64,000 bases of DNA, taken from an uncultured Verrucomicrobiae bacterium. Its GTDB lineage: Bacteria; Verrucomicrobiota; Verrucomicrobiia; Limisphaerales; JAFGQR01. Below the pieces are notes generated by a model. That model searched no databases. It was given only the letters and a program-made list of their open reading frames with translations, and was not told where the DNA came from. The DNA is taken from assembly GCA_963788655.1 (NCBI GenBank), contig CAWBHS010000064.1, positions 8,982 to 72,981 on the forward strand. Reading direction: 5' to 3'. Positions 1 through 64,000 of the stretch are shown here, in pieces. Position numbers and translations under genes: made by a program. Positions within the stretch are counted from its first letter, which is position 1. Each line of letters starts with the position of its first letter.

Positions 1-3000
1 CCATAACCGAGAATCGCCGGCCCGCTGTTCCACAGTTGGTCGTCGAAGCCGGGTATCTGCCAGTTCGTGCCGGCATTGGTCCCGTGTGCTTCATATTTCC
101 AGGTCGAACCGATCGAAACCAGCGGCCCGCTCACCACCGGCACCGGGCTCGCGAACGCCGCCATCCGCAAGTCAAACGCGAGGTTGGTGCTGGCCTGGCT
201 GGCCTGGTGGACTTCGACGGACACAATATTGGTTCCGGGCATCAGCAAGGTCGCGCTGGCATACGCCGTCTGAAAGACGTCCACCTGGTCCGGATTGACG
301 TTGGTCAGCGCCAAGGTGCTGAACAGGACCTGGCCGGTCGGCATGTTGTTGCGGAACACCTCGTGACCGTTCAAATAAACCACCGCGCCATCATCCCGTT
401 TCAGTTCGAAGCGCAGAAAGTCGTATTGGGCCGTCGGCGCCACGTTGAACCGCTTGCGGAAGTAGTACGTTGTAAACCGGTTGGTGGCCGGGCCGGGATT
501 GAGCACCGTGACGGGATGATTGCCAAAGCCCAGTTCGGCCTGTCCGAAGGACCAAACGCTGTCATCGAAGTTCAATATGGTCCAGTTGGTGCCTTGATCC
601 AGGCCATTGTCGAGATACCGCCAGACAGCACCTTCGGGAAGCAACGTCACGGGCGGTTCCACGAGGGTGACGGTCACCGGCGTGGAGTCGCGGGTTTGGG
701 CGCTGTTGTCGGTGGCCCGAGCCGTGATGGCATAAGTTCCGGCGTCCACGTTGGACAGCAACACACTGTACGGCGGGGTGTCGGATTGACCTAACTTGCG
801 CGGGCCGGCGAAGTATTCGACCAGCGTTACCAAACCATCGCTATCCGTCGCCGTCGCCGCCAGTTGCAGGCTGTCGCTTGCCAAGACTGCGTTGTCCGCC
901 GGGCTGGTCACCGTCACGGTCGGCGAGGTATTGCTGACCGTGGCATTACCCAGCAATTCGAGGGCAAACGCCAAATCAAAACTAGTGGGCGAGCTTTGGT
1001 GGACTTCAACCGCCAGCACGTTCACGCCATTGCTAAGGAGTAATGGACTGACTGGAGTCGCGTAATAAAGCTGTTCCGCCAAACCGGTGACATCGGACAG
1101 TGCCCGCGTGGTGTTGCCCACCGTGCCGGTGGGCAGGTTGCTGCGGAACACTTCAACGCCATTGAGATAGACGCGCGCGCCATCGTCCCGCAAGACGCGG
1201 AGGGTCAGGTTGGAATAGACGCCGGCATTCTCCACGGCAAAGGAACGGCGGAAATAGGTGGTGATGTAACGGAACGTTGGCGAGCCGCCGTCCACCACGG
1301 TGGCCACGTCATCCCGGCCATAGCCAAGCAAGGCGGGACCCGCAGCCCAATCGCTGTCGTTGAAATCAGGCATCTGCCAGTTGGCGCCGGGATTGATGCC
1401 GTGATCCAGGTATTTCCAATCTGATCCCAAAGCCACTATCGGCCCGCTGGTGGGCGGCATCACGGTGACGTTCAGCGTGGAGTTGTTGTTGGCCGAATTG
1501 GGATCGTTTTCACTCGCGGCGACGGCGGCGGTAAACGCGGCAGTGCCCGGCACACTCAGCACCACATTGAAGCTGACGTTCGTCCCGGCACCGGCAGATA
1601 GGTCACCCAATTGGACGGTCAGCACCTGGCCATTGAGCGTGGGGGTACCCAGATTCGAGTTGCTCTCCACCAGCGTAGCCCCGGCGGGCAACTGCTCGGT
1701 CAACGTGAGGGCGGTTGCTTTCGAAGGGCCGTAGTTCGTGATGCCGACATTGATGCTGAGCATCGTCTCGGCAGCCACTTGATTGCTCGAAGCAGTGGAC
1801 TGGATCACCAAATCGGCCGAGCCGGGCACCGGCGTGGCGCTCAGAATACTCAGGCTCCAGCCTTGCTCGATGCTGCCCTGATCACCACTGCTGTCATCAT
1901 AGACATACAATAGCCAGTTGCCGTTCGCGTTGATACCGGTGAAGGCGGACAGGTTCACTCCGTACGGCCCGTTTGTCGCCGGTGCCGGGAAGGTTTCTCC
2001 CGGCGCAAAGTCGGTCGGCCGGAACGTCCCGGAAACCAGCGGCCCGGTGCTCGTTAACCCGTTCGCACTCTGCCCGTCGAACTTCAACGTCACGTTGGTC
2101 ACCGCGATGCCGCCGCCGGTATCGGACATCAAAAGCGATTTCTGACCCAAGGGCGCCACCAGTAGCACGTCGATGTCCTCCGGATAGGTGTGGGCCAATC
2201 CGTTAAGGGTGGCGGTGACTTTGCTGATCGGGTTGGTCACACCGGCCACCGCAATGATCGACGGATACGGGGAAGCCGGGCCAAACGGCGCAATCAGGAT
2301 GCGCGTCTTGTTGGTGAAGGATTGCTCGCGCGACAGCCCAAATTCAAACCGGGCCAAACCGAGTTGGTTGGTGCCGTCCCGCAGTTGCAAGGTAGCGACA
2401 ATGTTGCCGCCGCTGACGCCAATGTTGGAGAACGTGAACAGCCGGCTTGTCACTGGGGCATCGGGTTCGAGCGCGCCATAGACCTGGCTGGACACCGCCC
2501 CCGGCAGCACGCCGTTGGTGGCCAACAGCGTGGCGGTGAAGTTTGCGCTGGTCGGCACGGCACCGATGTTGCGCAAGGCCAGATACGCGGTCACCGTTTC
2601 GCCCGGAGCAATCGAGTTGTCCGCATCGCCCGACAGCGCCGCACCGGCGGCAATGATGGTCGGGGTTGAAGAAATGACAGTGGTGACCAGGTGGGTGGTG
2701 TTGTTTGCCAACAACGGATCGTGAACTTCCGAACCCACGGCCAGGCCGTTGGTAATCAGACCGGCCTGAGTGGGCGTTACTTCGATCACAATCTCCGTGT
2801 TCGTGAAGGCCGGCAAATCGCCCAGGGCACAATAGACCTGGCCAGCCTGGTTCGTGGCAAAGGCCAACGCATTGCTTACCGAACGCAGCGCCACTGAAGC
2901 CGGCAATGTATTGGTCAGCAGCACGGTGGTGGCGGCATTCGGCCCGCGGTTCGTCACCGTTACCCGGTAGGTCAGGTTGCTGCCCACCCGCACCGGATCC

Positions 3001-6000
3001 GGCTCACTCACGCCGGAGACGGCCAAGTCCGCCGAGTGTTTGACGATGGTGCTGATGGTGGCCGTGTTGTCACTCAGGTTCAAATCGGACAGCATGGACG
3101 CCACCGTGGCAGTGCTCACCAACGTTCCCGCAGACTGCGGTTCGACGACGACGGTGAACGTCAGGCCGGTTTGGTTGGTGATGAAACCCAGATCAAACAC
3201 CAGCACGTTGCCGTCTTGTTCCGGCGGATTGGGAGCGTTGGTCGTTGACAGGAACTGCGCATTGGCCATCAGCGTATTGCTCAACGTAACGCCTTCGGCC
3301 ACCGCGGTGCCACGATTCTCCACCGTCACGGTATAACTCAACGGGCTGCCCACATACGCCGTCTCAGTCAAAGCCGTCAGGGTGACGTGCAAGTCAGGCC
3401 CAGCGTTGACCGGCACCACCGTGCTGAGGTGGAGGCTCCAACCGGAGATGTCCCCGGCGTCCAATCGCTGGTCGTCCATGACGTAGAGTTGCCAATCGCC
3501 ATTAGGATTGATGCCGTTATACACGGCCAGGGATGTGCCATACGAACCGGTGGGCGCCGGGGGCGTAAAGTAATCTCCCGGTTCGTAGTCCGTGGGCCGG
3601 TAGGTGTGCCCCGTGATCGCCGTGGTGTCGGGCAACGGTTCGCCAGCGTTCTGATCAAACGTGAAACTCCACTTGTTCAACGCATTATTGCCACCGGCAT
3701 CGGACATCAAGATCACGGCCTGCCCGTCCGGCCCCACCAACAGAATATCCATGTCCCGCGGAAAGCTGTGGCTCACCTTGTTCAGGCTGACTGTGACCTG
3801 CGTCAGCACACCGGGAACATTGGTCACGGTGATCACCGAGGGGTACGGCGTCGCCGAGGTGGCGTCGTTGACGGTGATCGTTTCGGGATTGGCGAACTCC
3901 TGATCGGTCACGCCCAGGGTAAAATGGAACTCCACTGTGCCCAGCTTGTGGCCGCCTTCGGACAGTTGCAACACCGCCCCGACGGAACCGCCGGAAGCGC
4001 CCATTGCCGTGAAGGTGAATTCCTGCGGCGACTCCGGGCCATCGGCGACCAACACGCCATAGTTCTGCGGGCTGCTGGGAATGGAAACCCCGTTGGTTTC
4101 CAGCAATTCCGCGAGCACGTCGCCAGTGTTCGCGGTACCGATATTCTGCAGGTAAAGCCAGACGGTGACTTGTTCGCCGGGGTCAATGCCGCCGTTGCCG
4201 TTGTCATCGCTCATCAGTTCCGCCCGCGTCGCCACGATGTTGGCAACCGGTTGCACCACCTCGGTCGTCGCGATGAAGGTGTTGTCGGCCAGGTTTAAAT
4301 CCCCGTTGTTGCCGCCGACACTGAACACATTGGTCACTGTGCCGGGGAGGCTGTTCGTCACCACGATGGTCGAGGTGGCGCTGGCGCGGGGACCGATGAG
4401 GCCGTAGTTAATGCGCAACACCCGGTTCAACAGCGAATAAGTGCCTTGCGAATTCGTCACAGCCACCACGTTCATGTTGGCGGGCAGGGCGTTGGTCAGC
4501 ACCACGCCGCGGGCCTCGAGGGGACTGCGGTTGGTGACGGTGACGGTGTAGGTCAGGTTGTCGTTAGCCAAGACCGGATCAGGCTCAGCGGTAACGCTCA
4601 CCGCCAGATCCGGGGCGCACGGACCATGGCCTTCGTTACACTGGATGGGATACAGGGTGAGCGTCCAGCATTCCAATACGCCAACATCGAATTGGCCGGC
4701 GTCCACCACGTGCAGTTTCCAAAGCCCATTGACGGCGGCGCCGGTCTTGCCTTTGAACACCGCCAGTGGTTCTTCGGGACGATACGAGCCGAGGTACGGA
4801 GCTAGTCCCTGGTCAATCCCAACGCGAGCGCGGTCATCGAACGTGGTGCGGCTCGAGTTTGGCGAACAACCCAGTCCGAAGCCGGCACTGTAGCCGCCCC
4901 GATTGCGGACCAGAGCGATCTCCGTCCCGTCCGGACCAATCAGGCTCACGGTCAGATCAGCGGTGTAGGTGTGCGGCAAGTGCATGGAAACGGTGACCTT
5001 GCCAACCGGATCGGCAAAGCCGAACACTTGCACGGAGGAATTCACTCCACTGGGTTTGTTATCGGGAATCGGCACCGGAGAATTGTTCGCATAACTATTG
5101 GCGTTCAGGCTTACAAACCCGGTGTTCACCACAAACTCATTGGTCCGCACTTCGAGCGAAGACGAAATCACCAGCTTGAACCAGATCGGGGCGCCACAGG
5201 GAAATTCCGGCGCGGTATAGACGCGGAAAGGCGTCAAGTTGACGCCCACCTCGGCTCCTCCCAAGGGAGGATAGGCCGACGTGCCGTCCACCACGGTCAC
5301 GTAGGTGTTGGTGGTGGACAAGGTGGCCACGATGTTGCCGGCCACCGAGGTCGTACCGTTGCGCAAAACGAGGTTCAACTCCGCGCATTCGTTGTAATCC
5401 AGCGTGTTGTTGCCGTTGCCGGTCAGGATATCGTTGACGACCGTGCTCACGTAACTCAGGCCGGGCATGTCAAACGCTTCCACCACGCCGATGCACGTCG
5501 TGCTGTCCGGCGACGTGGCGCTGCCGCCCATGCCACGTTTGGCAAAGGCCCGCCAAATCTCCATCTGGTTTTCGCCACCGGTGTCCACCAAGTCGGCCTG
5601 CAGAATCGCGTCGCGCAGTTGGAGGAAATTGGGATTGGCCGGCGACAGACGTTCCCCATCGTAAACCAATTGCAGGGCCAGGACGTTGCCATTGGTCCAG
5701 CCGTGTTTGGCCACCAAGTTCACGCGCATTTCCCACAAGGTCATGCACCACACTTCTCCGGCATTGTGGACTTCATCAGCCGGGCCACCAATGATCGGGC
5801 TAAGCGGAATCCCCGTGTGCGGGCTGGCCTGCAACGGATCGATATCCTTGTAGGTTAGCGGATTCTTGAGCAGGTTCGTGGAATAGGGATAGCGCCGGAT
5901 GCCGAAGTAATAATTCTCCCGGAAAGGAGGTACAATATCATAAGTAACGTATCCTCCGTTCGGATAAACGCCGCCCAAATCGTCCGATGGTTCGCTCAGG

Positions 6001-7643
6001 GTCGTCATCGCGAAGAAGTCGGAATTGCCTTCGTGAATGGCGCCGGACTGGCCGAAATAATTCACGCCCACGCCGCCGCCGAGCGTCCGTTCGGTAATCC
6101 CGTGGGTGTGTTCGTGCAAAATCACATCGGATGTAAGCGCGCAATCCCGCCGAGGGGTGGGTCCGTCAAAGACATACATCCGCATCAAGGGAGCCGTGCC
6201 GTCCGGCGGGGTGGACATGGTGGCATTGTTGGCAAAGCCAAACAGTTCCCCCCACAGTGCCATGGCGTTGACCGGATCCTGGTCCAGGCCGCCACGGCCG
6301 AAGTTGTCCAATTGAAAATTTCCGGCCGCTTCGGTGAAGCCCAGCCGGTATATGAAATCGTGGTACCGGTTGTTGATGTAGAACAACTGCACTACCGAGG
6401 AATCGGTGTAATTCGTCGGATCCCCGGTAAGGTCCTGCGGAAAATCAAACACGCGAAACGGAACGCCTTGAGGCCGCGGCCCGTCGGGTTGCAAATTGCC
6501 ATCACGATCGAGGAAGGCATCCACATTGTTGCCCATGGTGGTGTTGTCGCCGTCATTGATCCAACCGTTGGGCGAGGCGTTCGTGTTCAGCGCGTCAATC
6601 ACCAGCAACTGCCGCGGGGTCAGCGGCGGCTGGTTGATATTGGGGGTGAACCAACCGGGCGTGAACGGTGAGGGATCGTCACTGGTGTACACCCGGTAGG
6701 TGGCGTTGGTAAGATAGCGGGTCAGCCCCCGGCGCACGAGCATGTCGCCGTTCACCGCATCGACCAGCAGGAGGAACATTTCATGGCGGCTGCCGCTGTT
6801 GAGGATGATTTGCCAGCACAATTTCAGGTTGGCCCGGCTCATCGGCAGCCAGACCAGTTGCGCCTGCACGGTACCCTCGAGGGCGGGCGCGGCGTTGAAT
6901 TGCTGGTGCTGGGCCGCACCTTGCGGTTGGCCAACGGCACTCACCTGCGCTGCGGTCAACGTATCGTCGCCGACGTTGCGGGCGGCCGCCACAATCGCTT
7001 GCGCAGCGGTGATCGGCGGTGCGGTCTGTACGGCGGCACGGTTCGCCACGCCGGCATCCGCGGCTGCGGCAGCGTTCGGAACAAAATGAGTGGCCAAGTT
7101 CACCAGTTCACCCTGTTTGGTAATGTTGCCGATGATGACCGCCTGGTACACCGGAATGCCGTCCAATTGCTGCTGCCAGACCGTCGTGCGCAGTCCGTTG
7201 TGCGGAGTCACATAGTCACGTTGCACGGTCGCGCTGGCCAGAATGTCCGCGCCATAGCCGTACCATTCGGCGTGTTCGTTTAAGAAAGCTTTAACCGACC
7301 GGTGCGGATCGCTGGCCGGAATGGCCTGGGCGTAAGCCGGATCGATACCCAATCCTTCAGCCTGAGGACCACTCAGGAAGGTGAAGCGCGAGGAGACAAA
7401 TCCGGGCGTGCCCAGGATCGGGTCGGTTTGCGCGTCCAAGCCCGGAACCCGTTCGGTTAAGGCGTTCACCTTTTGGCCCTGGCCCGCCGGTGCGGCTTCG
7501 ATCGGCACCGGCACCGCCAACCGCCGATCAAAATCCTGAAGCTGAGGGCGCGCAGGCGCTCGAAAGGCCCGGGCGACATTGGTTAATCCCGCGGCCAACA
7601 CCAAACTGGCCGCGAGCATAAAGAGGTTCCGTTTCGCGCTCAT
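1..7643 (-). CDS. Giant secreted M36 (fungalysin-family) zinc metallopeptidase with FTP-like propeptide, proprotein-convertase P-domains, DUF11 and Ig-like/beta-sandwich modules; 3' end outside window
   Basis: Translated by hand; absent from the ORF track because there is no stop in the window. Signal peptide MSAKRNLFMLAASLVLAAGLTNVARA from ATG 7643 (alternative ATG 7658). Propeptide GLRTTVWQQQLDGIPVY. Zinc motif HEHTH at 6116-6102, then GAIHEGNSDFF and EVHNAGEVWCMTLWEMR. P-domain motifs HTYTADL, HSFPRDMD, HTYPEDID. DUF11 ends (DLNLADN, DLNLSDN). WKYLD...FNDSDW..GPALLGYG...YFRRSF...DDGARVYLNG module. Same frame at 7643, 6116 and 20. Confidence 0.9.
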   Translation of the reverse strand, partial: MSAKRNLFMLAASLVLAAGLTNVARAFRAPARPQLQDFDRRLAVPVPIEAAPAGQGQKVNALTERVPGLDAQTDPILGTPGFVSSRFTFLSGPQAEGLGIDPAYAQAIPASDPHRSVKAFLNEHAEWYGYGADILASATVQRDYVTPHNGLRTTVWQQQLDGIPVYQAVIIGNITKQGELVNLATHFVPNAAAAADAGVANRAAVQTAPPITAAQAIVAAARNVGDDTLTAAQVSAVGQPQGAAQHQQFNAAPALEGTVQAQLVWLPMSRANLKLCWQIILNSGSRHEMFLLLVDAVNGDMLVRRGLTRYLTNATYRVYTSDDPSPFTPGWFTPNINQPPLTPRQLLVIDALNTNASPNGWINDGDNTTMGNNVDAFLDRDGNLQPDGPRPQGVPFRVFDFPQDLTGDPTNYTDSSVVQLFYINNRYHDFIYRLGFTEAAGNFQLDNFGRGGLDQDPVNAMALWGELFGFANNATMSTPPDGTAPLMRMYVFDGPTPRRDCALTSDVILHEHTHGITERTLGGGVGVNYFGQSGAIHEGNSDFFAMTTLSEPSDDLGGVYPNGGYVTYDIVPPFRENYYFGIRRYPYSTNLLKNPLTYKDIDPLQASPHTGIPLSPIIGGPADEVHNAGEVWCMTLWEMRVNLVAKHGWTNGNVLALQLVYDGERLSPANPNFLQLRDAILQADLVDTGGENQMEIWRAFAKRGMGGSATSPDSTTCIGVVEAFDMPGLSYVSTVVNDILTGNGNNTLDYNECAELNLVLRNGTTSVAGNIVATLSTTNTYVTVVDGTSAYPPLGGAEVGVNLTPFRVYTAPEFPCGAPIWFKLVISSSLEVRTNEFVVNTGFVSLNANSYANNSPVPIPDNKPSGVNSSVQVFGFADPVGKVTVSMHLPHTYTADLTVSLIGPDGTEIALVRNRGGYSAGFGLGCSPNSSRTTFDDRARVGIDQGLAPYLGSYRPEEPLAVFKGKTGAAVNGLWKLHVVDAGQFDVGVLECWTLTLYPIQCNEGHGPCAPDLAVSVTAEPDPVLANDNLTYTVTVTNRSPLEARGVVLTNALPANMNVVAVTNSQGTYSLLNRVLRINYGLIGPRASATSTIVVTNSLPGTVTNVFSVGGNNGDLNLADNTFIATTEVVQPVANIVATRAELMSDDNGNGGIDPGEQVTVWLYLQNIGTANTGDVLAELLETNGVSIPSSPQNYGVLVADGPESPQEFTFTAMGASGGSVGAVLQLSEGGHKLGTVEFHFTLGVTDQEFANPETITVNDATSATPYPSVITVTNVPGVLTQVTVSLNKVSHSFPRDMDILLVGPDGQAVILMSDAGGNNALNKWSFTFDQNAGEPLPDTTAITGHTYRPTDYEPGDYFTPPAPTGSYGTSLAVYNGINPNGDWQLYVMDDQRLDAGDISGWSLHLSTVVPVNAGPDLHVTLTALTETAYVGSPLSYTVTVENRGTAVAEGVTLSNTLMANAQFLSTTNAPNPPEQDGNVLVFDLGFITNQTGLTFTVVVEPQSAGTLVSTATVASMLSDLNLSDNTATISTIVKHSADLAVSGVSEPDPVRVGSNLTYRVTVTNRGPNAATTVLLTNTLPASVALRSVSNALAFATNQAGQVYCALGDLPAFTNTEIVIEVTPTQAGLITNGLAVGSEVHDPLLANNTTHLVTTVISSTPTIIAAGAALSGDADNSIAPGETVTAYLALRNIGAVPTSANFTATLLATNGVLPGAVSSQVYGALEPDAPVTSRLFTFSNIGVSGGNIVATLQLRDGTNQLGLARFEFGLSREQSFTNKTRILIAPFGPASPYPSIIAVAGVTNPISKVTATLNGLAHTYPEDIDVLLVAPLGQKSLLMSDTGGGIAVTNVTLKFDGQSANGLTSTGPLVSGTFRPTDFAPGETFPAPATNGPYGVNLSAFTGINANGNWLLYVYDDSSGDQGSIEQGWSLSILSATPVPGSADLVIQSTASSNQVAAETMLSINVGITNYGPSKATALTLTEQLPAGATLVESNSNLGTPTLNGQVLTVQLGDLSAGAGTNVSFNVVLSVPGTAAFTAAVAASENDPNSANNNSTLNVTVMPPTSGPIVALGSDWKYLDHGINPGANWQMPDFNDSDWAAGPALLGYGRDDVATVVDGGSPTFRYITTYFRRSFAVENAGVYSNLTLRVLRDDGARVYLNGVEVFRSNLPTGTVGNTTRALSDVTGLAEQLYYATPVSPLLLSNGVNVLAVEVHQSSPTSFDLAFALELLGNATVSNTSPTVTVTSPADNAVLASDSLQLAATATDSDGLVTLVEYFAGPRKLGQSDTPPYSVLLSNVDAGTYAITARATDNSAQTRDSTPVTVTLVEPPVTLLPEGAVWRYLDNGLDQGTNWTILNFDDSVWSFGQAELGFGNHPVTVLNPGPATNRFTTYYFRKRFNVAPTAQYDFLRFELKRDDGAVVYLNGHEVFRNNMPTGQVLFSTLALTNVNPDQVDVFQTAYASATLLMPGTNIVSVEVHQASQASTNLAFDLRMAAFASPVPVVSGPLVSIGSTWKYEAHGTNAGTNWQIPGFDDQLWNSGPAILGY

Positions 7644-7781
7644 ATTCAAATTACACATTCCGAGAAAAAACTTCGTTCCCCGATTCGGAAGCCCTAATCG
7701 CTCCCGACCGGCGATCTTGCCGACGCATCCTTGCGCGTGCTGTGGACGTGATCAGTCCCGCCGGCAGCACGCCGGTTTAAT

Positions 7782-10700
7782 TCAAGGCACCATTTCCAAC
7801 CGGTAATAGGCATGGACGCCGCTGCTGACCGGAAGCCGCACAACATTCCAACCGTCTTCCACCACCGATGGCGTCGCAACCGGCGATCCAGTTCACCGGG
7901 ATTTCAGACGTAGGGGTGGTTTCCAGGACAAAGTTCATTCCTCCATCGAGCCAGCGAATCTCCAACGAGCCTTGATTGATCGAGAACCGCAAAGCCGGGA
8001 CAAAGACTGTCGTTGTGACTTGTGCCGCATTGTTGGCCGTAACCGGATCGAAGGAATCGTTCGTGACACTGGCCGTGTTGGTGAGGGTCAGGGAGTCTCT
8101 TATCGACGACGCCACCTCTGCCGTGACCTTGAGGACGGCGTAACCATTCACGGCCAGGTTGGTGATCAGACCGCTCACCCGGCCGGAGGAAACCTTCAGT
8201 GGCTCGGCGCTGGTGCTGCTGGTGTCCAGGCTGGCTGACTGCACATTGACGCCGGCCAATTGCGGTGACAGCGCGTCGAGAAAGAACACGTTGCTGGCCG
8301 GGTTTGGACCATGATTGGTCAGCATCATCGAATACGTCACGGTGCCGCCCGGCATGACCACTTCCGGCGCCCCGGTCAGGACCACGGACAAATCGGCCGC
8401 CAGAGCAACGGTGGTTTTGAGATGGCTCGTATTGTTCCCCAAATTCAGATCGGGCGTGTCGGCGGCCACAGTGGCGGTGAAATCCAGGGTTCCCGGCGAC
8501 GCCGGCGCGGTCACCACCAACGTCACGGTAGCCCGGCCGCCCACCGCCAGACTGCCCAGGCTCGCAATGACGTTGCGGCCGGACACCGTCAAGCTGCCCA
8601 CGCTGGTATTGCTGGACTGCAAAGTCGCCCCCACGGGCAACAGGTTGGTCACCCCCACGTTCTGCGCCGTAGCCGGCCCGTGGTTGGTGACGTCCACGGT
8701 GTACGTCACCGGAGCGCCGAGGGAGGCGGTAGTCGGCGACGCGGTAACCTTCACCGACACGTCGGCCACCGGCGCGAAAGTTCCGCCGCCGTTAATCGAG
8801 ATGGACCAACCGCCGGCAATGACACCGCTATCGAGGCCGTTGTCATCAACCACATACAAGGACCAATTACCGTTGGGGTTCACGCCAACGAAATCCGTCA
8901 GTGTCGTGCCGTTGGCGAAGCCAGGACCCGGCGGCGGGAAGTAATCCGCCGGCACTTCAAAATTCGTGGGCCGATAGGTGCCAGAGGTTATCACCCCATT
9001 CTGCGGCAAGGTGTTGGTCGAGGTGTTGTCAAAGGTGAGCGTCACGTTGTCAATGGAGCCTTCCCCAGCATCGGACATGAGGATGACACTGCGCAGAATG
9101 GCGTTAGGATTGTTGGGATCTTGCAACGCCAAAGCCATGTCAATGTCCTTGGGAAACGTATGGCGCATATTGCGAACCGTGACCGTAAGGTTGCTCACCA
9201 ATCCGGCCACGTTGGAAACGGTGATGAAGGACGGGTACGGCGAGGCCGGCGCGTTATCATTGATCGTGATCACGTCGGCGTTTTCATACGTGAGCGAGAC
9301 CCGGCCGAGCGTGAACGGCACGCGAATGATCGCGTTAATTAGATCGCCTTCCCGCAGCACCAAGACCGCCGTGAGCGTGCTGCCGATGGTGCCTTGCGCC
9401 GTGAAGGCAAAGTCGCGCGCCACGGCGTCGCCGCCCGCCGTCAACACGCCGTAATCGTTGGTGACCCCGGTGGTACTGCCGCCAAACACGACTCCGTTGG
9501 TCGCCAGCAGGGTGGCCTGGAGATTGATGGTATCGTTGGTGCCGCGATTGCGGAAGGCAAACGACACGGTCACCGCTTCGCCCGGATCAATGAAATTATT
9601 GGGCTGCGTTTCGCTCACCAGTGCCGCCCCGGCAAACTCAATGATGCCAATGTCCGCATCCCGGATGGAAACGGTCGCCTCAGCGGGGCTGCCAATAAGC
9701 ACGCCGCCCTGCGGATTGGAGAGCTTGAGATTGAAGGTTTCCATGCCTTCGACCTGACCGTCCAGGTTGATCGGAATCACGAGGCTCTTCTGAGACTCGC
9801 CGTTGCCGAAAGCGACCACGCCGGTGGCATTGGTGTAATCCACGCCCGCCGTGGCGTTGCCGCCACTGGCGGTGTACTGCACGGAAACGGCGCGATTGGT
9901 GCCGCCGGTGCGCAGCAGCGGAACGACCAGGTTGTTGCCTTCATCCACGGTGTAACTGGCGGAGGACAAGGCGATGATGCCGGCGTCGTCCACAATGTCG
10001 AGCGTGGCAAATCCGGCCGTTGGTTCAATGAAGGCGCCCACCGGGAAGGCGAGTTGGAGGTAGAGCGTCTTGACCCCTTCCACAATGGCGTTGGTGAGGA
10101 TCGGCACCAGCACGGTCTTGTTCGTGAGATCCCCGTTGGCCCAGGTCACCACATTGGAGACGTTGACGTAGTCCTGGCCAGCCAGGGCGGTACCGTTGAT
10201 GGTGTTGAAGACGACGGACACAACGCCGTCGGAGAGACCATTGCGCACCAGCGTGATCATGGCGTTGGTGCCCTTCTCGCTGACGACATAGTTGGTTTGC
10301 GCAAAGCCGACGCTCTTCTCGTCGTCCAAGATCAAAATGATGGCGGTTCCCTGGCCGCTAATCACGCCGTTGGTGGACGGATCGAGCAACGCCAAGTTGA
10401 CCGTCTGGTTCCCCTCGACGTTGAACTCGTCCAGAATCTGAACGCCAAAGGTGTTGGTAGTCTGGCCCGGCAGGTAATCCAAGACGCCATTGGCGGGCAG
10501 GTATTTCAGGAAAGCGGTGGCGGTGCCATCGCTGGTCGCGAAATTGACGGACGCCGGAAAGTTCGTGGCGCCAAACCGGTTCACCTGGATGATCAGGTTG
10601 GTGTAGGACTCGACCACCGTGTACACCGCCGAACTGAAGCTGAAGGCCGCGTCGTCATCGACAATCTTCAGCGGCACGGTGATGCGCGGGCCGAGGATCA

Positions 10701-13700
10701 CCAAGTCGGTGGCGTTCGAGGACAAATTCAGCGGACTGGACAACGTTAAGTTCACCAATTCATCAATCTCCGGCAGTGAGTCGGCGATAACCGCGACGGT
10801 GAAGCTTTGATTCGTTTCGCCCGGCGCAAAGGTCAGCGTACCGTTGGTGGAGACGTAATCCAGATATTCGGGGGGTGTGCCGGCCTGCGCGGAGCCGTCA
10901 GTCGTCTCGAAATGCACCGACACCGGGATGTTGGTGTTACCAAAACGCCGCACGTTGATGACGGCTTCCCCGCCACTTTCGACCACGGAGAATTCCGCGT
11001 CGGCGAAGGTCAGGCCCACTTCGTCATCCACAATCTCGAGCAGGGCCGAACCCGGCGTGCCAATGATCGCCCCGCCGGTGGGTTGGGAGAGCAGCAGGCC
11101 AACCGTTTCAATGTTCTGAACGTTGGTGTCGTTAATCAGCGGTACCGTAAACGTCTTGAACGTTTCCCCGTTCGTAAAGCTCAGCACGTTGGACACGCTG
11201 AGGTAGCGCAATCCCGGCGCGGCGGTGCCGCCGCTGGTTTGGTAGGTCACGAGGACGTTGCTGAGACTGCCGCCTACCCGTTCGACGCCAATGACCGCCG
11301 CCCCCGCATTCTCACTGGTGCGGAAGACCGCCGAGGCGAAGCGGAAGGTGCCGTTGCTGTCGTCGTCCAGAATGGTCACCATCCCAAGGTTCTGCCCCAC
11401 GGTGGCACCGCCCGTGGGATTGGACAATTGGATGAAGAAGGTCTGGTCGCCTTCGATGGCGGTTTCGTTGATGATCCCGATCGAAAAGGTTTTGTTGGTT
11501 TCGCCGTCGGCAAAAGTCAACACGCCGGTCGTCCCGACATACTTGACGCCGGAACGGGCCGTGCCGTTGAGGGTGGCAAACCGGGCCGACACCACGCCGG
11601 AGGAACCGTTGGTGCGGATCACCGAAACGGTCATCAATCCGCCGGGCACATTTTCATTCACATAGAAACTGTTGGTCGCCAGGGTCAAAACGCCAGGCCC
11701 GGTTTCGTCATCGATCCGGGTCAACACCGCGTGGTCCAAACCCAGTGCCGCGGGGCCCGTGACATTCGACAGAACCAGGGAAATAGTCCGGTTCCCTTCC
11801 AGGACTCCTTCATCGAGGATCGGCACGTCGAAGGTCTGAACGTTCACCAACGGGTTGAACACCAACGTGGCCGCGACCGGGACGTAGTGCAGGAACGGCA
11901 CGGCGGTGCCGTTGGTGGTGGTCGCATAGTCCACGGTCACGCGATTGTTGTTGCCGCCGTGGCGCACCACGCTGATGCGCGCGGAGGCATTGCCACCTTC
12001 GGCGACGGTGAACGTCGGCGCGCTGAAGCTGATCACGCTGTCGTTGTCCACGATGTCGGCCACCGCGATGGTTGGCTGGCCCAGCGTGGCGCCGCCGGTT
12101 TCACCGTAAAGGATGACGGCGAAATTCCGCGGAGCATTGGTGACCATATTGTCGATGATGGAAATGGGAATGACCTTGAAACTTTCCGCCGGAGCGAAGT
12201 TCAAGACGCCGTTGGTGCCCACGTAATCCCGCCCAGCCACGGCGGTGTTGTCCAAGGTGGTGAAAGTCACGGAGGCAGCCCCCGCCGTGCCGCCGGAACG
12301 CACCACCGTCAGCCACAGATTGGTGGCGTCTTCGGTGACCGAGTAATTGGCCGCGCCGAACTGGAAGCTGCCCGCGCCAGTGCCGGCCCCATTGAAGACC
12401 CTTGCCAAGGCAATGCGCACCTGGCCGTTGAATTCCGTGAAGCCGCCACCCACCACCACGTTGCCGTTGTAATCCTGCCGCAACACGGCATTGATGTAAT
12501 TGTTGGCGCCGGTGCCAAAACCAATGGTCGGATCGAGCGATCCGTCCGGATTCAGCCGCGCCAGGCGATTGCGCAGCAGGCCATTGTAAGTGGTGAAGGC
12601 GCCGCCGATGATGAGTTTGCCATCCGGCTGTACGGCGATCGAACTCACGTAATCGTCCGGCCCACTCTCCTGGGTATAAAGCCCGAAGGTGAAATCCAGC
12701 ATGCCGGCAGCGTCCAAGCGGGCGATCCGTGGGATCGGGATGCCGGCAATCGAAGTGAACGACCCGCCGATCACGATCCGGCCGTCAGTCATCACCACGA
12801 TCGATTCCACGGGACCATTGGGAGCACCCAATGGAGGGGAAGGAATTGTCCACGCTGCCGTCGGCGTTCAACCGGACGAGGTATGGTCGGCTGACTCCGT
12901 TCATCGTGGTGAAGTCGCCGCCCACGAGCACTTGGCCATTGCTTTGGAGCGCCACGGTTTTTACCGTGCCGTTCGCGCCGGTGCCCGGCGCAAAGGTGGT
13001 GTCCACCGTGCCGTTGGCATTCATGCGGGCAATGCCGTTGCGGCTGGCGCCATAGACGGTGCTGAACACGCCGCCAATGACCAGTTTGCCATCGGGTTGA
13101 AGGGCCATGGTGGTCACCATGCCGTTCGGACCCACACCCGGATTATACGTCTGATCCAGCAGGCCATCCTGCGTCAAACGCGCCAGGTACGGACGGGCGA
13201 AGGTGTCGAAGTTGGTAAAGGCGCCGCCAATGATGACTTTGCCGTCCGGCTGTACCGCCACAGCGCGCACCACGCCGCCGGCTCCCGCGCCAAGCTTGAA
13301 GGTTTGGTCCAGGGTACCGTCCAGGTTCAAACGGGCGATATTGTTTAGCGGGCTGACACCCACCAGCGAATTGAAATCACCACCCACGATGATCTTGCCC
13401 ACCACGGCGGCTTGCGTCCGGTTGGTGTACGTAGCCAGCGCATAAACGACGTCGTTGAACGTTCCGCTGGGATAAAAGTTTGAATCCACGCCACCGTCGC
13501 TGCTCAGGACGGCAATCCGGCCGCGCGGTTCGCCGTTCATCCGGGTGAATTCGCCGCCCACCACAATCCGGTTGTCCACGAAAACCCCGGTGCCCACGGT
13601 CAGGGAATAATCCCAGAAGGCAAACGGCGCGACCCTGCCTTCGTTGATGACCACGGTCACGAGCGTTGAGAGGCCGGGGCCAAAGTTGACGACCGCCTGA

Positions 13701-16700
13701 CCGGAACCCTGGGTCGTCAAGTCATAGAGCAATATCCCCTGGTAATAGAGGCGCAGGTTGTTGCTGGCGAAGTAAAAGTTGTAGTCGATGGTGAGGGTGC
13801 CACTCGTCGCCCCGGTATCCACGGTCAACCGGTCTTCCGATCCCGAGCCAGACGATTGGCGATTCACGGTAAAGAAAGACGGCACCCGCGCCAGCGTCAC
13901 GGCATGAACCGGCGCGTTGGCTCCGGTGCCCACGGTCAAATTTACATCGACGGAACCGTCCGGATTGAAGCGGCCAATTCCCGAGGAGTCATTACCGTTA
14001 AGCCGGGCAAACGCGCCCCCCACCAGAATCTTGCCATCGTTTTGGACCCTGAGGGAATTGATCGGCGCATCCGCGCCGGTGCCCGGATCGAACGTCAAGT
14101 CCACGGTGGCGTCGGGATTCAACCGGACAATGTGATTGCGCGGCACGCCGTTGAACGTTTGGAAGTCGCCGGCCACAATGATCCGGCCATCGGGTTGCAC
14201 GGCCACCGCCCGCACCGCCGCATCCGCGCCCACACCGGGATTAAAGGATACGTCCAGGGATCCGTCCGCGTTCAACCGCGCCAAGCGCGGCAGAAAGATG
14301 TCGTCCACCGCGAGAAAATCACCGCCGATGATGATCTGGCCATTATCCTGACGGGCCAGGGCGTACACCGTGCGATTGGCGCCCACTCCGACATCAAACG
14401 TGGTGTCGAGTGTGCCGTCGCCATTGAGGCGGGCGACCCGGCCTCGGCTCTGCCCGTTGACCAAGGTGAAATCGCCGGCCATAAGAATCTGGCGGTCAGC
14501 CGGCGATCCCACGACAATCGTTCCCTGGTAGCGCCAGGAAATGCCATTGGTGGTGCGCTCGTTGACGGTGATGATCAGGTCGGTGGCCAGGCCGGGGCCG
14601 AAAGTCACTTGCGCCGAACCGGTCACGGTATTGGTACCGACAAAGACGTTGGTTTGGTAGATGACCGCGTTGTCGTAATAAATCTGCAGGTCGTTAAAGA
14701 TGCCCGTGACGTTGGTCGCCAGGTTGGTGGCATTGTAACCGTCGAACGTGAAGTTGATGCTCACGGTTCCAGCGTTGGCACCGACCGCGACAGTGTTGGT
14801 GTCGCTGTTCTGGACGCCTTGAGTGGAAAACCGCGAGAAATTCACCGTGGGCAACGGTTCAAGCGCGAGCGCGTACACCGGTCCGTTGGCGCCGTTGGTA
14901 AAACTGAATCCCGACACGGGTTCGCCGTTCGTTTCCAGCACAGCCACCCGGCCGAATCGTTGACCGTTGAAGTTGGTAAAGTTCCCGCCCACGACCACGG
15001 GACCATTGCTGCTGACGGCCACGGCATACACTGACCGGTCAAAACCCGTACCCAAGTCGAAGGTCCGATCGACCGTGCCGTCGGTATTCAGCCGGGCCAA
15101 ACGGTTGACCGCCAAACCGTGCATCAAGGTGAAATCACCGCCCGCGTAAAGCTGCTGTCGCTGGTCGAAGGCCACGGCATACACGGTATCGTTTGCCCCG
15201 AAGTTCGCGTTGAACGTCGCGTCCACCCCCCCGGGAACGGGGGCAACGGTTTCGTTGTCCAGCACCGTAACGACGGTGTTCGAGGGGAATTCCAGGTGCG
15301 CGTTAATACCGACGGCATTCGTCAGCGCCAGGAAAATGGTTTTGTCCGGATTGAGCTGCGTATTGTCAATGATCGTCAGCTCGAAGGTTTTCGGGGCGAG
15401 GTCGTTGGAAGCCCAGTTCAGCACTCCCGTAGCCGGCACGTAGTCCAGACCGCCAATCGCTGTGCCGCCCGGCACGGTCGAATACGTTACGGAAACGTCG
15501 TTGCTGGCGATACCTTTGCGCACCACGGTGACGGTGAGGTTGGTGGCGTTTTCGTTCACGGCGTAGGCATCGGCGGAGAAGCTCAGCGTGGTGTCCTCGC
15601 TGGCGATGGTCATCACCGCATTGGACAAGCTCAGGAAGGCATTGCCGGCGGGTTGAGGATTGCTGAGCACCAGATTGACGGTTTCATCGGGTTCGCCCAA
15701 ATCGTCGTTGATCAGCGGGACGGTAAAAGCCTTGGTCGATTCGTTCTCGTCCAGAGTCAAGATGCCGCTCACGCCCGTGTAATCCTGACCGGCCAGCGCC
15801 GTGCCGTCCTCGGTGTGGTAGGCAATCGTCACCTGGCCGCGGCGGCTGTTGGTGCGGGTCACGGTGATCACCGCAAACCCATCCACTTCGCTGACCAGGA
15901 AATTATTGGTAGCGAAGCCAATGAAACTGGGCGCAATTTCATCGTCGATGATGGTCAGCACCGCGTTGGTTTCCCCGAGCGTGGCGCCCCCGGTGGGATT
16001 AGACAGGGTCAAGTTAACCGTGCGATCGGTGTTGGTGATGGTGTTGTTGATGACGGGCACCATGAAGGTCTTCATCGTTTCGCCGTCGCCAAATGCCAGC
16101 ACACCGTCGGACCCCACGTAATCCAGACCGGCCCGAGCCGTGCCATTGCTCGTAGCGTAATGCACCGACACGATGCCGTTGAAGCCATTGCGGCGGATGA
16201 CGGTGATCACCGCGTTGGTGGCGTCTTCCATGACCACGTAGTTGGTGGTGCCGAAGGCGAGCACGCCGGCGGCAAAATCGTCGTCCACGATCGTCAACGT
16301 CGCGTTGCTGATCGCCAGACTGGCGATGTTGGTGGGGAACGCATTGGTCAAGGTCAGCACCACGGTTTCGTCGCCCTCGACCAGGGTGTCGGCCACAATG
16401 GGAACAAACAGGGTTTTGTTGGTTTCGCCGGGCACAAATTGGACGAGCGTGGGCGGGACGTTCGAGTAATCGAGGCCCGCGGTGGCGGTACCGGTCGCGG
16501 CCGTGGCAAAGGTGGCTTCCACGGCACTGTTGGTGGCGCCGGCGCGCACGAACGTGATGGCGGCAAAGTGGCTTTGCACGTTCTCATTCACGCTGAACGT
16601 CTGGTTCTCGAAGCCAATCGCCGAATCATCGCTGGCAATCGTTACCGTGGCCCGTGGCTGAGCGCCCACCGCCACACCAATCGGATCGTTCAGGAACAGT

Positions 16701-19700
16701 TCGACGGTTTCCGGCGCTTCCACCAGGCTGTCGTCGATGATCGGGACGACGAAGGATTGGAACGTTTCGCCTTGCGGGAAATTAAGCCGTTGCACCATCG
16801 GCGTATAATCCACGCCGCCTTCGGCCGTGCCGTTTTGCGTATAGACTTCCACCGAGACCTCGCCGGCGGTGCCGCCGCGGCGTTGCACCGACACCGCAGC
16901 GAATCCGTCGCTCTCGTTCACGTCGTAATTAAACCGGCTGTATTCCAGCGCGCCGGACCCGGCAATCGAACCGCCGTGCAGGCGCGCGATGCGGTTGCGC
17001 GTTTTGCTCTGCACTTCCGTGAAGCCGCCGCCGATCACAATCTTGCGATCCGGCTGGACCAGCAACGCCGCCACAAAGCCGTTGGCCCCGGCGCCGAAAT
17101 TGATCGAGGGATCGGTCGAACCGTCTTCGTTCAACCGGGTCAAGCGGTTGCGGGTCACCCCGTGGAACCGGGTGAAATTCCCGGCCACCAGCAACTTGCC
17201 GTCCGCCTGCACCGCCAGCGCGTACACCACGTCGTTGCCGCCCAATTCGCCATTCAAATACGCCGTGTCCAGGGAGCCGTTCGCGTTGAGGCGGGCGAGG
17301 TAATTTCGCGCCACCCCGTTGAAGTTGGTAAAGGAGCCGCCAATGAGAATCTTGCCGTCGGACTGCACCAGGATGGCGCGCACGGTGCCGCTGGCATCGG
17401 TGCCGGAGCCCGGATCAAAGCTGGGGTCCAACGAGCCATCCGCATTCAGCCGGGCGATGTGACTGCGGTTGGTGTTGTTGACCACGGTGAAGTCGCCGCC
17501 CAGCAGCACCTTCCCGTCCGGTTGCACGGCCAGGGCATAAACGGCGCCGTTCGGGCCGGCGCCGACATTGAACTCAGTGTTCAAGGTGCCATTGGTATTG
17601 ACGCGGGCGAGGTACGGCCGGGAGACACCGTTGTAGAGCGTAAAGGAGCCGCCGACCAGCAGCCGGCCATCCGTTTGTTGCGCCAGGGCGAACACGGGAT
17701 TATCCGCCCCCGCTCCCGGATTGAAGAAAGCGTCCACGGTGCCGTCCGGATTGAGTCGCGCCAAGTGGCTGCGATTGGTATTGGCGACGGTCGCGAAGAA
17801 GCCGCCAATCACAATCCGGCCATCGGGTTGCAGGAGCATCGCCCGGATCGGGGCGTCGGGACCGGTGCCGGCGTTGAAGATCCCGTCCAGATTGGCCTCG
17901 GAGTTCAGCCGTGCGATCCGGTGCCGGGGGATCTGGTTGACGCGGGTAAAGTCGCCCGCCATGAGCATTTTGCCGTCCGGTTGCAGAGCCAGCGCATACA
18001 CCGGCGCGTCCGCCCCGATGGCGCCGTTCTCGTTGAAGGTGGTGTCGAGCGAACCGGCGGGAATGGCGCTGGATTCGTTGTCAATTATGGTCAAGAAAGC
18101 GGTTGCCGGATTGGTGAGCATGGCGCCCCCGAGAACGTTGGTCAGGACCAGCCGCAGGTCACGGTCGCCATCAATGTTGGCGTTGTCCTTGAGTTGCACG
18201 CTGAAATTGGCGCTGACCTGGCCGTTGGTGAACACCAAAGTGCCGCTGGAAGCGTAGTAGTCGTAACCTGCCACGGCGCTGTCGTCGGCCGTGGTGTAAT
18301 CAACCTGCACCGTGCCGGCAATGCCGCCGGTTCGCACCACGGTGATGATGGCGTTGGTGCCGTTTTCATCCGCCACGTATCGCGGGGAGTTGAAGCCCAG
18401 ACCGCCGTACGCGTCGTCATCGGTAATCGTCAAGGTGGCCGTATCCCGGTTGCCCAGCGCCACCGGATTGTTGGTGCCCGCCACGAAGGGATTGAGCAGG
18501 CGTAAATTGACCGTCAACGGCCCGGTGACCAGCCCGTCGTGGCGCAGGGGTATGTCAACCGTCTTGGGCGAGGAATCCGAATTGGCCCAAACCAATTCCT
18601 GGGTCACGGCCTGGAAGTTGGTGCCTGCCACGGCAGTGCCGTTGGTCGCCACCATGGTAACGCGCATTTCGGTCTGGTTGCCGCCGGTGCGGGTGACGAC
18701 CACGTGCGCCACTTGGGCGTTCTCGTTGGTTTGATAGCTGGTTTGGCTGAAATTCAGCCGGCCCGGCTTGAAGTCGTCATCGATGATGATCAACGTGGCA
18801 TTTTCCGTAGCCGTGGCCGGTCCTGGGTAGATCGTGGCCCCCCCCGTGGCATTGGTCAGCAGCAGCCGGATGTTCTCATCGAACTCGACCATGGTGTCGT
18901 TAAAGATGGGAATGGTGAACGTGCGGCTGGTCTGGCCGGACAGGAACGTCAGGGTGCTGTGGGTGGGCGTGTAATCGGCCCCCGGCGTCGCGGTGGTCAA
19001 CGGTGAGCTGTCTTCGGTGTAATAATCGACATTGACGGTGCCGCTGCTGCCGTTGGTGCGGATAACCGTGATGGTCGCCCGAATGCCATTCTCGTTCACT
19101 GTGAAAATCGGCTGGTTGAACGTAAAGGAGCCGCGGCTGAAATCGTTATCGACGATGCGCACCTCGGAATAGGTGCGGGCCAGGCCGACGCCCAGCGGCA
19201 CGTACTCACCGCCGAGATCCAAACTGCCGGCCGGATCGAAGAAGCCCAAATCAAAGGAGTGATCGCCTTCGATGATGTCCTCATCCAGGATGCCCACATT
19301 CAAATAATTTAAGCCCACGAAACCCACTTGCCGGGGTGCCACGTAGGCATACTCCGGCCAGATGGAATTGGTATCCACGGCCTCGTAATGAACGCCGGCG
19401 ATGGCCAACCGGTTCGTGCTGCCCAAGTCCGCCGCCGCCGTGCCCAACCGGCCATCAATCCGGTGCAGGGTCACCGCCAGGTTGCCGGCGTTCTCGTCGA
19501 TCGAGTAATCGCTGGTGATGAATTCGACGTTGCCCGGACCTTGCGGGCCATTGGCCGTCACAGTGATGTTGGTGGAATTGGTGGTGGTAACGGTGCGGCT
19601 GGTCACGCCCCAGGTGCCAATGAGGTGGGCGACGTTGTAACGGGCGATCTTGTCCGCCCGGCCCCAGGGAAGTTGGCCCAGGCGGTTGAAGGGGCTGGCG

Positions 19701-22700
19701 ATGTTGTTGACTTCAAACGCCATATTCCCGCCGAGGTTGGTGAAGGAACCGCCAATGATGATGTTGCCGTTGGTTTCCAGAGAGATCGAATTGATGTAGT
19801 GCGGCGCTTCGTAGAAGTTCTTGCGGTTCAGTCCGGCAAATTGGTTGAACGCGGTATCCATGAAGCCCGTATCCAACGCGCCCGTAGTGAACAACCGCGC
19901 CAGCCCCATGCGACGGGTCTGGTTGTAACTGGTGAAAATGCCACCGATCAGCGGCTTCATGTCCGGCTGAAGCGCAATGCTGTACACCACGTCGTCAAAA
20001 CCGGCGCCCGGATCAAACGTTCGATCCACCGTCCCGTCCGAATTCAGTCGCGCAATGGAATTCAGCGTTACGAAATCAAAGTCGGTAAAGGCGCCGCCGA
20101 CCAGCAGCTTGCCGTCGGGTTGCACCGCCACAGTATAGACGGAGTTGTTGGCTCCGGCGCCGGGATTGAAGGTCGGATCCAGCGAGCCGTCGTCTCGCAA
20201 ACGCGCCACGCCAAAACGCACCTGGCCGTCGAAGGAGGTAAAATCACCGCCAACAAAAATGGTGCGTTGCTCAATGACGGGCGTAATGCTGGCTTTGTAG
20301 CTCCAGGCCGTACCGGGGATGCCCTGTCCTTCATTCATGATGATGGTGACCTGACTGGAGTTGCCGGGACCATAAGGCAGCACCAACCGGCCGACGCCGG
20401 ACAGTGACTGGTCCAGCAGGCGTTGCCCGTCGTAGTACACTCGAATGAGGTCAGGGATGGTCAGAAAATCGTAGTCAATGGTCACGACGCCCTGATTGGC
20501 ACCGGTTTCAATGACGTTCACATCCTCGAACTCATTGCCCTCGGCCACCCGCGGCGAAAAAATGGGAACGGGAAAATCCCGCACTTTGACGGACCAGATG
20601 GCGCCGTCGGCGCCGTCGCCCGCATTGAAGGTTGGGTCCAGGCTGCCGTCTTCGTAGAGTCGCGCAAGGTGATTGCGGTGCTGGCCGTTGAACGTGGTGA
20701 AGTCGCCGGCCACCAGGATCTTCCCATCCAGTTGTACCGCCACAGAGAGCACCGGACCATTAGCGCCCAGACCGGGATTGAACGTGGGATCCAGCGCGCC
20801 GTTACTCAGGACGCGGGCAATCCCATTGCGTTGATACCCGTTGTAGGAGGTGAAACCACCGCCCAGGTAAATCGAATCAAGATTGGCGGTTACAGTGTTC
20901 GTCACGTTCGCGGGATACAATGCAATGGCCGCCACAAAACCGTCGGCGCCGGTACCGGGATTGAAGGTGGGATCGAGGAAGCCGTTGGCAAAGAGGCGCG
21001 CGACGCGATTGCGCGGCTCCGCGTTATAGGAGATGAATTCGCCACCAATCAGCGTCTTCTGGTCCGGCTGCACAACCGTGGCATAGACGGTATTGTTGGC
21101 GCCCGGAACCTGGTTAAACGGCGGGGTGGAATAGGTGACATCCGATGGATTCCATTCCCGGTCGGCGGCGCCGGGCGGTTGTTCGTCATAGAGGATCGTG
21201 AGATTAGCGTAAGGATTGGGGCCCAGGGGACGGCCATGAGCAAGGTGCAGCCAGAGTTGAACGTCCTCGTTGAATTCAACAGTCGAGTCGTCCAAGCAAA
21301 CCAAAGTGACCTGCCGCGAGGAGGTACGATCATCAAACGAAAGGACGACCGAGGTGGGCAAGTAATCCTGCGGATTGATCAAGGTCGGGGAACCGTCCGT
21401 GACCGGGGTGTTGGGAAACTGGTATTCATTGGCATCCGCGTAATCGGAGCCTTCGTCGGGCACCAACAGACCGTAACCGTTCCACGTGCTCAACGTCACA
21501 TCCACGTTGCCGCCTCCGGCGCCGGGCAAAATCACCGTGACGGTAATCGAATTCTGACCAGAACCGCTCCCGGAGTACTCGTTCATCCGGTAGTGGGCGC
21601 GTTCAATGCTGAAGCCGCCGACCACGTTGGTGCCACTGAGAACGCCATTGTCGATTTCCACGACGCCCAAAATGGCCTGACTGTTGGTCCCCAGCACGGG
21701 TTGGATGATATTGGGATCCTCTTCAGGGGCGGGACGTGGATTGGCCAACACGAGCGGAACGAGGCGGTTTACGTTGGTCAACGTAAGCGCGCCGTAGTAG
21801 CCATAACCGACCGGAACGATAAAGTTGGTGCTCATCTGGTAGTCGTCAAACACCAGGGTGCCGCTGACGGGGGTGTAGTCGTAGAGTTCATCGGCCAAGA
21901 CCATGTCCTGGGCGTTGAGGAACGCGTAGCTGGAAATGAGAAAGCTCAAGTCAAACCCATAATAATAGGGATAATAGAAGAAATAATCGATGCCCTCCCA
22001 GTAGGCGAGATCGAGCTTGTTGGTGGTGTAATAATCCACCATCACCCGCCCCCGGGCGCTGCCGGTGCGAGTCACCGTGATCAACTCGCCGGGAATATCC
22101 CGGAAGTTGTTGAAATAGGATCCTTGCTGGTTCCAACGAGAGAGGCCGTCGGAATACTCACTCGTGGTCGCCCGGTAGAACTGCCGGCTGAACTGAATCT
22201 CACCGGCGATGTTCGGCGGCGGGACGGTCTCGTTGTCGATGATCGTCAACCGCGCCGTCCGCTGGGGTCCCAACGTGGCGCCACCGGTCACATTGCTCAG
22301 GCTGAGGTTGACCGTTTTGTTGCTGTTGATGGCGGAATTGTCCACGATCGGCACGGTAAAGCTTTTCACCGTTTCCCCGGATTGAAACACCAGCGTGCCG
22401 TGCGCGTCCACGTAATCAATCCCCTTCAGCCCGGTTCCGTCGCTCGTGGCGTAATCCACGGTCACGGGCCCCGGTGGATTGGTGTTGTTGTAGCCCACCG
22501 TGATGGTGGCAAAACCAGGTGTGTCCTCCTGAACGGTATAATCCGCCAATAAGAACTGCACCTGGTTGGTGGTCGGCACGGCGTTCGTCGAACTGCCCGA
22601 CATGTTCCAATTCAGCACATAAAAGCCTTCGTCGTACATAAACAGGGAATTGCCGGAAAAGCCCATCAGCGCGACGAAGTACTCTTCAAAGGGCGAGGCG

Positions 22701-23164
22701 AAAAAAGTGACGGAACTCGTGCGGTTGGTTGCCGGCAATCCGGGCGGATTGTAGTCGTCATTGGCGCCGACCGGGAAGAGTTGCGCATACGTGGGGGGAT
22801 TGGTGCCGTAGAATGACGACCGCTCATAGACCGCCAGGACCGTATCCCAAGAGGTGCCCACCGTGTCGAACGTGGCGTAGCCTGAGTTGGTGGGAGTCCA
22901 ACGGAACCAGACCGAATTCTGTGCGGTCTGGTACCAGTGCAAGGGTTCACCCACTTCCATGGTGGCCGAAAAATTATCGCCATTGGTCGTGCCCGCGTCT
23001 CCGACCAACTGCCAGGCATTGGTGAGGTAGTCGTTGTTGGCAAATTGCGCCCGCGCATCAAGGCTGGCCAATGGCAGCACGGCCAGGAGGCCAAACCCGA
23101 TCCAGCCGCCGCGAACCCATCCCGGACTCCGGAGCATTTTCAAATGTCTTTCCATTGCGAACAT
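7782..23164 (-). CDS. Giant secreted Calx-beta / delta-60 beta-propeller repeat protein (~5100 aa) with C-terminal P-domain, DUF11 and ~70-aa terminal module; two apparent frameshifts (~12830, ~7887)
   Basis: ORFs 12785..23203 and 7777..12831 join mid-repeat (DNSFPSI/GAPNGPVESIVVMTDGRIVIGG). Signal peptide ...GLLAVLPLASLDARA. Many QPDGKxxxGGxF...ARLNxDGxLDxxF repeats and Calx-beta (V.Y.T.DGTA..G.DY...GTL.F..GET) repeats. Removing one base at ~7887 gives the C-terminus WSPVATPSVVEDGWNVVRLPVSSGVHAYYRLEMVP*. Start codon uncertain (23203/23164/23155). Confidence 0.85.
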
Positions 23165-23230
23165 ATTAATTCTTCCAAAAAAACTGATTAAATCCGTCAG
23201 CACCGGCCGATCGCCAAGCCCGTCTGCGGT

Positions 23231-26200
23231 TTACGGACTCACTTGCCGCACGCGGTAGAAGCGTCCGCCGGGGGCGCCTGTATTGGTTTCGATAAAGCTG
23301 GCCAACGCACCCGTCGCCACGTTGGTTCGGATCGCGGTCCAATCCACCAGATTGGTCGAGGTTTCCAGCGCATAGGACCACCCGGAATTACTGGGGAACG
23401 ACACGGTCACGTCCGTCCCGCTCACCTCCGCGCTCAGCAGAATGGAGACATTGTGGGCCTGGTCATTGATGAGCCGGGCGATGCGGTGGCGCGGCACGCC
23501 AAACACCTGGGTAAAACTGCCGCCGATCAGAATGGCCCCATCCGGCTGCAAGGCCAGGGCATACACCGAACCATTGGCGCCTTGGGCCACTCGGAAATCC
23601 GTATCCAGCGAACCGTCGGCATTCAACCGGGCCACGCGAATGCGGCTGACGCCATCGACGTGCAAGAAGTCGCCGGCCAGCAGAATCTTGCCATCCGGCT
23701 GCATGGCCAGCGCGTACACCGGCCCGTCCGCGCCAAAGCCCGGATCGAAGCTCGTGTCCAGCAAACCATTGGCGTTCAGGCGTGCGATTCGAGTGCGGCT
23801 GACCCCGCCCACCAGGTGAAGTCGCCGCCGATAATGACTTTGTTGTCGCTCTGAACCAACACGGCAAACACCGCGCCGGTGGTGATGGTCGGCGGCGTGA
23901 ACTGATCATCCAACCCACCGTAATCATATAATCGCGCCACCCGACTGCGCGGGAGCAGGTTGACCGTGGTGAAGTCGCCGCCAATGACCAGCCGGTTGTC
24001 CTCGGGATTCTTGGCCACGGCGTTGACCACGCCATTCGCGCCCGCGCCCGGATCCAGGCTGGTGTCCTCGGCGGCATTGTTCAGAAAGCGCATGATGCCC
24101 GCGACCGGTCGGGAGAATCCGCCGCCAGCCAGCGTTTTGCCACCGGGCAACGGCCAGATGGCCGTCAGCGCCGCATTCAACGTGTTACTCTTGTAAAAGA
24201 TGCTGTCCACGGAGCCATCCGATAGCAGCCGCGCGATGTGATTGCGGTTGGTCCCGTTGATCATGGTGAACGCCCCACCCAGCACAATTTTGTTCGAATC
24301 GGGCGGCACGCCGAGCGCCGACACCACCCCATCGGTGCCCTGCGCCACCAGGTTGGTCACCAGACTTTGATCGTTGGTCACCACCACCGATACTTCCAGG
24401 GTGAATTCGTTGGTGAGGTAGTTGGTGACCCACCCCACGACGTTGGTAACGTAGTAGGGCGCGAGGAAATTGGTATCCAACGTGCCATCGGCCATCAGCC
24501 GGGCCACGTAATCGTGCGGCACTCCATCCATCTGGGTGAACGCGCCCCCCACCAGCACCCGGCCATCGGCCTGCACGGCCAGCGCCCGCACCGCGTCATT
24601 TGCTCCTTCGACCGGCACGAACGTATCATCCAGCGAGCCGGACTGGAAATCGTTGTCTTCGATCACCACGGTCGCCGTGGTGGGTCCCGGCAGGATGACG
24701 CCCCCGGCCGGATCAAACAGGGTGACCAAGAAATCCTCGTTCCCCTCCACGTTATTGTCCTCGAGAATGGGGATGACAATGACCTTGTTGGTTTCGCCGT
24801 CTTCGAACGTGATGAGGTTGTCGGTTTCCGGAATGTAATCCAAGCCCGGCGTGGCGGTGCCGGGCGTGGTGATGTAATGCACCGTTACTTCACCGCTAAA
24901 ACCATTCGTGCGGGCCAACCGCACCGAGACATTGGCGGACCCTTCAGCCACCAGGTAATCGACCGGCTGGAAGACGACGTGCCCCGGATGATCGTCGTCG
25001 TCGATGATGGTCAGTGTGGCGTTGGACCGGCCCAGGGTGCCTTCCCCCACCAGATTGCTCAGGACGAGCAGCACGGTTTCATTCCCTTCATCCAGAAAAT
25101 CATCGCGTATTTGCACCGAAAAACTTTGCGTGGTCTGGCCGAAGCCAAAGATCACCGTGCCGTTGGTGGGATAGAAGTCCAGGTTGGTGGTCGCGGTGCC
25201 GGGCAAGGCGGCGTAATCAACGCTCAACAGCCGGTTGGAAACCCCGGTGCGGATCAACGTAATATTCGCCAGGAAACCAAATTCGTTGACGGAGTAATTC
25301 GCCGAACTGAACCCGACATTGGCGTCGTAATCAATGATGGTCACCGTGGCGATGCCCGGCGGCTGGATGAGCGCGTTGTCCGACGCGTTGGTCAGCACGA
25401 TGTAAAACTCGTGTTTGGGTTGCACCAGGCTGTTATTCAGGAGCGGCACGCTGATGGCTCTTCCCGTTTCGCCGGGGGCAAAGGTCAAGGTGCCGTTGGT
25501 GCCCTCGTAATCCTGACCGGCCAAGGCGAGGCCGTCCACGGTGTAATAATCGACCGTGGTGGTGCCGTTGGTGTTGAAGCTGCGCAGCACCTGCACGGTG
25601 GCATAGGGCCGGAATTCGTCCACCTCCACTGCGTTGGTGAAATACGTCAGCAGCGCCGGCGGCGGCTCGTTGTCCAACAAAGTCAGCACCGCGTTGGTCG
25701 GACTGCTCATGGTCGCGCCGCCCGTGGGGTTCTCAAGCTGCAAGAGGATCGTCTCGTTTTCCTCCCACACCGCATCGTCGAAAATGGGGACGACAAACCG
25801 GTTGATATTTTCGCCATCAGCAAACGCCAGCGTGCCGTTCACCGATTCATAGTCCACGCCCGCCTGGGCAGTGCCGCCCGTCGTCCGGTAGTTGACGGAG
25901 ACGATGCCCGAGCTGCCGTTCACCCGCTGGACGGTCACCACGAAGTCCACGTTGCCTTCCGTCACTTCGTATTCGGAGGCGGAGAGGCGGAACCGGCCTT
26001 CGGCGATTTCATTATCCACAATCGTCAGGATCCCCTGGCGGTTGGTCCCCAGGATGGCCGTGCGGCTGGGCAACGTGGCAATGGGATTAGTCAACTGGAC
26101 ACTCAAGGCCCGGTTCCCGTCCGGGAAAAAGTTGTCGAGGAGCGGCACAAACACGTTTTTCTGAGTTTCGCCCACCTGAAACACCAGCACGCCGTTGGTC

Positions 26201-29200
26201 GGGGTAAAATCCACGTTGGGCTCGGCCCGGCGAACGGTCGTGACCGGGAAATTGGTGCTCGTGTAGTAACTGACCGCCACCACACTATTGGTGGCAAACT
26301 GCCGCAGCACCGTCAACGTCGCGCGCCCGCTGATGGTGTTTTCCGGCTCCCGGTAACTGGCCCGGTCAAACGTGATGACACTGTCATCGCTGATGATCGT
26401 CGCGATGGCAACCGGCTGCGGTCCCAGCGTGGCGCCTTGCGGCGAATCGAGACTCAGGTTCACGGTTTCCGGATCTTCCGGAACCGCGTCGTCAATGACC
26501 GGCAGCGTAAAGGTGCGCAACACTTCGCCCGGCGGGAAGGTGATCACGTTCGTCACGTTCACATAATCCGCGCCCGGGGTGGCCGTGCCGGCACTGGACG
26601 TTTGGCGGACCGACACCTGCCCGTCGGTGCCGCCCACGCGGCGGACGGAAATAACCGCATTGGTCACGAACTCGTTGATATTGAAATTGGCCGCACTGAA
26701 TTCCAGCCGCCCGGAGCCGGTCATGGCGCCGCCATAGAGACGGGCAATTCGGACCCGCGGCTTGCCGTTAACCTGGGTAAACCCGCCGCCAATCACAATG
26801 CGGTTCAGGCTGTCCGGCGTTACCGATGTGACAAAGGCATTGGCGCCGGTGCCGAAGTTGATGGTGGCGTCGCTGGTGCCGTCCTGGTTCAAGCGCGTGA
26901 TGCGGTTGCGGGTCACGCCGTTGAACTGGGAGAATTCCCCGACCACCAAAATTTTCTCATCGACTTGCAGGGCCATGCCGTACACAGCGTTGTTGCCGCC
27001 GGTCTGTCCGGCCAGGAACGTCGTATCGAGCGTGCCGTCGGCATTGAACCGGGCCACGTAATTGCGACTGCTGCCCTGAACACTGGTGAACGAACCTCCC
27101 ACCAAAATCTTGCCGTCGCTCTGCACCAGCACGCTGCGCACAGTGCCGTTGAGGGCGGTGCCGACGTCGAAGCTTGAATCCACCGAGCCATCCCGGTTCA
27201 ACCGGGCCAGGTAACGGCGCGGCGCGTTGTTGACGGTTTGGAAATCACCGCCCAGCAGAACCTTGCCATTGCTTTGCAGCGCGAGGGCAAACACGGTGTC
27301 ATCCGGGCCAACGCCGGGATTGAAATCGGCGGCCACGTGACCGTTGGCATCGACCATCGCCACGTTGGGCAGGGTGATGCCATTGACGCGAGTGAAGGCG
27401 CCGCCCAAAATTACTTTGCCTTCGGGGGTGAGGGCCAGCGCGTTCACTGCGCCGTCCGCGCCGCCGCCGGGATCAAACGAATTGTCCACCGTCGCGTCCG
27501 TGTTCAACCGCGCGAGGTGGCCGCGGTTCACGCCGCCAATCGAGGTGAAGAAGCCGCCGATCAGAATCTTGCCGTCGTCCTGCAGCGCCAGGGCCCGCAC
27601 CGAGGCGTCCGGCCCGCCGTTGATGTTGAAGGTGGTGTCCAAATCCCCAATGTCATTGAGGCGGGCGATCCGGCTGCGGGTGATGTTGTTCACCTGAGTG
27701 AAGTCGCCGGCCAATAGAATGCGGCCATCGGGCTGCACCGCCACGGCATACACACTGGCATTGGCGCCGGCCTGCGTATCAAAGGTGGTGTCCACCGAAC
27801 CCGCCGGCGAATTCTCGGACTCGTTGTCGATGATCGTCAGAACGGCGGCGGCGGGCGCTCCCAATTCCGCGCCCGTCACGTCGGACAAGGTCAGGTTGAC
27901 CGTGCGGTTGGGATTGCCCGTGGTGTCGTCCACGATCGTGACCCGGAAGGCCTTGCTGGATTCGCCGTCGGCAAAGTCCAGCACGCCGTTGGTGTCGTAG
28001 TAATGCGTGCCGGCCACCGCCGTGCCGGCGCTGGTGGCGAACACCACGGAAGCCGGCCCCGCGGTGCCGCCGGCGCGCGTCACGGTAATGACGGCCGAAC
28101 CGCTGCTTTCGACAACGCCGTAGGCCGCCGCGCTGAACTGGAGGAAGCCGGGATAATCATCATTTTCAATCGTCAACACCGAGTTGGAAATGGTGCCCAG
28201 AGCGCCCGCAAGGGACGGATTGTCCAGCATGAGAATCACCGATTCCAAAGGCTCGGCTTCGGTATCATTGATCAGCGGCACCACCAGGTATTTGACCTCG
28301 GAGTCCCCGTTGTTCCAAACGAGCGTGTTCGTCACGGCCACGAAATCCACGCCGGCTTCGGCGGTACCGGCGGTGGCGCTGGCCTCGACGGTGAGGTAAC
28401 CGACGTTGCCACCGCTGCGCTTGACGGCAATCAGTGCGGCCCCGGCATTCTCATTGGTGGTGTAGCCCAGCGAGGTGAAGCTCACCCGGCCGGCGCTGAA
28501 ATCGTCATCCACAATCGTCAGCACGGAAGCGGCGGGACTGAGGCGGGCCAGATGCAGCCGGCTCTGATAGTCGATTTGGGAGAAATCGCCGCCAAAGATC
28601 ACTTTGTTGTCGTTCTGAATGGCCAGCGTCTTCACGTTGCCATTGGGTCCGGGCACGAGCGAAACCGCTTCATCCAGCAGATCGTCGGGCTGGAAACGGG
28701 CGAGGCGATTCCGGGGCGAACCGTTGACCGCGGTAAACGCGCCGCCGATCATGACGCTGCCGGCATAGATGCCCACGGAGTGGACGGCGATGGCATAGAC
28801 CGGCCCGTTGGGTCCGGTGCCGATGTTGAACGAGGAATCCAAATTGCCGAAGCGGTTCAGGCGCACGAAGTGGGGGGAATCTCCGGGGGCAATGTATTTT
28901 CCGCCAGCCAAAATCGTCCCGTCGCCGAGCGCGGCCACGCTATGCACGCTGGCGTTGGAAAGCAGAGCGTTGGAAAACCAAATCTCCGAACCGTCCGTCG
29001 CGAGACGCGCCACGCCGCCGGCAAAGTCGCCGCCAATCACAATCTGGCCGCCCTCCTGCAACGCAATGGCCCGCACGGGTCCATCGAGCGACGCCTGAAA
29101 CGAAGTGTCCACCGCCCCGTCCGGCCCCAGGCGGACCAGATAGCCATGGTTGGCGTCATCGCTCCAGGCGGTGAAATCGCCGCCAACCAGGATATAGCCG

Positions 29201-32200
29201 TTGGTTTGAACGACAATCGCGCGGACGGTGTTATCGGGGCCATCCCCAAAATCGAAGCCGGACGTATCGAGATCACCGGTACTGGTCAGACGCGCCAAAC
29301 GGTTCGCGCCCGTGCCGTTCACCTGGGTAAATTCCCCACCAATCAGCAGTCGGCCGTCGCTTTGGGTCGCCGTGGCGCGCACCGGTCCATTGGCCGTCGC
29401 CACGCTGGAAAAGTCGGCATCCACGGTGCCGTCGGGATTCAAGCGCACAAGGTTCGCATGATCCGCGCCGTTGAAGGTGGTGAAACTGCCGCCGACGGCC
29501 ACCTTGCCCCGCGCGGATTGATTGGTATAGATGGCAGTGGCAAAGACGGTTCCATCGGCACCCAGGCCCGGATTGAAGGTGGGATCGACCGAACTGAAAT
29601 CGACTGCGGCGCCGCCGGTGGCGTTGGTGAGCGACAGGAAGACCGATTCCTCATCTTCAACCAGGATATCGTCGAACAGGCGCACCGTGAAAGTCCGGGT
29701 GGTCTGGCCCGGCGCGAAGAAGAGGGTGCCACTGGCCCCGGTGTAATCGGCACTGGAGGCGGTGCCGTTGGCGGTGAAATAGTCCACGCTCACGGAGCCG
29801 TCGCTCCCGCCAATACGCTCGACGGTGATGACCGCGAACCGCCCGTTCTCATTGGTACTGAAATTGGCGGTACTGTAACGGAAGCGGCCCGGCAGGAAAT
29901 CGTTGTCCACGATCATCATCGAGGCCAACGCCCGGTGCAGAGCCCCGTTGATCCCAATGTTTTCGCCGATCAGATACAGGCTGGCATAGGGCTCATACAT
30001 CGTCAGGTTCGCCGTTTCGTTGCCTTCGGGGATTTGATCGTCGAGAATGGGGATGACGAAGGAAGTATTGCCGTCGCGGACCGTTTTGTCGGTGACTTCC
30101 GTATAATCCTCGCCCGGCGTCGCGGTGTTCGCGCCAGTCGAAGCCGCGGCCACGAGGTTGCCCAAGCCGCCGTTGTTGCGGGTGATGGTTACCCGCAGTT
30201 GGCTGCCATTCTCGTCCACCGTGTAGGTCGGGTCGCGGAAGCCGACGTTGCCGGGCCCGCCGGTTCCGCCGCCGAGGATGCGCGCCACGTTCGAGCGAAT
30301 CCGTTTGTCGGCGCGGGTGTAAATGGGATCACGGTAATTGCCGCCCACCTGTTGGAAGCGCCCGCCCACGATCAAGTCGCCGCTCGCCTCGATGCCGATG
30401 CCATTGACAAAGTTGTTGGGCTGGTAACTGAACTCGTTGATGAATCCCGCGAACTGATTATACGCGGCGTCCAGGAACGTGGTATCAACCGTGCCGTCCG
30501 CGTACAGCCGGGTCAATCCCTTGCGCCGGGTAAAGTTGAACGTGGTAAACGCGCCGCCGACAAAAATCCGACCGTCGGCCTGAAGCACGATGGTGTTCAC
30601 CGTATCGTTGGCGCCGATGCCGGGATTAAAACTTTCATCCAGCGAACCATCGACGTTCAACCGGGCGATCCCTTGGCGGGACCGAAAATCCACCGAAGTA
30701 AAGGCGCCGCCCAAGAGAACCCGGTTGTCCGGTTGCACGGTCAGGGCATAAACCGTAAAGTCCGCGCCGCCCCGCGGATCAAACGTTTCATCCACCTGGC
30801 CGGCTGCGGTCAACCGCACAATGCCCGGGCGCACCAAGTCGTTAATCACGTAGAAATCACCGCCGGCCAGGATCCGCTGATTGCTGTCCAGCGCCAGCGC
30901 GTACACGGGCCAGTCCACGACTGGTTTAAACGACGTGTCGAGGGTGCCATCGTCATTGAGCCGCGCCAAGTGCGGCTGGAAGATGCCGTTGACGGAGAGG
31001 AAATCACCACCAATCAGGACCTTACCGTCATTCTGCAACGCCAGGGCATAGACGATACCATCCACGCCGTTGCCGGGATTGAAGGTCGAGTCAAGCGCGC
31101 CGTTGGAAAGCAGACGGGCGACGCCGCGGCGCAGGATGCCGTTGTAGGAGGTGAAGCCGCCACCGATCAGCAGCTTGCCGGTGTGATTGGGAAAACTCGT
31201 CGAATACAACGTAATGGCGTTGACCACGCTGTTGGGTCCAGTGTTGGGCGACGCCATGAAGGAACTGTCCAGGAGGCCATTGGCACTGATGCGGGTCAGG
31301 AAATTGCGGGGCACCGTGTCGTAGGCCGTGAACTGGCCGCCGATCACCGCTCGGCCATCGTCTTGAATGGCCACCGCCTGGACGATGCCGTTGGCGCCCG
31401 GATTGGGATTGCCGGGTGGGTTCTGCGACGACACAGCGTCCGGGTTCCAGGCGCGATCAATCGCGCCGGCCGGCGCCTCGTCGTACAGGATGGTTACCGA
31501 CGTTTCGTAAAAATTGCCCCGCCGGTTGTTCGGGCTCAGCCGGATGACAAAGTCCTCGTTGAATTCGACCAAGTCGTCATCCACCATGTCAATGGAGAAG
31601 GTTCGGCGGGTAACGTTGGGGGGAAAGTCCAATTCGAAGGTGCGGCCGTTGGGACTGGTGTAATCCGAACCATACACCGCCCCCGACGAACCGGCCATGA
31701 CCGCAAAGGGAAAGGGGTACGGATGGACTTCGACGGTCACTTTTTCGTCCGTAACCGCCGCGGGTCGTACCACCGCAATGGTCACGTTGCGCTGGGTTTG
31801 GTCCGGGAGTGGGTCTTCGCGCACCCGATAGTTCGCGCGCTCGAAGCTGAAGGTTTGGGACAAGTTGGTACCCACTCGCGGGACGATTCATTGTAAATCT
31901 TGTCGATCCGCACGGTCGCCTCGCTGGCAAACGGATCCACCACCGGCACAATTTCCAATGGATTTTCGTCCGGCGCGGGGCGCGGGTTACCGATGCCGAC
32001 ATCGAAGGTCTTGTAGGCGTTGGTGCCGGGGCCGTCGAGGATGGTCACCAGGAAGCTGGCGCTCATTTGGTAGTCATCGAACACCAGCGTGTTGGTCACC
32101 ACCCGATAATCACGGTTGGGGGTGGCGGTGACGAGATCGTTGGTGTCAATTTCCTCGGGCACAATCGTGAAGTAATCCAGCAGCACTTTGCCTTTGGCGC

Positions 32201-32453
32201 CGTTGTAGCGAGTCACCGTAATCAACGCGCCGAGCAAACCATTCTGGGAGACAGTATTGGGACGGCTCTCCTGATCGGTGACTTCGTAGAAGGACGAGGT
32301 AAAACCGAAGGTCCCGGCGGATTGGGCGTCGATGCCACCGTCTTGGGCCCGGACCGAAAGACCGGTCCCGGTCAACCCCGTTAGCAACATCAGGATCCCG
32401 AGCGCCAGGCGGCGGACGGCCGGCGCGGGCAGGCTTTTGCGAATGATGCACAT
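23231..32453 (-). CDS. Giant secreted Calx-beta / delta-60 repeat protein (~3070 aa), paralog of the downstream giant; frameshifts at ~31880 and ~23815
   Basis: ORFs 31782..32453, 23776..31875 and 23231..23812 are colinear pieces (e.g. GGDFT[L]VGGVSRTRIARL is restored by one extra C). Signal peptide ...LALGILMLLTGLTGTGLSVRA. Ends YALETSTNLVDW...GGRFYRVRQVSP. Confidence 0.85.
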
Positions 32454-32501
32454 ATTAAGCTCTCCGAACTGAAATACAGGTCAATGGCATGGATCGGCGC
32501 C

Positions 32502-35500
32502 TCATGGTTGTTGAATCCGGACGCGATAGAACCGGGAACTGCCCGGCGGCACGGCATCGGTGATGGTCACGGGATTGCCGGAAGCGTCGCTGACAAAATT
32601 GGTCAACACCTGCCAGCTTGGCGACGACAGATCGTCCTTGTACTCGACGATGTTGGACGCACTGATCAGCGGGTTCCACGACAGCCGGGCCGTCCCGGAC
32701 GGCGCCGGAACCAGTTCGATCACCAAGCCCAGATCTTCCGGCACGATGAAGGGGGTCGCGTCGTTGGCATTGGCATAACCGTCGCCGTCCGAGTCGATGT
32801 CCTTGCTGCTGGCCAGGGCGGTGTTGAAAGGGCCGTAGGTCACACCGGAAGGATACGTGATGTTGGTGGAACTGTTCATTCCCGTGTAGCTGCTGATCCA
32901 AATCAGCCGGCCACTGTTGTGGCTGTTGAGTTTTTCGACCGGCAGATTGGCGTTGGCGAAGTAAATCTTCATCCCCGGATCAATCCGCAAGGCGGCGTTG
33001 TAGTTGGTGGGGTTGTCGAGCAACTCGAGGTAATCGACATACAGTGCGTTGTTCGTCGTGGCCGGCGAAAACACAAACAGCGAACCGGGCGTGCCGTCCA
33101 GCGTAAGCCGTCCCAAGGCGAGATTGTTGGCGTAGCCCTGGTTGTTCGGGCCGCGGTCCTCGCCCGCCCAGGTGTGATCCGCGCGCCCGGACAAGCCGGG
33201 GATGATCGATTGCAGCCGGGTGCCGAGCAAGTCGCCGAATTGCGGTTTCCGATCAAAATGGAAGCCGGACGTCACGGTCCATTCATTGTTGGCATTGGTG
33301 CCGCCGTCGGTGAGGCGGTTGGTTACGGACATGATCAAGGCGCCCAGCGCGTTCGAAACGCCGGCTTGATACCGGGTGAATTGGTTGGTGAGGTTGTCGG
33401 CAAAGATCTGAATGTCGCCACTGGCCACCATCTGGGCATTGGTCAGATCGCCGTTTTGGGTTTCGAGGGAAAGCAAACCGCTGTTGGCGTTGATTTGACC
33501 ACTGCTGGCCAGGTTGGGCGAACCGTGGTTCTCGAAGTACTCCGTGCGAATCACGTGGGTGGCCCCGTTGATCTGGCCATGGTTGACGAAGTTCTGGTAC
33601 GGCGAAGCCGGTTCGGCCCCAAAGTAACCCGCCCCAGTAATGCCGATGTAGCCTTCATTGGTGAGGTTGACCAAATTCGGCACGTCGGTCTGGTTCCAAT
33701 TGGTGTTCGCTGGAAAGATCAGCGCGCCCTGCACGTCAAGGTTGGTGGCCTCCAGGTACACTGTGTTGCCGATGGAAAGCGTGTCGCCAATGACCAGGTT
33801 GGTGGCGTGCGCGGCAAAATCATAGACCACCGTCGGCCGGATCGTGGTCAGGGCGTTCTCGACGACCAGCGCATGAAAGGCAATCTCGATGCTGTTGGTC
33901 GTCGGCGTGGCGTTGGTCCCGACCCCATTGGTCGAGACAAAGTCAGCGATGTTGGTCCAAACGCCCGACCAGGCATTCACTTCGCCGGACAGGCGCCGCA
34001 CCGTTGCCGGCGCGAGATTGCTGATGACCAGCGTCGGTTCCACGGAGGCCAGGTCATATATCAGGTAGGGCGCATCAACCTGGGCCACGCGGTTGCTGGT
34101 GAGGTTGCTGGTCTTGATGCTCAGCAGCGATTCCGACCGGATGCGGGTTTGATCCAGATTGACCCGCCCGCCGACAATTTCGACGCGGCCCGGCATGTTC
34201 GTCGGGTCCGTGGTGACGCCGGTCGTGAGGAACAGCGAGTTAATGGTGCTGATCGTGCCCACCAATTCGTCGCCGATTTGGGCGCCGTAGCCGGCATACA
34301 TGACCTCCACCTGATTGGACCGGTAGCTGGGATTGACCACTAGCGTGTTGGTCCAGGGGAAGTTGTTGGTGATCGGGGTAAAGACATAGGTTCCGTTCGT
34401 AAAGATGTAGTTACCACTGTTCCAATCGTAGGGCTGGCCGCGCACGACCGCCAAGCTGGAAGGCCGGCGGGTGGTGGGGGTCAAGCCATTGCGTTGCAGG
34501 GTGATATTCGTCACCGTGGCGGTGTCATCAATCACATAGACGGAGTTGGTGATACTACGCTGCAAAACAATGTCGTAATCCGAGGTGCTAAAGCGCACCA
34601 TGGCGCGATACCGACCGCTGATAGCCCCGTGGCCAGTATCCCCATTGCCGGTAGAAAAGTGGACTTCGGTGCTGAAATTCGTATCGACGCTGTTGGTGGG
34701 AGCAAACACCATTTGCACCACCCAATTGCTGGGCGTCACCGTATTCGTCAACACCCAGACGTTCGTACAAGATCGCTGCCCAGACTAAAGCCGAAAGACC
34801 CCGCCAGGCACCACGGCGGAGTTGGTGCCCGTCGAGTTGCGGACGAAGACCTGGTGATAAGGCGAACTGGCGTAGGGCACGCCGAAGTTCGGCTGGCTAA
34901 AGGAGAGTCCATCCAACGAAATGAGCGGCATCGGCCGATTGGCGTTGTTGAGGGTGTTGTTTAGACCTTCACCCCAATAGACGTCGTTGACTCCGGCATC
35001 GTTGTAAAAGGTGTTCCCAATGTAGATGCCGCTGGAGATAAGGGAGGTGTCGTCCGACCCACTCCGTAGTCCGGTTCGTTCGATATCCACCAGATTGGAG
35101 CCGTGCAACTTGATGATGCCCCCGGCGCTGGTCAACAAGTCCCCCGAACTGATGATGTTGGTGGCAAATACCAACAGGACGGTGCCCACGGAAATCTCGC
35201 CGCGGTTCACAAAATTGTCAGCCGCCAGGCGAATGGAATTGGTTACAAAATCAAACCGGAAGCCGGGCGAGGCAAACATGGTGCCGGAGCCGGTATTGGT
35301 GAAGTTGAGGCAGTTGGCAAAGTCGTAGAGGTACAGCGACGATGACACCGAAAAAGCGCTGCGGTTAACGAAGGCGGTCGCATCGACCTGGGGCGCAATG
35401 TCCGGCGGCGCAAGTACTGGCGCATCATTCTCGAAGAGCGATTGGGTGGCCAAAGCCGACGGCCCGCCCGCCAACGCGAGCAAACTCAGGATACTGACAA

Positions 35501-35510
35501 ATCGTTTCAT
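32502..35510 (-). CDS. Secreted Asn/Thr-rich protein (~1000 aa), probably beta-solenoid, with DxDxDG Ca-binding motif and C-terminal module; interrupted by an in-frame TAG at 34787-34785
   Basis: ORFs 34785..35510 (signal peptide MKRFVSILSLLALAGGPSALA) and 32502..34754 are in the same frame, 33 nt apart. Second part has DIDSDGDGYANANDATP and ends SWQVLTN...SSRFYRVRIQQP. Confidence 0.7.
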
Positions 35511-35548
35511 AATTTCAGGCTTGGTTCAGACATGGGCCAGGGCGACGG

Positions 35549-38500
35549 TTAGGGCGGGTTCACTGGGGGCGTCAGAACCTCTTCTTCAAGTTGCCGGAGG
35601 GTGACGGAGTCCGGAAATACCACCGGGGGGTTGGTGGTGCCATCGAAAGCGCCCCAAACGAAACCGCCTAGCGTCGTCGTGCTGCTTTCATCCAGAAAGA
35701 AAGGTGTCTGGTTCTCGTAATAGGGCAATTGATCGGAAAAACGCAGCCGGATGGGGGGGCGAATCACCCCCGGACCAAACTGCGCCGCCTGCCCATTAAT
35801 CGCATCGTTATTCTCCCAATTACCGGTTCCGCTGCGCAGGTTGAGCACCGGCGTCAAGTTATTGACCAGTCCGAGATCCTCAGCCAATAGCAGAATGTCG
35901 GGCTCCCCCACGATCCGCCGGACCACTTGGGAACGTTGCTGGTAGTTGGTAATGACATTTTCCACATACTGGTTCGTAAACGGTAAAAAGAACTGTCCGA
36001 TCAGCGAGTCGTACCGGTAGGTGACGTTCTCGAAATAGAGTTTGTCCACCCCCGGCCGGATATTGACGCTGTTAGTGGTGGTCTGGAACTCGACCGGATA
36101 CGCCGACGAATAAACGTTGGTCACAGAGGTGACGACAATCGGATTGGTGGTGCCGTAAATATTGGTGCCGCCGGCGTTCGTGCTGACCCCATAATACCGC
36201 TGCACCGGGTACGCGGCGAAGACATATCCCGTACCGTAAGTGACGAGTTGTTCGTTGGTGTAGCTGACCAGGTTGGTGGAGGTCACGTTGGTGCCGGTTA
36301 CATTGGTGCCGACAACGTTCGTCCCCAGGAATGCGGGTTGCAGAATGTTGGTGAACTCGAGGTAATTCGTCAGGAGGGTGGAAATCAATTGGTAGCCCAC
36401 CAGGTTGGTGGGAATGATGTAAATGCTCCCGTTGACGAAATTGCTTTGATACGCCTGGTTGACCACACTGGTTTGCACAGTACCTGGGGCACCAAAAGCA
36501 GGCGGATAGACTTTGATCAACTGATGGTTGACCGGGCTGCTGGTGAAGAACGTGTTGGTGATGACATTCCCGTAGGTGTGATAGTAGTTGGTCACTAATA
36601 TGTTAGTGACCACCGGCACCGAAGCCATGATCAGGGTACCCGCCGGCGCATAGGGCGGGTTGGTCAGGTAGGTCAAATAATTGGTGAACGCCTCGGTTGA
36701 CAGCGTGTAGTAGCTCGAGTTGATGATCAGGTCCGGGTAAATGGTCTGCATTGCCGCCGGGGAATTGGTTTTCGAAATCGCATTGAACTCGGCCAGGTTG
36801 GTCGTGAACACCGGCACTGGCGAATTGGTATCGACAAAATAACCCAGGTCGATGGTGGCCAAATTGGTGACCGGGACCACGTTGGTCAACAGATCCTCGA
36901 TGAACTCGTAGCCATAGAGGGCGGGGGGCACAATATAGACGTTGCCATAGCCCTGGCCGACCGCGGCAAAGACCTCGGCATCGGGGGCGCCCAGCAGGTT
37001 GGGCACGGTGGGGTCCAGGCCGCCGTCAGGATTGAGCCGGGCAAAATTTGTGCGGCCATTTCCGACGCCGTTGGTGACCGCGAACACCCCGCCAACCAGT
37101 AATGCTCCATCCCAGTTCAAACCGATCGTGTTGACATGCGCCGTAGCCGACGCCTGGAAATTGGTGGCGCGAAAACCGGGATCCAAACTGCCGTCGTGAT
37201 TCAAGCGGGCCAGCAGGGAGCGCTGGGTGCCGTTGACGTTGCCAAAACTGCCGCCAATAACGATTTGTCCCTGCTTATTGGTGATCACGGCATTGACCGC
37301 CGCGCTGACAAAGGCGGTAAAATTGGTGTCCACGCTGCCGTCCCCATTCAACCGCGCAAGGTGGCTTCGTGACAGCCCGTTAACGTCGGTGAAATCACCA
37401 CCGATCAGCACTTGGCCCGTTTCTTGAAGCGCCATGGATTTGACGGTTGCGTTGGCCGCCGCGACGAAATTCGGGTCGAGCGTCCCATCCGCATTCAACC
37501 GCGCGAGGTTGGTGCGCGCCCCGTTGTTAACCGTGGTAAAAGCGCCGCCGATCAGCACCTGTCCGTCTCCTTGCACGGCCACCGTATGGACCGCTCCGTT
37601 CGCCGAGGTCACAAAATCGGTATCCACACTGCCATCAGCATTCAGGCGGGCGATGCCAGCTCGCGGCAGACCATTGACAGTAGCAAACTCTCCTCCTGTC
37701 AGCAGCTTGCCATCGGCTTGCACCGCAATCGCCGAAACCGGTTGATCCACCAGCGGCAAAAAGAGCACGTCCACACTGCCGTCCAAATTGAGCCGCGCCA
37801 GATGAGGCCGGTCCATGCCATTGACCTGCGTAAAGTCGCCGCCGACCAGCACCTTGCCATCCGGTTGCACCGCGAGGGCGTGGACGGGGCCGTTGACATT
37901 GGGAGTGAAGTTGGTGTCGAAGGTTCCGTTGCCATTGAGCCGGAGCAGATTCGCCAACGGATCCGTGAAGGACCCCCCCACCAGCAACTTCACCCCGGAT
38001 AAGTTGGTCAGCAGGTTGTCGAAGGTGTAATCGTAATAGGCCAGGATGTTGGTCGTGAGGTTGGTGGAGACGAATTGCGACGCCGAAACAGGCTGCGCCG
38101 GAGCGTTCGAGAAGTAATACAGCACGTTGGTCACCACCTGCCGTTCCAAGATGGTTGAATTGGTTCCCGCGATGACCAGGTTCGTGTAGAGCGATAACAG
38201 CTCGGTGGAAGTATTGGTTGTGTGGTGGGTGTTGAAGATGAACTGCTCGAGGTCAATGTTCGTCAGCAACAGCGGAACGTCAGCCCGGTTCGTGATCGCC
38301 ACCAAGCTGCCGGGCAGGATGCGTTCGGCGGCCTGGTTACCCGGCCGGTACAGGAATCGCAAGCCGCCCACGTCATCGCGCGTTAACCCAATCCAGAATT
38401 GGCCCGTGCCGGAGGCAAAACTGGAAACCGGCGCCGGATTGCCGTTGGCCAAGGAAATGGTGTCGAGGCTCCGTTCAATGGCATCGGCGTAATTCTGCGG

Positions 38501-39094
38501 CGCAATGGGCTCCCTGATGTCGTAGCCGTACAGTGAGCCATTGACGTAGCTCGAAGGGGCCCAAGTCACCGGATCGTAGTTCAGTTTGATGACCGTGTAG
38601 TTGGTGTAAGTGACGCCGCCGATGGTTTCCGTGTTCCGCCCGCGCAGAGCCCAGGTCCAGCGAACCGCATCCGCCAAGCCCATCTGTTCGGTCATCATCT
38701 CCAAGATTTGCGATTTGAGATCCAGGATGCCCAGCGCGGAGGCCCGGTAATTCTGGCGCAGCGCGTCGGTCTGGGGGAATTCGGTCAGGTTGGCGCTCAT
38801 TTGCGATGCCGGGGGCAGCGCGTTCAGAATGGCAAAAGCTTTGTCCGCCTCATCCATGCCTCGCGTCCCAAAATACTTCAGGAACGAGGCATCCACAGCA
38901 TAGTAAATATTGGTGACGTTCCAACGGTACCCTTCGGTGAAAGTCATCGGGCCGCCGATATCGCCGGGCAGGTCGTAACCCAGCGCGGTCACCTGCCATG
39001 TCTTGTTGGTCCCAATCAACGAAAAGGCTTGCGCCCCACCCGCCGTGGCCAACACCAGCGATACCAGCAACAGTTGTTTAATCAATCGCATCAT
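35549..39094 (-). CDS. Secreted protein with N-terminal matrixin/metzincin-like domain lacking HExxH, TN-rich stalk and delta-60 propeller
   Basis: 1181-aa ORF; signal peptide ending GGAQA. YRWNVTNIYY, EMMTEQMGL and GLTRDDVGGLRFLY resemble matrixin landmarks. Seven or so delta-60-type repeats. C-terminal GFVWGAFDGTTNPPVVFP. Confidence 0.75.
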   Translation of the reverse strand: MMRLIKQLLLVSLVLATAGGAQAFSLIGTNKTWQVTALGYDLPGDIGGPMTFTEGYRWNVTNIYYAVDASFLKYFGTRGMDEADKAFAILNALPPASQMSANLTEFPQTDALRQNYRASALGILDLKSQILEMMTEQMGLADAVRWTWALRGRNTETIGGVTYTNYTVIKLNYDPVTWAPSSYVNGSLYGYDIREPIAPQNYADAIERSLDTISLANGNPAPVSSFASGTGQFWIGLTRDDVGGLRFLYRPGNQAAERILPGSLVAITNRADVPLLLTNIDLEQFIFNTHHTTNTSTELLSLYTNLVIAGTNSTILERQVVTNVLYYFSNAPAQPVSASQFVSTNLTTNILAYYDYTFDNLLTNLSGVKLLVGGSFTDPLANLLRLNGNGTFDTNFTPNVNGPVHALAVQPDGKVLVGGDFTQVNGMDRPHLARLNLDGSVDVLFLPLVDQPVSAIAVQADGKLLTGGEFATVNGLPRAGIARLNADGSVDTDFVTSANGAVHTVAVQGDGQVLIGGAFTTVNNGARTNLARLNADGTLDPNFVAAANATVKSMALQETGQVLIGGDFTDVNGLSRSHLARLNGDGSVDTNFTAFVSAAVNAVITNKQGQIVIGGSFGNVNGTQRSLLARLNHDGSLDPGFRATNFQASATAHVNTIGLNWDGALLVGGVFAVTNGVGNGRTNFARLNPDGGLDPTVPNLLGAPDAEVFAAVGQGYGNVYIVPPALYGYEFIEDLLTNVVPVTNLATIDLGYFVDTNSPVPVFTTNLAEFNAISKTNSPAAMQTIYPDLIINSSYYTLSTEAFTNYLTYLTNPPYAPAGTLIMASVPVVTNILVTNYYHTYGNVITNTFFTSSPVNHQLIKVYPPAFGAPGTVQTSVVNQAYQSNFVNGSIYIIPTNLVGYQLISTLLTNYLEFTNILQPAFLGTNVVGTNVTGTNVTSTNLVSYTNEQLVTYGTGYVFAAYPVQRYYGVSTNAGGTNIYGTTNPIVVTSVTNVYSSAYPVEFQTTTNSVNIRPGVDKLYFENVTYRYDSLIGQFFLPFTNQYVENVITNYQQRSQVVRRIVGEPDILLLAEDLGLVNNLTPVLNLRSGTGNWENNDAINGQAAQFGPGVIRPPIRLRFSDQLPYYENQTPFFLDESSTTTLGGFVWGAFDGTTNPPVVFPDSVTLRQLEEEVLTPPVNPP

Positions 39095-39102
39095 AGGAAT
39101 CC

Positions 39103-41025
39103 TTAGCGCACGCGGATCACTCGGTAGAATTCCGCCTCGTTGAGGCTGCCCACCAGCACCGAGTCGCTCGTATCAGCCGCACGACGCAGCGAGCCGTAAT
39201 TCTCCCAGCCATTAAAGTTCACCGACTTCTGCACCTGATACATGTAACCGGGTTCGCTGTTCCAAGTCAGCCGCCCGCCCTCGGGCGTCAACGTCAAGTG
39301 CGTCTGCAACACGCTCGCGGCATCGACGGGGCTGGTGCCGCTGAGGAACTCCAGCAGGTTGTTCGCTCCGTCATGGTCCGAGTCCACGTTCGGCGAGGGC
39401 CAGTTCTCCGGATTCGGCCCCCAATACATCTGCTGCCAACTGTCCGGCAATCCGTCGAAATTGGCGTCCAAGCCCCAGGTGGTGGCCTTGGCCGCGGCGG
39501 ACAACGGCGAGAGCGTACCGTCCTTGAACCGATACGCCAGGTTGAGGCGATGCGCGGAACCCGGCGGCAAACCCGTCACCACATAGTAATTGTTGGTCAG
39601 GGTAATCGGGGTCGGATTGGTGTCCTTGTCGATGAACAACTCGTAATGCTGGAGGTTGAAGAAGCCGGCCAATTCCGGCCAACTGACCGCCAACTCACTC
39701 GCACTCAGCGCCACCACATAAGGTGCGCTGGGCGGATCGGTGACCACGCCGATGCTCACATACCGTTGGGCGTATAAATCAAAGCTGCTCGACCCACCGA
39801 TAAAACTGGTCCACACCACGAGAAACCGGCCCGAGGGATCGGCCGCCACCGCCGGATGAATCTGTTTGCTCACGGTGTATTCCCGGTTGACCAGAAACTC
39901 CTCGGAGGAGGGCTGTCCGTTGTGCAGGTAGCGCCCGTAAACCCCTTCCTGCGATCCGTCCTGCCCGAGGCTGTTCCACACCACCATTTGGTCGGCGCCA
40001 ATGGCGGCGATCCGCGGCGCAAACTGATCTCCGTAAGTGAAGACGTTGAGCCGCACCGGCAGGCCGTTGGTCAGACCCGTAGCCGAGAACGCTCTTCCGT
40101 AAATGTCCCAGCCGTTGTTGCGATCGAGCGTGTCACGCTGATTCCAAACCACGGTCAAGCCGCCGTCGGACAAACTGGCAATCACCGGATTGGCGCAGAT
40201 GGGAACCTCGTACAAACCGGCGCGGAGGTCATCCGTAACCGGAAGACCCTGCGCGTCAAAAATACGGCAATAGACAATGGCATTGGCCGTCACCGCGTTG
40301 GTGGTATTGAAATCGGTAACCCGCAAATTGCTCACAAATTCGGTGACCCACGCCACGGCAAAATTCCCGTTCGATAGGGCCGTCACCGCCGGGCTTCGTT
40401 GATTCTGCGCGTCGAAGCGGTTGACCTTGAATTCCGGACCCAGTTTCTGGCCCGTGGCCGAAAACCGCTGCGCCCACACGTCCAACATGGTGGGGCCGTT
40501 GCCGTAGCTCGTCCACGCCACCACCACGCTGCCATTGGCGAGCACCGCCACTGCCGGTCCGATTTGATTCTCGCCGTTGGCGGAGTCCACTTGCACGTCG
40601 CCGGTCACGAACGTCCCATCCGCGGCGAGGAACCGCGCATAAATGTGTTGAAAGCCGGGACGCCCGCCCTGCCACACAAACACCGCGCCGCCATCGGGGA
40701 ACAACGCGAGCCGCGGATGTTCCTGATCGAGATCTCCTTGTTCATTGACTTGAAAGCTGGCGAGCTGGCCGGAAAAGGAATTGTTCAACCACCGCGCGCT
40801 GAGGCCCAAACCACTGCCGTCCGTCAGGTTGTCTTCCCACACAACATAACCACCGGAGGCCGCCACCTGGATATCGGGAAAGACCTGATCGCCGAGGAGG
40901 TTGCCGGCAATGGCATACTGTTGGGCCTGGGGGGCATAGGCGTTCTGGGCCCGTCCCCCGAACGGGAAGGCCAAAGCAAAACTCAGCAGTACCAGCTGCG
41001 AAACAAGCCGTATCGGTGATGGCAT
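39103..41025 (-). CDS. Secreted repeat protein (EF.VN...Q..P.VA...G.F.V.W repeats), FN3-like domain, DGLPD.W/DxDxDG Ca-binding motif and C-terminal module
   Basis: 640-aa ORF; signal peptide ending FGGRA; ~7 repeats; DANFDGLPDSWQQMYWG...DSDHDGANNLLEFLSGTSP; ends YQVQKSVNFNGW...EFYRVIRVR. Confidence 0.8.
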   Translation of the reverse strand: MPSPIRLVSQLVLLSFALAFPFGGRAQNAYAPQAQQYAIAGNLLGDQVFPDIQVAASGGYVVWEDNLTDGSGLGLSARWLNNSFSGQLASFQVNEQGDLDQEHPRLALFPDGGAVFVWQGGRPGFQHIYARFLAADGTFVTGDVQVDSANGENQIGPAVAVLANGSVVVAWTSYGNGPTMLDVWAQRFSATGQKLGPEFKVNRFDAQNQRSPAVTALSNGNFAVAWVTEFVSNLRVTDFNTTNAVTANAIVYCRIFDAQGLPVTDDLRAGLYEVPICANPVIASLSDGGLTVVWNQRDTLDRNNGWDIYGRAFSATGLTNGLPVRLNVFTYGDQFAPRIAAIGADQMVVWNSLGQDGSQEGVYGRYLHNGQPSSEEFLVNREYTVSKQIHPAVAADPSGRFLVVWTSFIGGSSSFDLYAQRYVSIGVVTDPPSAPYVVALSASELAVSWPELAGFFNLQHYELFIDKDTNPTPITLTNNYYVVTGLPPGSAHRLNLAYRFKDGTLSPLSAAAKATTWGLDANFDGLPDSWQQMYWGPNPENWPSPNVDSDHDGANNLLEFLSGTSPVDAASVLQTHLTLTPEGGRLTWNSEPGYMYQVQKSVNFNGWENYGSLRRAADTSDSVLVGSLNEAEFYRVIRVR

Positions 41026-41562
41026 AAGAGGTACTTTTGTTGTACCAGTGAACCCTATCGTTGTCCACGACTTCTTGGTAAAAATTCAGTTGGCACCGGG
41101 GCGATAAGGCCGTGCCTGACAACGCCGAAGACGCGCTGGATTCGAGATTGTTGTGAATGAAGTTAAGCAAGCGCATCACGAAATTCCCGCGTTATTCTGA
41201 GTCAAGAAATTTTACGATTAGAGCAACCACAATGCCATTAAGTAATTTGAGAATATCCCCAGCGAAACGGGCACCCGCCGCGTGGGAATCACGCAAGGAT
41301 GCGCGAGCCTCACGCATAAAGCGGCAACCTCGCGCGCTTGAAACCGGGGCCGGTGCTTCACGGTCCGGTACCCTGTTAGGGATTGAGGAGAAAACGCGTT
41401 GAGGTCGTTCGCGCTTGGCCGCGTGGGCCAGCTCGATCGCTCGGTCACGGCCACAACTCCGTTCCGGTCTGGGCAAGGCCACGCCGAATCCAGTCCCGCC
41501 GTTAAGCGAGCGGCTCCGATTCAGTTGGTCAGGCACATTGGCGCCGGTAGTCATCATCGCAC

Positions 41563-42447
41563 TTAGAGCAGCAAGGGAGTTTCGTCGAGTTGCGCCAGAA
41601 GAGTTTTAAAGCCCCATTGCGCATAGAGCGGCCGGAGTTGCTGGACATCCGAGTTCCGCACCGCCAATTCATCAAAAGTGCAAGGCCGGCCGACGCGGTC
41701 ATCGAGGCGAATCAACTCCTGGTTCCGCTTTACCACGTCCACCGCTGCTTGGAGGTTGTGCCGCAATTTTTCGCCGCGAACTTCCGGGCCGCGCGCCAAC
41801 AAGGCCTCAAGCGAGCCAAATTGATTCAATAATTCCGCGGCGGTCTTTGGGCCCACGCCCGGCACGCCGGGAATGTTGTCCACGCTGTCACCCACCAGGC
41901 TGAGCCAATCAACCACTTGCTCCGGCAGCACTCCCGTGCGCGCGCGCACTTCGGCCGCGGTCCAAATCCGTTCCTCCTTGTCGTTCGGGTTGAGCAGCCC
42001 GATGCGCGGTCCTACGAGTTGCATGAAATCTTTGTCCGCGCTGGCAATCACCACCTCGAAGCCGTCGGCCGCGGCGCGCCGGGCGAGGGCGGCTATCCAG
42101 TCATCCGCCTCGACTCCTTCCTCCATCAGCGAAGCAATGCGAGCCGCGCGCAAGTAGTCCTGAATACCGTCAAGTTGTGCCTCCAGCGACGGTGGCATGG
42201 GCGGACGCTGGCTTTTGTATTCGGGCAGCGCGGCCAACCGCTCTGCCGCCAAACCCCCGTCCCAGATCACGGCTTGATGGGTGGGCGACAACCGGGCCTG
42301 CATTTTGCCCAGCATTTTGAGGAAGCCGTAAATGGCATTGGTGGGTTCCCCGGTTGGAGCGCTCAATTGCCGGATGGCATAGAACGCGCGATAGGCATAA
42401 GCGTGCCCGTCAACGATCAACAACTTCCTTTGTGAGTTGGTGGGCAT
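41563..42447 (-). CDS. Standalone 5'-3' exonuclease / flap endonuclease (DNA Pol I N-terminal domain homolog)
   Basis: LLIVDGHAYAYRAFYA, EPTNAIYGF, YKSQR, GVEADDWIA, IASADKDFMQLV, LVGDSVDNIPGVPGVGPKTA (H3TH); no polymerase domain follows. Confidence 0.92.
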   Translation of the reverse strand: MPTNSQRKLLIVDGHAYAYRAFYAIRQLSAPTGEPTNAIYGFLKMLGKMQARLSPTHQAVIWDGGLAAERLAALPEYKSQRPPMPPSLEAQLDGIQDYLRAARIASLMEEGVEADDWIAALARRAAADGFEVVIASADKDFMQLVGPRIGLLNPNDKEERIWTAAEVRARTGVLPEQVVDWLSLVGDSVDNIPGVPGVGPKTAAELLNQFGSLEALLARGPEVRGEKLRHNLQAAVDVVKRNQELIRLDDRVGRPCTFDELAVRNSDVQQLRPLYAQWGFKTLLAQLDETPLLL

Positions 42448-42564
42448 AAGGCATCCTGCGCACACGCCGGGCGAGCCTGGCTCGTTCCCGGCTACGCGGC
42501 GGTCAGGGCGGGAACCGGCGCGGGCCGTGAGCCGGGAGGAACCGGTCCGGTGACGGTCCCGGAC

Positions 42565-45408
42565 TTACCAGACTTTGTTCTGGTCAGGTACGGATTGTTT
42601 CGCAAAAGGCATTTCCTCTTCGGAGTGGACCCGGTTGCCGGCCGGATCAATGATGGTCGGGGTGACGAAGATGATGAGATTCTTCTTCTTCGTCAGCGCG
42701 GATTCACTGCGGAACAACCGGCCCACGAGCGGCAAGTCTCCCAGCAACGGCACCTTGTCTTTGGTCTTCTGCACGTTCTCGGAGATCAACCCGCCGAGCA
42801 CCACGGTCTGGCCGTCCCACACCACCGCGCTGGTCACCACCTGGCGCAATTGGAACTGCGGCAGCGGAGTTGGTTGCGTCAAGGCGTTGGCAATCGCCCC
42901 GCCGCTGACCGACTGCGCCTGGGCGGCGAAGATTTGCGCCGTTTCAAAATCATAACCAATGAAATCGCGCACGGTCGGGATGATGGTCATTTGGACCGTA
43001 TATCCGTCCGCGCAGACGTAGGGGACCACGTCAAGCACCGGTCCCAACTCGATGGGTTCGGCAATGGGTTGAATGATGGTGCCCACGCCGCCGCCACCGG
43101 TCGTCGTGCCGACGGTGCTCACGCTGCTGCCGCCTGATGTTTGGTTGATGGACAGGTCGGTCACCACGTACTGCACATTGGCCACTTTGATTTGGGCCTG
43201 CCGTCCGCTCTGCGTGGTTATCTTCGGCGCCACCAATACATCGACACCCTGGCGTTGCTCGAGGGCCTTGATGACGACTTTGAATTGGGGATCCGTCAAG
43301 ATGCCGGTATAGGAAAATATGGCCGGCGCGCTGTTCCGCAGTCCGGAAGTTAGAATGCTGTCCGTCGAACTCGGGTTCACCAGCGTCGAGGCCGCGCCCG
43401 AAACCGCATTGGCGGGTTGGCCGGGGAACGACCCGACCGGATTCGCCTGCGTGGACCGTCCATTCATGGAAGGCTGGGTACCACCTGACGCCGCCGTGTT
43501 GCCGCCAATGATGACGTTGCCAAGGTACCAGTCAAAGCCCAGTGCCCGGTTGTCGTTCTGGTTCACTTCCGCAAACTTGGATTCCACGGTCAGTTGCGGC
43601 GGGGACATGTTGAGCACTTGCAGGGCCTGTTCGATGATGTCCAAGTCTTGCAACGTGGCGCGCACCATCAGCATGCCGAGCCGGTCGTTGAAATAGATAT
43701 TCTTGGGCGGTTCCAAGTCCACGCCACACGTAGTGAAGAAATCCCTTACCACCGTAACCACGTTCTGCATGGGCGTCACGGACGTCAGATAATCGATCCC
43801 GCCGCCGCCGGTTTGCCCGGTCGTTCCAGTGCCCGTGCCGCCCTGACCGGTTCTTCCCTGCGTGCGACCGCCTTGGCGTCCGCCACTGCCAGTCAGACTG
43901 ACGCCGACGTATTCCGACTGGCCGCCACCACCGTAGCCACCGCCGCCGTAGCCGCCACCGCCGCCGCCGTAGCCGCCACCACCGCCGCCGTAACCGCCGC
44001 CGCCGTAGCCGCCGCCGCCGCCGCGCCCACCATAACCGCCGCGGCTGCCGCCGCCGTAACCGCCGCTGCCGCCGTAACCGCCGCCGCCACCGTAACCGCC
44101 GCCGCCGCCGCCGCCGGTCGTGCCGAATTGATACGCGGACACGCCCTGGAGGCCTTGGGCGAACGTATTCGGATCAATCCTGAAAAACCGGTTGTACAAC
44201 GGTGGCGTTTCCGTGGTTTTGAACGAAATAAGAACATACGCGTCGTCCACCGAATACTTGATGGGCTTGTTGGCCACGGTGACGATGGCATCCAGCGCCT
44301 GCCGCAAGGTCACATCGCGAATCCCCGGTTTAAGTTTGACCAGCACGGTGTCAATATTCAAGGGTTCGGCGAGCGAAGGAATGGGCAAACCGCTGGCGGG
44401 ATCAATGACCTCTTCGGTCGTGGTGGCCGGGGGATCGGCATTCTCGCTGAGGATAAAATTGAGGCCTTTCTTCTCCGGATCTCGCTTCAACGCATCATCG
44501 CTCAGTTGCGCGATCACTTCCTTGAGCGGAATCTCATCGTATTCCAACTGGTCGATGCGAATGCGATCCAATTTCTCATAAATAGCAGCCCGCGCACTGC
44601 TGGTACGGATGTAATTGGTGCGCGCGTAGGGATTGGGCTCCGGTAATTGTTGTCGTTGGATTTGTTCGCTCCAGGCCTGACCTACTTCCATGATTTTGCC
44701 CTGGGACCAGCCTTCCCGAACGATGGTGGATTTGCGGTATTGTTTTTCCATGACCAAGCCCAGGTAATAAATCGCCCCGCGATTCAACGGGTCCCCTTTG
44801 ATTGCTTCCCGCAACTTGGCTTCCGCCTGGTCATATTCCCCCGCTTCATAAAGCAGCTTGCCGTCCTGCACCAACTTGTCCACCGCGATCTTTCCTTCCA
44901 TGATTTTGGGGATTTGGTTGATGGTTTCCTGGTCCGGCCGGCGGGCTTCGACCTCGAACCAGTGTTGATAAACCTTGTTGGTCACCGAACGGGCTTCGGG
45001 GTTGCCGGGCGCCACGCGTAACACGGCAAACGCCTGGTTGGTGGCTTGGATGAAATCCTGGCGGCGGTAGGCTTGCTCGGCCAGAACGTTGCGCACCGCA
45101 ATGATGCCGTTGACCGCTTCCTGCCGCACCGGGCCCACCTCGTTGCCAATCTTCCGGATCAGCGCATAACACTCATCATAAACGGCGGCCGCCGCGTAGA
45201 AGGATCCCTCCCGCTGCAGCGCCTGGGCCTGGACCAGTTTATTGGTCAGTTGCACGGTCATTTCCTGGCGCCGCACCGCTTCCGCGATGGCGTCCGTCAC
45301 CGCGCCCGCCCCCGTCGTGGGGCTCGGTGCTGGATTCTGATTCTGGGCCAGCGCGGAACCTAACCACAGCGGGGCCAGGGCACAGCATACTATCAAGGCT
45401 CTAATCAT
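42565..45408 (-). CDS. Secretin (GspD/PilQ family, Amuc_1098-like) with N-terminal TPR region and Gly/Tyr-rich insert
   Basis: 947 aa; signal peptide; TPR-like helices; N3 domain FNDRLGMLMVRATLQDLDIIEQAL; QLTVESKFAEV; VVWDGQTVVLGGLISE...DKVPLLGDLPLVGRLFRSE...NLIIFVTPTII. Confidence 0.93.
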   Translation of the reverse strand: MIRALIVCCALAPLWLGSALAQNQNPAPSPTTGAGAVTDAIAEAVRRQEMTVQLTNKLVQAQALQREGSFYAAAAVYDECYALIRKIGNEVGPVRQEAVNGIIAVRNVLAEQAYRRQDFIQATNQAFAVLRVAPGNPEARSVTNKVYQHWFEVEARRPDQETINQIPKIMEGKIAVDKLVQDGKLLYEAGEYDQAEAKLREAIKGDPLNRGAIYYLGLVMEKQYRKSTIVREGWSQGKIMEVGQAWSEQIQRQQLPEPNPYARTNYIRTSSARAAIYEKLDRIRIDQLEYDEIPLKEVIAQLSDDALKRDPEKKGLNFILSENADPPATTTEEVIDPASGLPIPSLAEPLNIDTVLVKLKPGIRDVTLRQALDAIVTVANKPIKYSVDDAYVLISFKTTETPPLYNRFFRIDPNTFAQGLQGVSAYQFGTTGGGGGGGYGGGGGYGGSGGYGGGSRGGYGGRGGGGGYGGGGYGGGGGGYGGGGGGYGGGGYGGGGQSEYVGVSLTGSGGRQGGRTQGRTGQGGTGTGTTGQTGGGGIDYLTSVTPMQNVVTVVRDFFTTCGVDLEPPKNIYFNDRLGMLMVRATLQDLDIIEQALQVLNMSPPQLTVESKFAEVNQNDNRALGFDWYLGNVIIGGNTAASGGTQPSMNGRSTQANPVGSFPGQPANAVSGAASTLVNPSSTDSILTSGLRNSAPAIFSYTGILTDPQFKVVIKALEQRQGVDVLVAPKITTQSGRQAQIKVANVQYVVTDLSINQTSGGSSVSTVGTTTGGGGVGTIIQPIAEPIELGPVLDVVPYVCADGYTVQMTIIPTVRDFIGYDFETAQIFAAQAQSVSGGAIANALTQPTPLPQFQLRQVVTSAVVWDGQTVVLGGLISENVQKTKDKVPLLGDLPLVGRLFRSESALTKKKNLIIFVTPTIIDPAGNRVHSEEEMPFAKQSVPDQNKVW

Positions 45409-45434
45409 AGCTATTCAGTCGTTGGGCACAAAGA

Positions 45435-46256
45435 TCAAGAAGGGAGGGTCACGACTTCTGCCAGCCGCACCGTGTACTTTTTGTTGTTTGAGCTGGCCGA
45501 CAATACTACTTCGTCGGCGCTGATGGCAACGATTTTGTAGTCTTCGCCGGCAAAGTGCAGCTCGGCGCCGACGCGCACGTTGCGAAACTCCTTCCCCTCC
45601 GGAGGATACTTAAGATCCGCTTCATAACCTTCCGTGCGGACGTACGGTTTGTCCGGCGCCACGGAAACCGTTTCCTGCGTGTCGGGCAGCAGCAGGATCA
45701 ATTCATCCGGCGCTTTCGGATCGCCCTTCACATCCAGCAAGGCATAGAACTCATTGGTTTGTCCCTTGGTGGCATAACTGGGCCGCTTGCGTCGCAGCAG
45801 GGGATTTTCGGCGGCTTCCCGGGTGATGCCCAAGTAGTAGCCCCCGTTGCCGGTCGCCCGCTCGAGCGATAGGATGTAGTTCAACGGTTGCGCCTTGGTG
45901 AATTCCATCACGGCGGGGCCGACTTCGCCGCCCGTTTCGATCTTGATCAAATCACCATTGGGCTGGCGTTGCCATTTGACCGGGTTGAACAGGTTGTGGG
46001 GCAGCGAAAAATCCACGCTTAGCGGCTGCGCGGCCACCTTGAGCGCGGCTTGATGCGGTGCCATGTTCACCGGGGGCAGCGCTTTGTTGGGCTGGCGGCT
46101 GATCCCCACGAGGTAGGTTTGGATTTTGTCCGCCTCTTTCTGGCGCACGTTGTTCAGCTTCCACACGGTCGTCCCCAGTCCCAGCAGGGCCAGGATGAGA
46201 ATCAGCTTCTCATAATGGTTGCGACCGGCATCAATAAGTCTGCGAAGATGTTCCAT
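45435..46256 (-). CDS. Membrane-anchored pilus/secretion assembly protein (Amuc_1099-like)
   Basis: 273 aa; N-terminal HYEKLILILALLGL transmembrane segment; lies between the PilO-like gene and the secretin, as in the Akkermansia Amuc_1098-1101 cassette. Confidence 0.6.
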   Translation of the reverse strand: MEHLRRLIDAGRNHYEKLILILALLGLGTTVWKLNNVRQKEADKIQTYLVGISRQPNKALPPVNMAPHQAALKVAAQPLSVDFSLPHNLFNPVKWQRQPNGDLIKIETGGEVGPAVMEFTKAQPLNYILSLERATGNGGYYLGITREAAENPLLRRKRPSYATKGQTNEFYALLDVKGDPKAPDELILLLPDTQETVSVAPDKPYVRTEGYEADLKYPPEGKEFRNVRVGAELHFAGEDYKIVAISADEVVLSASSNNKKYTVRLAEVVTLPS

Positions 46257-46266
46257 GCCAAACTGG

Positions 46267-47271
46267 TTACGGGGTGGGAATCGGCTTCATGACGTCAATC
46301 ACGAGCGTCACGCGGCACAGCGATTCATCCAAGACGGTTACCAACACCCCCTCTTCCGCCGTGCCGGGCGGTCGGGGCGGTAGGGGCGCGGCACGGCGCA
46401 GTTGCGCCGCGCGCGAATAGGCGCCGGGCCGCAGCCGCGAAACCGGCGCATTGCCGGCTCCCCGGCGCACGGGCCGCCGGTTGGGAGGCGGGAGCGTGCC
46501 GGATCGATTGGGCGGGGCGCCGGGAGCGGCGGAAATATCCAGTTTGTTGGGCTCGGCCTCGTGGTCCAGCGCGATCAAACGAGGGGCGAGAAATTGCTCC
46601 GCGCTACACAGCTTGTCCAACACCTGGGCCAGCTCGGTGCTGAACGCATAGAACGTAACTTCATAGGGGAAGGCCGCCATGCCCAGGTCCGGTTTTTTGA
46701 CGATCGGCAATTCATGGCAATACGGGCTGGTGCCGGCGTCGTCCGCGGTCTTGGCCCGTTTGATACTGAGCAGGGCATTGACGTTCGCCGCGCACAATTG
46801 GGCGGTAATCAAGCGCACGTCCGCCAGTTGCTCGGCCAGTTCCGGAAAGCTGCCGGGCGCGAATTTGGCTTTGTTCATCTGTTCCTCGAAGGAGAAGGCA
46901 AAGTGGTCGCTCAGCTTCACGCTGTGTTCCTTCGCCAAGTTATGCAGGTAGAAAAGATTGCTGTTGAGCACCGTCACGAAATCCACGCCCTGGACCTTGG
47001 CATACGGGATCGGGGTAAAATACTTTTGCTCCTGGGAAATGACCTTACTCAACTGGTTCAAGCTGTTTCTGGCCTGATCGATGTTGGCTTGGCTGTGAGA
47101 CGGATTGGCTTTAAGCAAGCCTTCCAATTGGTGTTTGGAAGCATTGATCTCCTCGTCCACACTCGAATTTTTGCCAATTCCGCTCCACAGATAAAAGCCC
47201 CCACAGGCCAGCAGAAGAATGGCCGCCAGGCCAAACACCGCCCAAAACAAATTTCGTCGAAACCATTGCAT
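46267..47271 (-). CDS. PilO/Amuc_1100-like inner-membrane-anchored protein
   Basis: 334 aa; N-terminal transmembrane segment plus coiled coil; FAFSFEE and PYEVTFYAFSTELAQVLDKL motifs; downstream of PilM/N. Confidence 0.65.
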   Translation of the reverse strand: MQWFRRNLFWAVFGLAAILLLACGGFYLWSGIGKNSSVDEEINASKHQLEGLLKANPSHSQANIDQARNSLNQLSKVISQEQKYFTPIPYAKVQGVDFVTVLNSNLFYLHNLAKEHSVKLSDHFAFSFEEQMNKAKFAPGSFPELAEQLADVRLITAQLCAANVNALLSIKRAKTADDAGTSPYCHELPIVKKPDLGMAAFPYEVTFYAFSTELAQVLDKLCSAEQFLAPRLIALDHEAEPNKLDISAAPGAPPNRSGTLPPPNRRPVRRGAGNAPVSRLRPGAYSRAAQLRRAAPLPPRPPGTAEEGVLVTVLDESLCRVTLVIDVMKPIPTP

Positions 47272-47280
47272 GGTTAAATC

Positions 47281-49177
47281 CTAGTTTACTTGCACGGGCC
47301 GCTTCAGTTTCAACATGATTTCAAAGTCGAACGTCAACTCGTTGGGATCCGGGTTGAACGTGCCGCTTTCCAGCGTGGTTTCTTTGGGGTCCACCCACTC
47401 GGTCATTCGCTGGAGCGCCTTGGCGACCATGTCGGCCATCTTGGTGTTTTCCGCGGGATTATGGAGATTCATCGCCTGAAACACCAATTTCACGTGGGAC
47501 AACTCCACGCCCGCGCCGGGATTGTTAGGGTTTCCGTACGGCTGATTCAAACCCGGTTGCGCCCGGGGGGGCATCGGGCGCGGCCCTCGTCCGCCCGGCC
47601 GACCCGGAGCGGGTGCGAATGAATTACGTCCCCGTCTGCCCGCATTCGGTTGGCCAGGAGCCGGAGCCTCAACTTTGACCGAGCCCGGGATAATGCCATC
47701 CGGTAATACCGGTTGAAATCGTTCAATCCACACGCCGGTCTTGGTTCCGCTCAACTGGGCTTCTTTGGCCTTTTCCACCCCCCGCAAGGCCGTCCGAACG
47801 TCGGAAAAAAACTTGGGCCAGTAGTAACGGTCCAGAATCCAGCCCGTGTAGGTATCCGCCCGAATCTCCGTGGCAAACAATTGGTTGGTTGCCGATTTCA
47901 AGCGGTTGCCCAATTGTTGCAGCGGCCCCATTTTGCTCTGGATTTGTTCCAAGGCCTCGCGCTTTTGATCCGCCACGTTGGCGTAAAACCAGCCGGCGGC
48001 GAAAATCGCCAGAACGATGCACGCCGCCGAAGCAATAAAGTAGGGTTTCTTGGTTTCGAGTTCCTGACGGTGGAGCGAACTCTTGGGCATCAGGTTCAAC
48101 TCGACCGGGCAATGGGCCAGATTGCGCAGCCCCAGGCCTACCACTTCCCCCAAGGTATGGACGCCTTTGGCCAATTCCTCGCGGTCCAGGTTCTCAGCAA
48201 TCTGCACGTTGCGGAACGGATTGAAATACTCGACCACTCCGGGGCAGATTCAGCTTCTCGGAAAAGAACTGCGCCGTATAAGGCATGACCGAAGCGCCGC
48301 CCGACAGATACAGGCGTTCCGGCGTCGAGCCGCCCTGTTGGCCGCGATAAAATTGGATCGTCTGGTTGACCTGAATGTGCAGCCGCGTCAGCACTTGCCG
48401 GGCGATTTTCGAGATCGCGGCCTGGTGCGGATTCTCCGGGTCCTCGTAAGCCCCGCCCAAACTGACAAACCCTTGCTCGATTTTGAGCTGTTCGGCGTCC
48501 GTCAAGGAGAGTTTGGCCTCGCGGGCAAACTCCTGGGTGATGGAATTGGCCCCGATATTGATGCCGCGCGAATAGACCTTGCCGTTTTCAAAAAACAACA
48601 GGTTGCTGGTCTTCGCCCCGATATCCAGCAGCATCGTGCAGCCCTCGATGTCGCCGTAATTGTAACGAAAGGCATTGCACAAGGCCGCGGGGGACACATC
48701 GACCAGTTGCAGGCGCAAGCCGGTGTTCTCGGCCACCCGCGAAAGCCCTTCGACCACGTCGGGTTTGATGGCCACCAGCAAGACCTCCAGTTCGCCGGTG
48801 GGATTGGCGCCCAGAATCTGGTAGTCCCAAACGACTTCTTCCAGCGGGAAAGGGACGTTCTGCTGCGCCTCGTATTGGATGATCTGGGTAACTTTCGAAG
48901 TATCGACCGGCGGGAGTTTGACGAACTTGGAGAAGACGTGGAACCCCGGCGCGCACAAGTTAAGGTCCTTGGAGGTGAAGGTGCCTTCGGCCAACAGCTC
49001 GGCCAGGGTTCTTTCCATGGCCGCTTCCCGGGCGCTTTCCTGCATCCCCTCCGCCCCCAAAGGCCTGAAGCCGTAGTTCTTGAGCTGCAATCCACCGTCT
49101 TCGTTCAGTTCGAATTCGGCCAATTTCAGCGTCGCCGCTCCGAAATCAACGGCCAGGAATGACTTTGAATTTAGCAC
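47281..49177 (-). CDS. pilM: PilM-PilN fusion (Amuc_1101-like type IV pilus assembly protein); frameshift at ~48243
   Basis: LAVDFGAATLKLAEF, IQYEAQQNVPFPLEEVVWDYQ, LLDIGAKTSN, LYLSGGAS. Removing one C from CCCC restores KLNLPGVVEYFNPF. Then VGLGLR...ELNLMP (PilN INLLP-like) and a transmembrane segment. Confidence 0.88.
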
Positions 49178-49330
49178 GTTAAAACTATTCTGCTGTTGCC
49201 CCGCTATCGGTTCAAACGACCACGCTTTCGTCCTGGGGTTAAGGCGGGGCAGCGTAACGCACGCCCAGGACCGATCAAATCAAAAAGCAGTATCCGCTTA
49301 CAAATAAAGATAAGGCAGGGTGGCGCAATT

Positions 49331-50303
49331 TCACGCCAGAATTCTTTTTCGAAAATAGCCAATGGTCTGTTCCAACCCGTCCTCGAGCGCGACTTTCGGC
49401 GCCCAGCGCAACCAGCGCCGCGCCCGGGTGATGTCCGGCTGCCGTTGCCGCGGGTCATCTTGCGGCAGGGGTTTGAAGACGATGCGGCTGCGCGAACGGG
49501 TCAGCCGGCGAATCTCCTCGGCGAATTGCGCCACCGTCATTTCCTGCGGATTGCCGATGTTCACCGGTTCGGAGTGCGAACTCATCATCAGCCGGTAAAT
49601 GCCTTCCACCAGATCGGAACAATAACAGAAACTCCGCGTCTGGCGGCCATCGCCGAAAACCGTCAGCGGTTTGTGCTTCAAGGCCTGGCTGATGAACGCC
49701 GGCACCACCCGGCCATCGTGCAGCCGCATCCGCGGACCGTAGGTGTTGAAGATGCGCACGATGCGGGTTTCCACGCCGTGCTCCTGGCGATACGCCATGG
49801 TCATCGCCTCGGCAAAGCGTTTGGCTTCGTCATAACAACCGCGCGGGCCGATGGGATTCACGTTGCCCCAGTAGTCTTCCGTCTGCGGATGCACCAGCGG
49901 ATCGCCGTAGATTTCCGAAGTGGACGCGAACAGGAACCGCGCTCCCTTGTGTTTGGCCAGGCCCAGCGCCTTGTGCGTGCCCAGCGAACCCACCTTCAAC
50001 GTCTGAATCGGCAATTCCAGGTAATCCACCGGGCTGGCCGGCGAAGCAAAGTGCCAGACGTAATCCACCGGCTCGTGCAGGAAAATGAACTCCGTCACGT
50101 CCTGTTGGATGAACTTGAAATTCGCGTTGCCGGCCAGGTGCGCGATGTTGTCCACCGACCCGGTGACAAAGTTGTCGATGCCGATCACCCGATGTCCGCG
50201 GCCCAACAGCAAATCCGCCAGATGAGATCCCAGAAACCCGGCCCCGCCGGTGACCACCGACACCGGTGTCCGTGATGTTTCGAACTCGCGATTTTCTTGC
50301 CAT
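49331..50303 (-). CDS. UDP-glucuronate decarboxylase (UDP-xylose synthase), NAD-dependent epimerase/dehydratase family
   Basis: [78 protein letters not shown] at 50303 needs one frameshift near 50280; the ORF track starts at 50263. Confidence 0.93.
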
Positions 50304-50350
50304 GCCTTCTTTTACAAGGGCCAGCGCAGGGGTTCAATGGGCAAAAGTGT

Positions 50351-50372
50351 GCCCCAGGGAGTTTCCTGGGGC
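50351..50372. terminator. GC-rich hairpin between sugar transferase and UXS genes, possible weak terminator or attenuator
   Basis: GCCCCAGG-gagttt-CCTGGGGC perfect 8-bp stem; followed by ACACTTTT on the minus strand. Confidence 0.3.
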
Positions 50373-50412
50373 GGCGAAAGTTTAAAAAATCTCCGCTTGG
50401 CGAACCAGCGAC

Positions 50413-51820
50413 CTACTTGGCGCCGGTTCCCACCATAACGACGGGGATGGTTCGCCAGAGAATCTTCAGGTCCAGCCACAATGACCAGTTATCAATATAT
50501 TCCAGATCCAGGCGCACCCAGTCCTTGAAATCGCGCACTTCGTTGCGACCGCTCACCTGCCACAGACAGGTCAGGCCGGGTTTGACGCTCAAGCGCCGGC
50601 GGTGCGGACAGATCATCAAACCGCTCGACCTCATCCACCGGCAACGGCCGGGGACCGACCAGGCTCATTTCGCCGCGGAGCACGTTGAACAACTGTGGGA
50701 ACTCATCGATGCTGAACTTGCGTATCCACCGCCCCACGCGGGTGATGCGGGGATCATTGGTCACTTTGAATACCGGCCCGGACATCTCGTTGAGCGCCGC
50801 CAACTCGTGCTTGCGCTGTTCCGCGTCACTGACCATCGAGCGGAATTTGAGCATCGTGAACGGCCGGCCATTCAAGCCACAGCGTTGCTGGCGAAACAGG
50901 ACCGGCCCGGGCGAAGTGAGCCGAATGGCCAGCGCCACCAAGACCAACGGCAGTGACAGCAGCAGCAGCAGAATGAAGGCGCCTACCAAATCAAGCAGTT
51001 GCTTGGTCAAACCCTGCCAGGACGCGTCGGGGGCCGAGCGAAACACCAGCACGGGTCGGCCGTAAAAGTAATCAAAACTGGTCCGCGAAATCTGCGTCTG
51101 GAAAAAGTCGGCGATCAGCCAGGCTTCAACGCCTTCGCGCTCGCAGGCTTGAATGGCCTTCTCGATTTGCCCGAAATACGTGTGCTTGGCGTTCAGGATG
51201 ACCGTGTTCGCGGAGTGCTCGTGCAACACGCGGAGCAACTGTTGCACGGTCGTTTCGTTCAGGTTCAATTCGGTCAGAATCTCCGCTTCCTGCTCGGGCG
51301 CCTCGCTGAGTTCGGCACGCATTCGCGCGGTATCCTCCGGCGAGCCCACCAGAATCACCCGCCGCTTCATTTGCGACTGGGCAAATTTGCTGCGGTAGGC
51401 CAGACGCAACGCCTCCTCCGTCAGCAGCATCAGGCCAAAACTCACAATCCCAAAGAGGCCCGGCACCGATCGAGCCAGGTTTTGCTTGAATAGAAACAGC
51501 ACCAACATGACCCCGGCGGTTACGATGAAACAGGACTTCAAGAGAATCCAGATCGTGACCCGTCGTGACGCCAGCAACGGCCGCTTATAGAAACCCTGCG
51601 ATTCGAGCGTCAACGGAGCAGCCAGCGGGATCACCAAGTAGAGCCAGGCAAACTGGATGAACGGTTCCACCGGTTTGGGGCCTAACAAACGCTCCCAAAT
51701 GTTGACAAACCAAGTCCATTCGGTGCGCATGTAATGGGCCAGCCACAAGGCCAGCATGAAGACCGCCGCGTCCTTGAGCTGGTAAAGCTGAATGCGAAGT
51801 TGTTGGTCGCGCCGTAACAT
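50413..51820 (-). CDS. Priming polyprenyl-phosphate glycosyl-1-phosphate transferase (WcaJ/EpsE family); frameshift ~50608
   Basis: N-terminal transmembrane segments; GPVLFRQQRCGLNGRPFTMLKFRSM, DPRITRVG...SIDEFPQLFNVLRGEMSLVGPRP; the other frame continues RRRLSVKPGLTCLWQVSGRN...LDLEYIDNWSLWLDLKIL. Confidence 0.92.
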
Positions 51821-51888
51821 AATCCGTCAGCCGACCACCCTTTCACGGACTGGCCCCACGCCCGTTGAAGCAACGCCCCGCTCGGGCC

Positions 51889-51970
51889 TTCTTGCTCCTG
51901 CTCATACTCTTGCTCGTGCTCGGCCAGCGTTTAAGCGGCGCAAGCGCATGAGTATGAGCAAGAGCAAGAA
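51889..51970. repeat. Intergenic inverted repeat built of hexamers (TGCTCN / NGAGCA)
   Basis: TTCTTGCTCCTGCTCATACTC (51889-51909) pairs with GAGTATGAGCAAGAGCAAGAA (51950-51970), 20/21 match. Confidence 0.75.
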
Positions 51971-52091
51971 CCAGAACAGTTGCCTCGCGGTTATTCACCG
52001 CGCCCAAGCTTGCTTCAATCGTACGGCAATCCGGCCGGCGCTTGCGCTCCCAACGACCCCCAACTGTCTCTGCTACCACGTTCACCATAAC

Positions 52092-52847
52092 TCAAGGCCG
52101 CCGCGCCACCGTGGTCGGCGTACCTGCTGCCAACTGAAATTTCGGAACCGCCGCCGTGATCAACTGTTTCATCCGCTCGTACGTCGCGTCTTCCTGGCCC
52201 GGCCGGCAAACCGAAAAACAGGCCACGTACGCCCACCGCTGCCAGATGCCCAGGCGGATCATGTCGCGCGCCATCCACCACATCCGTTGCAGATGGTCCG
52301 CCGAAAGCTCATCGTCTGCCACGAACCAATACACATACAATCCATGCCGCAATTCACTGGTCCCATCGAGCTTGGGGAACTGCCGTGCCAAAGTCAATTT
52401 CATGACCGGCAAGGAATACGCACGCGGCTTGCGGATGCTGATAGCCGTCTTTTCCGTCTTCTGAATCCGCCATCCCGCGCCCGTCAGACAATACTGCGGC
52501 TTATGAATGCTGGTCCGGTCCCGGCCCATGAGCACCACGTTCAGCGCCGCCTCGAAACCGCGTTCATCGCGGTAAAGCCTCTGGCCGTAGGTCGTGTCTT
52601 TCGGCAGCCAGTTGAGCACGATATGTTCAACCGGCAGTTCTTGGGATTCGAAGTCCAGCACGCGCTCCGGCAAGTCCACCCGGTTCGTACCGGCCACGTT
52701 GCCTTCGGGATCGTACACCGGCTCAGCCACCACGCGCACACCGGGTTGGCCCATTGTTTGGAACGACTGAAGGCGCCCCAAAAACACCGCCGCCACCGTC
52801 ATGATCGACAACGCAGTGAATAAACTGAGTTTAACCTGACGACTCAT
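52092..52847 (-). CDS. EpsI-family exosortase-associated protein
   Basis: MSRQVKLSL N-terminal transmembrane segment; LPKDTTYGQRLY, DRTSIHKPQYCLTGAGWRI, YVYWFV. Its ATG overlaps the corrected exosortase stop (ATGA at 52847-52844). Confidence 0.8.
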   Translation of the reverse strand: MSRQVKLSLFTALSIMTVAAVFLGRLQSFQTMGQPGVRVVAEPVYDPEGNVAGTNRVDLPERVLDFESQELPVEHIVLNWLPKDTTYGQRLYRDERGFEAALNVVLMGRDRTSIHKPQYCLTGAGWRIQKTEKTAISIRKPRAYSLPVMKLTLARQFPKLDGTSELRHGLYVYWFVADDELSADHLQRMWWMARDMIRLGIWQRWAYVACFSVCRPGQEDATYERMKQLITAAVPKFQLAAGTPTTVARRP

Positions 52848-53828
52848 GCGCCGTGCCCCGTTTCTGCCAAGCCCCCCGGAAACGGTTGGCCTTTGTTCTC
52901 CCGCAGCCAATACCCCAGCGCCATAATGGCCACGAACGCCACCACGTAACGGCAGGATGCTCATGCCAGTGCTTTCATGCACGTAATTGCCCGCCGCTTT
53001 GCCGAAGGTCTGCGCGGCGAGAATGATCGAGTTCAAACGCACGACGTTGGCCGCCACGGCCACGGGAAACGCCGAGGCAATGATGAGCAGTCGCCGCCAG
53101 GGCGATCGCAAATAGACAAAAGCATAAATGATGGCGATGGCAAAGGTGACCGTCAGGCTGCGCAGACCGCTGCACGCCGCGGCCACGTCATACTGGTAAC
53201 CGCCATTCGGAGCGAAGATACGCGTGCCATCCTGGATGACGTTGATTCCCAACACGACGTGACAGAGAGCCGTGGTAATTTTTACGGCCAGCATCCGCAA
53301 CGGGAAGGAAATCGTCTCGGTTAGCGTTCCCAATGGCACGCAAAAGACAAACAAACAGAAGGGGAAGAAACTGTCCCGCAACCAGCGCCAGCCCCAGATC
53401 ATTCCCGTCAGCGCGTAAATCCCCAGAAAGAAGCCCACGATGGAAATGCGCGTCTGCTGGATCATGTAACCGAAAATGTGAATCAGCAGCGCCACCGCGA
53501 ACAATCCAATGCCCGGTGCCCAGGGCTGCTTGGGCAATGCCAACAATTCCTTGCGTTTCCACCAGAACAACACCAGCACCACCAGGGGAATCAACCGCCC
53601 GTGCGCGTCATCGGACGACATGCTGTAGGCATATTCCATCCAGCCAAACAAGGAATGGGTGTCCGTGTAACCCAAGGTTGAGTTGCCGAAGAACAGGAAC
53701 AAGCCCACCCACGCCGCCAACAACACGAAGAACGCGGTCTTGTTCGGCAAACGACGCCAGCCCTGGGCCAATTCCTCGCGGAACTGGTCCACCGAATCCG
53801 CGGCATGCTGTTGGCGCTGGCTTTCCAT
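52844..53828 (-). CDS. Exosortase (EpsH family); frameshift ~52948
   Basis: Multi-transmembrane; catalytic Cys in VAAACSGLRSL, Arg in ANVVR, His in VHE. Removing one T gives LPYVVAFVAIMALGYWLRE...GHGA* ending at 52844. Confidence 0.88.
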
Positions 53829-53873
53829 TCGTGCTTTAGAGTTGGGAGGGAATCCTCCGCCGGTTCGTTCAAT

Positions 53874-55077
53874 CTAATACTTGCGGTTTTCCGTTGACAA
53901 CGTCCCGCCGTAGGCGCGCCGCAGTTGCTCGACCGACCGTTCCCAGTTCAATTGGGTCGTGAACCGTTCGGTGGCCAGACGCGACATCCGCTCCCGCGCC
54001 GGCAGGTCATCCAGCAGCCCCGCGATACCCTCGGCCAGTTTGTCGGCTGAATTCTCCGCCACATACCGGGCCGCGTCCCCGGCGGAAGCCCGGCCTTCCC
54101 GCAAGTCAAACATCACTTGCGGTTTACCGAAGGCCATGTATTCCAACACTTTATTCATCGTGCAATGGTCGTTGTACGAGTTGATCGGGTCACAGGATAC
54201 GCCAAGGTCCATCGTCTGCAAGGCGCTGAACAGGTATTCGTTCGACACCCGGCCCGGCAAGTCCACCACCGCCTGCAAGCCCAACCGGTCTCGCTGCTCG
54301 AGCAACCGAGCATATTCCGGCCCGGTTCCCATCAACAGGAATTGGATGTCCTGCCGTCCAAGCCGATGCACCAGGTGCGCGGCGGCCTCGATCAGGAAAT
54401 GGACTCCATCAGCGTTCCCCATGACACCGACGTACCCAACCAGAAATTTCCGGTCCTTCCGCAAGGCCGGATTGGCCGGCCACTCCCCGCGGTTGAGCTG
54501 GGGAGCAGTCCGGACGACATAGACAGCATCGGGCGATTTATGGCCGCGCTGAACCGCAATTTGCCGGATGGATTCATTGGTCGCCAGGTACGGTATGGGC
54601 GCACGAATAAGTCAATCGTTCCGCCAACCGCACGATCCAATAAAACAAACCACGCCGGCCAAACTTGGCTTCAAACATCTCGGGCCAGGCATCGTGAACA
54701 TCGTAAATCACTTTGACGCCGAACAGCCATTTGAACGGCCACGCCACCAGGAACAGCAAGTCCGGCGGATTGCACAGGTGAATCAATCGGAACCGGTGCC
54801 GCCGCCAGGCTTTCCAAGCCAATCGGGTTTCTCCCCCAAGGGCGGAAGCGTATTCGCGGAAGAACCCAATGAACCCACCGGCTTCCTCGCTGATCCAATG
54901 CCGGTAAATCTGGATGCCCTCCAGTCGCTCTTCGGGAATTGTGTGCCCGCGCATCTGCGGGCAGATCACCACCACCTCGTAGCCCGCATCCCGCAACGCG
55001 CACGACTCCTGCCAAACCCGTCGGTCCAGGGGGACGGGCAAATTTTCGACCAGAATCAGGATGGCGGGTTTGCTCAT
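53874..55077 (-). CDS. GT4-family glycosyltransferase; frameshift ~54588
   Basis: MSKPAILILVENLPVPLDRRVWQE, IHLCNPPD, YDVHDAWPE; other frame LATNESIRQIA...VGYVGVMGNADG...MNKVLEYMAFGKP. Confidence 0.88.
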
Positions 55078-55134
55078 AGGGTATTCAATTCCCTTGAGGA
55101 ATTGAGCGGCTTGCAACGATGCGGGCGTTCGGTT

Positions 55135-55418
55135 CCCCCTCAACCCGGCCCTCTCCCTCGGGGAGCGGGAGAATTGCCGACCGCGCGTCACCGTGCGCAA
55201 GCCAGCCGCTATTCGCCACCGCCGCCGCGAAGCTGTTCCCTCTCCTGGAGGAGGGGGAACCCGTTCGACGCGGACGGGAGGCAACGAATAGCACTTCGAC
55301 CTTCGATGGCCTTCCGCGCGAAAATCGAATTGGTGGTGACTGCGCTTGGCGCATTCGAACTACGAAGCAGCCCGGCTGGCGGTTCCCTCTCCTTGGGGAG
55401 AGGGTCAGGGTGAGGGGA
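55135..55418. repeat. Cluster of CCCTCTCCC-N-GGGAGAGGG-type palindromic intergenic repeats (three units, outer two inverted)
   Basis: CCCCTCAACCCGGCCCTCTCCCTCGGGGAGCGGGAG (55135-55171); TTCCCTCTCCTGGAGGAGGGGGAA (55236-55259); TTCCCTCTCCTTGGGGAGAGGGTCAGGGTGAGGGGA (55383-55418). Confidence 0.75.
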
Positions 55419-55482
55419 AAGGAACCGGCCGGACATCTCATCGCATTGTGTATCTGCTGACTTAGCACGAACCTCCGCAGCC

Positions 55483-56784
55483 TCACCAACAGAAGCCTTC
55501 GTACTTGCCGGGCAACGTCTGCAATTCCGGCCAGCCATTGACATCGAGCACGTGATGCTGCGGTGTCACAAACCGCTTCAGCTCCTCCATCGTGGCGCAT
55601 TTCTGAGCCGCCACCACCACGCCCTGCTGACCAATCGCTGCCCCGATGTTCGAGTGCAGCAGCGAGGCTAGGTGCGGCATTTTGGTATCGATCAACCGCT
55701 TATTGCTGCCAACCAACGCGGCGAGGTTCAACGCCGGATCATAAATCCGCACGTCATAACCGCGGCCCAACAACGTCTGCGTCACCTCCACCATTGCGCT
55801 TTCCCGCAAATCGTCGGTGTTCGATTTGAACGACAAGCCCAGAATCACCGCCTCCCGCTGGCCGGTCTTGACGATCAGGCTGAGTAGATTCTGCAAATGC
55901 CGTTCATTGCTCGGCAACAAGCTTTCCAGCAGTGGCAACTGCAAGCCCTGCAGCCGCCCGTGTTGGACAATGGCGCGCACGTCCTTCGGCAAGCACGATC
56001 CGCCAAACGGATTGCCCGGCCGCAAGTAATACGGCGAAATGTTCAGCCGCGTGTCCTGGCACAATAATTCCATCACCCGTCGGGCATCGACCTGCATCGG
56101 CTTTGCCGTCCGGCCAATCTCGTTGGCGAAGGCCGTTTTCGTCGCGTGAAAAGCGTTGCAGGCATACTTCACCATCTCGGCCGTCGGCCAATTCACCACC
56201 GCAGCCTGGACCCCAAACAAGGACTCCATTAATTCGGAAGCGGGCTGGGTGGCGTCGCGCGTTCCCACCACCGCCAAAGAAGGTTCGTCAAAATCCGCCA
56301 CCGCCGTGCCTTCCCGCAAGAACTCCGGATAATAGAATACCTGCACGGAACCCGCCGCCACCAAGTCCGTCAGCGATTCCTCGACCAAACTCGTTGTGCT
56401 GCCGGGCAGCATCGTGCTGCGAAACACCACTGCGTGTGGCGCTGCCTTTTTCCGCACCGCTTCGCCGATCTGCCGCGTCACTTCCCGCACGAAACCCAAA
56501 TCCAGCGTGCCGATCACCGTTGAAGGGGTTCCCACACAAACCAACGAAACCTCGGTGGCCACAATGGCTTCATCGCAATTTGGCGTAGCTCGCAACCGTC
56601 CTTTGGCTTTGGCTTGTTGGAGCAACTTATCCAAACCCGGCTCCACAATGGGCGCTTCGCCGCGGTTGAACGACTCGACCTTCTGTGGTTGCACGTCCAC
56701 GCCCACGACTTCATGACCCTGGCGCGTCAAACAGCCCGCCGTCACCGCGCCCACGTAGCCCAAGCCAAAAATGCTGATCTTCAT
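55483..56784 (-). CDS. UDP-glucose/GDP-mannose 6-dehydrogenase family protein
   Basis: MKISIFGLGYVG, VCVGTP, FRSTMLPG, PEFLREGTA, AEMVKYACNAFHA, FGGSCLPKD, GLSFKSNTDDLRES; ATGA overlap with the upstream gene. Confidence 0.93.
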   Translation of the reverse strand: MKISIFGLGYVGAVTAGCLTRQGHEVVGVDVQPQKVESFNRGEAPIVEPGLDKLLQQAKAKGRLRATPNCDEAIVATEVSLVCVGTPSTVIGTLDLGFVREVTRQIGEAVRKKAAPHAVVFRSTMLPGSTTSLVEESLTDLVAAGSVQVFYYPEFLREGTAVADFDEPSLAVVGTRDATQPASELMESLFGVQAAVVNWPTAEMVKYACNAFHATKTAFANEIGRTAKPMQVDARRVMELLCQDTRLNISPYYLRPGNPFGGSCLPKDVRAIVQHGRLQGLQLPLLESLLPSNERHLQNLLSLIVKTGQREAVILGLSFKSNTDDLRESAMVEVTQTLLGRGYDVRIYDPALNLAALVGSNKRLIDTKMPHLASLLHSNIGAAIGQQGVVVAAQKCATMEELKRFVTPQHHVLDVNGWPELQTLPGKYEGFCW

Positions 56785-58760
56785 GAAGCCGCCGAAGCTA
56801 GGAACGTCGTGGCGAAAACGCAAGGTTTCTCCCCCGGCCGCGCGGTCAACTTCAAGAACGGCGCGCGACAAACCTGGCGAAACGCCGGGCTGACAATTCC
56901 TTCAAGACCCTCGGCTTCCCAATTGACCCTACCGCCAACCGTCGGTTCAGTGGCAGTCTCGACCAGTTCCACGTCACTCCATTGTGCGCCGACTTCGATC
57001 CGCTGCGCAACCTCGCCGCGATGGATGGTAATTGTCCGCTCGTCCCGTCTTTTCACCCGGGTTCCCGGCGCAAACTGCCAGCGCACGCTGAAATCCGGGC
57101 GGCGTCCAGGCGCCGGTAAGAATTCGTCCGCCACCCGCCAACCGTCGCCCGACTCGACTCGGGTAAATCGTTCGCCGAATCAAGCCGTCGGGCAGAGCCA
57201 ATTCGGCTCGCAGACCGGCGGGACGGTCCTGGGATGCTTGGATCATTTTCCACGTGGGCCGTTGGTGATGCACCGCCCACAGAAACGGTCCCAGCCGGCG
57301 CGGATATTCGTCGCCGACCGGACTCGGCGCATTATGGGCCGCGCGTGACGCCAGCCAATGGCGCAGCGGCAAGTCGCCGTAATACGCGCCGGTGCCCGGA
57401 TCAATGACCAGTGCCACCCGTTTCTGCCACAACGAAAGATGCAACGCATCCAAGTGTCCGTGCGCGGCGGTTTTTAAATAACCGAGCGGCGACAAATCCC
57501 AACGCAGCCACCAATCGCCGGATTCGCACACCGCGATCCCCGTGTCCGGATACACTAACCAATCGCCGGCCGTCATCGTGTTCAGTGGCTTGCCGCGAGC
57601 CAGCGGCGGCTCGATGCTCGGCGGATCGCCCAGCCAATAAGCTATGGGCTGGCCGGCGCGTTCTCCATGCATCCACGCCTGCCATTCCTGAATGGCCGTG
57701 TGGTCGCTGGCATACACCGGCGTGACGAACGCATTGTCTGAATCACCGTAGTCCCACGGTTCGCAGTTGGCCTGGGTTGCCCAATAGAATCGCGCGGCTT
57801 TTACCAAACGGTCTTCAATTGGCGAGGCCACCTTCCGACCCCCTGCGATTAACGCCATGCGGACCTGCCAGCAAAACTCGAAGGAGAACAATTGGTAATT
57901 CAGCGCCTGTTCCCGGTTGCCGCCATCCGGGGCAAACTGTGCCAGCACTTCCGTTTCCCATCGGCGTTGCAATTCCTCGATCGTCGTCCCCCACTGCACC
58001 AGCGCGGGCCAACGGACGACGGCCAAAATCAATCCGGCCAATTCGCCCAGCAAATGATTGTTGGCCGAAGAACCGAACGATTTGTGTCGCCAGACATACC
58101 ACACGTGCGTCGGCAGAAGTTCATAACGCAAGGTGTCCAACTCAGCTTCAAATCCCCACTGCTCAGCCCTGCCTGCCAGCAGCGCGTCGATCCAGGTGAA
58201 TTGGATCAACCGCATCCCCGCCTCCAGCGCACTGGTCCAGTTCCAGCCGCGGTATGGTGGGTTGTGCTTCACCCAGTCCTCCAGCCAGAGCACACATTTC
58301 TCGCCGGCTCGTTGATCGTCGAGCACATAAGCCGCCTGCGCCAGGCGCAGCAGTTGATGCCAGCGGCTCAATTCCCACACGAGTTTGATGTCCGCCCCCG
58401 CCGGCAAGGCGCGATGGTTCAAGCGGAAACCGGGGGCATCCGTAGCAAGCTCCTGTCCCGCGAGATAATCGCAATGCCACTTCGGCGGGTCGTCCACCTT
58501 GAGTTCCAGATGCCCGAACGCGTGCCAGTGTCCCGCCAAGATGCGGTCCACCTCCTGCGCCAACGACTCGCGCAATACTTCGGGCGCCGCATCCGGCGGA
58601 GACAAGTGCGGAAAAACGTCAACGGATTTCAACGGCACACTGGCCCAATCCCGTTCCCTCCGAGCATCGCTGAATTGAAGAGTTTCTTCCGTAAATGTCC
58701 CGCGACTTCGGCCGGGCTCATTGCCCGCAACCGATGATAATACCAATGAATCCGCGCCAT
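56781..58760 (-). CDS. Heparinase II/III-like (alginate-lyase-type) protein of the EPS cluster; frameshifts ~58680 and ~57165
   Basis: N-terminus MARIHWYYHRLRAMSPAEV; DIKLVWELSRWH, SANNHLLGEL, GDSD, AAHGHLDALH, IDPGTGAY, SRAAHN; C-terminus in ORF 56781..57134. Confidence 0.82.
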
Positions 58761-58890
58761 TAAGGTCGAATGCTCCGCCACGTGCCCAGCCCAATAACCA
58801 AAGCGGTTAGTTGCCGCAAGCCCCAAAACCGCTCGCCCGGAGCTCAGCGGGAGAAAATCCAAAGTCCAAGTTCCGATTTTCCGATTCCTG

Positions 58891-58990
58891 TGGAGTGCGG
58901 CGGGAAGCGAAGCACCACGCCGCTTTGGCTTCGTCTGGAAGCCGCCCGTTCGAAAGCGGTGTCGTCGCTGCGCTCTGCCACCGCACTCCA
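58891..58990. repeat. REP-like long palindromic element
   Basis: TGGAGTGCGGCGG...CCGCTTT pairs with AAAGCGG...CCACCGCACTCCA. Confidence 0.75.
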
Positions 58991-59013
58991 TAGTGGTCGT
59001 CTGACGCGGCGCA

Positions 59014-59068
59014 TTCGGAAATCGGATTTCGGATTTCTTTCGGGTCTCGGATTTCGGCCTTCGGATTT
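59014..59068. repeat. Heptamer tandem repeat (TTCGGAT-like) just downstream of the kinase stop
   Basis: ttcggaa atcggat ttcggat ttct ttcgggt ctcggat ttcggcc ttcggat. Confidence 0.7.
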
Positions 59069-60561
59069 TACACCGGTCCGCTGCCGCTCGCCGACGCCAG
59101 CCCAACCACCGGCGACCTGGCGGCCCGCCAAGCCGCACGCACGAGGAAGAAATCAACAATCAAACTCAGCAACAATCCAAGGGCCATGGTGAATTGCATC
59201 AGTTGCCATTCAGGCAGGCGCGCTTGAGCAATCCCATGCACCAAGGCATTACTCACGGAAAGAAGGCGGCATCCACGACCAACACGGAAAAACAACGCAT
59301 CGGCCAAGGCCAGTGGCAGCCCGATGATCCGCCCTCCGGAATGCCGAATGTCACTGATGCCAATCAAGCCCAGGATAGTCGTCCCAAACGGTGAGGTGAT
59401 CCCGAGTGGCAACAGTGTAAATCCCAGCAGCGTCTGCCACCACGCCGGACCCGGAGGCGATGCACCTGACTCAACCACCCGTACCTCCTGGACGGTAACA
59501 GTGAGAAAGAGGGTGATCAGCCCTATTGCCGCCCACCCCGCGCCCATGATGGCTTTGCGCGAGAATCGCAGGTGCATTACGGAGCCAACGCGGTTCGTTG
59601 ATCCGCCGGTCGCATCCTTGGTAGCGCTGATCGTTTCCACTGCCGTCTTCACCTCGCTGGCCTGCTGATAACGCCGCTCGGGACTTTTCTCCAACGCATG
59701 GAGCACCACTTCATCCAAGCGCACATCCACTTGCACTTTGTGCGACGGGGGCTCGAACCGGCCCAGCGGCAGTTCGCCCGTGAGCATTTCGTAGAAGACC
59801 ACGCCGAGCGAATAGATGTCCGCCCGATGGTCCACCGACTCCGGCCGTTCGAGTTGCTCGGGCGCCATGTACTTGGGCGTGCCCATGACGAAGCCCGGAC
59901 TGGTCAAGGTGACATTGCCCGGCTCGCGGCCGACCAGTTTGGCGAGGCCGAAATCGGCAATCTTCACGCGGCCTTTTTTGTCAAGCAGCAGGTTCTCCGG
60001 CTTGATGTCGCGGTGAACAATCCCTTCCTCGTGCGCGAATTGCAGCGCCTCGCAAATCTTCGGCACAATGGCCAGCGCTTCCTTGGGGGTAATCCAGCCG
60101 CCTTCGAGCATCTGCCGCAAGTTCTGGCCGTCCACGAATTCCATGAGGAAGTAGTAATAACCGCCCGCCTGCCCAAAGTCATAAACCGCCACAATGTTCG
60201 GATGGTTCAGCCGGGCCAGCGAACGGGCTTCGCGAGCGAACCGCTCGGCAAACGCCGGATCGCGGGCCGCCGACGGCAGCATCAATTTCAGCGCCACCCA
60301 CCGGTCGAGTTGTTTTTGCCGGGCTTTATAAACGACTCCCATGCCGCCCTGACCCAGCAACTCGATGATGTCCAATTGCGGAAAATGCGGCGCCAACTCC
60401 GCGGGCGTGGGCGGCACGAAACTGTCCGCGGCCGACTGGCCAACCCCGGATTGCGCTTCAGTCTTCAACCCTTGCTTCAGCAGACACTGCGGGCACAGCC
60501 CTTGCGGGGCGTCCGCCGCCACCGGCTTGCCACATCCCACACAAACTTTTGTCGTGTCCAT
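59068..60561 (-). CDS. Hanks-type Ser/Thr protein kinase with N-terminal Cys cluster and C-terminal membrane domain
   Basis: CVGC...GLCPQC; LGQGGMGVVY, VALK, HRDIKPEN, DFGLAK, GTPKYMAPEQ, DIYSLG; 3-4 C-terminal transmembrane segments. Confidence 0.93.
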   Translation of the reverse strand: MDTTKVCVGCGKPVAADAPQGLCPQCLLKQGLKTEAQSGVGQSAADSFVPPTPAELAPHFPQLDIIELLGQGGMGVVYKARQKQLDRWVALKLMLPSAARDPAFAERFAREARSLARLNHPNIVAVYDFGQAGGYYYFLMEFVDGQNLRQMLEGGWITPKEALAIVPKICEALQFAHEEGIVHRDIKPENLLLDKKGRVKIADFGLAKLVGREPGNVTLTSPGFVMGTPKYMAPEQLERPESVDHRADIYSLGVVFYEMLTGELPLGRFEPPSHKVQVDVRLDEVVLHALEKSPERRYQQASEVKTAVETISATKDATGGSTNRVGSVMHLRFSRKAIMGAGWAAIGLITLFLTVTVQEVRVVESGASPPGPAWWQTLLGFTLLPLGITSPFGTTILGLIGISDIRHSGGRIIGLPLALADALFFRVGRGCRLLSVSNALVHGIAQARLPEWQLMQFTMALGLLLSLIVDFFLVRAAWRAARSPVVGLASASGSGPV

Positions 60562-60631
60562 AATTTTCTCTTTCACCCGGTACAGAAGAAATGCCCAATC
60601 CAAGGTTACGCGAAAACATTTTAGCCAGTTC

Positions 60632-61372
60632 TTAATCCGCCAGGGCCGCAAACAAGTGGCGGATCTCTTCGTCCACGTCAGCCGGTGAGGCAACCGTCTG
60701 GGCGATTTCCGCCCGCAGCAATTCCCGATACCGCTGACGCAACCGATGCACGGCCACCTTGACCGCGCCCTCGGTGAGCCCCAGTTGCGTCGCCAATTGC
60801 GCGTAAGGGGCGGATCGGGCGTCGGTCGTGAGCGTGATCTTCAGCGTGTCGAACTGCGCCCCTTTTCCCGCGGCCACCTGTTCCGCGCGCAACTTCTCCA
60901 ACACTTCGTCCAACAGGGTCAACGCCCAGCGGCGCTCGAACAGTTTTTCCGGCGTCAACTCGTGCGCCGGCTCCAATCCGTAACGGGTTTCCGCCAGGCC
61001 GGTGTCGAGGGGAACATGGTCCACCGCCCCGCCGCGCTTCTGGGCGCGGGCTTTGTCCCATTCGTTGGCCAGAAAGTGCTTGAGCGCGGTGAGCAGGAAC
61101 GAGCGGAACCGACCTTTCTCCGGGCCGACTTCAGCCAGGTAATGCTTCTCTAACAGCCGGACGAAAAAGGCCTGCGTCAAATCCTGCGCATCCGGCGGTG
61201 AATTGCCCAGGCGCCGGACAAACGCATACAGCGGATACCAATAGGTGCGGCAGAGGGTTTCCAACGCGGCCTGTGCCGCCGGCGATTCGCCCGCCTGCGC
61301 CTTCAAGACCACCGTCCATTGCGTCGTGACAAAATGGCTGGGCGGCGGTGCGTTGGTATCGGACTCGGACAT
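60632..61372 (-). CDS. ECF sigma factor of the Ser/Thr-kinase-associated type
   Basis: FVTTQWTVV, YWYPLYAFVRR, DAQDLTQAFF, RFRSFLL, YAQLATQLGLTEGAVKVAVHRLRQRY; directly upstream of the kinase. Confidence 0.9.
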   Translation of the reverse strand: MSESDTNAPPPSHFVTTQWTVVLKAQAGESPAAQAALETLCRTYWYPLYAFVRRLGNSPPDAQDLTQAFFVRLLEKHYLAEVGPEKGRFRSFLLTALKHFLANEWDKARAQKRGGAVDHVPLDTGLAETRYGLEPAHELTPEKLFERRWALTLLDEVLEKLRAEQVAAGKGAQFDTLKITLTTDARSAPYAQLATQLGLTEGAVKVAVHRLRQRYRELLRAEIAQTVASPADVDEEIRHLFAALAD

Positions 61373-61433
61373 GCAACGATAATGGTCAACCCGCCGCCAC
61401 CAATTGCAACCGGAAAGGAAGGAATTTTCCACT

Positions 61434-61550
61434 GTAGGACAGGCGTCTCGCCTGTCCCGGACTTTCAAACAACGTCCAATTCTGCAACGAACCGCCAAGA
61501 ACCAGCGGGCGCGTGTTGGACTTTCGAGACAGCCGGGACGGCTGTCCTAC
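61434..61550. repeat. GTAG-type REP doublet (REPIN-like)
   Basis: GTAGGACAGGCG-TCT-CGCCTGTC (from 61434) and an inverted copy GTAGGACAGCCG-TCC-CGGCTGTC (61550-61528) with a compensatory stem change. Confidence 0.8.
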
Positions 61551-61793
61551 GTAAACGCGCGTTCGCCTGTTCGCTCCACCGGCCCATCCCTTCATCCCTC
61601 CAACTCTTCAACCCTTCACCAATCACTCCCTTCAATCCATTCCCCCGCCTCCGGAGCACCGGTTGAAAAACTTCGTCTAAGAAAACGAGACCCTTGAGTG
61701 TCCTCATCAATGAAGACAATATGCGAGTCGATGACCCGAGCGGCACCAACGAACAGACGGTTCACCTCGATGAAATAAGATGATTTAACCGGG

Positions 61794-62351
61794 ATGGCCG
61801 TGGCGGAACCAGACAAATCCAGCGCGAAAGCCCCGCGATCTGAATCGCTGGAAACGTTGTTCCATGCCCTGGAATCGCCCCTGTTGAGCTACGCTCGGCG
61901 ACTCCTCAACGATTCGGCTGCGGCCGAAGATATCGTGCAAGACGCTTTCATTAAATTACATGCCCAGTTTGACGCGGTCCGCGAACCCCGCCGTTGGCTG
62001 TATCGCACGGTGCATAACCTGGCGCTCAACCACCAGCGGCGCGCCGGCAAGATCGTGCCCCTCCACCCGGAGACGGAATCCGGCGAGCCCGCGGCCGCCG
62101 ATCCCGCCGACCCCCAGCCGTTGCCCGACGAACAAATCGCCCGCTGGGAAGGCATCGGCCAGGTGCGCCTGAGCCTCGAAGCGCTGGATGCCCGCAGCCG
62201 CGAATTGGTCCGGCTGAAGTTCAATGATGACTTGTCCTACAAGCAAATCAGCGAACGCACCGGCCTGAAAGTCGGCCACGTCGGCTACCTGTTGCACCAT
62301 GCGCTCAAAGCCATTGCCGCGGAACTGGCCAAAACCGGAGTAGTGCCATGA
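61794..62351 (+). CDS. ECF RNA polymerase sigma-70 factor
   Basis: AAEDIVQDAF, WLYRTVHNLALN, LSYKQISERTGLKVGHVGYLLH; ATGA overlap with the next gene. Confidence 0.9.
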   Translation: MAVAEPDKSSAKAPRSESLETLFHALESPLLSYARRLLNDSAAAEDIVQDAFIKLHAQFDAVREPRRWLYRTVHNLALNHQRRAGKIVPLHPETESGEPAAADPADPQPLPDEQIARWEGIGQVRLSLEALDARSRELVRLKFNDDLSYKQISERTGLKVGHVGYLLHHALKAIAAELAKTGVVP

Positions 62352-64000
62352 ATCCTGATTTACCCTCATCGCCTCGCGAGGAATTGGAAGCGCGTCTGAC
62401 CGCGCTCCTGCTGGGCGAACTGAATGCCACGGAAGCAGCGGAAGTGCGCCAGGCCATCGAAAACGATCCCGAACTGGCCCGCCTCCACGAACGGCTCAAG
62501 CAAACCATCGGCCTATTGCGCGAAGCCGCCGCCAGCACCGAAGAACCCGCCGCGGAACCGCACGCCCCGCTGCAATTGTCGGCTGCGAAACGTCAGCAGT
62601 TGCTCACACAATTCAAGACTCCGGCGGATCAGCCACAGCGCGAGCCAGCGCGGCGCCGAAGTCGTTGGTACATTCCGGCGAGCATTGCGGCGATCCTCGT
62701 CGCCATGTTGGCGATTGCGTCGCTAATGGTGTCCAATTCGCGCATGGCCATATTCGGGCGAGCGAAGCTCACGTCGGCAACGGCGACCGGAGAGTCAGGA
62801 GCAGACTTGCGAATGCCTGATCTACGGGGGATAAACTGCGGACGGTCGCTGCAAATTCGCCAAGCCAGCCCGCGGAGGCTCCAGTTGAATTGGCTCTTCG
62901 CGACAAATCCGTCCACTGGCGGTGGTCTCACCGTCGAGAAATATCTGAAGGAAACCGCCTCTGCCGCCGCGGCTACCCGTCCTGCTGAGGCTGAAAACAA
63001 TGTCTATTTGCCAACTGGTGAAGGGGAAGATTCGGAGGAAGGCGTTGCCTTGCATCCCCAGCGCCTGACCAACATTCCCGGCAGCACTCCGCCGGCGGGC
63101 GACGCTGGCGGCGCGCCCCAAATCGCGGACGCCGGCGATACGCCTGGACATAACTGGTATTCTGGTCTGACTCGCGACGATGCCGGCGGCCTCAAGATAT
63201 CTCAAAGGCGTTGCCCCCCAAGACGGTCGCGCGAATGCACCTGCTCCCGCCAAGCCGGAACCCGCGACGAAACTTCCGCAGTTGGCGGCGGGCACCCGGG
63301 GCACCGAGTTCTTGAGTTTCGTCCTGGAGTTACAATGGCGACCAATCCGGGCGAGCTGGCCTGCCCATCCAATTACCCACGCCTACCCTCAAGGGCAGTC
63401 CGGACGAGTTGCCCAAAGGTCCCAACATCGAGCCCATTGAGGAAACCATGAAGGCCGGCGCCTACTGGGCACGGGGCAAACCTGCCGCCGACACTTGGGC
63501 CGAGCAGACTGCCTCGAGAGCAACCAGCGAACGCCTGAGCGAATCTCGCCGAGGTGAAGGGCCAGTTAACGCCGTCCAATTCAGCGCGGATGGGTTACAG
63601 ACCGCGACAGCATCTAAAGACCAAACTGCTCAAGTCTGGGACTTGGAAGGCGGCAAACCGCTGGGCCAGTTGCAAGCATCAGCGCAAAGAGCGCCCGCAG
63701 TCACACCTCCACCCGCACCTCCACGACCAGCGGTGGCCACGGCTCCTGTGGTTATCAACGAAATCATGCATCACCCGGCGGAGATCCCACCGGCAGCGCC
63801 ACCACCAACGTTTGCCCCTCCACCCGCGACGCTTGGCGATGTGGTAGAAGGCCGGAAGGGATTCATGTGGGGGTCGTTTGACGGATCGACAAGTAGTCCT
63901 GTCGTGCTGCCAACTTCTCCGGGAACCACCGCAACGGCGGCGGGAAACAATCTCGCGCATTTTAGATTCTTCGATGATAATTTCGAAGTCTCGGCGGCCG
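62348..64000 (+). CDS. Putative membrane-anchored anti-sigma factor with a long Pro/Ala-rich extracytoplasmic region containing a mosaic of motif fragments; partial, frameshifts ~63195 and ~63313
   Basis: N-terminus EELEARLTALLLGELNATEAAEVRQAIENDPEL (anti-sigma-domain-like); transmembrane segment WYIPASIAAILVAMLAIASLMV; translationally coupled to the ECF gene; an open frame runs from 63316 to the window end. Confidence 0.75.

Follow-up and report, generated by a model that had tools for sequence, protein, structure and literature searches.

Gene organization at the locus

The window, by which we mean the whole stretch of 64,000 nucleotides that was analysed, carries close to its 3' end a plus-strand gene for a 185-aa ECF sigma factor (61794..62351; Pfam Sigma70_r2, E 9.4e-15; Sigma70_r4_2, E 1.8e-10; TIGR02937, E 6.1e-26). 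Directly 3' of it, on the same strand, lies the gene described here (62348-64000), and the sigma factor's stop overlaps its start in an ATGA at 62348-62351. The arrangement recurs among relatives: of the 74 related loci with 600 nt or more of upstream sequence, 61 have a sigma homologue whose end falls between -60 and +200 nt relative to the start of the anti-sigma gene. In frame 0 the gene opens with a cytoplasmic anti-sigma domain (aa 1-106; 62348..62665, plus strand), which was assigned by phmmer, NF052375 (E 4.5e-8) and alignment A1. It is followed by a single transmembrane (TM) helix, WYIPASIAAILVAMLAIASLMV (62666..62731, plus strand), read from the sequence and aligned in A1 with the hydrophobic segment of relatives. 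The frame-0 portion of a periplasmic tether comes next (62732..63196, plus strand); codon usage favours frame 0 here, and P, A, G, S or T make up 49% of the residues. This portion includes NVYLP (62999-63013, plus strand), a family-type peptide, as (I/V)(Y/F)LP occupies the equivalent place in relatives when they are compared by eye.

A phmmer search of 1.84 billion representatives with aa 1-281 returned 951 homologues at E<=1e-3. The homologues align over aa 1 to ~130 and are usually 1000-1800 aa long, with E 5.6e-34 to 1e-21 for matches to proteins of that length. Their architecture consists of an anti-sigma domain, one TM helix, a tether of 400-1400 aa and a 443-aa vWF_A/VWA/YfbK_C head. 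The tethers are periplasmic, hypervariable and of low complexity, with a median length of 588 aa. A complete ORF is present in 65 of 79 related loci (the other 14 run off the locus end), and all complete ORFs but one, the short L010, measure 796-1770 aa. A vWF_A-type motif was recognized by pattern in 60 of the 65, L028 and L030 were identified as VWA/YfbK_C by Pfam, and Pfam scans of relatives found vWF_A/VWA in 33/37 and in 40/41. The head itself shows 81% mean column identity over 22 sequences (alignment A2). The window ends at 64000, inside the tether and 5' of any vWA module, and the head of the window gene is therefore unseen. When its continuation was sought with the product of frame 2, proteins of 379-2000 aa yielded only multi-repeat WD40 proteins and those of 118-378 aa a single weak WD40 match.

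Taken together, these data identify 62348-64000 as the gene of a predicted single-pass ECF anti-sigma factor that would be co-transcribed with the sigma factor at 61794-62351, and we are confident of this anatomy and family assignment. The bacterium that carries it is a member of the Verrucomicrobiota and Limisphaerales-like. The anti-sigma factor belongs to the class whose relatives end in vWF_A/VWA/YfbK_C, of the ECF226/ECF289 type, while the window's sigma factor matched generic ECF models only.

An interrupted reading frame

An earlier note on this DNA had described two frameshifts in the gene, and both were borne out. The reading frame shifts from 0 to 1 near 63197-63220 and from 1 to 2 near 63311-63336, each time by +1, so that both changes fall within the 140 nt of 63197..63336 (plus strand). 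Codon usage, scored in 75-nt windows after training on the window's long ORFs, indicates frame 0 to ~63140, frame 1 for starts 63140-63290 and frame 2 from 63320; homology follows frame 0 as far as 63196 and resumes in frame 2 at ~63337. Frame 0 reaches a stop at 63449-63451, and frame 2 has one at 63313-63315. The frame-1 stretch 63198-63311 translates as YLKGVAPQDGRANAPAPAKPEPATKLPQLAAGTRGTEF; alternatively, the zone is a single out-of-frame insert of 119 nt (63197-63315). By blastx against 228 family proteins, 63197..63336 matched no relative. A diverged duplicate of 63020-63200 was also considered for the frame-1 stretch and was rejected (local alignment score 22; shuffled mean 17, maximum 26). 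A comparable frame break occurs in 0 of 65 complete relatives; L010 was discarded as a second case, its split falling at a run of N. Minus-strand ORFs at 62822-63304 and 63679-63999 were set aside because the homology and the codon signal sit in plus-strand frames.

Since two frame changes occur within 140 nt and the window ends before the vWA head, the window copy is either a pseudogene or a local mis-assembly and, being broken, may be without function. Mis-assembly might also be held responsible for the mosaic of peptides in the tether, which would then be a chimera from a mis-assembled metagenome bin in a variable region. The density of frame changes in a window with intact ORFs of 2552, 1684, 3472 and 2699 aa is in keeping with this, as are the atypical codon scores at 63500-63800. 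However, frame 2 stays open for 228 codons, through cassette B, a WD40 unit and cassettes C and D, and the same 367-aa frame-0 product is present in the protein database as P0054. Further, cassettes B, C, D and E recur in uninterrupted tethers of independent assemblies. An artefact of assembly appears very improbable as the origin of the mosaic.

Conserved peptides in the tether

The earlier note had proposed that isolated fragments of unrelated domains are strung on disordered linkers in this region, and the peptides that it quoted are all present at the coordinates and in the frames it gave. Recurring peptides, here called cassettes, were scored with HMMs built only from other family members, and five shuffles of each of 189 tethers served as control. 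Cassette E, NWYSGLTRDDAGGLK (63152..63196, plus strand), is a copy of the GLTRDDVGGLRYLY motif of the protein family represented in the window by ORF 35552-39094; it scores 22.7 bits against the HMM from other anti-sigma tethers (shuffle maximum 2.7). Cassette B, which begins LPIQLP (LPIQLPTPTLKGSPDELPKGPNIEPIEE; 63361..63444, plus strand), is a family-conserved tether motif found in 11 of 189 tethers, window counted, and scores 49.5 bits (shuffle maximum 9.6). By blastx it matches P0078 with 74% identity over 38 aa (E 9e-13), the sole part that the two tethers share; further matches are P0066, P0072, P0057, P0108, P0069, L018, L001 and L059. A protein atlas search with cassette B gave no usable match.

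Next comes one single WD40 repeat unit, LSESRRGEGPVNAVQFSADGLQTATASKDQTAQVWDLEGGKPLGQ (63535..63669, plus strand), set between cassette B and a Pro/Ala run. The single repeat had been recognized earlier and is confirmed by PF00400 at E 1.6e-5, although its 25.7 bits lie 1.3 below the gathering score of 27. The unit shares 55-62% identity with individual repeats from WD40 proteins that have several (62% over 45 aa with those of P0001) and reaches 58.5 bits, compared with a maximum of 26.9 in 300 shuffles. The window tether contains this one unit only, with no tandem repeats able to close a propeller. WD40 was detected neither in 78 relatives scanned with Pfam nor by blastx in 228 family proteins. 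The frame-2 codon score is near zero across the unit, which lies between two imperfect 19-nt direct repeats whose starts are 177 nt apart. The WD40 unit may be an isolated accident whose codon usage is atypical.

Cassette C, PVVINEIMHHP (63745..63777, plus strand), has Pro/Ala runs on both sides and scores 16.7 bits (shuffle maximum 3.1). It occurs in 6/189 tethers, namely those of P0076 and L004 (near-identical), P0084, P0140, L005 and the window, and nothing domain-like follows the motif in the four relatives that match its strict pattern. The earlier note had read the peptide as the first strand of the lamin-tail domain (LTD; VVINEIMY), which is a tentative origin for PVVINEIMHHP; no Pfam family, LTD included, matched 63715-63801 at E<=10, and LTD proteins were absent from the sequences gathered for comparison. 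Cassette D, GFMWGSFDGSTSSPVVLP (63859..63912, plus strand), reproduces the WGSFDGSTNAPVVYP motif that lies near the C-terminus in the family from which cassette E also derives. A tblastn search of the rest of the window with it led to 35606-35665 (E 4.5e-5), and it is also present in the tethers of L075 and P0102. Cassettes E (63152-63196) and D (63859-63912) had both been missed in the earlier reading of the tether.

Of the six resemblances proposed in that reading, three did not hold up. AAGTRGTEF (63285..63311, plus strand) had been likened to a FecR motif, but 63240-63314 matched no Pfam family at E<=10, and the patterns TRGT.F and G.RGT.F occur in 0/186 family tethers. The comparison of LGDVVEGRKGF (63832..63864, plus strand) with cytochrome c, offered as a weak one, failed in the same way (no Pfam family at E<=10 for 63817-63915). 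At most, this peptide could be a degenerate trace of cassette A, the secretin-type cassette of the family with the pattern LGDxPxxGxxF, since the PATLGDV region scores just 0.1 bits against the cassette A HMM, and no such secretin piece was detected in the window tether. Lastly, LAHFRFFDDNFE (63952..63987, plus strand) had tentatively been thought LamG-like, and no Pfam family, LamG included, matched 63922-63999 at E<=10; by eye it weakly resembles the family cassette LRGFYDDNY, with -1.2 bits against the cassette F HMM (RGFYDD). The mosaic is thus real in part, the WD40 unit, LPIQLP... and PVVINEIMHHP exceeding chance in the shuffles while the FecR, cytochrome c and LamG readings fall away.

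What remains is a set of islands, 11-45 aa long, each a near-consensus copy of a conserved peptide that also occurs elsewhere: two (E and D) from a secreted-protein family encoded in the window, one WD40 blade and two family-recurrent cassettes (B and C). The linkers between them are rich in Pro and Ala, and P, A, G, S or T account for 52% of the frame-2 product. Disorder had been anticipated, and an AlphaFold2 model of the 228-aa frame-2 product agreed with it (mean pLDDT 43.6; 0 residues at 70 or above), although this is weak evidence because a single sequence was used. We predict that the window tether is probably disordered.

Origin of cassettes E and D

The member of the source family in the window is a secreted protein of 1181 aa with DUF5122 propeller repeats (35552..39094, minus strand; Pfam E 2.7e-72), which holds the E motif at 38348-38398 and the D motif at 35612-35665, both on the minus strand. 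Its N-domain has 108 homologues, which, where named, are from Limisphaera or Limisphaerales. The E motif is present in 99 and the D motif in 67 of the 108, and the two are the best-conserved motifs of the family. In the N-domain profile, which has 332 positions, window cassette E aligns with positions 235-249 at E 0.003 and 11.8 bits, where 500 shuffles reached no more than 1.6. In the C-region profile, which has 196, cassette D aligns with positions 141-162 at E 1.7e-7 and 25.7 bits (highest of 500 shuffles, 3.8). The window tether therefore holds pieces of 15 and 22 residues only; the whole N-domain and C-region are absent from it and, judged by these profiles, it does not belong to the source family.

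Within the fold of the source protein, the two motifs are predicted to be structural. The model of P0207, a 663-aa homologue, has a mean pLDDT of 87.8, and both motifs lie within blocks of pLDDT 82-96. The source N-domain looks matrixin-like in its opening RW..TY and in a motif that resembles the peptide LSxDDIxGIQxLYG, but this likeness was not supported: there was no Pfam match at E<=10, Foldseek against the PDB gave none at E<=0.001 (TM scores ~0.1 or less), and a profile search of PDB sequences returned Ig-like C-terminal matches only. No source-family gene lies within 8 kb of the anti-sigma gene in 79 loci, and in the window the distance between the two is 24 kb.

One could suppose that the cassettes are the remains of larger domains, and that whole secretin N-domains, a domain like that of the source family and a propeller were reduced to their recognisable conserved cores. 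Some relatives do keep complete small domains: Secretin_N is found in P0063, L005, L028, L036 and L041, GspD N0 in P0101 and L007, and FliL in L039. Source-family fragments are also longer in L062 and L051, where 58-88 profile positions are matched. Nevertheless, the source profiles match family tethers over 15-88 positions only (the N-domain profile finds eight loci at E<=1e-3), and L075 carries three separate fragments in an order unlike that of the source protein. The spacing has collapsed as well, E and D being ~220 aa apart in the window tether and ~900 aa apart in ORF 35552-39094. Neutral erosion would not be expected to spare 10/11 motif residues while leaving flanks of zero similarity. 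We regard erosion of ancestral domains as highly unlikely.

The cassette mosaic across the family

At least one of 12 recurring cassettes was detected in 151 of 189 tethers, and the combinations vary from tether to tether. Order varies in part: A stands before H 18 times and after it 13 times, and B before A and after A four times each. All 12 patterns are far above shuffled expectation in 186 tethers. The LGDxPxxGxxF pattern of cassette A occurs in 63/186 (shuffled mean 0.02 hits) and RGFYDD in 15/186 (shuffled 0.00); by HMM, cassette A is found in 91/189. The secretin that is encoded in the window (42568-45414) reaches 34.1 bits with the HMM of cassette A. In relatives, Pfam Secretin (PF00263) is matched in 7/37 and 1/41, over model positions ~121-161 of 169 only. 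In alignment A3, the L, G and P of PVLGDxPxxG are invariant in 22/22 sequences with unalignable flanks. Islands in other members include the isolated secretin-domain piece, pseudopilin-like, Wzz-like, PATR, TPR and others. These counts are inflated by the shared ancestry of family members, and the picture in which only a signature peptide survives is partly one of ascertainment because HMMs most readily detect a domain where it is best conserved.

The comparison of relatives follows what the earlier note had predicted of orthologs: the N-terminal domain remains constant, and the cassettes appear, disappear and in part change places. The note's core idea, that a receptor coupled to an ECF sigma factor displays signature peptides of unrelated proteins along a disordered linker, holds across the family.

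A tether may need only length and flexibility, in which case it would be a neutral spacer that collects bits of genes by illegitimate recombination and then drifts, the window copy being a decaying pseudogene. The extreme length and sequence variability of the tethers are consistent with this, as is the lack of all 12 cassettes in 38/189. In the window copy, the WD40 unit is unique and flanked by direct repeats, and the two frame changes or 119-nt insert have no counterpart in the 65 complete relatives. In contrast, debris would hardly recur as the same near-consensus cassettes in distant members with unalignable flanks, nor would motif residues be invariant within random surroundings. Cassettes E and D also co-occur, being together in two of the three D-bearing tethers although E is found in just 8/189. 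We consider a neutral spacer unlikely, though it deserves to be taken seriously, and we judge the odds that the cassettes are functional and under selection to be even.

A possible role for the cassettes

The explanation that in our opinion best fits the data as a whole, with a probability of roughly 0.45, is that of an anti-sigma tether bearing cassettes that act as tethered mimic peptides, or pseudo-clients, in competition with real envelope clients. The same peptide would be a structural part of the folded source protein and yet be permanently exposed on the tether. Because of this exposure, the tether would also be bound by periplasmic factors that recognize such peptides in envelope proteins which are unfolded or unassembled. 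Candidate binders would be a chaperone, a protease, an assembly machine or the anti-sigma factor's own vWA head. A complex prediction for the 443-aa vWA/YfbK_C head (A2) and the secretin-type cassette segment (A3) gave a score of 0.00, in a run that had no controls, and so speaks neither for nor against binding. As unassembled real clients piled up, they would compete for the binding factors, the protection of the tether would be altered, the anti-sigma factor would be degraded and the sigma factor released. Competition specifically is a doubtful element of this explanation.

A broader form of the pseudo-client explanation is improbable but worth stating. The family's tethers may be evolvable arrays into which copies of buried signature peptides, short and close to consensus, are captured from client genes and retained, so that one sigma factor could read many clients. 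Sources would include the secretin, a pseudopilin, a chain-length determinant, the ORF 35552 family and propeller blades, and competition for chaperones, assembly factors or the factor's own vWA head would report clients that fail to fold or assemble. The window might then represent capture in progress, with an orphan WD40 blade and an out-of-frame 119-nt insert that breaks the gene.

Proteolysis could instead be the signal itself. The earlier note had likened the tether to a bait, and each cassette could be a candidate cleavage site for a separate protease, foreign or periplasmic; wherever the tether was cut, intramembrane proteolysis of the anti-sigma factor and release of the sigma factor would follow. 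The tether is exposed, probably disordered and wired to an ECF sigma factor, and its cassettes differ among relatives, as expected of an arms-race catalogue. Regulated proteolysis is, moreover, the usual route by which single-pass anti-sigma factors are inactivated. However, the sources identified are the cell's own envelope and secreted families together with a secretin motif, and not known protease-recognition sites. A disordered Pro/Ala linker could be cleaved without any cassette, and the examined window flank has no linked protease gene. We find a protease bait array quite improbable, and continue to favour tethered pseudo-clients.

ECF sigma factors are a major bacterial signalling system, and only a minority of ECF groups have a known input signal; for the vWA/DUF3520 anti-sigma groups, the passages of Casas-Pastor et al. 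2021 (PMC7826278) that describe them name no function. Should the cassettes be working mimics, the tether sequence would itself name the proteins being watched, and the input signal could be read from the genome and tested with peptides, cassette swaps and reporters. This would constitute bacterial sensing by borrowed peptide motifs on a disordered region, with shuffling at the level of the motif and not the domain. Should the cassettes prove to be debris, the family would still record the movement of short coding fragments between genes.

Relation to known systems

Some features of the proposed mechanism are familiar. In the RseA/DegS system of E. coli, normally buried peptides of envelope proteins report folding stress to an ECF sigma factor through proteolysis of a one-TM anti-sigma factor. 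The C-terminal peptides of outer-membrane proteins belong to the clients there and are read by the PDZ domain of the protease; in the window, by contrast, it is the anti-sigma factor that carries copies of client-type peptides, and no DegS-like partner was identified. The integrated decoys of plant NLRs are whole folded domains of effector targets, and the bait of alpha-2-macroglobulin is a single stretch that lies open to many enzymes and contains no collection of borrowed motifs. In the analogy of the earlier note, the window family would resemble these as a receptor with imitation pieces or as an exposed stretch.

Dma anti-sigma factors, according to the title and abstract of the paper describing them, span both membranes. 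The window's anti-sigma factor is similar in that it would reach across the periplasm towards the outer membrane. The Dma factors are said to achieve their span through a C-terminal outer-membrane domain, whereas the window family has a tether with cassettes and, at its C-terminus, a vWA/YfbK_C module of soluble type.

The closest described relatives are ECF226 and ECF289, whose one-TM anti-sigma factors carry vWA and DUF3520 and of which ECF226 was reported from Acidobacteria, Planctomycetes and Verrucomicrobia (Casas-Pastor et al. 2021, PMC7826278). As in these groups, the one-TM anti-sigma gene is at +1 of the ECF sigma gene and its relatives end in vWA and DUF3520 (YfbK_C). Unlike ECF226/ECF289 as their group descriptions present them (PMC7826278), the window tether has cassettes and the gene is frameshifted; the likeness to these groups comes from the architecture of relatives. 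The earlier note had known of no comparable system. The sigma/anti-sigma class is in fact already known, while for the cassette mosaic a full-text literature search found no description.

RsgI of Bacillus subtilis also invites comparison with the tether, as its extracytoplasmic disordered region is reported to detect openings in the meshwork of the peptidoglycan (Brunet et al. 2022, PMC9732909). The window family belongs to another phylum, envelope and sigma family, and it has borrowed signature peptides, of which the passages on RsgI's disordered region (PMC9732909) describe none. Nevertheless, both are single-pass anti-sigma factors with an extracytoplasmic disordered region, and in RsgI that region is the sensing part (PMC9732909).

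The sigma/anti-sigma pair and its family

An ECF sigma factor gene lies at 61794-62351 (+) (Sigma70_r2 E 9.4e-15, r4_2 E 1.8e-10, TIGR02937 E 6.1e-26), with a stop codon that overlaps the start (ATG, 62348) of an anti-sigma gene. In frame 0 the latter is read as an ORF of 367 aa (+), whose first ~130 residues make up the anti-sigma domain and a single transmembrane (TM) helix (62666-62731, +), placed by sequence and by alignment with relatives. With aa 1-281 as query and no profile, 951 of 1.84 billion representative proteins were recovered at E<=1e-3, 673 of them at E<=1e-10. Matches were nearly always limited to residues 1 to about 130 and lay in proteins of 1000-1800 aa. The window comes from a genome of 60% G+C, and every one of its nearest relatives is a metagenome-assembled member of the Verrucomicrobiota, in many cases labelled Limisphaerales or Pedosphaera. 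Five relatives examined at full length share an architecture of anti-sigma domain, TM helix, hundreds of low-complexity residues and a C-terminal module composed of vWF_A (PF12450), VWA and YfbK_C (PF12034, DUF3520). Among 37 representatives 33 had vWF_A/VWA by Pfam, as did 40 of 41 locus ORFs, and the whole module, 443 aa long, has a mean column identity of 81% (22 sequences).

A complete ORF is present in 65 of 79 related loci, while 14 extend past the locus end. All complete relatives but one (64/65) measure 796-1770 aa; the sole short ORF (557 aa, in locus L010) is interrupted by a run of N, that is, a scaffold gap. The window copy is broken and incomplete. Its frame 0 stops at 63451, yet frame 2 has no stop between 63316 and the end of the window; homology backs frame 0 up to 63196 and frame 2 from about 63337. 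A codon-usage score, for which twelve long ORFs in the window served as training set and which was calculated in 75-nt windows, was best in frame 0 to about 63140, in frame 1 for window starts at 63140-63290 and in frame 2 from 63320. Because the frames from homology and codon usage agree with them, the two +1 frame changes proposed in the earlier note are the best reading, although one 119-nt insert (63197-63315), out of frame and coding-like in its own frame, would give the same picture. Uninterrupted ORFs of 2552, 1684, 3472 and 2699 aa occur elsewhere in the window, and indel errors are therefore not general. The break may be real, or the assembly may be locally wrong in this hypervariable region.

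Peptides of the window's tether

The tether had been described as a string of unrelated domain fragments on disordered linkers. As for disorder, P, A, G, S or T account for 52% of residues in the frame-2 product, and a single-sequence AlphaFold2 run gave a mean pLDDT of 43.6 with no residue at or above 70. Codon scores in the homology-backed frame 2 are near zero or negative at 63500-63800, a stretch that holds the WD40 unit, Pro/Ala runs and frequent Pro/Ala codons ending in A or T, and that is therefore compositionally atypical for the genome.

Each proposed peptide was run singly against Pfam (E<=10), and cassette HMMs were trained without the window, on tethers of the other family members, with thresholds taken from five shuffles of each of 189 tethers. 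LPIQLPTPTLKGSPDELPKGPNIEP (cassette B, 63361-63444, +), picked out earlier as a conserved peptide, is a genuine family cassette: blastx found it at 74% identity over 38 aa in the homologue P0078 and again in eight more relatives, and the family HMM, which scored it at 49.5 bits against a shuffle maximum of 9.6, detected it in 11 of 189 tethers. PVVINEIMHHP (cassette C, 63745-63777, +), likened in the earlier note to the first strand of lamin-tail domains, scored 16.7 bits against a shuffle maximum of 3.1. It recurs in P0076/L004, P0084, P0140 and L005, and stands isolated in the relatives checked too (P0076, L004, L005, P0140). The claim of a single WD40 repeat also held. One full repeat period (63535-63669, +) matches PF00400 at E 1.6e-5 (25.7 bits, below the gathering score of 27), is 55-62% identical to repeats of P0001, P0002 and P0039, and reached 58.5 bits where 300 shuffles gave at most 26.9. 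It is the sole Pfam domain found in the frame-2 product and is absent from relatives, both by blastx (0/228) and by Pfam (0/78). Imperfect 19-nt direct repeats (79% identity; 63464-63482 and 63641-63659, starts 177 nt apart) lie 52 nt upstream of the unit and within its last 29 nt; they could be a trace of its insertion, or chance.

The remaining likenesses found no support. AAGTRGTEF (63285-63311, +), thought to be FecR-like, had no Pfam match at E<=10 and its pattern occurs in 0 of 186 tethers, so that we regard it as chance. The cytochrome c-like LGDVVEGRKGF (63832-63864, +) and the LamG-like LAHFRFFDDNFE (63952-63987, +) likewise lacked Pfam matches at E<=10, with family HMM scores of only 0.1 and -1.2 bits. 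The mosaic as first described is thus partly confirmed, through WD40, LPIQLPTPTLKGSPDELPKGPNIEP and the recurrence of PVVINEIMHHP.

The source of two cassettes

When the region was compared with the rest of the window by tblastn, GFMWGSFDGSTSSPVVLP (cassette D, 63859-63912, +) matched GFVWGAFDGTTNPPVVFP (E 4.5e-5), close to the C-terminus of ORF 35552-39094 (-). NWYSGLTRDDAGGLK (cassette E, 63152-63196, +) matched FWIGLTRDDVGGLR in the same ORF. This ORF encodes a secreted protein of 1181 aa with DUF5122 propeller repeats (Pfam). By its first 270 residues it belongs to a family of 108 proteins, the named ones from Limisphaera or Limisphaerales, in which GLTRDDVGGLRYLY (99/108) and WGSFDGSTNAPVVYP (67/108) are among the nearly invariant columns. 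Anti-sigma tethers match the profiles of this family, of 332 positions for the N-domain and 196 for the C-region, over short pieces only. In the window's tether the matching pieces are N-domain positions 235-249 (E 0.003, 11.8 bits) and C-region positions 141-162 (E 1.7e-7, 25.7 bits); the best of 500 shuffles reached 1.6 and 3.8 bits, respectively. Among relatives, eight loci reach E<=1e-3, over 15-88 positions. The tether of L075 (8001-11012, protein residues 271-539) holds three separate pieces (positions 47-64, C-region 136-163 and 238-260), namely NIGEEYRRNAP, MFGSYDGSTSAPVAF and LTKDDVAGLRY, in an order unlike that of the source protein and with unrelated low-complexity sequence in between. 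In a 663-aa family member, whose predicted fold (mean pLDDT 87.8, pTM 0.78) has no significant PDB match, the E and D motifs lie in well-modelled parts. Stretches of 15-22 residues alone do not make a domain.

Cassettes across the family

For a family-wide census, 186 tethers of at least 80 aa (median 588 aa) were cut from 223 distinct proteins. Short BLAST of all tethers against each other sorted the shared islands into 67 groups, among them PVLGDxPxxGxLF, GVYSQNVVGYVNV, DPEW...NRFLGRYAY, RMDPxLMxRYGL, LRGFYDDNY, a TPR unit, a secretin-N-like unit, YDPYFIQTEFE and EAARIANAIAEAYRD (both Wzz-like by eye), and NNLRQIDAAKQQWALENNK immediately after the TM helix. Twelve patterns were far commoner than in shuffled tethers, with counts inflated by shared ancestry; LGDxPxxGxxF (cassette A), similarly inflated, was found in 63/186 tethers, where shuffling gave 0.02 hits on average. 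With HMMs, at least one cassette was found in 151 of 189 tethers, a set that includes the window pieces, in dozens of combinations. Cassette I is always first and G nearly always last, whereas other pairs occur in both orders (A/H 18 vs 13, B/A 4 vs 4, L/A 16 vs 8), so the ortholog comparison suggested in the earlier note revealed an order partly fixed and partly varying. E, present in 8/189 tethers overall, accompanies D in two of the three tethers that bear D.

In PVLGDxPxxGxLF the tethers have a lone piece of the Secretin domain: by Pfam, only model positions about 121-161 of 169 match (7/37 and 1/41 relatives). In a 22-sequence alignment its L, G and P are invariant (22/22) and the flanks unalignable. 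The window's own secretin (42568-45414, -; 947 aa with N-terminal TPR, Secretin E 2.7e-34) carries the VPLLGDLPLVGRLFRS motif (34.1 bits) that many family tethers copy. Within a block at 42565-49177 (-) it is followed by four ORFs that, by position, resemble a pilus or secretion assembly platform. The cassette also occurs in ORFs neighbouring the anti-sigma genes of two loci (L047 3306-7199, which has an RYGL-type cassette too, and L039 11110-13143); these may be further mosaic proteins or true secretins.

Entire small domains or lone repeat units are found inside some tethers by Pfam: Secretin_N (P0063, L005, L028, L036, L041), GspD N0 (P0101, L007), passenger-associated transport repeats (PATR; L012, L025; E 1e-11 to 2e-13) and a complete FliL domain (L039 6485-10363, residues 639-730; E 1.4e-9). 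In a subset (P0064, P0091, P0094, P0120, P0137, P0193, P0194) the TM segment is prepilin- or pseudopilin-like (e.g. FTLIELLVV, LLPALSKAK), with an N_methyl match at the helix of P0064 (E 0.0011). Here NNLRQIDAAKQQWALENNK follows the helix, the anti-sigma domain occupies the place of the prepilin leader, and the residue preceding F is not glycine in the examples examined. The NNLRQ cassette is present in 33/189 tethers.

Other genes in the window

Divergent from the sigma/anti-sigma pair is a second pair (59068-61372, -): a gene for a Ser/Thr protein kinase with membrane segments at its C-terminus (59068-60564, -; Pkinase E 4.1e-55), preceded directly by an ECF-type sigma gene (60632-61372, -; Sigma70_r2 E 1.5e-7). 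It resembles the kinase-associated ECF type of Planctomycetes and Verrucomicrobia. The 420-nt gap between the divergent sigma genes holds two similar perfect palindromes, read from the sequence: GGACAGGCG-TCT-CGCCTGTCC (61437-61457) and GACAGCC-GGGAC-GGCTGTC (61528-61546). Giant secreted-protein genes stand in a row at 3-41025 (-) (2552+, 1684, 3472, 2699, 750, 241, 1181 and 640 aa), all with intact reading frames, and carry DUF5122 propeller repeats, Calx-beta, DUF11, a fungalysin M36 peptidase domain and P-domains.

Possible role of the cassettes

What these analyses establish is the anatomy of the anti-sigma gene, the family it belongs to, the interruption of this copy, the presence of cassettes and, for E and D, their source. 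Assembly chimerism could produce a mosaic; however, the cassettes recur in independent, uninterrupted genes, which counts against it. The tether might instead be a neutral spacer containing recombination debris, or the cassettes might be the remains of eroded ancestral domains. Both pure debris and erosion are opposed by the motif islands within random flanks, by recurrence with reordering and by the co-occurrence of E and D. The cassettes are near-consensus copies of peptides that form part of the structure in their source proteins, and we infer that their likeliest role is that of tethered mimic peptides. The earlier note preferred an array of protease baits, which the analyses here do not separate from the mimic role; its interpretation as a whole is supported in part. 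As mimics, the cassettes would be permanently exposed on the tether and bound either by a periplasmic factor that recognizes peptides of this kind in envelope proteins that are unfolded or unassembled, or by the anti-sigma factor's own vWA head. Accumulating real clients would then compete for the cassette-binding factor and alter protection of the tether, and the possible outcome is regulated proteolysis and release of the sigma factor.

Full-text searches, mostly of literature outside subscription journals, turned up no account of an anti-sigma tether that carries borrowed signature peptides. The sigma/anti-sigma class itself is already catalogued, as type ECF226/ECF289. In the part of the catalogue that covers these two groups, both are listed without function, with a one-TM anti-sigma factor at position +1 that carries DUF3520 and a von Willebrand domain (Casas-Pastor et al. 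2021, PMC7826278). RsgI of B. subtilis is a known case of an anti-sigma factor with an extracytoplasmic disordered region (PMC9732909).
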